From Gnetum montanum (taxonomy: Eukaryota > Plantae > Gnetophyta): DNA of 64,000 bases. Where the stretch lies: assembly GCA_015680685.1 (NCBI GenBank), contig MNCI01001083.1, positions 653,158 through 717,157 on the forward strand, in the 5' to 3' direction. The translations under genes and the position numbers were made by a program. The notes below the pieces were generated by a model. The model made no database searches, was not told the DNA's origin, and worked only from the letters and a program-made list of their open reading frames with translations. Below, in pieces: positions 1-64,000 of the stretch (position 1 is its first letter; each line of letters opens with the position of its first letter).

Positions 1-350
1 GTTAACAAAATAAAAAGTAGTTTCCTTATCTTCTACAGAATTAAAATACAAGGTTGCAATGAATCAAGTTACTAAATTGAAGTGTCTCCATAAATTTAAA
101 GAACTCAAAGAGGATATTATGTTACTAATAACTATTCATTGTGATAACTAAAGTATCCTCAAGTTTAATAAAAATCTAATGTTTCCTGAAGAACCAAACA
201 TGTAGAAATTATAGTGCATCATATTTAACATGCTTTTGCCAAAGGGTTAATCTTGCCTACCTATAGCAACACCAAAGATCAACTTTTTGATGCTTTTATT
301 AAGACATTAACTATTAAAAATTTCAATACTTTTATAAATGAATTGAATCT
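1..350 (+). pseudogene. Ty1/copia RNase H remnant (3' end of pol)
   Basis: Translation near 135-210 gives IHCDN*SILKFNKNLMF..TKHVEI, matching the copia RNase H consensus (CDNQSAI..AKNPVFH.RTKHIEI); it has stops and frameshifts. Confidence 0.7.
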
Positions 351-999
351 ATGATTATTGTAGATTAAATATAATGTTTTTTTTGCATATTATATATATT
401 AATTCTTGTATCAAAAATCTTCATTATGTTTTATATTAATGCTTTATCTATTTCACCATTGTACACCTTGTATTTTATGTTTTAGCACCATCATAGTGCT
501 ACATTATTTTTGTTTATCTAACTAATTGTTATTAATTTCCTTGTTGGTACTTTGTCATAACTATTACTAGCACTTATAGTTGGTCATTTTATTAGATGCA
601 ACATTTCATATATCTTAAATATTAAGGTAGAGGCATTTGATGTGTGTCTTACTCCTCTTCTCTCAGAGATCGAGATTGTTTGAGTTGCTCATCATTGATC
701 CTGTAAACTTCACACAAATAATAGAGACTCTAGCTAATCTACCATGGATAGTAAATGATTCAAGAAAAAAATGAATAGAAATTAAGAGCCCTATTGGACA
801 ACCTCAACATAAGAAACTTGCAACTTTGGGAAAGTAGCATTAAAAGCAATCGATGTAAGAAGAACCATCACTACTAGGCATCACATGAAGATCTGCACCA
901 AACATTTAGAAGATCCTATGGGATTTTTGATTTTTTGTCATATTTCTAGATGATTTTTTTGCTGTTTTTTTACTCACTCAATTGTATGATGCTATGTAG

Positions 1000-1880
1000 C
1001 ACTTGATTTGAGTTAGTCAGTTAGCTGATTATTTGATTATTTGTTAAGCTAGATAGTTCTATCACCTTCACTATTTTGTAATAAAATTTGTTGCACTTTT
1101 ATTTAACTTGAGAATGAGTTTTTAATTAATCATAGAGTTATGATGAATAATTTACTAGTCAAGAATGATATTGTATGCCTACCTATGATGTAATTAATAT
1201 GACGTATTTGAGCTCAATTATGCCTATAAATTCTAGTTACCTGTCATACCAAATAAACCTTTTTGTTTATTCTTACTCATACTTTTTGTAGTTTTATTTC
1301 ATGAAGTCATAGTTAGTTTTTGAGTACTCAAAGTAGAATCATAAATAGTTGTACAACATATTTATTTGAGTAAAGTGTATTTCTGTAACATATTTATTTA
1401 GAAACATAAATAGATTGTTTATGATTTTTCTAGCATATTACTTAGAATAGTTTTACTTTTACTTTTTATTTACTTTACAATGTTATTTACTTTTCCTATG
1501 CAATTTACATTTTCATTGTATGTTAGTAATTTGAAGGAATAACTATGATTGGTTTCAAGTATAACATATAATCATCTAGTAATCCAGAAGTAACTTTGTT
1601 TGATTTGCCTAGGAACAAGTTTCTTGGTAATCCTAGTGATGGTTATACTAGCCAAGACATGTATGGTAAGCTAGGATCAAATACTTACCATTGTAGGCTA
1701 GACTAGCATTTATTTTTGTTATCTCTTAGTTAATTAATATAATATTCAATCTATAATGTTTTACCTCTATATCATTTGAGCTAAACAACATCATTGTATC
1801 ATATACCTTACTATAAGTTGAACCATATACTTTGAGAATCACTAAATCTAGTAAGAAGATAGTGATCAATGATCTTTATA
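1000..1880 (+). mobile_element. Degenerate Athila-type LTR fragment; termini not resolved
   Basis: Carries a deaminated copy of the LTR structured module at 1541-1702, including CTTGGTAATCCTAG and the downstream TAGGCTAGA seen in the other Athila-like LTRs. Confidence 0.35.
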
Positions 1881-2004
1881 TTAACTAGCTACAACACATG
1901 TTTTCCCATTCATAGATTATGATCTAGTCATGTTCATATGCTTGTAACTTGTCTAGTTGGGCACTAGGTATCCTCATCCATTCATCATTGTATAATTCTT
2001 GGTA

Positions 2005-2960
2005 TGATAGTTGTTCTATAATTCTTTCACATCACTTCATGATATGAATCATAAGCTTAATGTCTCTATAGTTTTCATAGTTTTGGATATCTCTCTTATT
2101 CTTTTATATGGATACTATAATTTTCCTTCTTCAATCATCAAGCATTTTTCACCCTTCCTAGATCATTTGAATAAATGTATTAATCAAGTAATCCTTATGT
2201 CTTTTGTAGAATTCTTTACCTCTATAGAAATACCATTAAGTCCTATTGCTTTACCATTTATCATATTCATAAGGACTTTCTTTACTTCAACTAAAAAAAA
2301 TACAATTTATCATTGTTGCATTCAATTTTATATCTTTAAATTTATTTTTGTGGAATTCTTTGTTAAGTAGTCTCTCAAAATAAAACCTCCAATGCTTCAA
2401 GATTTTCTTATTTGAGAATAATATCCTTTCATCATTAGAATTGATAGACCTAATATGGTCAAAGTATTTAAACCTCTTATTTCAAGCCTTGACTTGCTTG
2501 CAAATTAATTTCTCATTCTACTTAGCTTAATTTTTCTCATTATTTTCTTAGCCATTTTTCTTACTCACATACTTTACTACCTTATACTTCTTCTTATCTT
2601 GAATTTTTTGTTGTACATTTTCACTCCACAATTATGTTCTCTTTTGAATATACTTATTCCCTTTCGAAACCCCAAGGATATCCATCTTTATTCTCTTAAT
2701 ACAACTCATCTCACTGTATCTATCATTCATATTTAGGTTTAAATCCCAAGGTCCTTTTATGAACAATTTATTCTTAAAAAGTAATATTTTTATTTCTTTA
2801 GATTCCACCATTTTAAATACAACATATTCTTTATAAAGTCTTAAAATACTAACTCTCAAAGCTAAATCTACTACCAAAAGTCTATGTTGGTTTGTAAGAA
2901 TTTATCCTAGAATGACTTTGCAATTCATACACGTTTTGTAATCTCTCTTTCTTGCTAAGA
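2005..2960 (-). mobile_element. RTE-clade LINE relic (endonuclease C-terminus and RT N-terminus)
   Basis: Minus-strand translations TQIENILARKRDYKTCMNCKVILG*ILTNQHRLLVVDL and EVKKVLMNMINGKAIGLNGISIEV...NKRDIQNYENYRDIKLMIHIMK*CERIIEQ match plant RTE ORF motifs (CKVIPGE..TTQHRLLV; GKAVGPD.IPIEV; NKGDIQ.C.NYRGIKLMSHTMK). Confidence 0.85.
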
Positions 2961-3439
2961 TGTTCTCTATTTGGGTTTGAGTTACATTCACTCTTAAAAA
3001 CCTTTAAGCATTCAATCCTTCTCCTAAAATAAGTAGTAGCTATTACAAGATCATAGTTAAATCAAACTTGAGAATAGAGGTCCCCATCTCATTTCTCTTA
3101 TCAAACTAATGTTCTCTATGCATCCTCTCATAACCTCTTATAGTCACTTCCACATCAAAATGAGCTTGAATATGAGTCTTCCTCTAAGGGTTGGAATCTA
3201 AGATCCTTTTAATAGTGATAGAAAGCTTTTGGTGGTACTCATACCTCTTCCTAGTAGCATTATATTTGAAAGATAGTTTGTACTCTCCCCTTTCTTATTA
3301 CTTTAAGTAACTCTATTTTATAGCAATTGTATTTCTTTCAGATATGCTACTTTAAAATCTCTTGAAGATATTCTTTGTTTTTGCCATCATCCTTATCCTT
3401 TATATTTATATTTCATTTATTTTTCTCTTACACTAATCT

Positions 3440-3690
3440 TACTCTAGATGTCCAAAACTAAGTGAAAATGATCAAAATAAGGACATCTAGGGCATTTTAT
3501 GCTTGTGCTTTGGAAGAAATGCACATTTTTTAATTTTTGCCTCATGTAGTTAGGACATCCTAGATATGGGTGAACATCCTAAGAACCCTATATATGATGT
3601 CTTAATAAAGTGTGGATGTCCTAGCAAAGGAGATCAAAACTCAATCATGGACATCCTAGCTAAATGTGGATGTCCAAGATAAACTTTTGG
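3440..3690. repeat. Cluster of about 8 GGACATCC/GGATGTCC motifs (deaminated GGACGTCC palindrome), probably an LTR promoter-region array
   Basis: ggacatct, ggacatcc, gaacatcc and ggatgtcc recur every 20-70 bp; both main forms derive from GGACGTCC by one CpG transition. Confidence 0.5.
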
Positions 3691-4062
3691 TCAAATTTTT
3701 AAGACATTTGGAAAAATAAGTTTAAAAAAGCTTCATAAATTTATTTGAGAAGGTATTGAAAGAATAAATATAGAATAAATAAACAAAATCCCATCTTAAT
3801 GTAACTATATTAAAGAAAAATACATTTACATACCTAGTTGTGAGTAATTCTAATCTTAATATGGTGTAGTAATGGTGGTGAGTAGATTTTTTTTATCTTA
3901 AATTCCAAGTTGATGAAACTCCTTATTTATTCTTTCCTTGCTTTCCTAACCTATACTTTCCTCCTTGTCATGTCTCATGGCACAGTTAGTAGGTATTAGT
4001 CTTAGGAAGAGGATTCCTTACCTCATATGTCTTGTTCATTTGATATGAGCTTTGAGGACTTT

Positions 4063-6647
4063 TGTTACATCCCAAAATTAACCATATGTAAAATCATAAA
4101 ATTACTTAAGGGAGATGAACGAATTACTTAAAAATTCATATATTCCATAAAAAATAGTTAGCATATAAAATTAATTATTTTAGAAAATTTAAGATACTAA
4201 GGATGAAACCTTATAATCTAATAAGCTTACTTAAATAAATTGGAAAGAATAAGCATTTAACAAAATCTATGTAATGTCACATCAACATCTCACTTACATA
4301 TAATTTATGCACAAAGTTATAAGAGAAATAATAGATAGTAAATGGGCCATTTTATAATTGCATAACATCATTCTAAAAATACAACAACATTTAAAATCTT
4401 CATCCATAATACATCATCTAATCCAAAAGTTTTCATTGTGCACTCCAATTCGCTATCCACAACATCAATTGAAAAATCCATCCAAGCTTGCTAACTATAA
4501 TCTATATGAAATGCATGTAGGAAGGGTTAGAAACATCCACACTAGAGGAAATCATCTTGATGCTATGTGGAATGAAGTTGTAACATGGGTTCCACACTAA
4601 AAAGCACATTGTTAGAACTAAGAACAAAATATTGATTAACTAAACATTAATTAAAATCATTTACATTTCCATTATTGCCTATCATTAATCCATGATTTGC
4701 CATAGGTTTCTGTGAGGTTGCCAACATTATATGTTTGGAATAACTACAAGGCTAATATTAACATAAGTATCCATCAAGAACTATTTGGTATGACACCTCA
4801 TCTATCTAGGCCAACCCTCATTAATGTATAGCTATTGGATTATCCAACTCATGAATGCTCAATTTCTTGATTACATTATGACAAGTATCAATCCTATAAT
4901 TATCCTACATTTTAGCTTCTTATTACCATCCTATATAAGGCCTATTACTTGAACTAACTTTGAAGTCAATATAGATGATCAACCAACCATTTTTGCATTA
5001 GTTTCCTTGTTGAAGATCATGTTCTTAATGAGCCTTACTAATATTATTTACAATGCCTATAGGTTCATGGTTTAACTTTGAAGTCAACTTAGTTGACCAA
5101 CCAACCAATATTAGTAGTCTAATTGTCATTAATGAACCCTACTCATACTGTATACAATGCCCATAGGTAGATGATTTAGCTCTAAAGTCAACCTAGATGA
5201 TTGACCAACCAATATTAGTAGTTTAATTGTTGTTTTTCTAGCTTTTAACACATCAAACACACCCATACATGCTTGCCTTTTCTACTAGTCTTCATTGAAT
5301 GAAGATGCCATTTTGTCAAATGTCATAATTACTATGCCATTTTAGAAAATGTAGAAAATCTTTATCATGAGTTACATATTAATCTTATATTTGTAGTAAC
5401 CTAGATCATGATCTTTGAAAATACTAGCACTACCATCACCATTAGAAGGAGATGATGTAGGAGAAAGATAGATTCAAAATTTAAATTAGAAATTATAGAA
5501 AATATAGATTATAGTAAGAAAATAGAAAATAAGGATTAGAATGACAAGAGAAAAAATATTTATATTAACATATAAAAAAAGAAAAAATAGAAAGGTAGCT
5601 TTGAAGAGGATTCATCTATAAGAAAAAAGTGATGGAAGAAAGAACATTTCCTCTACCTTAAAAGATCAACTGAGAACAAAGATTTGCCTAGTAACAATAG
5701 GTTTAGATCTAGAAATTGGTAATAGATTCACTGCACATAGAAAAAATCAAGAAAATGGAAGAGAGAGTAATGCATAATTGATGTTAAGAGAACTAGCCTT
5801 ACTAGGTATTTATAGATGAAAATTAAAGATTAGACTATTCTAGGAATAGTAATATACTTTCAAGATTAGGTCACATGTACTTACAAAAGGGTTCAAATGG
5901 TCTAGAAGTAGCTATGTCCATGTGTTCATGTTATTGAGAAATACTATAATTAACCTACATCACTCAAGACTAGGTTCTTGATGCCCAAGATAAAATAATA
6001 AAATAATCAAAATAAATCCAAAATATCCAATTAACATGCCTTTAGACCACATTCTTACATTACTTCAAAAACCTTAAAATAATATAGAATATAGAATATA
6101 AAATAGACATAAATAAAATACCAGCAATGGACCACCACAACATTCCAACTTATTCTTTACAGGAGGAACCATATACTAGTGAATACCAAGAACTAATAAG
6201 AAGGAAAATATAAAATAATAATATTTCCAAATATGTAATAAGAGCAAGATCAAAGGTCCAAATCTTATGAAGCATATAATTAGGATATAACAAAACATTT
6301 ATAATTACTAAGAGGTCCAAGGGTTAAACCTTAAGATACAAAGGGATTGTTCCAAGATACTATTCATAAGCTTATAGGAAAATATGCCATGATATTCCAG
6401 TCATAGTTAAAATACCAATGTATGAAAATACATATAAATAAGGACTCAAGGATTCAAACCTTAAGATGCACAACCATAAAAATAAGCATAAGAAAGATGT
6501 CATAATACACTAGAATATACCACTAGCCATAATACAATATAGTATTAAACCATATTACATTAAAATACAATCTTATTCTAAAGAATCAAGCATAAGAAAA
6601 TAAATAACAAACCTATAATTCTAGGTTCAAAACACTCTGGTGTTACA
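4063..6647 (-). mobile_element. Solo LTR (~2.6 kb) of a Tekay/Del-like family, inserted in a SIRE-like gag
   Basis: Ends are TGTTACA..TGTTACA with flanks ACTTT/ACTTC (TSD, 1 mismatch). Block 5750-5820 (AAGAAAATGGAAGA..GATGTTAAGAGA..TATTTATAG) matches 26385-26455 and 40060-40130. The flanks rejoin as RITRRWIPKGS on the minus strand. Confidence 0.7.
4930..5230. repeat. About 3 degenerate tandem units (~105-120 bp) inside the solo LTR
   Basis: Recurring ttaactttgaagtcaa..gaccaaccaa(c)caatattagtag and tacaatgcc(t/c)ataggt blocks. Confidence 0.6.
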
Positions 6648-6652
6648 ACTTC

Positions 6653-8420
6653 CCTTAGGTATCCATCTCCTTGTAATTCTTCCTTGTACACAGCTTTTGC
6701 CATGGTTTCCATAGTTAATCAAGAGAGAAGCATACTAAAATTTTGCATTTTTATTAGGAAAAATGTCCAAATATGATCATTTCTGTGATAAGAAAAATAA
6801 ACTATGGATATTAAAAAATTAAAAAATATAGGGATGATGGAAACAGTCTTAATAAACTTCCCTTGGTCTTAAGCTATTAGAGTAACTTGAATAGATAGGC
6901 TTGTGTTCAAGTCCACTTTCTTCATGAGGGCTTCATGTGATTCAAGGAAGTCTTCTCAATAACAAAATGTTCAATGATGTGTTTTTCTATTTTAATCTTT
7001 TTTTGTAGCTTCTTCTTTTCATTCTTGAGAGAGAAATTCTTAGCCTTAAGTATGGCAATTCAATCAGTTAGATTTTTGGATCCATTTTTCTTATTTTTTT
7101 GCATCTTCAGGTTCTCATTTAAAGTGGTTAGTTCACCAATGTTGGTATTAAGAGCTATGATTTGGCTTAGTAGAATTAAAAACTAAGTTTATCTTATGTT
7201 TATATTTTAACTCATGATGGTGTATCTTGTTTAGCTTAAGATAAATTTATTGTAACTTAACAAAAAAAATTTTAATACATTCATGCCTTTCTAAATAGTA
7301 TCAACTTCATCATCATTTCTTGGACCATTCTCCTCATCTTCACATGTTAGAGCAATGTTGGTAATTGTAATTTAAGAAATATGATAGTTTGAAAAATCAT
7401 TGTCCTTAATCTACTCCTTAATTCTCCATCATCATCTCATTTTCTTACCATAGAATTTTCCTTTTCCATCATCTTGTCTTTTCTCTCAATTCATTTAGTA
7501 CTAGGATATTTTAAGGTAAGATGTTCTTGTTCACCATAAATCCAACAAATAAGTATCTATATATTAGTTATGGAATAGGTCTTAGGTCCTTTACTTACAT
7601 ACTTATCTTTCATTGATGTTCCTTTTGGTTTTTCTCCTTTCACCTTAAGTTAGTTGGCTAGTAACTTTTTTACCTTCCTCGTAAGAAGAGAAAAATCATT
7701 GTTATCCAAATTATCTCCATTGTACAATGATGTTTGAGCTTGAGATTTATTTTTTCTTATATTGGATGCCTCCTTAGAGTTTGCAATCAATGTAATGGAT
7801 TCGGTTTTTAAGATACCTTCTTTCATGAGAGCCATTTTATAAGCCATAAGAGCACTTTAGAGTCCTTCTAACATAATGTGTCAAGATCTCTAACTTATTT
7901 GATGGCCATAATCATCATCTTGTATTTAGGATTTAGCATTTTGATGAAATTTTAAATAACTTTGGTATTTTATAAGGTCTTAACAAATTCCTTTCATTGA
8001 GCTTACCAAATCACATATTTGATTGAATGATTGATGATTTTTCTCCCTTTTAAACATCTTTAGGTTGTAAAATTGGTTCAACCATAGGAGGAGTTTGGAC
8101 TATTTTATAATCTCTTTTTCCTTGTAATTTTTCTTTAAGGTATTCCATACTTCCTTGATAGTATTTAATGACAAACTTGATTATGTTCTTTTTAGTTAAG
8201 GGTTGAAGTAATGATATTTTTTGCTTTTGAATTATTCATAAATATCTTCTTATCATTGTCATCATAACTTTCTTTTAACTTTGATGGTGTTATATGTTTT
8301 TTTTATTAAGCTTTGCCACATATCAAACTTAAATAATTTTAGCTATGTTCATACACATCCCTTTCAAAAGATATAATTAATGCCATTCAAGAAAAAAGAT
8401 TGTGCAAGTCATGTTTCCTA
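6653..8420 (-). pseudogene. Copia (SIRE/Maximus-like) gag relic
   Basis: Minus strand shows an FLNGINY..W-type start, the UBN2-like segment LNPKYKMMIMAIK*VRDLDTL..SALMAYKM, a CCHC remnant ICWIYGEQEH (~7520-7560), a coiled-coil tail and a WIPK end motif. Confidence 0.7.
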
Positions 8421-8461
8421 CCCTTCTATTTTTTCATTATGTTAATTTAGAAATGGCTACT

Positions 8462-8477
8462 AAGTCTTGATACCACT
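8462..8477 (-). promoter_or_regulatory. Primer-binding site (tRNA-iMet type) of the SIRE-like element; its 5' LTR starts near 8478
   Basis: Minus strand reads ...CCACA-AG-TGGTATCAAGAC, close to TGGTATCAGAGC, just upstream of gag. Confidence 0.55.
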
Positions 8478-8829
8478 TGTGGATTGATAAACTTAAAAGA
8501 ATGATTTAAATGAGTTCTAATAAAAATTAAACTTAAGATCAATTACTAAAAAAAATTCATAAAAACATGAAGGAACATACTTATTCATGTGCATGGTAAA
8601 GAACACCATGATGGTAGATGATTAGATGTTATAAACTCTATGTAGGGAAAACAAGGTCCTCAAGCTTGGTATCTTGTAGGACTTCTAAAAACCTTACAAG
8701 GTTAAGAACAAATGTTACCCTCATAAGATGCATTGAAATACCTCTATCACAATTGATTTTCTTATCTCCCACATAAGATCCCTTGATAAGTTAGAGTTCA
8801 AAGGCAATCAAAACCAAGCCTTCTCCTCT

Positions 8830-11160
8830 AATGAGCCTCAAAGAGGTAGATAAGATAAAAGAAGAGGTATAAAAAGATGGAGACAAAACAGGTTCCAAAT
8901 GCAGCCATCATCATCTTGAAAAAATTAGTTCCAAAACAACTCTTCTTTGAAAGGAAGAAGATAAAGAAGCTTCTAAAGAGGAAGAGTAGGCTTCCAAAGA
9001 GGAGGAAGAGCATCATTCTAATGAATGAAAAGACAAGAAAAATATTGAAGAGAAGGAAAGTGATGTCAAAATTACAAGAAGTATGGAAATTTTGAAGACT
9101 AATGTTGATACAAAGTAGGTCTTCCAAGTGTATTCTTGAATGAAGCTTCCTCAAAAGCATGAAATGATTACCAATATGCAACTAGTAAATCATCCCTTAA
9201 TAAGGGAAAATAAGTTAAAGAAGGAAGATTAAGCTATTTAACCATAATGTATAATAAGGTCTTTTATCATTCACATGGATCCTTAATAATGGTTGCTCCA
9301 ACCACATAACACTTTATCTCTGCAAGTGTGTTAAGATAAGAAGAGATAACATTGGAAGCATAAGAGTTGGATGGGAAGCCTTTTTGAAAATTGAAGGAGT
9401 TAGAGAAAACACCCTCACCCTTTATGATGGTCACATAATTTAGGTAAGTGATGTATTTATTTGTGTCCTTACCATAGGGAAAATGATGTCAAAGTAGTAT
9501 TTGATGGTAGAAGTTGCATATTGAACAACCATAATGAAGTTATTTATTCCACTCCTAAGTTTGATAATCATATTTATGCTCTATCTATTGTGGATATTTT
9601 TAAGAATGTTCTAGTAGGAAAACATGTAGAAGATCCCTCAATCATCATTGTAAGATTGTGGCATAAAAGATTGGGGCATCCAAATTATCAATACATTCTT
9701 AACATGGTCAAGATGCAATTAACAATTGGAGTGAAGGGTCCTCTAATTCCAAATGAAGTATGTAAAGCATGTTCTTATGAGAAGAATAAATCATCTTATC
9801 ACAGTGTACACATGACAAGGAAGAAGAAACCATTGGATCTACTTCACATGGACTTGATGGATGCAATGTAATTAGACTTCAACACAAATTCAAGGTATTT
9901 TATCATCATTATTGATGATGCTTTTAGATATATATGGTTTATTTGTTATAATGTAGAGATGAGACCTTTTCCATCTTTAAATATTTTAAGAATCTAGTGG
10001 AAAATCAATTAAATTTTAAAATTAAGACCATTAGGAATGATAAGAGAAAAAGTTTTGTTAATGATGCATTTGATAGATTTTGTGGTGAAAATGAAATTTA
10101 GAAGAAAAAAACATGCGGCTAATTCTCTTAATCAAATGGAGTGACTAAAAGAAGAATGACATTTTGTAAGATATGACAAGATGCATGTTGAGGAAAGATA
10201 ACTTGTCCAACTTATTTTTGGGAGAAGGAATTTATACATATTCTTATCTTCTTAATATATTGTATTCATCCTCTAATAAAAATCTCACCTCATATTACGA
10301 GTTGTATGGTAATGTACCTAACCTTTATCATCTCAAAATATTTACTTATATTTGTTAGGTTCATGTGTAAAATTCCCTCATAATAAAATTGGATGATAGG
10401 GCTATAAATGTTATTTTTTAGATTATGGTGAGAGATTAGACTCTTACAAATGCTTTGATTCCATTGAGAGAAAATTTATTTTTCCAAGAAATGTAAAATT
10501 TGATAAAAATATTTCTGGATTAATACATTTTAAAAACAAAAATGGTATTTTACATTAAGATCATCAAATTGAAGACATGGAAAAACCATCAAATGATTCC
10601 TCATGAATTAAGAGAATGCATCTATTTTTACGAATTCTTTATCTTGATTTTGCGAGAAGATTTACAAGAAGCATAGGTAGAAATAAACTTGAAAATGCCA
10701 TCCTCATCCATGAGCCTTAAAGAATTAAGGAGAATTTCAAATCTAAGTGAACTCAATTAATGAAGTAGAAAATTGATGCAATTCAAAAAAATTAGACTTG
10801 AATCCTTCTTAATAAATAAGCCCAAGGAAAAGAATGTGATTGATGAAAGATGGCTCTTGAAGACAAAATATAATGAAAATAAAACCCTAAAAAAATTCAA
10901 AAAAAGATTAATGATAGGAGAATTCACGCAAAGAAGGCTATAAGCCATGAAGAAATCTTTGCATCAATTTCAAGGTGTATGATAATCAAACTTTGGTCTT
11001 AATTAAAATTCATGGTGATTTGAAAGTCCACCAAATAAATGTGAATTTAGCCTTTTGCAATGGCAACTTAGAGGAAGAAGTCTACATCAGTTAATCTAAA
11101 TGTTTCATCAAGAAAAATAAAGAAGAAAATATATGCAAGCTTAATAAAGCACATTAAAGT
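8830..11160 (+). pseudogene. Ty1/copia pol relic (PR, gag-pre-integrase, IN, RT N-terminus), truncated
   Basis: WILNNGCSNH (PR), RLWHKRLGHPN..C..C (pre-integrase), LDLLHMDL..RYFIIIIDD (IN), KLDDRA..IFLDY, IDERWLLKTKYN..FKKRL, VHQINVNLAFCNGNLEEEVY (RT). Domain order is copia-type. Confidence 0.9.
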
Positions 11161-11513
11161 ATGAAACCTATTCTACTTGGATTTTCTAACATAGTTAGAT
11201 GTTATACTTTGGAACATACACCTTTCAAATGGGATTTTTCATCCAAAAATCTATCAAAGATAAATTATAAAATCACTTAAAGATACATAAGGAAAAAAAT
11301 TAATCTCTTAGCAAATCCTTAAACAACTTAAGTACTTATAAAACCATATAAGCATAATAATAATTATAAATTTAATAGCTTAGAAATCAATTGAAAATTC
11401 ACATAAGTACGTTTATGTCCACTTAGGCCTTATTACAACATAAACCAAAGCTCAAAATATAATTCCATCAAGTGACCAAATCATAACATGAAATACATAA
11501 AGAGATTAGCTTT

Positions 11514-12072
11514 TGTAATGTGGTGTTGTTGCATAACGAAGATGGTGCCTTTTCATAACAAGTGTTATCATTATTGTAACAATATATAAAAGGGGAGTTG
11601 TAATTAAGACCCAAAAGGGCATGTTATAACAACAAATGTGTCTCTTGAGGTAACCTTTGAGGGTTTGACCTAAGCTATTTATACCTAGGCATTAGATGTT
11701 GTATCAGCATTGAGTTGTAGAATTGGTAAAGATGAGTAATGAGTGCCAGGTGAAGCAAGATAGGAAGAGGACTAGCCATCCCTTTTGGCCAGTGAAAGGC
11801 CTAACCATGGTGGTAGTGTTGGATTGCCTCTAAGGGATAGATGCCAAAGGGAGAAAACCTTAAGGAACACTCTCAAAGCATGATCTAGATACACTATTCC
11901 ACATCAATAAAGCATTCTTTTCTATTTTCTTTTGCATTTTCTCTATTATTTTTTTATGCTTAATGTCAAATGTTACATATATTTGACATTTGCTACATTA
12001 GTGTCATATGCCTAATGTCTAATATAACATATATTTGACATTTTCCATGACATCTGAGAATGAGATGTCACA
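11514..12072 (+). repeat. 5' LTR of the cargo element
   Basis: Colinear with 24721-25306; TG...CA ends. Confidence 0.85.
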
Positions 12073-12142
12073 TTTAGTATTAGAGCAAACCATGACTCAA
12101 GAACCAATTAGAACCATGAATCGACTACAACCTAATGATTAA

Positions 12143-15100
12143 TGATGGGATGCGATATCGCATGGGCTGCGATATCGTGTACACGATATTGCGTCCTCAC
12201 TGCGATATCGCGTATGTGTTGTATCGTACGCGATATCGCAGTCTGCCACCATTTTTATAAATAAGAAGCAGCTCTTTCTTGTTTCAGCATCTAGATCTAG
12301 ACCCTTAGCGAAACTCTGGCAGTTTTACCTCTCCAGAGATAGAATAATTTCCATGTGCCTACAGTAGAAGTTCCAAAGTGAATGGATCTTTATTTGAGCA
12401 AATATTGTACCTAAGCACAAGTTTGTGTACAACAATAAAGACGAACTATTGGATAAACCTTACAGTGCATGGAATAGGCTAAATAGGACTTTAATTATTG
12501 TTATTTATTGTTCATCATTTAAATGCTTTATTAGTTAATTAAATCTCTCTCAACCCTTCTGCCATAGTTAAGTGCATTCAGTATGAAAGCTTTGAGCACA
12601 TGCGTTACGCTTGGTAATCCTAGCAACGAATAGCGTTTGGTAATTTCAGAAGGTTGCATTGACTCAGGGTGTGAACAGTAAGTGGGAATGGATACTGATG
12701 CTAGGTTAATTAAGGCTTAGTTAGTTAAAGTTAGTTACTTAGTCTCTTCACCCTTCACCTCACTAGTAAAGGAGATAAAAACATAAAAGATATAAAAATC
12801 ACATACTTCAGACTTGCTTAACCATACAACCATGACAAATACAAGTAAGTCTGGGAAGACAACGAATGATTAACCTTAAGTGTTCGATAAGGCGTGTAGG
12901 CACTTAGTCTGCGGAGATTGACCGGATCGCACATGTAACGCTCATATTTGTATGGTTGAGTGTAGGGGTACCTCGCCACTCATCATTGGCACCGTTGCCA
13001 GGGACTAAGTTGTTTGTGCACTAAGTAGAACATAGGAAATCACTCACATCATTGGGAAGCTTAGGGTTAATTAAACAAAAAATTACATAACGGTTAATCA
13101 ACACACTGAACTAAACTAAGATGTCTTCTTCTCATAAAAGCACTTCACCACCTAGGGATCACACAAGAGACCATTGGCAGTCTAACACACATACCGAGAA
13201 CTACCAGTTCCTCAATAGTATCGGGTAGTGTATACTCATCATGATGAGTATATACCCAATTTTACTTTTATCCTCCATCAGGATGAACAACTGTGCTAGA
13301 GAGACCTGCAAGGTAACATAATGTTACCTCCGGATTGGGCAGTCCCTAACATGCTTCTTCGTGCTCTTGCACAGATAGGCATGATGAAATTATATGCTGA
13401 ATACATTGCAGAAGATTATGACATAAGGGATTACCATCCCATAGAAGTGCAACGTCAACGGGACTTGCGGCAAGAGAGTCGCCACACATCGTTGAAGGGC
13501 AAAGGACCCTGCAACGCTTCGCCTGTCATAAGAGAAATTAAGGGTGGTGAACCTATCTCAATAGGTTCTCCACAAAATAATGTTCCCCCTCCTAAAAATG
13601 GTGAAGAATTAGGGTATCAGAACCTACCCTCCACGATTCACAACCTTGGTTCTAACTCCCATGAACACCAAGTGTTTAATGAGGGGACACAAACACAAGA
13701 TAAGAGCGAGTGTTCTGATCGTCATCACGATCGGGGTTAGGATCACAGAAGAGAAGGTAGGAGACATCATCATGGTGATGGCTCACCTTCTTCTTCCCCT
13801 TCATCACATCATTCACCCTCTCCTTCCACATCAGGACACTATCATAAGGAGCACAACGGTGAGGATAAGGGTAAGAAAAATGAGAGACCTCGACGAGAGA
13901 GTCGAGAGCGAGGACGAGGACACTCTAGGGAGTCAAGGCATGAAAGAAGGGAAAGTAGGGAACCACGTAGGCATCACAGACGTCATGAGAGAGATGATCA
14001 TGAAGAGCCCCTACTAGAAACCTAGAGTATGTTAGATATTATGGAGGCTGTTAGAATACCTACAAGGCATCAAAAAGATAGCCGGATCAAGAGACTGGAC
14101 ATGAATAATATTCCACGATTTGAGGGAGGATACAATGCTGAGATGCAAAATCACTTACAGGAATTACACGATGCCTGCGCCTTGAAAAATATTGAAAATG
14201 AGTGGCAGAAGTTAAAGTTGTTTCCTAGGACACTCATAAAAGAAGCAGAGAGTTGGTACCATTCCTTAGAGCTGGAAACTATTAGGAGGTGGAGTACAAT
14301 GCTAGAATTGTTTAATGATAAATACCAAATGTACTCTAGAGTGTCCAACTTGCGTAAGTAGATCTAAAGATGGAAGCAGGGTAATCACAAACCCTTGGAT
14401 GCTGCCATGGGCCGATATCATGCATTGTTACATTGTTGCCTAGGCCATGGTTACGCACAACAGGATCAACTTTGCCATCTTGTAGATGGGCTAAGACACA
14501 AAACTAGGAGAACCCTTGGGACATATGCCCAAGGGAGGTTATCTGAACTTAGGTCCCATGAAATTCATCAATTTTTGGAACAAGTAGCTAAAGAAGAAGG
14601 GGAGCTACAGAAAAGAGAAAGTGTGGAAGAATATAACCACAATCCTTGCCTCTGAAAGAAGGGAGTGAGATTCTACGATGAAGAGGATGAGTCACCACTT
14701 GAAGAGTTGGTGAATAGAAAAACTTTTCCACTTCAGAAATTAACAACAAAAGTGTTAGCTAAGGTAGATGAAATATGGAGCTCCTTAGATAGCAAAATTG
14801 AAACTGTCCTAAAAATGGTAGAGGAGTCTAAGGAGGAACGAAGTAGTGACCATGATAAGAAAAAGTGGAGAGATTTAGGCCATGCACATGACAAGGGTAA
14901 GGGAAAAATGACTATCGCTGATGAGGTTGTGAATTCGGATACAGATAATGACGGTGGATGTGAGATCTACCAATATGACCATCATAAGGGATGTTGCCCA
15001 ATAATCTCACATATACAAGAGTCTGGGGTGTATGCACTGAACCCAAGACTTAACAGATGGCAAGCACCCTGAAGGTTACCTTATCCCCAAGGTAACCTGA

Positions 15101-18100
15101 GGCAGTTCCACCAACCATTAATGTATTATCCAAGTGGAACTCCACCACAACCTCGGCCAACATCAACAGTGCCAACACCCATAGTCATGGGGGATGCCAC
15201 CGCCTAGGCAACAATACCCTTACTAGCAACCAGATCCTTATGGCTACTACGTGCAGCAGCTGGTTTCTCCAAGTGACTCTATGGGTCACACAACCCAACA
15301 ATGTCACTACCAAGTTTGGGAGTATTTTAGGACTCCTTCTCCTCTGGGAGACATACCATATGCATACCATCCTCTGAATCCAGCTACCACTCTTACATCG
15401 ATAGTTCCAATACTACCCACTCCAACAATGTAAGGCGAACTCCCCACTCAACCGCAGCAATGTAATGCTACGAGAGCTGTAAAACTTCAACTCACTGTTG
15501 GTTCTAACAACCGCATAAAAAGAAGACCTTTCTTCAGAACCAAAAGCCCAAACAAGCTCTCACAACACAAGCGGTTGAGTTCGTACACGCTCCTCCAAAA
15601 AATAAGGCTTCGGAGCTCCCTTCAAACCAACAACAGAGCTCAATGCACACGGTTATATTAACACATACCGGTACTAACTGGATCAAGGTGGGCCACCTTC
15701 CCAAGAAATTCTCTAATCCTAGAAGCCCCCTAATTTATCTCCAAGTTGTTGGGAATGAACCTCATAAGGCTCTTATTGACTCAGGTTCCAGAGTCAACCT
15801 AATCTCATGAGAAATGTATAAAGCCTAGAACCTACCTCCACTTAAGAAGAGCAATATTCAACTAGAGCTGGCTGACTAGTCCATTACCATTCCCTTGGGA
15901 TTGGTGAAGGACATCATTACCACTATGTGTGGTTGGTCATACCTAGCTGATTTCCTGGTGATAGAAGTCAACAGTAGCAAAGGGGACTTTCCAATTATAA
16001 TGGGGAGGGCATGGTTGAGCACAATAAATGCATGCCTAGGAATCTATAATCTTTCCTTGAAAATATCGAAGAAAAAAATTTATGTAAAGATCAAGAAGAA
16101 GAAAGTTCCATGCATCACATACAGTGATGGCATGAAGGAATGCTCAACATTTCCTGCATGTAACTGGTGTGCACCAGAGGATAACATACAAAGGTGCCTG
16201 TATGTAGCAACCACTCAATAGGAGGACACCTCGTGGTTGACAGCTAATTGAAAGAGCAACTTGCCAACATGTATGGAATGAACCGGGGGAACAACCTGCA
16301 CCCACAATGAAAGCATAGATACATTGGAGTATGAGCGTTGCTGACTTCCACCCCTTAACCTGAAAACATCAATTGGGAGAAGTTGGACGTTTCTAAAAAA
16401 TTCAAATAGGCGTTCATTATTTCGGATCTCTCCCTTTCCATTCAGTCATGGGAGAGATGGCCACCTATGCTGATCATTCAGGGCCCTATGTTCTTTTAAT
16501 TTTTTGTTTTACACATTTTTGTTTTACACGTTTTTGTTTTGCACATTTTTTATTTTACAAATTTCTTTAACTTTTCTTGTTTTTTTTACAACATCGTTCA
16601 TACTTTTTCATTTCTTTATGTGTGTGTGTGTGTTTTATCCTTTTTGTTAAGTTTGTCACCCAATAAGTGCTCTAATGATGGTATGAACTGTTTTCTATTA
16701 GTTGCTAATGTTTGGTTTTTACCCTTAAGTTATGATGTTGATACTAAGGTATGGTTCTTTTGATATGATAGGCAATGAGTCCACTTCACCCATACATCCA
16801 CAAATTTCTATGGTTTCTTTTGGCTTGGCACTGTACAGTCATCTTTTTAAATAAGAACTATAACGAATCAGTGACTAGGTATTTCTCAAACTAAGGAAGG
16901 ACTCACGGAATGAAAAGGGTGTGACTTCAAGGGAACTTGATGCATTTGTGTTGGCCATTCTCTTGGGTGCTTGGATGTTTTCTTCTTGAGTTGTCTTACC
17001 GTTTTGACATTACTCAATTATCGGGAAGTTGAGCAAATAAAAATAATAAAGTCTTTGCATGGTGTGGTTCTCACGCATAAACACATAAAACACACAAAAA
17101 AAAGAAGAGTGAGAATTCAAAGCACACTCCTTAGACAAAATAATCATTTGGGCTACAAGCATCGGTTATGGAACTAAAATAAACATGTTCCCTCTAATAA
17201 GGCCCTTCTCGCTTCCCATTCTCTCCTCCTTTGTTTTGTCGGAATGGTGGTGGCTCTTTGGGGGATGCATTCTTGTTACTTCAAGAGGATGGGTCAGCCG
17301 AATGTATTAATGTGAAGTCACCAGATGTGGTTTGTTGAGGCCAGATTTGGAATGGGATCTGCTAAGTCACATTAACCATGAAATACACAAGGGTCTGTAC
17401 ACCACCTTGTTCTTGGGATTCCATTCCATTCTCTTCTCTCCATCCTTTCTCCATTGTTCACCTCATTGCCGATTGTATCACTAGTGTATATTTTGGTTGA
17501 CGCATTGTTTTCTTTTTGGTAAATTCTTGTGGTTAAGAATTTAACTCTTGTTCCAAATGACATTCCTAGAGCCTACGGACTCTTTGAATGTGGGTTTGTT
17601 AGGGCATTAAAGGCATGAGCCTACTTTGGGGAAGACCCACTGGAATTCCTACTTGGTACACTAGTTAAATTCTTTCCCTTAACATTTTTGCAATCCACTC
17701 TATTTTTTTCATTTCCATCTTGACATCCATTTCATTGACGTTATAGTTGCCTTTTTTCCTCCATCTTTCTTGTTCTTTATTCTTTCTCCATTCTATCGCT
17801 ACCGGAGGTTCGCTCTTAGTCATGGGGGTCTGGACCCAATTTTTTCGATTTTCTCCTAACCCCTACACCTTCTGTAGTCACCATAAATATATCTCCAGAC
17901 CCATATCAGCCATACCACAACTCAGCCAATGGACCTTTCACCGAAGCAAGGTATCCACTGCAGTGTGATTCATTTACCCTTGCTAATATAAAGACTGTGT
18001 TATATGTGCATATGGCAATCATACAACAATAGATTGGATCTAGAGGGAACACTTGGAATGGATCAATGCTAAAGCAGCTATGCAAGGAGTAAGATCGATG

Positions 18101-19114
18101 GCGCACTTATGGATAGACAACGAAAGGTGCAATCTTAGCATTGGCAGTAGTAGACTTCTTCTCTCTTCTCTTTCAGTTGCCAAATAAGGCCTGATGTCAA
18201 ATGTATAAGGTGTTCACTCTTATTGTCATGAACACCAGTTTTGTCATGTTCTGTAATGATGATCCGTTTACATGTCATCCTATTCACCATTAGTTCCATT
18301 CAAGTTGATAATCCCATACCTTCCCAATATTTTGTAAGGAACTCAAGGATGAGTTTTTATTCAGTCATGGGGGTATGATGGGATGCGATATCGCGGTCCG
18401 CCACCATTTCTATAAATAAGAAGCGGCTCTCCCTTGTTTCAGCATCTAGATCTAGACCCTTAGCAAAACTTTGGTAGTTTTACCTCTCTAGAGATAGAAT
18501 AATTTCCATGTGCCCGCAGTAGGAGTTCCAAAGTGAATGGATCTTTATTCGAGCAAATATTGTACCTAAGAACAAGTTTGTGTATGGCAATAAAGACGAA
18601 CTGTTGGATAAACCTTGCAGTGCATGGAATAGGCTAAATAGGACTTTAATTATTGTTATTTATTGTTCATCATTTAAATGCTTTATTAGTCAATTAAATC
18701 TCTCTCAACCCTTCTCCCATAGTTAAGTGCATTCAGTACGACCACTTCGAGCACGTGCATTACGCTTGGTAATCCCAGAAGGTTGCATTGTCTCAGGGTG
18801 TGAACAGTAAGTGGGAACGGATATTGATGCTAGGTTAATTAAGGCTTAGTTAGTTAAAGTTAGTTACTTAGTCTCTTCACCCTTCACTTCACTAGCAAAG
18901 GAGATAAAAACATAAAAGATACAAAAATCACATACCTCAGACTTGCTTAACCATACAACCGTGACAAATACAAGTAAGTCTGGGAAGACAACGAATGATT
19001 AACCTTAAGTGTTTCATAAGGTGTGTAGGCACTTAGTTTGCGGAGTTTGACCAGATTTTGCGTGTAACATTTGTATTCGTATGGTTGAGTGTAGGGGTAC
19101 CTCGCCACTCATCA
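12143..19114 (+). mobile_element. Athila-like Ty3/gypsy element 1, internal deletion derivative (gag-PR only)
   Basis: LTRs 12143-12985 and 18376-19114 (TGATG...CATCA), perfect TSD ATTAA, Athila-type PBS TTGGCACCGTTGCCAGGGAC (12986-13005) and PPT AGTCATGGGGG. Confidence 0.95.
13121..16470 (+). pseudogene. gag-protease of element 1, fused to the last codons of integrase
   Basis: IPRFEGGYN..HLQEL..KLKLFPRTL..AESWY (retrotransposon gag) and ALIDSGSRVNL...YLADFLVI..FPIIMGRAWL (aspartic protease). Stops throughout. Near 16412 the sequence jumps to the homologue of the integrase end of element 2. Confidence 0.85.
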
Positions 19115-20265
19115 ATTAACCATGGAGTTAAAATCCAAGGAGAGTCATAGACCACCACCAAATGTGTCATATGTCTAAGATGATCCATACATCTACAAAA
19201 GAACAATGAAGTATATCATGTTTAACATGAACCCCACCAACCAAGATTCATTTAAGGATATCAACAATCAAGAGGTTTGACTATGCCTCACCAAGGTACA
19301 TCAACTGCTAGAAACATTGGTAAAACATCAATCCAGGTAACTCTTACCTATCTTATATTATTGATAGAATGTAATGGATTTAGGTCATCATTGAGTTCCT
19401 TCTAGAAGGTTAGTAACCATAACCTAAGTTGATTTGGTATTGTTTGAAAATTAGTATCCTAAATACCTTACCCCTATAAACATAGTAATACTCATATTAC
19501 CTAGGACCTATGTATTGGTAAATTTAAGGGATTTAACCTGGTCACAAGATTGTCTTATCCATACTCAACCAATAAGGTTCATTGCTATGAGATTCATACA
19601 AAAACTAGTACTTGAGGGATAATGTTGTGATGTCTTGCTTATCCTTAATAGCTAGGACATAATTTTGATATGGGAGGATAAGATTATATCATACTTACCA
19701 AATCATCAGTAAAAAATCTATGTTTTGTGTTTAAGGGTTGGGATATCATTTATAATTATCAGAGTCATCTAGAAGTAATCATTTTATTTATGTGTTAGCC
19801 TAGGAATGTCAATTTGGCAAAATAAGTTATCTTGGTCCTTTAAAATCTTGGAAATTCAAATTATTTTTCAGACCCTAAAATCATATCTAACTCATAGAAC
19901 TTGTTGAGACAATTTCAATGGTACAAATTTCATTCCAATCAAATTTACAGATTGTGAGATATCGATGTTTAAAGCTTCTCGTTATGCCTATTGAAATAAA
20001 ATAATAATAAAAAGTTGAAAAAACACCAAGAGGTTGCAAGTTCAAACCCAAACCCCAAATGATTTTAAATATATATATATATCTAAAATATATTTCAAAA
20101 ATAAATAAATAAAATTTTCTCTAAGGATCGTGCTAGCCCTGCAAGGCTGCGTCCCCCCTTACAGAGCCACGCGTTGCAACCCTGATGCCTTTCACCACTC
20201 CTGCCTACTCATCGTCATTGTGCATCGTGCTACTCTGCTGGGCTGGCTCAATGTCCAGCCAACCC

Positions 20266-20540
20266 ATGTCCAGCGCCACTGCGCTCGTCCACTTCTAAGT
20301 CGCCAAGCTGCTGCCCGTGCTCAATGCCTACGCTGCCAATGTTCTGGACTATGTTCCAGGAGCTGATCATGAAATTCCAGGCGCGCGCAGCATGCACATG
20401 TGGTTGAGCAATGATTAGAAGACGCTGGCATGGCCACGGGCGCCATGAACCAGATCGTGCTCATGGGCGGCTCTCGTCGAATCCGATGCCTTCGGCAGAC
20501 GTTGTAGGAGCTCGTGCCTGGAAAGCCCCTGGAGCATCGA
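20266..20540 (+). pseudogene. Hsp70 nucleotide-binding-domain fragment
   Basis: MSSATALVHF*VAKLLPVLNAYAANV / TMFQELIM / VVEQ*LEDAGMATGAMNQIVLMGGSRRIRCLRQTL*ELVPGKPL lines up by eye with Hsp70 LSSTAQTTIEIDSL..ITRARFEELNM..PVEKCLRDAKM....[28 protein letters not shown]. Confidence 0.65.
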
Positions 20541-20665
20541 TATTGCCCACCGCACCAATCAAAATATATATATATATATATATTACAGGTCACAGCCCTG
20601 CAAAGGGTTGCGTAGCCCGTCTTGGGGCTACAGAGCCCTAACACACATGTCCTGTCACAAGTCAT

Positions 20666-20690
20666 CCTAATCCTAATCCTAATCCTAATC
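20666..20690. repeat. (TCCTAA)4 telomere-variant / telo-box-like microsatellite
   Basis: atcctaatcctaatcctaatcctaatc is present in the sequence. Confidence 0.7.
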
Positions 20691-21009
20691 ACTGGTCCAC
20701 CCTTCAACTGCTGTTCTGCCGTCTTTCATGCTGTCTATTGCGGCGCGTCACGTAGCCTTCGCCTGTCGCACTGCCACCTTTCCTTTTGCACCATCTGCCA
20801 CACTGTGACGCACGCGCTTCAGCCACTGCTGCCACTGCAGTAAATGCTGCTGTCGCTGGCACCGCCTGCACCACTGCTGCCACCGTTTGCCTACGCCGCT
20901 GTCGTTGCCTGTACCACAGATGTTACCCCCACCTTCGTCACCAATTTTGCGGAAAGAACACTACAAGTTTCAGCAGTCCATTGTGTCCGTGGGCGCCAGG
21001 GACACTACT

Positions 21010-21170
21010 GGCACCATGGAATTTTGCCTCCCATGAAGCTTTGTGGACAGTGCGGCATCGTGGAATCCCACTTTCCATGGAGCTTCGCGAACACCTTCCA
21101 TGGAGCTCCGTGAACACCACGGACATCATGGAATCCTGCCTCCCATGGAGGTTTGCGCACACCACTACCA
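21010..21170. repeat. 3-4 degenerate ~42-45 bp units with CATGGA..TCCCATG inverted ends
   Basis: ccatggaattttgcctcccatgaagctttg / tcgtggaatcccactttccatggagcttcg / tcatggaatcctgcctcccatggaggtttg. Confidence 0.55.
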
Positions 21171-21311
21171 AGCCATACCATCAACCGTAAAATTTTATGT
21201 TAGTTAACACGGGAAATTTGAAAACACCAACAAAATAGGCTGTAAAATTAAATTTAAAACATGGAGAAAATTTTGCCAAGAAAGAAATTTGGTGCTTTGA
21301 TAGCAAGTGAG

Positions 21312-21392
21312 ATAAGAATTCTATAATTAAGCATGCTCACTCTAGAGCAGTATTGGGATGGGTGATCTCTCAAGAAGTCTCATTTTCCATGC
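21312..21392 (+). ncRNA. 5S rRNA-derived segment (box A, IE, box C; Cassandra-like), degenerate and not a full 5S gene
   Basis: ATAAGAATTCTATAATTAAGCATGCTCACTCTAGAGCAGTATTGGGATGGGTGATCTCTCAAGAAGTCTCA aligns with plant 5S ATCAGAACTCCGCAGTTAAGCGTGCTTGGGCGAGAGTAGTACTAGGATGGGTGACCTCCTGGGAAGTCCTC, mostly by transitions. The first ~35 nt of 5S are absent. A T9 run follows near 21438. Confidence 0.8.
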
Positions 21393-22536
21393 CTAAGGTT
21401 TTCAACTCTAGAAGCTATAACTTTTGATTCAAGAAGCCTTTTTTTTAGCAAACAAAGAGTTGTTTCTTATAGATTTCAACCTCCTAGATGTAATGATGAA
21501 GTTAGATTAACCTCATAGAGCTAAGAAAATTAGTTTTTACACCTTGCCCAATATAGTGCCTCATGACCCTCAAAAGCTCAATTTTAGCACAACTTGACAT
21601 ATGATGTCCATTTCTAACATTTGAATAGCCATTTCTAACATTTTTCAACCTTTTGAACTTAATAGAAAGGTCAAATTTATTGGGTATTTGATAATTTAAT
21701 GATACCTTAAATCATGCCTTAAGAGGCCATAACATAGACTAGCTAATTATGCCTATCAATTTAATTATCAAGACTTACAAATTTAACTTCTTAAATCTTA
21801 AGATTAAGTGTTTAACTTATGTAGATAAATAGTCTTAGCTATCTAAATCTCTAGTTTGTCATTAGTTACACTGCTAGAGTTAGTGTCTTAAGGGGGGTTA
21901 GAAAGGTCATTAAAAATCTAGGTAATGTAGCTAAATGTTACCAACACAATCAATAAATTTGTTGGTGAACCAAAACGGTCAAGAAGATGTATATAACTTT
22001 CATACAACCAAATCATATGACAGAACAACATGAAGACTCATAATGTGAGGGATGTCCTAGAGTGGTGGTTCTCTTGGGCTCTCCCCTACACATAATCTCA
22101 TTTTCACAAGGTGTACGATACCCATGAAGAGAAATGACCCAGGAGATAATTTAAGGATGAGAATGAAAGTGACAGCAGATAATGTGCTAGAAAGATCCTT
22201 AGAGAGTGAGAGACAACATCTGCTATGTCCATCATGGGCCTTGGATTAGCATGAATATTGATACCCATGTATCTTAGCAAAGTTACAAAATTTGGATGTT
22301 GATGTCTTGTGCCTACAAGAAGTATTGCCATGAGAAATCCTATACCAATTCCAACCAAACTTGGGAAAGATGGAATACAAAGGTATTTATAAGCAACAAG
22401 GTTATTGTAGAAGTTTTTCTTTTAAGCTATACATATTAGCCTATTACAAAAGTCACAACATGGATGGTTGCATAATCTTTTATAAAGAAGCCAAGTTTGA
22501 ACTAATATAAATATTTGAATAAAGTTTAGAAGATAT

Positions 22537-23575
22537 TGATGAGACGCGGTTTACACTAGGCCACGATATCGCGTCTTCTCCTGCGATATCGCGTACGCGA
22601 TATCGCGTCGCGCCGCAATTTCTATAAATAAGAGGCGGCACTCCCCTTTTTCCCCAATCCTGGCTAGTGTAGCGAAGCTCTGGCAGATTGATCACTCCAG
22701 AGTTAGAATTTTTCCCCATGTGCCCGCAGTAGGAGTCCTAGAGTGAACGGCTCTTTATTCGAGCAGCTTGTAACCTGAACCCAAGTTGTGTACGGCAATA
22801 AAGACGAACTTGTTTGGATAAACCTTGCAGCACGTGGTTTCATTTATTGCTTTATTTCCTGCTTTCCTAGTGCGTTCAAGTACGACTTGATTACGAGCGT
22901 CTACGGACGTGTACGGCTAGTCAAGGAATCGGCTGCTTGACGCAATGCATGAGTACGACTCAATTACGAGCATTGGATGCTTGGTAACCCAGTAGCGTAT
23001 TCCAGGATTCTGCGCTTGGTAACTCCCGGGTCTAATGTGTACGGCTAGTTGAGGAATCGGCTGCTCATTGCTAGGCTAGATCGTGTGATAAGTACGACTT
23101 AGTTACGAGCACCCACGGGTGTGTACGGCTGGCTAAGGAATCGGCTGCTTATCACACGTAGGCTAAATAGGTGCCTCAGTACGACCACTTCGAGCACTTG
23201 CGTTACGTGTGGCGATCCCAGTAACGATTAGCGTTTGGTAAGCTGCAGTTGCATAGTTCAGGGTGTGTCCGGTAAGTGGGAACGGATGCTGACGCTAGTT
23301 AATTTAGACTTAGATCTTAGTTAGAGTTAGTTTAGTTTTCTCAACCCTTTCTCCTGGTAGCATAGAAGATAAGCCAAAAATACCAAAAAAATCACATACC
23401 TCAGACTTGCTTAACCATACACCGTGACACATACAAGCAAGCCTGGGAAGACAACGAACGATTAACCCCAAGTGTTTCTTGTGGCGTTAATGCATTTAGT
23501 CTGCGGAGTTCGACCGGATCGCGCGTGTACGCTCGTTTCGTATGGTGGAGTGTAGGGGTACCTCGCCACTCATCA
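22537..23575 (+). mobile_element. Young Athila-like solo LTR (1039 bp)
   Basis: TGATGAG...CTCATCA ends, perfect TSD GATAT, homology to the LTRs of elements 1 and 2, CpG still abundant, TATA box CTATAAATA near 22622. Confidence 0.95.
22871..23297 (+). ncRNA. Four tandem structured-RNA modules with covarying helices in LTR R/U5 (putative cis-acting RNA)
   Basis: Units at about 22871-22944, 22947-23071, 23082-23158 and 23168-23297 share AGTACGA-[P2]-CGAGC-[P3]..GTGTACGGC-[P2']-GAATCGGCTGCT, with different but complementary stems. Confidence 0.7.
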
Positions 23576-24720
23576 GATATGATATTTGAAATCCTAGAAC
23601 TTCAAATCATGGGAAAGAAAGAATGGTCAAGGTTCCAAAGAAGCAACATTGCTTTGGTAGTGATACTAAAAATCTAGTTATTAGAAAGATATGTATGTAT
23701 GGTTAACACATTTAATTGCCAAATCAACATGTCTAGATGTCAAATTATGTCAAAAAGCATACTTGATTAAGTAAATAGAGGAAATTTTGAAGAATAAGTT
23801 ATTCCTAAGAAATGCTGATATAGTGTCAATTATTCTTTGTGAAGACTTCAATGCGAAAGTTTGAAGTAGTGTTTATCAATTCTTAAAATATGGATGTGTA
23901 AAAGAATTCTTGGAAGATGAACCTAATTTGAAGAAGATGTTTCCATCAATTCAACATGCAATTCCATTAGCCAGTGCATATTCTACTTACTTTGAATCTT
24001 CAATAGACAAATTAGATCCCAAAATTCGAGAACAAATGATGTTGATGGATAGTACTCATCAAGAACCATAGTTCAGTAATTACTCTACTATGATTAATGA
24101 GGATGGATTAACAACATTCTTCATTAAGACCATAGATTATATTTGGTATGATTATTCCATGTTACCAAGTTACTAGAGCTAATTTTTAAAGAAGAAGTTG
24201 AGAAGAAGAAAGATCAAGCCCTTCTATCCCAAACAAGACGATCTAATCATTTACCACTTATGGTAGAACTACAACTACTTCCATAAATTCATAAGGTTGA
24301 TCAAGATTAGGAAGTATCTTAACCTTACTTTTATTTATGATTTTCATAATTTTCTATATTTTTTAATTTATATTTTAATTAGATAAATAAAATATCTATG
24401 GTAATGTAAGTTGGGAATAAGAATTTACCCTACCTTCACTTGGATAACCAGATATGATTTGCACCTTTTGTGATCTTGGTTAGGATTGGTGATTGGTGGT
24501 TGGTAGATTTTTATTTCAACTCTTATCATTATCTTAGAAGATCATGTAAGTATTGATGAAATAATATTTAATACTTATATAAATTCTTCTCACATATATC
24601 TTGTTTGGAAAATAAGTAAGAAACAATTTCAAGTTCAAAGAAGAAATTAAATTATTAGATCATAGAATCATAAAAGAAGCATTGGAGTTGGAAAAAGAGA
24701 GTGAACAGGCGGGTGTAGAT

Positions 24721-25306
24721 TGTAATGTTCTCATTTTCATATGGTGCTACTTCATAATGAAGATGGTGCCCCTTCATAATAAGTATATCATTATTATAAT
24801 TATACTTGAAAGAAGAGTTGTAATTAAGACTTGAAAGGGAATGTTGTAATAATGGACATGTCTCTTGTGGTAACCTTTGTGGGTTTGACCTAAGGTAGGT
24901 ATACCTAGGCATTAGAGGTCGTATTAGCATGGAGTTGTGGAGCTGGTAAAGGCAAGTAATAGGTGTTGAGTGAAGCAAGACAAGAAGAGGACTAGCCATC
25001 CCTTCTGACTAGTGAAAGGCCTAACCATGGTGGCAATATCATGGTGGCAATATTGGATTGCTTCTAAGCGATAGATGTTGAAGGAAGAAAATTTCAAGGA
25101 ACACTTTTAGAGCATTATCCAACTACACTATTCCACATTAATAAAGCATTCTTTCCTCTTTTCTTCTACATTTTCCCTATTGTTTTCTTTACACTTAATG
25201 TCGAATGTTACATATATTTGATATTTGCTATGTTATCATCTTATGTCTAATGTCTAAATAACATATATTTGACGTTTACCATGATATTTAGAAATAGGAT
25301 GTCACA
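24721..25306 (+). repeat. 3' LTR of the cargo element
   Basis: Colinear with 11514-12072; preceded by a purine-rich tract. Confidence 0.85.
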
Positions 25307-26460
25307 ACTTTTCTCTATTGTCGATCCTTTCTCTAATGTTACCTTGACCACCTTCAAAACTTCTTGCTATATCTTCATGGAACACATGTTAAAAGGATTA
25401 GAAAAGCTTCATAGTAAAGAAATCTACTTAGAAGTTCATTGAAACATGATTGGAGGATGGAGCCTAAGCTATAAAACACATTGTTAGTACCACTAAAATG
25501 TTGATCCACATTGACATTAACTTATAATTAATCATAAAATGTATAAATTACTCATAGATGTTGGGCTTGATCTTAATAGTGGTATTTCTAGCATTTAAAA
25601 TTAGAATAACTATAATGTTGATACTATCTTAAATGAGTTCTCATGTAAGATAAAACCAATTGTTGGATTAGAAATCCTTATGCATGTCCAAACCAAATAT
25701 TGGGTTATATTAGGGCTAGTAGTATTAACTCCATAGCTACCCTAAGGTCCTGGCTTCTTATACCACCCTAAACAAGATATGATATTGATTAAACACCAAT
25801 CTCCAAGAGAATGTGGTTAGCCTACAAACCCAAAAAAATGCTTGACCATTGGCAATAAGTCATATATCAATGGATTGCAAAAAATTATATTAGTTTATGT
25901 TATCTTAAATGATTGTTCAAGCATTTTGACATGTCAAACAAACCCATCCATGTTTGACATGTCCACTAGTTACTACCATTTGAACACATCATATCCATCT
26001 AATGTTGAGATAACTATGTCACTTCAAAAAATATGCCAAAGTCACATTGCAGTTTTTGTCATAACCTCTAGATTTGTCATAACCTAGGTTGTGATGTTTG
26101 AAAATGTTGTTGTTGCTACCATCATCAAGAGATGATGATTTAGTAGAAAGATGATGTTGAGGTGAGAAAGGAAAAAAAAAAATTTGATGAATTACAAATT
26201 AAATAGTAGAAGTTGGAGTTAGATCAACAAGGAAAACATCATGAAAAAATGTAGTTGCTTACCAAAATTGATAAAATCAAGAATATTTCTTCTATCTTGA
26301 GAGATCAACTATGGATGAAGCTTCATCAAGTAAGGACAAACTTAGATCTAGAATCACCAAGAGATTTGTCTAGCATAGCCATGAGCAAGAAAATGGAAGA
26401 AGAAGCAATGTACCAATGATGCTAAGAGAGCTATCATTTCCAAGTATTTATAGGTACAAA

Positions 26461-27368
26461 AGGTAGACTTTGGGTAATTCAAAGAATAAGTAATTAATAC
26501 TTTATTTTCTAAAAAGTTGGGTAACATGTATCCACAAAAAGAGTTTAAAGGTTAACCAATGGGTTCTAGCCATCAAGAGAATACTAGAATGAGCCACATG
26601 TCCAAGAATGGATTTCAAGATAAAATAAAACAATAACTAGAATAAATCTCAAAAATTCATTAGCATGTCTCATAACCATATTTTTACTTTATTCTAAAAT
26701 CATAGAATAAAATAAAATATGAAAATATTATAAAAACATAAATAAAATACTAGCAATGAAACACCACCATTCTTCTAGTCTATTCACACAGAAGTAAAAA
26801 AAATTAGTAAAGATAATTACAAAATAAACCCAAATAAAAGATAAAAGATAAAAGAATATACAAAAATATAAAAGTATCAAATGTAAGCAAAGAGTCAAGA
26901 TTTCAAACCTTAAGGTAGACTTTGGGTAATTCAAAGAATAAGTAATTAATTCTTTATTTTCTAAAAAGTTGGGTAACATGTATCCACAAAAAGACTTTAA
27001 AGGTTAACTAATGGGTTCTGGCCACCAAGAGAATACTAGAATGAGCCACATGTCTAAGATTGGATTTCAAGATAAAATAAAAGAATAACTAGAATAAATC
27101 TCAAAAATGCATTAGCATGTCTCATAACCATATTTTTACTTTATTCTAAAATCATAGAAGAAAATAAAATATGAAAATATTATTAAAACATAAATAAAAT
27201 ACTAGCAATGAAACACCACCATTCTTCTAGTCTATTCACACTTAGAAGTAAAAAAATTTAGTAAATAAAATTACAAAATAAACCCAAATAAAAGATAAAT
27301 GATAAAATAATATACAAAAATATAAAAGTATTACATGTAAGCAAAGAGTCAAGATTTGAAACCTTAAG
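26461..27368. repeat. 452-bp direct tandem duplication within the Tekay-like 3' LTR
   Basis: AGGTAGACTTTGGGTAATTCAAAG starts at 26461 and again at 26913. The units are highly similar, and the sister LTR has a single copy. Confidence 0.9.
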
Positions 27369-27599
27369 ATGAAAAACAATTAAGAGGTCTCAAGTTCAAG
27401 CCTTAATAGCATAAAAGGAGAAGCATTAACATAAATTAGCAAGGTACAATATAATATTAGATAATAAAATATAACATTACAAGAATAATCATGGATAAAA
27501 AAGCCTAGGTTCTAAGTTCTCACCACCAAGGCATTATACACTACCATCTTTAAGGAATCTTTATTGTCAAAGATGAGAAAATGAATGCACCTGATAGCT

Positions 27600-27876
27600 C
27601 ATTCTTCTTATGCTCAAGTACTTCTTGAATCTCTAAATGGTTGTTGATCCATTTTTTTCTTTTATTTGGCATCTAAATGTTAGTAGAAGTTTCATGAGCT
27701 TACATAGATTATTTCTCTAAATTTTTTAGTTACTTTGGACATTAAGCACTTAAATGTCCTAGATCATTACAATAATAACATGCTTTTTCCTTTTATTAAT
27801 AGCCCATTATCAAAAATTGAGAAGTAGATCAACTACTTATTCCTCCTCTCTCTCTCTCTCTCTCTCTCCCATCCCA

Positions 27877-27914
<38 letters not shown>

Positions 27915-28603
27915 AGCCCCCCCCCCCCCCAAACACTTTGCCTTTATCACTTACAACTATGGTTGGGGGTTTGCCCTTACGTTCCTTCTTATGTTTGCCA
28001 ATTTGAATAGTCTTTTCCTCTTGATCTTGTTCTATCCTTAGAGCACATGACCTTTCTTTATTATAATTATTAAAATGTAATGTAGTCAAAAGACATGTTA
28101 TTGAAGATTTTAATCCTTTATGAAACCTTCTTAATTGTGGTTGCTCATCACAAAAAATATGAGGGACATATTCTATTATCTCATTAAACTTAATATCATA
28201 CTCATGCACATACATCTCACCTTATTTTAAATGATAAAAATCATCTTCTTTCTTCTCTTTATAGATATTAATAATGTACTAATTTTCAAATTTTTATTTA
28301 AAAGTATTTAATGGAATTGTTTCAAAATTTTAACCTCCTACTTGCAACAAATTATTCCACCATTTTTTGATTGCCTCCTATAGTTGATAAGTGGATAACC
28401 TTATCCACTACATTAGTGAGTAATCTAACACTCCAAAATCTTTTTTCATTTGTTCAAAAAAACTTACTAGTCATTGAGGGATCATTAGTGTTCTTAAAGG
28501 TTTGAGGACCAAGCTTTCTAAACTCTCCTATTAATCAATTATCATTAGTACCATCATCATGATTTCTATTTCTATTGTTATGATTATTAACACCATTCAA
28601 AAT
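27600..28603 (-). pseudogene. Tekay/Del-like gag (5' part continues at 38530-38676)
   Basis: EFRKLGPQTFKNTNDP, MYVHEYDIKFNEIIEYVPH..RRFHKGLK and zinc knuckle CYYCNDLGHLSA*CPK (~27735-27785). Confidence 0.8.
27846..27930. repeat. (CT)11 microsatellite plus C37-AG-C14 homopolymer
   Basis: Read directly from the sequence. Confidence 0.9.
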
Positions 28604-31600
28604 TGATGAGCGGTGAGGTACCCCTACGCTCAACCATACGAATATGAGTGTTTCACACATGATCTGGTCAAATTCCAAGGACTAAGTGCCTATGCGCATT
28701 TGTGGAACAACAGTGGGTTGATTAATCGTTGTCTTCCCAAACTTACTTGTATGTCATGATTGTATGGTTAAGTAAGCCTGAGGTATATGATTTTTATGGA
28801 TTTGATCTATTTATATGTCCTATGCTAATAAGGAAGGGAGAGAGAAATAACTAAGTACTAATCTAATTTAACTATTCATTAACTAAGTTCTAAGTACTCC
28901 TAACACCATTATTCGTTCCCACTTGTCGTACACATCCTGAACTGGTGCAACATTGTTGGGATTACCAAACACTAATCGTTACTAGGTTACCAAGTGCTAC
29001 ACGCGTGCTCAAAGTGGTCATATTGAGTGTAATTAACTAATATAGTTGTAAGGTGAGAGAGATAATTAATTAACTAAGAAAGCATTAAATAATAATTAAC
29101 ACTAATTAATCTATTCTGTATGCTACAATGTTTATCATAAAGTTCATCTTTATTGCCATACACAAAGTGTGCTCAGGTACACAATGCTCGAATAAAGATC
29201 TGTTTACTCTATGACTCCTACTATGGGCACGCATAAATAATTCTAACTTTGGAGGGAAAAAATGGCAAGAGTTTAGCTAAGGGACTAACTTCTTACTCTT
29301 GAAACCAAGGGCACTGCCTCTTATTTATAGGTAAGGAGATGGGCCACGATATCGGGTATTTGACATCGCATGGTAGATGCGATATCGTGGTTCATCATGT
29401 GAATGAAAACTCATCCACGAGTCCCTTACAAAATATTGGGAAGGTATGAGATTATTAACTGAATGACCATTGATGGTGGAACGGGTTGACTGACTCAACA
29501 TGCCCAGTGAACGGATCAACAATACAATACATGACAGCATTAGTGTTCATGACCAAAAAAGTGAACACTATACATAAATGACATCTAGCCTTATTTGGTA
29601 GCTAGGAGAGAAGAAGGAGAGAGAGAAAAGAAGAAGACTTGTTGCTGTTGATGCCAAGATTGCGCCTTTTGTTGCCCATCCATAACCACGCCAGCAATCT
29701 TACTCCTTTCGCAAGCATTTCAATTCCAATCCATCTTGAGTGTTTTCTCCAAGTCCAGTCCATTGTTGTATGATTGCCATTTACACATACAACATAGTCA
29801 CAAATGAGCAAGGTAGATAACTCACAATGTAGTTGATACATGGTCTCGATGTAAAGTTCATTGGTTGAATTGTGGTTATGGAAGATACTGATTCTGGAGT
29901 TTTAACACTAGAGACTACCTAAGGTGTAGGGGTTAGGAAAAATTAAAAATTTTTGTGCCTGGGCCCCCATGACTAAGAGAAAACCTCTGGTAGCAATAGG
30001 ATGGAAAAAGATAAGGAATAAGAAATATGGAGAAAAAGTAACAATGACAACACGAGGAAAATGGATGCCATCGATGGGGATGAAACAAAAAATTGTTGAT
30101 TACATGAAATGTTTAAGGGAAAGAAGTTAACAAATGCACCAAAAAGGAATGCTAGTGGGTCCTCCCCAAAGCAGGCTCATGCCTATAGTGCCCTAACAGA
30201 TCCACAAACCAAAGAGTTCGTAGGCTCTAGGAATGTCAATTGGAAGCAAGAGTTAAAAACTTACCCATAAGAAATTACCAAGGAAGAACAATGCATCAAC
30301 TAATATACAAGCTAATGATAAAATTAGAAATGAGGTGAGAAATGGAAAAGAAAGATGGAGAGTAGAGAATGGAATGGAAACCCAAGAAAAAGGTTGTGTA
30401 AAGTCGCTTGTGTGTTTCATGGTTAATGTGACCGAGTAGAACTCATTCCAAATCCAAGCTCAACAATCCACATTCAGTGATCTTGCATTGACATAATTGA
30501 CTAACCCATCCTCTTGAAGAAACAAGAATGCCTCTACAAAAAATCACCACCATTCCGAGGAGAGGGGGATGGAGAACTAGGAAGCGAGAAGGGGCTTTAG
30601 TTAGAGGGAACCTTAAGGAATGGGTAACATGTCTTGGCAGTTCCATAACTAGTGCTTGTAGCCCAAGTTCATTATTGTGTTTAAGGGGTGTGCTTTGAAT
30701 TCTCAATATTTGTTTTTTGTGTTTTTCACATGAGAACCACACCATGCAAAGACTTATTTTTATGTACTCAGCTTCTGGTGATTTGATGAATGGTCAGAAT
30801 GGCAGAAAACCCAAGCAAAAAGCATCCAAGCACTCAAAAGAATAGCTAGTACAAATTCATAGAATCCCCTTGAATTCACATCCTTTTCATCCTTTGAGTC
30901 TTTCCTTAGTTTGAGAAATACCCAATCACCAATTCGTTAACAATTTTATTAGAGAAAAGGACTATACAATTCCAAGCCAAGGGAGACCATAGGATTGTAT
31001 GGATGCATGAAAGTTGTGAACTCATTTCCTGTTTAATCAAAAGAACCATATCTTAATTATCAACATCATACTTCAAAGGTAAAATCTAAAGATTAGCAAT
31101 CAATATGATATTATTCATGCCACCATCATGAACACTTATTGGGTGATGAACGAAACAAAATAAAATCACATGAATAAATGGTAAAAATATGAACGATGGT
31201 GCAAAATAAAAAATAAGAAAAATTAAAGAAATGTGCAAAAAAAAATATGTAAAACAAAAAAAAATATGTAAAGAAAAAATGTGTCAAACAAAAACTTAGA
31301 AAGAACTAAGGGTCTTCAATGATTAGCAAGGGTGGCCATCTCTCCCATGATTGAATTGGAAGGAGGAGATCTGAAATAATGAGTAAGGTTGCCCAACTAC
31401 GAAGGTAGCATATGTTCTAGCTGTCCTAAACTCATGAAAACATTTTGTTTGTTGCACATTGACTAACAGTCTCTTATCTAGGCTCTCAAGTTTGTATATG
31501 GTCATGGCTCTTAAAGGAAAATTTGCATAAATAATGTAAGGTCCTTCCCACAATGTTTGAAATTTGGTCCGTTGTGACACGTGTGTGGGGTTCTAGTAGA

Positions 31601-34600
31601 GAACCTTATCTCTGGGTTGATACTTAACTTTCCTGATTTTTAGGTCATGACGTTGTTTATTAAATGCCTTGTGCAACTCATTAGATGACAGGGCAGCTAA
31701 TCGATTCTCGTCTAGCAAGTTAAGAGTCATCAACCTTTGTTTTTGTGCTAGATCAAGGTCAAGGTTGAGGTCACATGCTGTGGCTAGTGTATAGACCTAA
31801 GTTTAGATAGGAAGTGTTAGAAGTTTTTCATACACTAACATGTAGGGAGAGTAGCCTATCGGGAGTTTCCATGTGGAGTGGTATGTCCAAAGGGCATCAT
31901 TCAGTTTAGTGCTCCAATCTCGCCTATACTTGCTAATGGTTCTGGTCAGTATCTTAGTAATCTCCCTATTAGTGACCTTGGCTTGAGCGTTTGCTTGGGG
32001 GGTGGTATGGTGTTGTCAATTTGTGTTCAACCCCTAAGCATTGCATTAACTTTCAAAAAGTTGCACCTGTAAAGTGTGTACCATTATCTGAGATAAGTGC
32101 ACATGACATACCAAACCTGTTGATGACTTGTTGTTGAACAAATCAGGCAACTGTAGATGATGTGCAATCTTTAACAGTAGCTACTTTAGCCCATTTTGTT
32201 AAGTAGTCTATGGCAACTATGATGTAAGCTTTTCCATTGGACATTGGTGTAATGGGCCCCATGAAATCGATTCCCCAAATGTCGAAGGGTTCTAATGGTT
32301 GAATCCATTGTTCTAGATCCTCCATTCTAGCAATCATTCCCCCATCACATTGACAACATTCAAAATATTGGATGAAGTGATGGGTGTCTTGGAACAAGGT
32401 AGGCCAATAATACCCTGCAAGTAGGATCTTAATAGCCATTCATATCCTAGCATAGTGACCCCCACAAGGGCCCTCACGAGCATCTTGGAGAACTCTCAGT
32501 TGATCTCTATTGGGAACACGCCATTGAACCAAGCCATTAGGACATACTTTGTAAAGTTTTCCATCAATTTCCATAAAGTACTTGGCTCTATGAAGAAACT
32601 ATTGTTTCTTCTTAAGGTCTAATTTTTGTGGTGTTTGTTGGGTAAGGAGATAGGTCAGAATGCTACTGTACTAGTTTGTCTCCATGGGTGATTGATTAGT
32701 CACTACATCGGCAAAGAGGAACTCATTAGGAAAATGATTAGAAATAGGATACTCATTCTCTTTGCTATCCCAGTGTAACCGAGATAAATGATTAACAACT
32801 ACGTTCTCGGTGCCTTTACGATTGATCATCGTTAGATCGAACTCTTGTAGGATTACCATCCATTGTATAATATGGGGGCATACCATTGGCTTATTCATAA
32901 GGAACCAGATGGCACTATGATATGTGTATATGAATACTTTGTATCCCAATACATAGTGCCTAAATTTTTCTAGTGCAAACACTATAGCCATTAATTCTTT
33001 TTCTGTAGTAGTGTAGTTAAGTTGTGCACCAGCTATACTTCTACTTGCACAGTGGATGTAATAAGGGCATTTTTGATCATCTAACTATGTAAGTATGACT
33101 CCTAAGGCATAGTTGGATGCATCAGTCATGACATGGAATAGTTTAGACCAATCAGGAGCTTGTAGAATGGGTGTTTCTACCAGCTTCTGCTTCAAAGTTT
33201 GGAAGGCTAGTTCACATTCCCTAGTCCACTCGAAGGGTACGTCTTTTTTCATTAACTCTACTAATGATTTGGCCTCCTTCGAAAAGTTCTCTATGAATCT
33301 CCTATAGTAGCCAGTGTGTCCAAGGAATGATCGAATGTCTTTGATAGTTTCCAGTTGATAGGTAATTCCTTGGATGACCTTGATTTTCTTGGGATCTACC
33401 TCTATCCCTGCATGTGAAATTTTATGCCCAAGTACTACACCTTCTTGGATCATTAAATGGATTTTCTACTAGTTTAGCCTTAGATTAGTTTCTACACATC
33501 TTTTTAGCACTTGTCTAACTAGTCTAAGGCTTGATCAAAACTTGCTTTGTAGGTGGAGAAGTCATCCATAAATACTTCCACACTATTTCCTATCTGCTGC
33601 TAGAATATGCTTAAAACTAAATGTTGAAACATGGCAGGGGCATTGCACAAGCCAAACAACATTTTCTTGTATGCAAACATTCCTCAAGGACTAGTGAACG
33701 TAGTTTTGGCTTGGTCTTCTGGGGCTATTTGTATTTGGTTGTATTCGCTATAGCCATTCAGAAAACTATAACAGCGATGCCCTGCGATTGTGTCCAACAC
33801 TTGGTCAACAAATGGCAACGGAAAGTGATCCTTGAATGTTGTAATGTTTAGCAGCCTAAAATCTATGCACACCCTCCATTTTCCTCCCTTTTTAGGCATG
33901 ATTACTAAGGGGCTAAACCATTTGCTATCAGCAATGGGGTATATGAACCCAGCCCTTAGAAGCTGTTCGATTTCTTCTTTCACTACTTGCTTCAACTTTG
34001 GGTTCAATTGCCTCTGTGGTTTTTTTCGAGGCTTCATGGAGAAGTCAGTGTAAATCCTATGCTATCATATCCTAGGATCTATTCCAGCTAATTCTGGATA
34101 TGACTAGGTGAAGGCTTTTGACCACTTATTTATTACATTGAGCAGACTTTTTTTTTGTTGTGAAGCAAGTCTCGCGTTGATGATTATTGGTTTTCCATAC
34201 CGGTGGGCAATGGTTTTAGCTCCAGGGGCTCTTATTTAAATTTCTTATGAATTTCCAACTTCCCTCAGTTGATGTTTTCTAAGTTAGTACTAGGAAGTTG
34301 GTGGTGGACTTGCTCTAATGCATCAATGCTATCTATATAAGTGCAAGTCAACCCCTCAATTAGTTCCATGCATATAAGTGAGCTTCTTTCTTGATCAGCT
34401 ATCAAACATTGGGTGTCTTCTTGTTGTATGGCTGCTGCATATAGGCACCTTTGTATGTTGATTGTTTGTGCATACTAATTGCATGCAGGCAATGTTAAAC
34501 TTTGCACAACCCATGATCTCTGCATGCAATTGCACCCTATGTCACTGTATGCGATGCATGGAACCTTCTTCTTCTCGATCTTTCCAAAAGTATTTTCCTT

Positions 34601-37600
34601 AGATATTTGTAGGGAAAGATCGTGGATTCCTAGGTGCGCATTGATAATGCTTAGCCATTCCCTTCCCATTATGATTGGGAAGTCCCCCTTACTGTTATTC
34701 ACTTGAATCACTAGGAAGTCAACTGGATATGACCATCCACAAATAGTGGTAACACTGTCCTCCACTAATCCCAAGGGAATAGTGATGGACTGGTCAGCTA
34801 ACTCTAAATGGACATTGCTTTTTTTTAATGGGGCTAGGTTCCAAACCTTATACATTTCTTGGGATATTAGGCTGACACCAGAACTTGAATCCAAAAGAGC
34901 TTTGCATAGATCATTCCCAGTGATTTGTAGATAGATTAGGGGACTCCCAAGATCAGAGAATTTCCTAGGAAGGTGGCTAGCTTTGATCTAATCAGTAACG
35001 ACATGTGTTAACATGACCATATGTGTTGAATGCAGTGTTAAGTTTGAATTGAGCTCCGAAGCTTTAGTTGATATGGAGGCATCCAAAGACTCAACCACTT
35101 GAGGTTGCAAAGGCTTGGTTGGACTGTTGGTTTTGAAGAAAGATCTTTTCTTTGTATGATTATCATAACCAATAGCAGGTTGAGGATAAATAGCCCTTAT
35201 GGCATTGCGTTGTTGTGGCTGAGCAGGGAGTTCACCTTGCATTGCTGGAGCAGGTGTTAATGGAGCTATTAGTGGGAGAGATGCGGTTGGATTGGAAGGA
35301 TGGTATACTTGTGGAATGCTACCCCTAAGAGAGGAAGTCCTATAGTACTTGTGGGCTTGGTAGTGATGTTGGGGAGTAACGTGACCAAAAGAGTCACGTG
35401 GAGAGATTGGATGCTCACGTAGTATCCATATGGATCAGGTTGCTAGTAAGTATATTGTTGCCTTGGCGGTGGCATTCTCCATGATTGTGGGTGCTGCCAC
35501 TGTTGATGTTGCTTAATTGGTTGTGGTGGAGTTCCACTTGGATAATACATTAAAGGTTGGTGGAACTGCCTTGGGTTACCTTGGGGATAAGGTAACTGTC
35601 GGGATGTTTGCCGTTTGTTTAATTGTGGATTAAGTGCATACATCCCAAACTCCTGTAAATGTGAGATTATAGGGCGACATCCCTTAGGATGGTTGTATTG
35701 ACAGATCTCACATCCACTATCATTGTCTGTATCTAAGTCCACAACCTCTTCAATAATAGAAACCTTACCCTTACCCTTGTTATGCGCATTTTCTACTTCC
35801 CTCTTTTTCCTTTTGTCACAATCACTACCTCGCTTCTTAGACTCCTCTACTACTTTGAGCACAGTTTGAAATCTACTATCCAGGGAGTCCCACATTTGGT
35901 CTACCTTTATTGATACTTTTGATGCTAACTTTTGGATAAGCAAGGTTTTCCTATTCACCATCTCTTCAAGTGGTGACTCTTCCTCATCCTCACAGAATCT
36001 TACTCCCTTCTTTCGAAGGGAAGGATCTCGATTATATTCCTCTACAGTCTCTCTTTTTCGTAGCTCCCCTTCTTCCTTAGCTACTTGCTCTAGTAGCCTA
36101 TGAATTTGATGGGATCTAAGCTTAGATAACCTTCCTTGGGCATAAGTCCCAAGGATCCTTCTTGTTTCATGCGTAAGCCCATCTACAAGATGGAGTAGTT
36201 GATCCCGCTGTGAATAACCATGGCTAGGACAATGATGTAAGAGTGCATAATAGTAGCCCATGGAAGCATCCAAGGGTTCATGAATTCCTTGTTTTCATCC
36301 TTGGATTTGCTTTCATAGGTTAGACACCTAGGAGTACGTTTGGTACTTATCATTGAACAATTCTAGCATAGTACCCCACCTACGAATGGATTTTGGTTCT
36401 AAGGACTGGTACCAGCTTTCAACTTCTTTTATTTGTGTCCATGGGAATAATTTAAATTTTTTCCATTCATTTTCTATGTTTTGCAAGGAACACACATCAT
36501 GAAATGCTTGTAAGTGATTTTGAGGATTAGCGTTATATCCCCCTTCAAATCATGGGATGTTATTCATGTATAACCTCTTGATCTTACTATCTTTTTGGTG
36601 CCTTGTTGAAACTCTCACAGCCTCAGTTATATCTAGCATGCTTCGTGTAGTGAGTAGGGGTTCATCGTGATCATCTCATTCATAGTGTTTATGGTGCCTA
36701 CATGGTTCCCTAATCTCCCTTCTTCTATGGCATGATTCCCTAGAGTGCCCTCGTCCTCTATCTTGGTTGTCTTGTATGTGACTTCCACTTTGTTTGCCCT
36801 TATCCTCACGATCTATTTCTCTATGGCTATGTTCGGATATGGAAGGAGAGGTTGAAGGAGATGATTAAGATGAAGAAGAAGGATAACCGCCACCATGACG
36901 GTGTCTACTACCTTCTCTTCGGTGGTCTCTCCCTCGATCGTGATTGCGGTCAGAATGCCCACCTTTGTCATGTGTCTTTGTTCCTTTTTTGGACTCTTTG
37001 TGTCTCTTGGTATCAGCACCTGGGTTGTGAATAGTAGAATGAAGGGTCTGATACACAACCCCTTGACCAAAGTCAAGGGGAGGAACATTGTTATGTGGGT
37101 GATTTCCTCAAGAAGGTTCATCACCCTCAATTTCACTTACAACGTGTGGGGAATCCTCAGACCATTTTCCCTTCAAGGACTTATGGTGTCTCTCTTGTTT
37201 CAAGTCCCTTTGACATTGTGCTTTGGTGGGATAATAGTCTCTTGAATCATAGTCTTGCACAATGTACTCAGTATGTAAGTGTTGCATGCCTATTTGTGTA
37301 AGAGCACGAAGAAGCATACTTGAGACTGAACGGTCAGGAGGTAACACTATGTTACCTTCCAAGTCACGCCAATGCAACTGTTCATCTTGGTGGAGAATAA
37401 AGGTGAAGTCTGGTACATATTCATCAAGATGAACATATACCACACGAAACTATTGAGGAACTAGCAGATCAACGTCACATGTATTCTACCACTGATTGCT
37501 TCTTGTGTTAGTCCTAGGTGGTGAAGTGCTTTTGTGCGAAGAAGAAGACATCTTGTCTTGTTCAGTGTGCTATGTACTATTACCTTTTCTTAACCAACCC

Positions 37601-38529
37601 TAAGGGTTCATTCCAACAATGTGAATGATTTCCTAAGTTCTACTTAGCGCACAAAAAACTAAGTCCCCGGAAATGGCACCAATGATGAGCGGCGAGGTAC
37701 CCCTACACTCAACCATACGAATACGAGTGTTTCATGCACGATCTGGTCAAATTTCAAGGACTAAGTGCCTATGTTCCTTTGTAGAAAAATAGTGGGTTGA
37801 TTAATCATTGTCTTTCCAAACTTACTTGTATGTCACAGTTGTGTGGTTAAGTAAGCCTGAGGTATATGATTTTTATGGCTTTTATGTGTTTTTATGTCCT
37901 GCGCTANTATGTGTTTTTATGTCCTACGCTAATAAGGAGGGGAGAGACAAATAATTAAGTACTAATCTAATTTAACTATTAATTAACTAAGTTCTAAGTA
38001 CTCTTAACACCAGTATCCATTCCCACTTGGCATACACATCCTAAACTGGTGCAACACTGTTGGGATTACCAAACGCTAATTGTTACTAGGTTACCAAACG
38101 CTACACGCATGCTCGAAGTGGTCATACTGAGTGTAATTAACTAAGAGAGTTGTAAGGTGAGAGAGATCATTAATTAACTAGGAAAGCATTAAATAATAAT
38201 TAACACTAATTAATCTATTTTGTATGCTGCAAGGTTTATCATAAAGTTCGTCTTTATTACCGTACACAAAGTGTGCTCGGGTACACAATGCTCGAATAAA
38301 GATCCGTTCACTCTATGACTCCTACTGTGGGCATGCAGAAATAATTCTAACTCTGGAGGGAGAAAATGGCAAGAGTTTGGCTAAGGGACTAACTTTTTAC
38401 TATTGAAACCAAGGGCGCAGCCTCTTATTTATAGGCAAGGAGACAGGCCGTGATATCGGGTATTCAACATCACATGGTAGATCTGATATCATAGATGCGA
38501 TATTGTTAATGCAATATCATGGTTCATCA
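28604..38529 (-). mobile_element. Athila-like Ty3/gypsy element 2, full domain set but degenerate
   Basis: LTRs 28604-29397 and 37683-38529, TSD AAAAT/ACAAT, PBS TTGGTGCCATTTCCGGGGAC at 37662-37682 (minus strand). Confidence 0.95.
31323..37551 (-). pseudogene. gag-pol of element 2 (gag, PR, RT, RNase H, IN)
   Basis: PR ALLDSSSGVSLI; RT PKKGGKWRVCIDFR..KDHFPLPFVDQ..FMDDFS; RH TDASNYALG..ALEKFRHY..NHLSRL; IN GYYWPTLFQD..WGIDFMGP..WEGPY. Gypsy domain order with no extra archaeal-type RNase H points to Athila rather than Tat. Many stops. Confidence 0.95.
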
Positions 38530-40358
38530 ACAATGTTGATGAAATTTTAAAGCAACTATTGTTGTACTTGATCCAAATTTGGTCCACCTAATCCACTTGT
38601 CCCATTATTTTATCTAGCCCTTCTTTGTAACATTTGTAAATCTCAAACAAAACTTTGATTAGTGATCTAAAGTCATGCTATGATACTAACCTATCACACC
38701 TCAAAATTTACCATAGATAAATTATAAAATCACTTAAAGAGACATGGGAAATAACTTAAAAACTTATAAAATCATATAAGCATAATAACACTTAAAAAAC
38801 TTAATAACTTAGAAATCACTTAAAAATCCACATAAGTACATTTATACCTACTTAGGTGTTGTTACAACTTGAATAAGATCTTAATAAAAATTACATATTT
38901 ATGGCCAAAATAAAATTCAATTAAATGGTAAAATCATAACATGAAATACATAAAGAGATAATATTTTATCCGATTTTGATCCTTCTTCTAGTGCCATCTT
39001 GACCACCTCTAAAGCTTTCCAATATATCTGCAAATAATACATGCAAGAAGGGTTAGAATGTGTTCATAGTAGATGAAATCTAATTAGAAGCTCCTTGGAA
39101 CATAACTGGAGGATGGGGCCTAGGCTAAAAAAATACATTATTAGTACCACTAAAATGTTTATTCACATAAATGTTAACTTAAAATTAATCATAAAATGTA
39201 TAAATTACTTATGGATGTTTGGTTTTCTCTTAACAATGATATTCTTGTGATGTTTTTAGCATCAAACATTACAATAATTATAAGAATGATACTCACTTAA
39301 ACTAGTTCTTATGTAAGATAAGACCAATTATTGGATTAGAAATCTTTATGTAGAATTACTATTGTATTGATTATGACTAGTATTAATTTTATGGCTAATC
39401 TATGATCCTCACTCCTTACACCATTCTAAATGAGATATGATATTGACTAAACATTAATCTGTAAGTGAACATGATTAGTCTACAAATTCAACAAATGCTT
39501 ATTCATTAATAACAAGTCACATATTAGTGGCCTTTCAAAAATTGTATTAGTTTATGTTCTCTTAAGTAATCATTCAAGTCTTCTAACATGTCAAACACAC
39601 ACATACATTTAAAATTTCCACTAGTCATTACTGTCTAAATGCATCATTTTCACCTAACACTAAGATAAATGTGTTACTCTAAAAAATCTGTCAATGTTAC
39701 ATCACAACTTTTGTTATGACATCTAGATCTATTATGACCTATGTCATGATGTTCTAAAATGTTGTTGCCACTATTGATACTAAGAAGAGATACTGCATTA
39801 GAAAGATGGTGTTGAAGTGCAGAGCAGAAAATTCCAAAAATGGTGAAATATAAATTAAACATTAGAAGATAGGATTAGATTAATAAGTAAAACATCATGA
39901 AAAGTAAAGTAGGTCTAAGAGATTGGGTAAGAATCTTATCAAAATTGATTGAATTCATCATATTTCTTCTATTTTAAGGGATTAGTTACACATACAGATT
40001 CCTCACATAAGAATAAATTTAGATCTAGAATCACTAAGAGATTTGGAAAGAACAACTGTGAGTAAGAGAATGGAAGAGGGAGCAACACACCAATGATACC
40101 AAGAGAGATAGTGTTGCTAAGTATTTATAGGTGTAAATGATAAGGTTTTGGAAATTCTATGAATAAAAAATTAATAATTTTATTTTCTAAAAAATTTAGT
40201 AACATATATCCATAAAAATAGTTCAAAGATTAATCAATGGGTTAAAGTCACTAAGAGAATATTAGAATGAGTTGCATGTTCAAGAAGGAGTTCTAAGATA
40301 CAATAAAAGAATAATTGGAATAAACCCTAAATATCCATTAACATGTCTCATAATCATA

Positions 40359-43300
40359 TGATGAGGCATCAAGTGATAATTTGTAAGTGGATTGTAAGCC
40401 TTGTATTTGGGAAGTATTTCACATGCCTTGTGTTTGTAGTCTAGCATGTTTGGTTAAGATTATTGGTCTTCCAAGATGCACCCTAGCCATTTATCTCATA
40501 CTTTAAGATTTTGCACATGATTCCAAGGTTCTTATGATGGTTCTAACTTTATTTGGATGTTCTATGATCCCTCTATTATACTTCCTTAAGTTCCAGCTTT
40601 CACCTTGGATCCATATTCAAAAGTGTAACTTTAGGGAGGGTGTGTTGACTACTCTACACTAGCACAGGGGCATTAATGCACCCTTCTAAGCACACACCCT
40701 TCTTGTGAAAATTTGGGATCAAGTGCAAAAAGTACATTTTAATTAGCCAGGGTTGCATTGATGGACCTTTATTGATGCTTAGACATTGATCAACCTTATT
40801 CTTTTCTTTGCAAAAACTATAAATACCTGGGATGAGCTCTCACATACATCTTATGCATAACTTAGATTTCATTTGGGTTTTTTATGTCTTGTTTGTGTGA
40901 AGAAATCTTCCTCCCTTCGGTAAGTTAATTTCTTTTTGTCTTTTGTGTGTTTTGAGTCATCACTTTGACAAGTGTGTCTAGACTCTGTCAAAGTGCTACC
41001 TTGCTTATGTAGCCTAGAACCATTTAGTTGATGTGGAATTTAATGTTTGCATGGTGAATAAAGCTCTTGGATTTCCCTTGTTTCACTGTTGATGTCTTAA
41101 ACATAAAAATAATAAAAATATTTATTTACTTTTTGTTTGTTAGAGCTACGATCATTCATTCCTTTTCCAAGAAGGTCATAACCATATAGAATGGTGCTGG
41201 GCCATCGATATTATGACTAAGATTCATTTTATTACATTTTGTAGGTGGTATTGCATTTATCTCCTTCAAGGATTGCAACACAAGCATTTTCCCTATTCCT
41301 AGGTGGTATTGAGGTGCATGTGTATTTATGTTTATTTTATTCTTATATTCGTAAAATCTATAAAAAATATAAAATATAAAATTATGAATATTTCTCTCTA
41401 TATATTATTGTGGCAACATGGGTTTTAATTATATCATATGTATTATAATATCTTTTATATATCTTGAATGCAATGATATACATGAGTGTTCTTGGCAATA
41501 TACTTAAGATCATCTTTGAAGCTTACAACTAGATCACACTACATTTTGTATGATATAATTCCATTTCTCCAAAACTAATAAGATCCCTATCATTAGCATC
41601 ATTTCCAGGGAATTTTTTAGTGAATTACTTGAATTACTTGAACATTCACAATTTTTATTTTTTAGATTGTTGATTTTATAGGAAATAAAGAACCAAAGCA
41701 AGCATGGTTGAATTGAGTAATAAAAATCAATTGAAGAAGAAGTATCAATTAGTCCAAATAACTTTTAAAAATATGGTGAATGAAGCAACACCTCCTATTG
41801 TAATAAAATTTCATTAGGATAAACTCAAATGATGGCCTAATACTTATGGACTATTTTGTAAAGAACCTAGAGAAGTTGCACTTATGATATTTTAGGAGGC
41901 TTTTTGCAATCAATGCTTCATGGAGGATTTGGAAAATTGCAAACACATGTCATTCCAACTATTAAAGTATGCTAGTTATGAAAATAAAGAGATTCATGAT
42001 ATGACTAGGAAGTAAGAGTATGAGTGCATACATGCTGGAAAATAGGCAAGGCCTTCTCCTAAATACTTTCATAGCTAGAACATGAATGATTCTAAAGGAA
42101 GGAGATTCAAATATCTTTTCCTATGGGATTTTAGTTATACATGTAATGATTCAAAGAAGTCCATGATTTCATCTTTGTCTTTCTTGCATTTAAATGGAGG
42201 TGTTAATGGCTTGAATGAGCCATTATTTTCATGGATCTACCAAGGCCAAATTCATGAATAATTTTGCATCCTAGTTGAAATAATTATGGAAAGAATAATC
42301 AAAGATTTTGATATGGCTAACATTTCCACTGTTAGTGGGAGGTTATATGATGATCCTAAGCTCCATGTTCAAACATTTTTCATCATTGGTGAGCTACAAG
42401 GGTTTAAACATGATTGGTAGAAACTCCATCTTTGTCCCCATATGATTACTAATTATGCTAAAACATGATATCAATATCTTTCATCCAATTCCATCTCTCC
42501 TTGTTTAGACATGTTAAAAGCTTTTAATGTCAAATTTCAATATTATTCTTGAGTTGAAAACCTTAGAAAGAAGATAGCAGGATGAAAGTAGAATACTAAT
42601 GAATCATTAGATGTGGCCACATAATGGTATAATTGCATGCTTAATCAATGTACAAATCATGGGTTTCATAAACATGATTAATTAATGCACTTTGGTAGAT
42701 ATGTATGTAATGGATGATCTTTATCAAAGGTTTGTGGCTCAAATTATTACTATGTTAGATGTTGTAGCTAAATTGGAATGTGAATGACATAAACATGCAA
42801 ATGTTAAGAAAGCCAATGTAAATCCCCAATGATAGAAGGATGTAAAGAATGTTGAATGTAAGATTCAACCTTTTGATGATATTGAAGCTCTTGTTCGGAA
42901 AAGTATGAGAATGAAAAAGACTTTGGTAGACCTTACTAATGTTGTTGACAAGGTTTTAGATGTGCTAAATCAAAAGATAACATTAGGTTTTAAGGATTTG
43001 GAAAACAAAGTTGTCGAAGTAACTGGTAAAGTTAAAATGAGTAAGAGATCTTACCATGATTAAATTCCTTGCCCTTGTGCTCCATTTATTCAATCATAAC
43101 TTTAACAAGGAATGTAACCTTTCCTCTACATTACAATAATCTTCCTTATGCTCTTCTTCTTACCATGAAATTAAGTAGACCATGATCCACATACCTCATG
43201 TAATACCCCACCAATAGTGGCCATATTCACCACAACTATCTTAATGACTACAAGTTCACCAAATTCCATCATGGCCATATGTGCCATTACATGGGGTAAT

Positions 43301-46300
43301 TTCAAATCAACCATAGTAGGAACATGTCTAGTTTCTTAATGCAAGGTACTACCCTCATTTTCTATTATCATATACTATTGGATAGTACCACAATGATCAT
43401 GTTCCTTCTATAGTAGGAAATTCATCACCTCATAGATGAAAGAATTTTTATAAGAAAAAGAAGAATATAACTATTTTTGAGGATTTAGGCTTATCACCTT
43501 CATCATCATATTTCAAGGAATGAGAAGAAGAATATGCTTCTAAACAAAAAGTTCACCAAGAAGCTTGTCAAGTGCTAGTCTTGAACTCAATCAAGGAGGA
43601 AGAGCCCTTCATGTAATGGCTTTGATGGTATAGTATGTTTTATTGGTTTGGTATGTATTTTGTCTTATTTTTTTTTTGTAATACATATTTTGGTGTGTTT
43701 TTTTAATTTAATGATATATCATTCTATACCATTTTTATTCTTTTGGTTTCATATTTGTTTGAGTGTGATTTGTGTGTATAGGTTAAGTCAATTAATGTGT
43801 GTAATAAATGCTCACTTGATAAGCCAATGGTAGATATGAGTTATAGATGTGATGATGATTTGAGAGTGTTAAATGGGTCCAAAGTGAATCCTTGATCAAT
43901 AGAATTCCCACATGATAAAATTCATTCATCCACTTTTCCTATATTCATTATTGGTGAACCAAGTTTAGATTTAGTGATGAGCTAAGGCTTGCACTATGAT
44001 TTTTTGAAGCTATTGCCACTAAAATCATGGGTAGGTGGTGGTTCCACAACTTATGGTGTGAACTTTGGAATTCTAGAAGAACGCTTGGTTACTAGTAAGG
44101 AAAGGGTGTATCATCAAGGATCCTTGTGATCATTGAATGGATCTAATTGGTGTGATTGGATCAAGGTGTATGCACTTATAATTCTCAACAGTTCAATCCA
44201 AAGAGATTTGTGATTTTATGGACCTATGCATGTGATGCGATGAGGAATGAATTTTCATGTTAATGCAAGTCAAAGACTCAAGATGGTTAGTTGGCACTCC
44301 AACCATTCCCATAATTATAACACACAATTTAAAAATCCTATTCTCATGAAAAATTTTATTGATGAAATGAAAAAATATGATGATGATGATGAAATAAAGA
44401 AAATGATAAAAATAAAACAAAGAAAGAAAATGTAAAAGAAGAGGTAATGGGAAAATCAATGTTATTCAAATCTCTTTGGTGAACAGAAAGTAGTATTTCT
44501 ACCATCCTAAATTGATCATATAATTACTCAAGCAAGATTAAAATGGGTGGTTGAAATAATAATCATGCAAATATTTCTCATTTTTAACTTATTGCCTAGA
44601 TCACTTAACCTCCAAATGTAATAGTTCAAGACAATATTTTTCTCATTCCTACCCATGGCCATGAAGGCCTAGAAGTCAATCTCTTAGTGAAATTTGGTAA
44701 CATTAAATGTTTCTTCCACCCAATTCCTAAATTCATTTGTTCTTGTTTGTAATTGCTATTGGAATTGGGATTGGTTAGGGAAGTTAGAGGGATCAATGAG
44801 AGGATTCTAGTAAAGCAAAATTCAAGGATCATGTTGTGCATACATGCACAAATGAAGGAAAACCAAAATAGAATTTTGACTTCTAGATGATTTGAGGTAT
44901 GTTTTCTTAGTTTAGTTTCACCAATGATTATACCATGGTATAATAAAGGCTAGATGGCACTGGTGATGGTAGGTGACCTTGCACTTAAAAAGGAGACTTG
45001 GAGATTTATTCCTACTATTTGAATGAGTAGCAATAAAGAGAGGTAGTAGTGGATCTCTCATGGGATGTAGGATGTGTTCACAGGCTCCCATGAGATAATT
45101 AAATGATTGGCTAGAAATTTGATGATGTTTCACTCTCACCTTATCTCTCTTGTTTATCATTTATTCTTCATCTCTTTTCTTTTTATTCTATGCATTATTA
45201 TGTATGGTAGGAAGTCAATTAGGAAAAGTAGAGGATGATATTTGGCCATCCAAGGAGATGGACTCACAGTTGATGTTGATGTATGACTAGTTATTAGGAA
45301 TCCATGGGTGTTTCATCAATGGATTTCACAAGGAAAAGAAAGGTAGGTACTTACTATGGCAAGGATCCACTTGTGAATCCTTAGTGGCTTGGCATCATGT
45401 GCAAGTGACCTCAACTTTATCTCCTAGTGATGACAGCAGTTGTATGACATAAAGCTCTCGATCAGTCTTTCACTTGTATGAGTTTGACTCTATCAGCTTC
45501 AAGGTATGATCATGACAATTTTTTTTCCCTTAGCTCACTTCTGCCTATTTTTTGATGTTGTGGTACTCTATTTATTTTCCATTTTTCTAATCCTATTAGC
45601 TTGGATGACATCCAAGATAAGGTTTTAATTTTTTTGGTCTTCTTGCTCTATTTTGTGGCTTGTTGGATTTGATCCTTGGTTTGATTCTTTGAATTTTCAA
45701 GAGAATTTATTCTTCTTGTTATTTCCATTTACATTATTCATGTAGTTTAAGCCAAGTATCTTGTAACTTAGTCATGGGGGAGAGACACTGATTTAGATAT
45801 ATACTTTATAATTTTGGTGGTTAATTAAAATATTTCCACCTTATTTTACATACACATGCACATCTTCATTCCATTATTATAATTATTTTTCTCTCATGCC
45901 CCCAAGGATTATACTTATCATTGTTCCTATCATCATTTTTTACAATGGTAGTATAATGCCTTGGGGGATCTCACTTTATTTTTAGCATTTTTAGAGCTCA
46001 TCATATTTGGGTAAGAGAACCACTAGTCTTGGAAGAATAGGAGGAACAACATTAATCATCGTATCCAATACCTTATGCATGAGAGAGATCCCTTAAGAGA
46101 GAGATCCAAAAGTAGATGATCATGCTTTTGATCTTCTAGATTAAGCACATGCTCTTTTGATATTTTTTGAATGATTTCCAAAGGAGTTGGTAGGAGATGG
46201 TTTGAATATGGATTAAATGGAAGAATATGTAGATGAAAATGATGTATGACAAAGACCTATTCTTCCAACTTCTTCCTATTCCATGGAGGCATGTTAGGGG

Positions 46301-47705
46301 GATTTTCTTCTCTTCCATCATCCTTGGAATTTCTTGGTAAGGTGGCTTGTATTGTAATGTAGTCATGGTTTATATTGTACATTTGTAATCTCTCTACATT
46401 GATCTTATCATCTGTCTAGTTCTTCTCTTTGTATCTTGAGATTTAAAGCTATGGGACTAGATTTACCAAATCATGGGGATATGATGAGGTATCCAATGAT
46501 AATTTATAAGTCGATTAGAAGTCCTAGATTAAGAAAGTGTTTCACATGCCCTTTGTTTGTAGTCTAGCATGTTTGGTTAAGGTTGTTTGTCTTCCAAGAT
46601 GTATCCTAGCCTTCTATGTCACACTTTGAAGTTTTGTGCATGATTCCAAGCTCCTTACAATTTTTTTAGCTTCATTCGAATGTTCTATGATCTCTTTGGC
46701 ATGCTTTCTCAAATTTTGGCTTTCACTTGAAATCCATATTAAAAAGTATAACTTTATGATGGGTGCATTGACTATCCTACATTAGTGCAAGGGCATCATT
46801 TGACCTCTTACTTGTCCAAATTTAAGCTAAAGTGCCAAAGATATATTTTGATTGGATAATGCTCCATTGATAAACCTCCATTTATGCTTAGACATTGATG
46901 AACCTCCTCTGTTTTCCCACAAAAACTATCAATACGTAGGATAAGTTCTCACACATATCTTATGCATAACTTAGATTTCATTTGGGCTTTTGACATTTGG
47001 ATTATATGAAGAGCTCTTCCTTCCTTGGGTAACTTTATTTCTTTTCTTGTCTTATGTATGTTTTGAGTCATCACTTTCACATGTGCAACTCGACTCTGTC
47101 AAAGTGCTACCTTGCTTACATAGCTTGGACTTGTTTGGTTGATGCAATTTATAGTGTTTTCATGGTGAATAAAGCTCATGGTTTTCCCTTGTTTCACCAT
47201 TAATACATTAAACATAAAAATAACAAAAATATTTATTTAATTTCTTTTTGATAGGGCTACAAAGATTTATTACTTGCCTAAGAAGGTCACAAGTATATGG
47301 TGCATGGTGTTGGACCATTGAGATTATGACTAAGAGCTATTTTATTGCATGTTGTGTGTGGTGTTGTACTGTCTCCTTGATGGATTACAACACAAGCATT
47401 ACCTTTATCCTTAAGTGGGATTGCAAAGTGTGTGTGTTTAAGTTTGTTTTATTCTTATAGTCATAAAATCTATAGAAATTATAACATATAAAATAGTAAA
47501 TATTTCTCTCTCTATCTTTCACTATGGTAGTACATGTTTTATTGTATCATATGTATTATAATATCTTTCATATTTCTTAAACATAATGATATACATGAGT
47601 GTTCTTGGAAATTTAGTTAACATTGTCTTCAAAGCTTATGGCCAAATTGCACTACATTTTGTATGATATAATCCCATTGGCCCAAAATTGGTAGGACCTC
47701 TATCA
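40359..47705 (+). mobile_element. Athila-like element 3, older, gag-only, non-autonomous
   Basis: LTRs 40359-41592 and 46482-47705 (TGATGAGG...CTATCA), perfect TSD TCATA, PBS TTAGCATCATTTCCAGGGA and PPT ATCATGGGGA. A gag relic at ~41750-43500 (ELQGFKHDW*KLHLCP) is homologous to elements 1 and 2. No RT or IN motifs. Confidence 0.9.
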
Positions 47706-48267
47706 TCATATTTTTAGTTTATTCTAAAATTATAGAATAAAATATAATATGAAAATAATAAAAATGTAACTAAAATAATAATAGTTGACCACCACCATCC
47801 TTTTAGTCTATCCATACTTAGAGACAATAAGAGTTAGTAAAGAGAATTACAAAACAAACCCAAATAAAACATAGAAGATAAAAGAATATAAAAAATACCA
47901 AAATATCACATGTGAAATACCTCATGGAAAACTTCATGTTGCAATTTAAAGGTCGATAGCTCAAATTTCAATTGTAATTTGGTGAAAATAAAGACAGATA
48001 CCATTGCCCTATTTTCCCAAAAGTCCTATATTGTGGCATTGTACCAATAGTTCCGAGGGATTTCTCAATGTAAAAATGATATTTTTTGTTCACAAGCTAC
48101 AAATTCCATGCATCTTAGGTCATGAAGGTCAAAAATTCCTCATAGGAAATAAGTGTCATGTTCTCTAGCTTTTGTAAGGATAAAGAATGCTCCACAAGCT
48201 GCAAATTCTATGTAGGCTAGCTGTAGAAGCTACTGAGGCTTCATAGGCTATGAAATTTAACATATTT

Positions 48268-48590
48268 ACCTCATATGATGGGCATCTCAGCCCCACATGA
48301 TAGGTAGCATGTGGGACCTAGGCATCTCCACATAATGGATGATGTAGCTCCACACGATGGATAGCATGTGAGATTAGTGTGTGGGACCTAGGTAGCTCCA
48401 CATGATGGAGGATGTAGCTCCACATGATGGGCAACATGTGAGCTTGGTGTGTGGAACCTTGGCAACCCCACATGATGGGTGATGTAACCCAACACAATGG
48501 ATAGCATGTGAGGTCAGCGTGTGGGACCTAGGAAGCTCCACATGATGGGTGATGTAGCCCCACATGATGGGTAGCATGTGAGATTAGTGT
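48268..48590. repeat. 70-bp tandem repeat (~4.5 copies) with internal CCACATGATGG subrepeats
   Basis: GTGG(G/A)ACCT(A/T)GG occurs at 48311, 48381, 48451 and 48521, an exact 70-bp period. Confidence 0.9.
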
Positions 48591-48719
48591 TTCATGACTC
48601 ATTAATAGGATATCCCTCCCCCTTTGCAAAGTTTTTTGATTAGGCAAGGAGAGGGGAGTGTCTTTCTTCCACACTCATTTTCTTTGAATTGTTTCTAAAT
48701 CTTCGCAAAGATGAGCTAT

Positions 48720-49490
48720 GGGAGGTTAATGGGGAATTTTCCACTTAGAGCAGAACATGCATAAGCAGAGAAGGTAGTGATCTTGCTTGGCCTCATCATT
48801 GGAGTTAGGTGGTAGGCCATAATCCTGAAGTAGGCCCTCTCTACCTTAGTAAGTGCATTGTACTCCTTACGGACCACTCCATAACATCATTGGATGCATT
48901 CCTTTTTGACATTAGGGCCATCTTGTGTAGAGATCTCCACCAAAGTTACCCAACTATCAGGTAACCTAAGGACCTCTGTAATGGCCTCAACCAAATAGGA
49001 CATGTTGATGTTCTTGATCTTCACCATGGTATTTTCTTGTTAATTATTCCAAAAGAGGTAAGTCTCTCCCATGTACCACTTCCCACTAGAAGTGATGATG
49101 GGCCACATGGAAGATCCTTGTAGTTGTGTCTTCACCTCTTCTGATGCCAAGTCCAAGAAGGAACCAAAGTTAAGTTTCTAGAGAACCGCACTTTGGACCT
49201 CCTTAGAATGAATTTTTCTCAAGCAGGCCTCAATCAAGATGACCTCCAAATTTGGTCTAGGCCTTGACACCTTGTCTCGCCTAAATTGGCCTATTTCCAC
49301 GGTGAGAAGCTAATGAACAAATTCTACTTTGGGCTTCTCTTGAAGAGGTTCCATGGCATGTGTTTCTGCTTCTCCTTCTTGCAGTTGTTATGGCTGCTAG
49401 TCCCTTTCCCTTCCTAGAAACTTCTCCTATGGTGAGGATGGTCCTTCTTCTAGCAATCTCTTTGGCATCATTTATGATCAAAAACATAAC
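48720..49490 (-). pseudogene. Accessory retrotransposon ORF relic resembling the putative plant transposon protein / Athila env-like family
   Basis: ..GSSMWPIITSSGKWYMGETYLFWNN*QENTMVKIKNINMSYLVEAITEVLRLP resembles the W..LVREFY.N...V.VRG..I.FS.EAINE.L.LP pattern; matched by eye only. Confidence 0.4.
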
Positions 49491-49864
49491 CAAGGATTAT
49501 CATTTTATGTGTAACTTATAACACTTTGATAACTTGTCCCATTTGGCTAGTTATATTTAGGATTGTTTGTGATCATGGCATATTGATTATTTTAATGTTA
49601 TTTTATTATAATGGTTATCCAAGTTTGTTGGTGAGGCTTAACTTAAGCAAATTAGTGATATTTAATATTATTTTATTAGTTAAACCAAGTGGGCATTAGA
49701 AAATTCCAAAATAATTTTTGTCAAAAACCATAGGTTTGTGACTTATGTAAAGCTCACCTCCAATAGCTACAAGGTTGAAGAACGAGTTGATTTGGACAAG
49801 CAATTAGGAAGTTATGGGCTTGGAAAGGCTCTAGGCTCTAAAAATTGCAAAAACATCCCTTTAG

Positions 49865-52800
49865 TGATGAAGCAAATGTGAAAAATTTTCTAACTCTCGA
49901 TGCATTTATATACTATTTCTATGTCGACAAGGATCGATTGATGGAAATACATCGACAGGGATTTGTTGATGGGGATGCATCAAGAGGGATCTGTCGACGT
50001 AGCTGAAAAACAAAAATTTTCATAATTAAATCTAAGTATGGAAAAAGATTTTTTTCATGAAATTGGTATCCAAAGAAATCTAGAAAATCCTAGAATAAGG
50101 AAAAATGCTTAAAGAGGGCTAGGAATACATTTGGAAAAGATATTTAGTAAGAGCTTTATTGCCAAGGAATGTAAAAACTAGATGCACCAAGGTGGAAAAT
50201 ATAGGTTTTGAAAGAAAAATGTCTAAGGGATAAGGAATTTAACCATTCCAACCAATGTGTATACATGTGGGTCCTTCTCATAGTAGGATCATGCCCTAAA
50301 TGCCCTTGCATGCCCTCAACCCAAGGAGTCCATGGGCCCTAAGGGTGATTAATGATTGTGGATTATTAAAAATCAAATCATTGGAGAAACCATCAAAGAA
50401 TTAAAACTATATCAAATTGAACCCATTGAGATAATCATAAGAAAAGGTAGTGAGGTGATACATGGAACAAGCAGGTAGATGAGAGAGACAAAGGATGGAA
50501 TGGAGTCCCATATGTTGGTCACATGAAGTTCATTGTGGAAGATGTGATTAATATGACCTAATAGCATTCATCGATAGTCAAAATTAAGATGATACACTTC
50601 TAGTGACTTTGCATTGGCACACTTAGATCATTCCACCCCCTAAGGTACAAGAACATCCCCATAGACCACTCATAATTTCAAAGAAAGAAGAAAAGAGAAG
50701 TAGGAATTGAAAATGGCCTTACTTAGAGGGGTGCCTTCAGGCATGGGTAACATGTCTTTCCAACTCCATAACCAATGCTTAAAGCTTGTTATTATGTCTA
50801 AATGATGTTCTTTGAATTTCCATTATTTTTTTTCTTTTACCAATGGGAACCATACCATGCCAAGACATTGCTTTCAATTTATTGGTTAACATCCATGGAA
50901 ATACTCATGCAAACTTAGATGGTAGGTAGGTACAAAAGATGAAAAATCCCCTTGAAGCCACTATAACCATCTAGAAAACTATAGTAATTATGCCCCACGA
51001 TGGTATCTATCACATGGTCTACAAATGGTAATGGAAAGTGATCTTTGTAAGTTTTCATATACAATAGTTTGAAGTCTATATAAACTCTCCATTTTCCTCC
51101 TTTCTTTGGCACAATAACAAGTGGGCTAATCCACTCACTATTTACAATGGGATAAATAAACCCAACCTTGAGGAGTTGTTCAATTTTCTCCTTGAAAATT
51201 TACTTGAGCTTTGGGTTCAATCATCATTGTGTTTGCCTCTTTGGTTTGATGGAAGAGTCTATATATATTCTATGCTAACATATCCTTGGATCAATTCTTG
51301 TTAACTCATGATATGACCAAGAAAAGGCTCTTGGCCATTTATTCACAACTTCCAATAATTTCTTCCTTTGTATTGGAGCAAGTGTAACATTGATAATGAC
51401 TGGCATACCATTTTTTAAGAAGATATATTCCATTCCTATTAGTAGAGCCTTCAGCTTAAGGGGCCCTTGATTAAAAGTTTTAGGGATCTCCAACTCTCCC
51501 CAATTGATTTTTCTTTGTTCATCAAAGAGTTGGTGATGGATCTGCTCCAACTTATCAATGTTTGCTACATATGAACTTATGAGGCTCTCATCTAGTTCCA
51601 TACACATTATTGATCTAGCCTCATTTTTAGTTGTCAGCCACTGAGTGTCTTCCTATTTAGTGGCTACTACATATAGTCACATTTGAATTTCTATAATATT
51701 TGCATATTTACTACATGCCTTAAGTGATGTGCTCTTGATGGTCCATAGTTTTTGCACACAGTGGCACCCTATGTCACTATATGTGATGCATGAAACTCTC
51801 TTCTTCTTAATTTTTCCAAATTCATTTTCCTTGGAAATTTGTAAGGAAAGGTCTATGATCCCCAACTATGCATCTATAGTGCTTATCCATTCCCTTCCCA
51901 TGATGATAGGGAAGTTCCCTTTGCTATTCTTCACATGGATACCATAAAATTAGTAGGATATGAGCATCCATAGATGGTGATCATTATGTCTTCCACTAAT
52001 TCCAAAGGAACAATGATGGATTGGTCTACCAACTCTAGTCTAATGTTTCTCTTTTTTTAAAAAAGGTACATTCTAATCTTTGTACATTTCTTGTGAAATC
52101 AAGTTAACTCTAGAACTTTAGTCCAAAAAAGCCTTACATGGTTCATTTTTGGAAATTTGTAAATAGATAAGAGGACTCCCAGGATCATATCTATTTCTAA
52201 GAAGATGGCTAACTTTAATCCAATCTATGACAGCATGGGTCAACATGACAATGTACAACTGGGAAGCAATTTGGTTTGAAGATTGCTTGATAGCAATTTT
52301 AGAGGAGTTAGTAGCAAGGTTAATAACCATAAGTATTTTTGAGGGCTTTGTGAAGCTGTTGGTTTTAAAGAATGATCATTTTCGAGGCTTAGATTTGTTA
52401 ATCACTCAACTAAGGAGCCGTATATAACTTTACAAGCCTTGTAGCATTCCTCTACTATGGCTGGGTAGGTATCTCACCTTACATGGATGGAGCAAGTGGT
52501 AGAGAAGCTGAAGGTGGAGGTGTAGGAGTGCAAGAGTGTTGAGGAGAAGGATAGTAGGAAAATGGTAACTCCTCCCTTGGTGATTTTTATCTGTAGTAAT
52601 TAGAAGAAGAATAATGATATGGGAAGGAATCATGATTGGAAGAGTCATGTGGAGAGATGGGCTACTGAATGTAGTATCCATATAGATCTAGTTGGTGATA
52701 AGGGTATTTCTACCTTGGAGGTGGCATCCTCCATGATTGTGGATGTTTCCACTACTAGTGTTGTTCCTAATGTTGAGGTGGTGCTCTAGTTGAATAGTAA

Positions 52801-55800
52801 GCTTGTTGGTGGAACTATTGCCAATAGTTGCCTTGGGGATAAGGTAACCTCTTGGGTGCTTGCCATTTTGCCACTCTAGGATTTAGAGCATATATCCTAG
52901 ATTCTTGTAGGTGTGACAAGATAGGGCAACATCCCTTGGGATGTTCATATTGAAAAATATCATACCCATCATCATCAGTTTCTGAATCTACAACCTCCTC
53001 TACTACTACAGCTTTTTCCATAGCTTTATGATATTCACTTTCAACCTCCTTCTTCTTTCTTCACTCATGACCACTACCTCCTTGACCTTTACTTTCCAAT
53101 GCAATCTTTACAATAGTTTGAAATTTTTCATCCAAGGAGTCCCACATTTTATCAACCTTAGCTAAAATTTTAGTAACAAATTTTTGGATCAACAAGGTTT
53201 TCCTTTGCATCACTTCATCAAGTGGTGCCTCCTCATTTTCATAGAAACAGAGCTCCCTTTTGTGGATGGAGGGGTCCTTGTTGTATTCCTCTACCCTTTC
53301 TCATTTTTTCAACTCTTCGTCCTCTTTGGACACTTGCTCAATGAGCCTTTGAATTTGATGGATCCTTAGCTCAGAAAGTCTCCCTTGGGCATAGACCCCA
53401 AGGGTTCTCCTTGTTTTAGTTTGAAGCTCATCTATGATATGGCATAGTATATCCCATTAAGAGTATCCATGGCCTAGGCAGCGGTGCAACAAAGAGTAGT
53501 ACCTATGCATAGCCACATCTAAGGACTCATGAGTGCCTTGTTTTTACACTTGGACTTACCTCCTCAAATTGGACACTCTGGAGTATGTTTGGTACTTGTT
53601 ATTAAATAAGTCTAGCATCATACTCCATCGCCAAATAGATTCCAATTCCAAGGGCTAGTATCATCTTTCATCTTCTTTGATGAGTGTCCTTGAAATAGTT
53701 CCAAGGGCTAGTATCATTTTCTACATTCTACAAGGCATAGACATCATGAAAGGCTTGTAAGTGAATTTATGGATCTAAATTGTATTCCCCCTCAAACTTG
53801 GGAATGTTATTCATATCCACCTATTTAATGCGACTATCCTTCATGTACTTGGTTGGAATTTTCATAGCCTCTGAAATGTTTAACATGTTTTTGGTGGTCA
53901 ATAGGGGCTCATCATAGTCATAGCAATCTCTATGGCCCCTATCTTGGCTATGATGCCTATGATGAGTTCTACTGTCCCTTTGTTCTCTGTATTCTTCATC
54001 CCTTGGTTGTCCATGCCCACAATCTTTGCGGTCTCAACAAGATCTAGGATCATCCCTATCCCGTATTTATCTTCATCATGATTTCTGTTGCCTCTACTTC
54101 TCCTATTAGAGTTGGAGGAGTAAAATAATGAGGATGTTGATGAAGGCAAAGAGGGAGGAGAACCAACACTAGAATGATGCCTACTACCCCCTCTTCATTG
54201 ATCCCTATCCTGATCACCATGTTTGTCTCTCTATTGGTTCTTGTCGTTGTTCTTACCTTGATTACCACCTTTTGAGGCCCCCTGATCTTGAGACCTGTTC
54301 TTCCCATAATCAAGATTATCCACAATTAACTACAACCATTGGTTAAGGGTATCCTTGTCAAGAAGAGGAGGAGAATCTCTGTATTGGGAGGCACCCAAAA
54401 AGAAGTCATCATGTTCTTTGTGTGTTTGGATGGACAAGTAAGCAGAAAATTTTTTATCTTTTGAAGTCTCATATCTAGCTTCCATTTGCCGATCTTTCTT
54501 TCATTGTGCTTTTGTGGGATGATAATCCCAATAAGCATGGTCATGAACCTTGTACTCTACATTGAGTCTGGCAATGCCCAACTTGATAAGACTATTAAAC
54601 AACACTGCTAGAACATATCAGTCGAGCGGTAACACACTGTTGCCTTCCATGTCCCTCCGTTATAGCTACGCATCCTGATGTAGGATGAAGGTGAAATCCA
54701 AACTGTAGGCATTTGGATGAGTATAGATCACTTTGAATTGTTGGGACACTTGTATCTTTTGGCCTTCTTGCCTTTGATTGGATTTTTTTAGGAATGGTGA
54801 TGGAGAGTCTTCCCTGCAAAAGGAAGTCATATCAATGATTGTGTAGAAATAATGTGCATTGGTTATTATTCTTTACCTTAATGTTTTTAATTTTTGATTC
54901 CTTTACAACATTGTTAAAGGTTTTTACTATCATTTCTATGTAGCACACTTAAATAACTAAAGTCCTTGGCAATGATGACAATGATGAGTAGCCAGTAATC
55001 CTGTTGCCCAACCATACAAATCACAAGCATTGCACTAGTGATCCAATAGAGTTCCATGGATTTTAGCTCTTCTAAATTCATAACAACCAAGGTAGTGACT
55101 TAAGGATGTGATCATTGTCTTCTTGGCTTCACTTGTGTAAGTGCAAGTGTATGGTTAAGTGTAAGCCAAGGCACATGATTTTTATTGATTTTATATTTTA
55201 TTTGATTTAATCCAAGTAGGAACAAAATAATCAATTATGAATTAATCTAATAAACTACTTAATGTCTTAATCTACTTCCTAACATAAGCATCCAGGCCCA
55301 CGTTTCGTGCACATCTTGAACTTGTTAAGAATGATGCTAGGTTATTAAGTGTTAGGCTACTAGGTGAACCAAGTGATAACACTGCTAGGATTACCAAGTG
55401 TTAACAGTATGTTCAAGGTAGTTGTACTTGTGTGTATTAATTAACCAAAGACATGAATGTAAAGTGCACAAAAGTAAACATTAATCTATTCTTAAGTGCT
55501 ACAAGGGGTTCCAAGAATCTTGTCTTTATTGTCAGCACATCAAAGTGTTTAGGTACATTGATGCTCAAATAAGAATTCGTACAATCCTTGAAGTCCTATT
55601 GTGGACACTTGAAAATATTCTAACTTTCACAAAAATAAACTGTAAGAACTTAGCTACTCTATTGACTTAACAATGCCATAAATGTGATGGGTACATGCAT
55701 TTATATAGGTAGAGATAGACATTGCATCGATGCATATGCATCAATGCATTGACCCATGCATCAACAAGGACTTGTCAACACATGCCCATCGATGCAGCCC

Positions 55801-55816
55801 ATTGCATGATTTATCA
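49865..55816 (-). mobile_element. Athila-like element 4: 5' LTR, gag, PR and partial RT, deleted into the 3' non-coding region; 3' LTR missing
   Basis: LTR 54982-55816; PBS TTGTCATCATTGCCAAGGACT (54961-54981, minus); gag/PR at 51680-54820 homologous to element 2. RT PKKGGKWRVYIDF..YSFLDGYSG stops near 50955 and joins the homologue of element 2 at ~30870. Confidence 0.85.
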
Positions 55817-55819
55817 AAC

Positions 55820-58800
55820 CTCAAAGGTATCTCTTTCTTTTTCTACTTAGACTACTATTCTAAATGTTTTATTTATCAAAAAATGATTTTTTTTCTTATC
55901 AATGACATGGATTGTAAGATAAATGCTAAGCTTGAAAATTTAAGGATGGGGACTTCCTCCCCTATATCTCAATGTTAGTTTTATCATGGTTGAGAGTCAT
56001 GTAGATAAACTTGGTGGTCTACCTCCTAATATTTCTTCTCAAGGAAAAGAACATTGGTGCAATTTCAAAGAAAAATATTTTCTTTCTAATATTAGCTTTT
56101 TATTCCCATCTCATTCAAATGAGAAGTATGTACTTAGTATAGTTATTAACAAGGAAATAATAGACTTTATTATTGACTTAATAGAGTTTACATCTCTAAT
56201 ATTTTCTTTTCAAAGCTTAAAAGAAAAGTAGAAGTGCATACAAATGCTACTTTATTAGATTATTTTCTTATTAACATTTTTCTCTCTAGAATTAATTATT
56301 CATCCTTTCAAAAGTATGATTTTTTTTATAACACCAATATGTTTATAGGACCTAGTAGAAAAACTATTTTTAAGTCTTTATGGAATTCAGAAAAATTCCT
56401 TCTAATAATATTGGTTAAATTCAATGATAGTAGAAAACTACTTATAGAGTTAGAAATTATGCTAGATGGTCTAGAAAGTAATTTACTAAGTGTAAGCATT
56501 AAGTTAAAGAAGATCTTTCAAAATTTGTACAATAAATGAAAATTCTTTTAAACTAGAATCCCTTTGATTTTGAAACTCAAAAAGCCTTGGTTAAAGCTCA
56601 TTATGCTAAACAATGTTGAGATACTTTTGAAGCTAAAAGTGCTCTTCCTAAAAGTAGCATGGTTAGCTAAAAATCAAAGATAAACCTTGCAAGAAATTTT
56701 TAAATTTCTAAAAGGAAAGGGTCATGTACCTAAACCTAGATCACTTTATATAAATAATTCCATCATTAAAGTTCTTGAGACTATTAACAAGGTTTTAACA
56801 AATCATTTTCTTCTAAAAATGTTAGCAAGGAATTCTTTGAGGCTCTTATTACACATCATCTTATAACAAAATTATATCCAAATATTCTTAAAGTAGAAAT
56901 TACAACAGAAGAAATCAAAGAAGCTACCTTTAGTTTAATAGATGGTAGAGCTCCAAGCTCTAAGTTTTGATGGTTTTCCTATCAAAATGTTCAAGAAGAA
57001 TTGGAACATCATTTAAGATTATCTCTTTCCTGTTTTCTAAGAATTCATTAAATATATTTATTTTGGTAAAAATATTAATGAATATATTATTCATCTTCTT
57101 CCTAAGAATGGATATCTTTAACATATTGGTAATTGAAGGCATATTACTCTTCTTAACAATACTTATAAATTTTTAGCTAAATGCATGGTTTGCTAAATTT
57201 ATAAGATTATTGAAGATATCATTAAACCTAAGCAAATTAGTTTTGTTAAAGGTAGACATATCTTAAATAATGTTTTTACAACTTAGGAGGAAATGCAGTG
57301 GACTTTTAATCCTAAGAGATTACTTTTATTAAGTTAGATTATACCAGAGTTTATGGTAGGATTGAATGAAATTTCATTATTTTTTATCATTATAAACTGG
57401 GATTGGGGGATTATTTTATTCATCTTATCCATACCTTATTCACTAATGCTAATACTCAAGTTGCTACTAATTTTGGATCAAGTTTTTCCATTTCTCTTCA
57501 ATGGTTAGTTCATCAAGGTTGTCCTCTAGCTCCCTATCTTATTATTATTATTATAGAGTTTCTTTTATATAATCTACCTTATGATCTACAAAGGAATTTC
57601 ATTAAAGAAATTTCAATTGATGATCAAGACATGCAATTTTTCAACATGCACTTTGTAGATGATTCTTCTTTTATGATCAATAGTTCTTTGCAACATATTA
57701 ATACTCTTTTAGCAAAAGTGTAGAATTATTGCATGTTATTTGACACTTAGATCAATTAACAACAAAATGCTATTTATTGTAATGCTAATATTAATGATTA
57801 GGTGACTCTCAAGCCTTGGAAAATCTTGAGAAAAAAATTTTCTTTAAAATTTTAGGAATACCATTTTCTTTTGAGACTAATCTTACTATTTTGTGGAATT
57901 ATGTGGTTGGTAAAATTTTAAAGAAGCTTGATAAATGGAAAGAAAAAAAAGATGACCCTTATTGACAAAGTTTTAGTTAGTTAGCAAACGCTTTAATCAA
58001 CTCATGTTTGTTACTCTAGTTGTTGAGCTCCTTCTAAAACTTCTTATGATAGAATTGATTATATTATTCATCGATTTCTTTGGTTTGCTAAGCAACATAT
58101 AAAAGGTTGTTCTAAAGTTACTTGGAATATTTGCACTAGTAGTAAGAAAGATGGAGGACTTGGTCTCATTAATTACTATAACTAGGGTATTTCTCTCGCA
58201 AAAAAAATGAATTGTAAAGTACATTAATAGAGAGGATGTTTGGATGATCCTTTTAAGAAATTAACTTATGCAAGAAAAACTTAAGAATGATAATACTTGG
58301 TCTTTTAATAATTTTTTTTCCTTAGGCCATTTCTATTCATGGTTCTCCAATTCTTTAAAAAAAAATTAGAAAACATAGTGCAAGCTTAGTAAATATTGGA
58401 ATTACAATCATATTAAAATTTTAGCATATATGTTTAAGTAAATTAGCCCATGGTAGCTTCCTTTTAATGAAAAAGCTTGGGCTAGTAATACATTTAGACG
58501 GATTACTTGGGAATAAAACTTCTAGCCTCTATGGTTTGAATGGAAAGAGCAAAAGAATTTTAAAAAATTAATTTCTAGTTTTGAGAATTTATTTAAACTT
58601 GACAACCCAAATATTTTTTGAAGAATGATTTTATTCATAACAAATTCAATAAAACCTGGAAAATGCAATTATCATCCCACTTTTAGATAAATGAAAATGG
58701 ATATCCAAAACTTGTAACAATTCTCAATCATACATCAATGAATTCATTCTTGGTGATTAATCGCATTATCTACTTTATTTTTTTGTATTTGGAATTGTCT

Positions 58801-58900
58801 TTGACCATTTGTTCTCTATTTTATTTGGAAGTTTCAATGTGTAGTATTTTTTAGCAAGAAGAGCATAACTATAACTTGTCCTTAGGTGTCAAATACCAAA
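55820..58900 (+). mobile_element. L1-clade (Tx1-like) LINE ORF2 relic
   Basis: EIKEATFSL..GRAPS..DGFPIKMFKKNW, KQISFVKGRHILNNV, QGCPLAPYL, HFVDDS (FADD-like), KILGIPF and KEDGGLGL motifs in order, with many stops. Confidence 0.85.
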
Positions 58901-59758
58901 TTCTCAAAGATATTTCTTTTCAACCACAACTTTAAGCAAATAAGCTCATAGTGAGAGTTAAAATCATTAATTTGTTTTCTATAGTATTAATTGTTTTTGT
59001 TTTGGAGACTCAATGATAGGAATCTTTAAGCTTTTGTTGCTATTTATTCTTTATTTCTACTTAATATATTCTTTTTTCTTTAGAGAGTGTTTTCCCCTTC
59101 TCTTTACAAGAAGCTTTTTAATAAGAAGTGAAAACCTGAAATGGTGCTTCTAAATATAGGTAGGTCCTGATCTTTTTCCTACCTTTCAGGGGTGGTTTAA
59201 TTGGTTGTAAGGATGAAAACTTGAAAAGACATCCTTAAAACCATTGAGCTTTTTCTTTAGATTCTCTCTTGGATGATACATTAACATGAATTACATTTAA
59301 AATGTAATAATAACATAGAGAGTACTGGCCCGGGAGAACCATTAAAGCAAAATTTGCGACCAAAATATAGCTTCTGTTTTAAACATATAAATATACGTTC
59401 GAGAAATGTATGTTGACTTTAGTTTGAAAGTACAAACGAAAGCATTACATCAAAGATTTCAAGAGACACCGCAAAACGTGGCCCATCACTTGGTGATTCA
59501 AATTGAAAGATGAAACCAAAGCAATACATGAAAAATCACAAAATCCACCACGACAATTCCAAAATCTCCCTCAAAACCTAGTTCATCATCCCTTCGTGTG
59601 TCGAATTGAAACTTGAAACCAAACCGGTAATTAAGAGTCGCAAAAACTACCACCACAACTGCTTCAAAGTGGATGACTTTGCGCGACTTTTTAAAAGTTA
59701 CTAAAAATGACCAAAAGCAGAAATCCGAAGTGCCAACCCATCAGTGAAGTCAATTTAT

Positions 59759-60716
59759 TCAGGGAGTTACAGAGAATCGAAAGGGCAGGAAATACATGCT
59801 GATGCGATAATAAGGGTCCCTGTGGCTTTTGTTACCAGGTAATCCCAAGTAGCGATACGAGGGCAATTGCAAGGCAGCATTATTGATGTGAAAGGGAATA
59901 AAGGTGCCACCATTGTTGAGGTCGAACCACTGCAATATTGTGGCGTTCTTACCCTTTCTGTCATAGCGGCACATCCATAACCTGCACAACTCCTCCTCCT
60001 CCTCCACAGCAAAGCCCACAGAGCTTCTGCTTCTGCTCTCCACCCTGAACGGAATAGAGTTCCAGGGGGGCACCTGCCACACTGGCTGCCAATTCATATT
60101 ATTGAGGTTGAACCACTGCACAACATTATTATTATTGCTGTTGCTGTTGTTTTTGTTTTTGAGATCCTCCTGCGTGAGTGGAATCATGCGTGATACAGTG
60201 ACATGGCCTGCTGTGCCACCCCATTTGATCGCGTAAAGATGGCCTTTACAGTCGAGGAAGGTGCAGCCTACATGCTGGGGTAGAGTTAAATCTATTGACA
60301 CAAGGAACTCTGGATCCCCCACAACAAAGAATTGGCTGTTCGCAGCGCTTACCTGGCGATCAGTATCTTCATATACCTCTGGCGGACGCCAGCTGCCCTG
60401 CTCAGAATCGTAAAGGTAGGTCACCAGCAAGTTGTTGAATTTCAACACCAACCACGCCTTGTATTTGAATTCCCCCACAGCAGTAGTAGTAATGCCTCCT
60501 GCTGCTGCTGCTTCTGCTTCTTCTGCTCTTGTGCTTGGCTTCACCCGGATCTTGCCCCACATGCTGCAACTGGAGACACCAATAACACCAACGTAAGTAC
60601 TACCATCCATGAGAAAACAGCAAGCGTCCATGTTGCATGTGCAGCTTGGAATAGTGTATTCTATCTGGCTACGGAATTGAAGTGAGACCCACTGTTTTAA
60701 AGGCAAAAAGCTGAAG
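59759..60716 (-). CDS. Probable terminal exon of an F-box / F-box-associated-domain gene
   Basis: Intact 315-codon GC-richer ORF with FKYKAWLV..TYLYDSEQGSWR and a F.PFRFSVTP* end typical of plant F-box C-termini. In-frame phase-2 acceptors at 60716 or 60710; the exact acceptor is uncertain. Confidence 0.65.
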
Positions 60717-62087
60717 CTGCTTTCGAAAGTCGAAACTGCTGGCGGAAATAGGAAAAATCCATAAAATGGTAAGGTCTACTGGGTGGATGCGTGTGTATTT
60801 AAATAATGTCAAGCAAAAGTAGTGCATATGTTTAGAGTTCTACGGGTAGATTTGGCAGGTATCATGCTATTTGGCTTGGCAACTGTTTAGTGTCTGCCAT
60901 AATTCTTACAGATATCAGTGCAACTCATTGGGGAAAACGTTTTTCTGTTGTTTGTTTGTTATGCATGTATAGAAAAAGATATTGAGATAAATGGACTCCA
61001 TTTATATATGTGAACAAAGATCATTCTAATATACTCCGAACCTGATTCATGGGAATCACATGGTGATTTCAGGCAGAGTCTGAAATCGATAAGTCAAAAA
61101 GGCCAGATATACATTAATTTCACTGAAAGAGCTTCTGGTCTGAGCTCTGATGGCTCGAATAGACATTGCCACTGAAAAGAAAAATGCACATAATGACCTT
61201 TTAAATTGAATTTGCACAAAAGCTTAGAAGTGGTAAACTTTGCTACCCATAAATATGGGTTGTCCACCCTAAGGCCTAAGCTAACAGAAAAGAGATTAAT
61301 TGGGTTGAATTGGGGCAACAGCATAACCACAACGGTTCACCCTGAAACTGCTCAAGGATCATGTCACACCCTAGCTTGCAATATCACTAATATGAGTATG
61401 TATGATAGGAATTCTGTCTAAGCCAATTTGTCACCTACAGTTATCTTTACACAGATAAAGTGAAGATGAAAACAAAAACTGTTAAAGAATTATGCTTTCA
61501 TCAATTTCCACATATTAAGGGAAGATGAAAACAAAACCGGTTATTACACTTCAAAACCTTCAAAGGCCATCAGAAGATTTACGAATGAAAACCCTTCTAG
61601 CAGAAAACGTGAGAATGAACTAAGCTACCAGGAAGCATAACAAACCAAAAACCCTCACAGCATGGAATTTCCTTCTGAAATGCAAAACAAACATTCCACT
61701 AGCTCCAGATGTCAAAACCAAAAACCCTAGGGTCCGTACAATTAAGACGCAAGGTGTGTAACTAAACCCTTGATCGCTGCAACAACAAATCGAGGAAAGC
61801 TTATATCAAGAATTCCACCAAGTTTCAGAAAAACAAACATTCTCAGCATTAATAAACAATTCATAAAGAATACAAAACAAAACATAAGAAGAAAATTCCA
61901 GCATGCTGCAAACAAACAGCCTCTACCAAGGCAATTAAATAAAACCAATTCAGAAACCCACCGAACGTCACTGCATGGATGTGCATGGACAGACAAAACC
62001 CAGAAAACAGTTCACGTACCATGAAAAATACCTAGCAGCAGCAGCAGCAGCAGGAGGAAAAAAATAATTCCATTTACCTAAATTTAC

Positions 62088-62866
62088 CTTAGCTCAGTCC
62101 TGAGCGCCCAGCTCCCATCAGTCTGACGTGACACAAAACGTCTGAGATCAATCCATTTGGTACCCCAGGGAGAGGCAGGCGGCGGAACCAGCTCCGGCAG
62201 CGCACGGCTCTCATTGGTAATTGGGTTATAGATATGCAGGATCCAGTGGCGACGCATATACGGTTTCATGACCTGCAAAAACAGGCCCCCATGCGAGTCG
62301 GCAATGATCACATCCCTGTGAGTGGGTGGCTTGAGCGAGCAGATGCGTCCATCGAAGGTGCTGATCAGATGCGCCAATTGAAGGTCAGGAACAAGCAGCC
62401 ACTTGACAGGAATGCCGCCGGGCTGTCTGGATTCACGAGCGATCTGCAGATCGCGCCACTTCTTGAAAACATGGTTGCTCAGAACAGGAGAAACGTTGGG
62501 GTGAAAGCACCTCATTTTGCGGTCCATGAAAGCACTCACCCGCGAACAAATTTCATGCACCACCGGATATGGCAGATCTTCCCATGCTACCCTACTGTTA
62601 CTGTTGCTGCTGCTGCTGCTGCTGCTGCTGGACTTCACAACGCCTGCTTTTTCTTTTGTTTCTGCATCCTCTTCTTTTGTTGCTTCTGTGTCGTCGGATA
62701 NAGGGGATCGCGATCTCGACCTGATCATGACCCTGTCCTCCTCGGCATTCTTCTGCTTCTGCTCCTGCTCCTGCTCCTGTTCCTGTTCCTGCTCCTGCTC
62801 CTGTTCCTGCTCCTGCTCCTGTTCCTGTTCCTGCTCCTGCTCCTGCTGCTTCCGCGTTTTCGTCAT
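62088..62866 (-). CDS. First exon of the F-box-like gene
   Basis: ATG at 62866, (QE)n N-terminus, F-box-like WEDLPYPVVHEICSRV, then ADSHGGLFL..HIYNPITNESRALP, and donor AAG|GTAAAT at 62088/62087. One ambiguous base at 62701. Confidence 0.75.
62755..62848 (-). repeat. Coding hexamer repeat (CAGGAR)n encoding about 15 QE dipeptides
   Basis: ctcctg/ttcctg tandem on the + strand. Confidence 0.9.
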
Positions 62867-64000
62867 TTTGGGATTTCGGCAATGGTCTGGCTACGGCTGT
62901 GTCTCTCTGATCTGTCCGTCTCGTCTCGTCTCGTCTGGCTGAGGGTTGACAAAGCAAAGCAATTTACATGCACGAAAAAGACGGCTTGTGGGGGCTAGCT
63001 AAGGCGATTGCTATTTATTTAGTATTTATAATCGCTGATGCTAAGTTATGGCCTATGTCGTGACTGGGGTTGGAATGGCGTTACGGGTACTACACACCCC
63101 TCTGCACACTCGGATTCTACAAAGTCGCGTGTTTTCCTTGACGGTGGGTTTCGTGGTCGTCGGTCTCTATTTATTAATTAATCTTTAATTATAAAGGCAG
63201 CTTAACTGCTTCTTTTTTATTTAACACGTGTTTAATGATCCGGGTAGTAAAGACATGAAGGCCGAGATGTATTTCTAGATGTGGTCTTCCTCATAAGATC
63301 ATAGGACTTGAATTTTGGCGAAGATGTGCTACCAAATAAGTTAATAGTGTACACAACTATTTAGTTAAGAGTTTCCACATGGGGCATTAATTATTTCTCT
63401 TTTTATATTAATTATTTTTTTATAGGTCTTTAATATTTCTTTTTATGGTGGTCCACATATATATATATATATAGATCAAAGGATCATCACTTAGAGCCAT
63501 AATGCTCATCTCACCAAGCAAGGTTTGGGAGGGTTAGTGGATGAGTGAAAGCCTAACTTCTTTGAGTAGTTGCACTCAAGCTCAAACCTAGGTCTTTGAG
63601 GGGTATTAGACATCAAAATATAAATATATTAAAAATAAAAATTCAAAGTACAAAAAGTATAGAAGCAAAGGAGAACCTCCAAAATGACAAACAAGAAAGG
63701 CCCAATTGTTTTGGGGACAGCTTTTTAGGTTTCCATCCTTATAACCAATCCTAAAAAACTTGGTCTCTCGTAGGAAAAGTATTAAACCTTGACCTCATTT
63801 AGAAGCATCCAAATGGGTTTTCACTTCCTACTAAAGGCTTCCTATTAATAAAAAAGAATCATGGAGAGAACCATTTAGGAATTTAGCTAATGCTTTAATT
63901 GTTGAATAATGTTATCTTGAACTAACATTGGAAGAAAATTAGTTGGGGAATCTTTATGAAAAAGCACATTACATTGAGACATCTATATAGCATAAAGAAT

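Follow-up and report, generated by a model that had tools for sequence, protein, structure and literature searches.

The 64,000-nt window of Gnetum montanum DNA analyzed here (contig MNCI01001083.1) contains a solo LTR of a high-copy Ty3/gypsy (Athila-like) retrotransposon family at 22537..23575 (+), and an array of structured units sits within it. The LTR has TGATGAG...CTCATCA ends and is flanked by a 5-bp target-site duplication, GATAT (22532..22536 on the left and 23576..23580 on the right, both +). It is homologous to two LTR pairs, 12143-12985/18385-19114 and 28604-29390/37683-38529, which bound two further family members. Element A (12143-19114, +; target duplication ATTAA; LTRs ~90% identical) is a gag-protease element without the 2.85 kb that holds RT, RNase H and integrase in element B. 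Element B (28604-38529, -) is a decayed gag-pol element with pieces of gag, protease, RT, RNase H and integrase in Ty3/gypsy order. Element C is seen as an LTR near 55100-55800 (-), the most divergent of the set (52-58% identity to the others), and identity among the four LTR subfamilies is 52-73%. The 2-kb region preceding the 3' LTR is 75% identical between elements A and B; no frame there is outstanding, and no Rev- or Rex-like frame was identified.

Assignment to Ty3/gypsy is based on the TG...CA ends, the 5-bp duplication, the primer site and the order gag-PR-RT-RNase H-integrase; in Pfam searches of the broken pieces RNase H matched above the curated cut-offs, and RT, integrase and gag matched below them. 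The LTR ends and primer site match what we take to be Athila features, and the domain order too is in keeping with the label "Athila-like". Among named RT relatives the best comes from Cryptomeria japonica (68%). Public DNA runs that carry four different organism labels contain at least 90% of solo-LTR words, and contigs map to the solo LTR by the tens of thousands in each run, which indicates a very high-copy family. A TATA-like box (TATAAAT, 22623..22629, +) is aligned in 6/6 LTR copies. Transcription of the solo LTR is predicted to start near 22650, and the stretch that bears the array would form the start of the element RNA.

An initial annotation had placed a four-unit array of covarying three-helix modules in this LTR, 250-670 nt past the TATA box. 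Its coordinates and helices were confirmed: all 18 named helices of units 0-4 are Watson-Crick or G-U paired on the + strand, G-U is indeed the sole non-Watson-Crick pair in them, the array begins 248 nt and ends 674 nt downstream of the TATAAAT at 22623, and TAGGCTA follows units 2 and 3. The junctions, described as near-invariant, are identical in units 1-3, but unit 4 has GTCCGGT and GAACGGA. Unit 1 (22871..22944, +) and unit 3 (23082..23158, +) are rods with two loop modules each and with caps C(UACG)G and C(CACG)G, respectively, which we take to be extra-stable RNA tetraloops. In unit 2 (22947..23071, +) the rod with its two loop modules carries a long apical insert. Unit 4 (23176..23292, +) likewise has two loop modules and a long apical insert, and its type is common to all sister LTRs. 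Upstream of these lies unit 0 (22720..22833, +), a rod whose two loop modules stand head to head (CGA 22760 with 22790-96; CGA 22805 with 22745-51, swapped) around an 8-bp helix. The sole AATAAA of the solo LTR (22797..22802, +), a candidate poly(A) signal, is paired in this helix. The units are unbranched at the loops in the predicted folds.

The conserved entity is smaller than the three-helix unit initially described. It is an asymmetric internal loop, CGA opposite G-N2/3-CGG-N, and both loops of each unit are the same motif. A descriptor comprising the loop and four pairs on each side found ten sites on the + strand of the solo LTR and none on the - strand; 1000 dinucleotide shuffles gave 0.016 sites on average and never more than 1. 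As units 1-4 had served to write the descriptor, the fair test is provided by the two unit-0 sites alone. Those two loops (22745-22807) had been missed by the initial annotation, and the outer of them has its strands swapped, the long one being 5'. The final A of the short strand is invariant across loops, the long strand begins G-N-A in 26/30 loops (GTA in 11, GAA in 14), and the closing pairs of the 30 loops are G-U in 15, C-G in 8 and A-U in 6. A third conserved loop, GGA opposite AAACC, was observed at the base of unit 0 (22733-22737 with 22820-22826) and in the five other LTRs; it could be the same module with GG/CC replacing CG/CG. Separately, the apical inserts of units 2 and 4 contain a small hairpin around GGTAA(T)CC in every subfamily (22980, 23208, 12610, 18765, 28994, 38098, 55398 and 1623), and an extra match at 20307 is probably due to chance.

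Energy calculations agreed with the claimed folds of units 1 and 3, which are strong hairpins (z -2.95 and -4.30), and more weakly with that of unit 2 when folded by itself (z -1.18), but not with that of unit 4, whose claimed fold is not the minimum-energy fold (z +1.11; -33.5 kcal/mol when constrained vs -35.4, or 1.9 above) and has a pairing probability of about 0 in the whole leader. Because that fold is not favored energetically, the case for unit 4 is entirely comparative. The array as a whole is no more stable than its shuffles (z -0.41). In folding of the whole predicted leader units 1 and 3 alone were certain, and units 0, 2 and 4 were not favored when no span limit was set. The pairing probability of unit 0 was 0.83-0.98 with a 150-nt span limit and 0.06 without it, and that of unit 2 was about 0.4 with local folding. 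The antisense strand of units 1-4 folds worse than the sense strand; in unit 0 they differ little in 4/6 copies.

Units 0 and 4 are present in 6/6 LTR copies, and units 1-3 in the solo LTR alone. Beyond the solo LTR, units 0 and 4 lie in the element A 5' LTR (12355..12707, +) and 3' LTR (18510..18836, +), the element B 3' LTR (28897..29230, -) and 5' LTR (38001..38334, -), and the element C LTR (55276..55608, -). The four loops of units 0 and 4 are thus common to all subfamilies in the window, to which the solo-LTR subfamily adds six from duplicated units. A covariance model built from nine array-type units matched all six further copies that the initial annotation had listed (five of them in the training set); each proved to be a single copy of the unit-4 type, with no array. 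The copy outside the training set, heavily decayed, is at 1532..1696 (+) and was matched at E 9.1e-06. Up to E 5 the model gave 20 matches, which include 4/6 unit-0 rods at weak values (E 0.14-3.1). Contig joints in public runs that skip or repeat units indicate that unit number varies among family copies. Since units 1-3 are absent from the sister LTRs and are skipped or repeated among family members, their copy number is explained by recent duplication. The initial annotation had argued for selection on an RNA fold and against simple duplication, and the first part is supported below, but the copy number of units 1-3 is a matter of duplication.

Scans of viral contigs gave 0 matches with the loop pattern and 0 confirmed RT sequences. 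A looser form of the pattern occurred in viral contigs at no fewer than 120 loci among the matches listed, and the covariance model had no match in 100 of the 163 fetched loci (L001-L100). The 43 matches of one metagenome scan were judged to be chance, none being similar to the solo LTR. The loop module was therefore not found outside the host group in these scans, which is weak evidence of its absence there.

Covariation exceeded the shuffled and slid alignments used as controls, in a sample of about four independent subfamilies. In counts that are not a formal test, as the structures were derived from the tested alignments and the rows are related, 96.2% of 183 cells were paired in the array-type units and 9/21 pairs had changed on both sides, with 0/500 shuffles reaching the covariation score and slid controls 25-39% paired; in unit 0, 91.6% of 227 cells were paired and 7/38 pairs had changed on both sides, with 27/500 shuffles reaching the pair count and 0/500 the score. 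The shuffle control overstates significance because the nine aligned units are not independent, comprising two LTR pairs and three recent duplicates. The claim of a covarying RNA fold is supported, except that what recurs is a single loop, found also upstream and with its strands swapped, and not a three-helix unit. Across the 30 loops of six LTRs, 230/240 flanking cells pair, with 34 G-U against 2 A-C. Core letters were kept in 174/203 cases (one deletion-bearing loop was left out), and of the 29 changes 28 are C>T or G>A, as expected of methylated copies that decay once inserted, with 1 other.

Loops and stems were also compared for conservation. Transversions affect 1/14 core columns, 8/32 stem columns and 36/81 others. 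Family-wide variants at a frequency of at least 10% were counted among the variants listed, with 12 of the 52 variant rows falling outside that set. On this basis they occur at 2/103 loop, 14/228 stem and 22/240 other positions: the difference between loops and all non-loop positions (2/103 vs 36/468) has a Fisher p of 0.03, but that between loops and stems alone is not significant (p 0.16). Variants at CpG positions, among those listed, number 2/40 in loops vs 8/36 elsewhere (p 0.04). A third loop variant in the public runs, 23269 C>A at about 47%, is towards G-U-A. The unit 1 partners 22899 G>A and 22908 C>T occur at like frequency in four DNA runs (0.48-0.63). Among the 15 stem variant rows within the listed set, the change by itself leaves the pair intact in 8, is matched by a partner change in 1 and breaks the pair in 6, mostly at helix ends. 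As read from these alignments, the loop letters are kept while the flanking helices change yet stay paired on the sense strand, which supports selection on a fold of the sense-strand RNA whose internal loops are conserved.

Two readings do without any such selection on RNA, and both are highly improbable. The first is a neutral history of recent tandem duplication together with template-switch correction of hairpins in reverse transcription. Hairpins can be perfected without function, and units 1-3 are recent duplicates missing in sister LTRs; template-switch correction, however, would erase the loops, yet these persist across LTRs 52-73% identical, and a decaying DNA palindrome would yield A-C and G-T equally often, in place of the 2 vs 34 found. 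The second reading, which merits no more credence than the first, is that GTAC sites for SBP-box (SPL) transcription factors cluster at the DNA level, with the hairpins incidental to them. GTAC is the SBP-box core, and the solo LTR has 11 such sites vs 4.0 expected from composition. Nonetheless, long strands begin GTA in only 11/30 loops and GAA in 14/30, the sites lie past the TATA box, and the pairing and covariation of the flanks, the bias to G-U and the swapped-strand copy would be left unexplained. The boxes of Sireviruses are similarly a high-copy, CGG-bearing motif of a plant LTR, but they are described as short palindromic DNA upstream of the TATA box in Ty1/copia elements, whereas the motif here is an asymmetric two-strand loop downstream of it (PMC2829016, in the text available).

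A match to a known Rfam family, which the initial annotation had allowed for, was not found in the array: there were 0 matches at the gathering threshold in the whole 64-kb window, and at E up to 10 the solo LTR gave four, none of them in 22720-23300. It had not recognized the array as a hammerhead, HDV, twister or hairpin ribozyme, and the family models for hairpin, HDV, twister, twister-sister, pistol and hatchet ribozymes had no match in the array. Neither CUGANGA nor GAAA, the marks of the hammerhead/retrozyme core, occurs on the solo-LTR sense strand, and the hairpin ribozyme loop-B string is absent as well. Two other motifs were considered and rejected. A kink-turn has a 3-nt bulge followed by tandem G-A and A-G pairs, and here the 3-nt G-N-A of the long strand is followed by CG, not GA. 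The sarcin-ricin or loop E motif has AGUA opposite GAA; here AGUA precedes the outer loops of units 1-4 alone, where it pairs with UGCU, and the other loops are without it. A search of the literature on repeated loop modules in plant LTR elements, with most subscription journals and supplements outside its range, returned no description of the CGA/G-N2/3-CGG-N loop. The loop is apparently an RNA module of a known kind that is undescribed, and it may be put forward as a candidate new recurrent RNA 3D module.

The initial annotation had offered a catalytic RNA as one possibility, and this received no support. A new self-cleaving or self-ligating ribozyme, its two internal loops docking as in the hairpin ribozyme, is very unlikely, although each rod does hold two conserved internal loops and plant LTRs are known to carry ribozymes in retrozymes (PMC4918200, in part). 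No ribozyme family matched the array at E 10, and the two loops of a unit are near-identical and occur strand-swapped as well, unlike a two-part active site. Ten cuts would presumably also destroy the leader needed for reverse transcription. Just as little probability attaches to a wider version, in which the loop would be a new catalytic or self-processing module of a protein-coding plant retrotransposon family. Its units would dock on one another and cut or protect the LTR transcript, so that LTR copies in their thousands would release a stable structured RNA. Retrozymes share with the present case a conserved RNA motif within LTRs of the plant Ty3/gypsy world, but they are non-coding and carry a single hammerhead, whose three-way junction has a 15-nt core, neither of which is true here (PMC4918200, and PMC6765202 for the kind, both as far as their accessible text goes). 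Fixed letters, interchangeable helices, either strand order and variable number together suggest that the loop behaves as a recognition site and not as a two-part active site.

Two RNA-labelled runs from one study (X19, X20) yielded contigs that extend from about 22804-22814 to 23119-23203 and cover units 1-3; they record presence in the libraries and not transcription, as the libraries may contain DNA. Among the joints listed for these runs none pointed to a circle or a splice. Units 1 and 4 are each preceded by a pyrimidine tract that ends in AG; these tracts were considered as splice acceptors and rejected, since the RNA-run contigs cross the first. Contigs from DNA runs and from two presumed-RNA runs (X16, X17) cover the whole stretch.

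If the loop is a recognition site, its partner could be RNA. The loops might then be GNRA-like A-minor donors that dock RNA to RNA and compact the 900-nt leader for ribosome shunting, internal entry or a silencing shield, with no specific protein reader, which we consider rather unlikely. The G-N-A opposite an invariant A in 26/30 loops is in keeping with it. So are the eight upstream AUGs of the leader, with frames of 4-23 codons, which make plain scanning unlikely, and the leaders of pararetroviruses, which are reported to shunt ribosomes and evade silencing (PMC5902531, in the part available). Against this, the GNRA likeness was read by eye and no receptor was identified, and 5/8 of the upstream AUGs are inside the array, four of them in unit 2, which the sister LTRs lack.

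A host nuclear factor is a somewhat better candidate for the reader of the loops, although still an unlikely one. It would bind them as an export element for unspliced RNA, like the CTE or the CaMV leader, and unit 0 would in addition hide the poly(A) signal of the 5' LTR. The sole AATAAA is paired in unit 0 in 6/6 LTRs, with a 44-51% T stretch after it, but it may be kept merely as a helix strand. The rod of unit 0 has two like loops head to head, and the CTE has two internal loops on one long stem-loop (PMC7551171). The likeness to the MPMV/SRV CTE, in which a rod within retroelement RNA has two internal loops as its conserved part, is one of architecture alone: the CTE binds NXF1, whereas here there are ten loops in an LTR leader and no Rfam match (PMC7551171, PMC3856414, both in available extracts). 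The CaMV leader is described as enhancing export and binding ALY1, ALY3 and MOS11, but the same source, in the part available, states that plants are without a known NXF1-like export receptor (PMC8421220). Other structured cis-elements of retroelement RNA are the HTLV-1 RxRE, which is likewise inside an LTR and linked to polyadenylation (PMC7551171), and the IAP RTE and MusD MTE (PMC12786077); as covered in the accessible text, these are animal elements with known ligands, and no sequence shared with them was found. According to a 2025 review, in its available text, RNA export of plant LTR retrotransposons has never been studied directly (PMC12786077).

The initial annotation had also raised a protein-binding element, and such a role is plausible. 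Of these readings, we tentatively favor docking of the element's own Gag, which is possible but somewhat short of probable; the array would be a multi-copy site in the 5' leader that selects full-length RNA for packaging. In decreasing order the others are a host export or 3'-end factor, RNA-RNA compaction, a ribozyme and, last, SBP-box DNA sites and a neutral hairpin history. Gag docking is placed first because the units occupy the stretch from the TATA box to the primer site, in which the packaging signals of retroelements are located, and because HIV-1 and CaMV offer precedents; Gag itself was chosen as the ligand by position and analogy. In elements A and B the units are indeed in the 5' leader upstream of gag, within the interval from TATA box to primer site. 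Under Gag docking, RNA rods would fold in the 5' leader and display one asymmetric internal loop ten times, with the helices serving only to space and orient it. The loop would take up a defined 3D shape: a 2-nt bulge to one side of two C-G pairs and, to the other, a G-N-A facing A, which resembles a GNRA loop assembled from two strands. Units 1-4 would lie downstream of the poly(A) site and be present only at the RNA 5' end. Gag would dock at the loops, so that full-length RNA would be picked for packaging, and more loop copies would bind more protein, which could favor a subfamily where Gag is limiting. The HIV-1 poly(A) hairpin encloses AAUAAA, as the unit 0 helix does here.

The HIV-1 leader is reported to bind more than two dozen nucleocapsid proteins. 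Its psi region thus compares with the array in being a 5' leader with many Gag sites, predicted ones in our case, but the HIV sites are unlike one another, and here one loop is repeated with varying copy number (PMC7395439, in part). The CaMV leader holds a coat-protein packaging signal and a poly(A) signal on one long stem-loop (PMC8421220). As presented in the available portions of PMC8421220 and PMC5902531, the CaMV 35S leader also belongs to a reverse-transcribing plant element, precedes the primer site as a long structured leader, has its poly(A) signal on a helix arm, contains short upstream frames, and co-locates packaging and export signals in that region. It differs in that CaMV is a pararetrovirus with one long stem-loop, for which those portions describe no repeated internal-loop module.

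The Gag protein gives mixed indications. Element A keeps both rods and gag despite its loss of RT, RNase H and integrase, which counts for Gag docking. Its Gag has an Arg/His/Ser/Glu-rich tract upstream of the capsid domain (13741..14022, +), with similar tracts in B and C, but the tract is of mixed charge (20 R and 19 D+E in 94 residues) and is not a clean arginine-rich motif, which counts against it. An N-terminal domain of about 80 residues, then an Arg/His/Ser/Glu-rich tract, is encoded at 37159-37449 (-) and 13300-13494 (+). This domain had no atlas match, one relative among 1.84 billion and no solved relative below E 0.26, and its structure model has a pLDDT of 57 and a pTM of 0.36. One relative was found for the capsid region. 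Whatever reads it, the loop offers a defined target of 10-11 letters, of which each LTR in this very high-copy family has 4 or 10. Should Gag capture or export be tuned by copy number, this would provide a concrete cis mechanism for subfamily competition and for the swelling of large plant genomes.

Several further features were observed in the window. The 3' end of the solo LTR (23394-23575), with a hairpin at 23394-23453, is kept across subfamilies and probably holds primer-site and integration structures. Upstream of the TATA box (22562-22612, 12145-12241) are palindromic GCGATATCGC repeats that vary in number between copies and resemble the repeated boxes of Sireviruses in position. A further, very decayed LTR is probably present at about 1200-1700, where a TATA-like box and, by eye, a stretch that resembles unit 0 but has no exact AATAAA accompany the unit at 1532-1696. 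A Copia-type fragment with a GAG-pre-integrase domain lies at 9452-9868 (+). Host-like gene pieces at 59762-62890 (-) had no Pfam or protein match; they include an F-box-like stretch (by eye) and QE repeats. Tandem repeats were found at 48310-48590 (70 bp, four copies) and 5025-5230 (104 bp, two copies).
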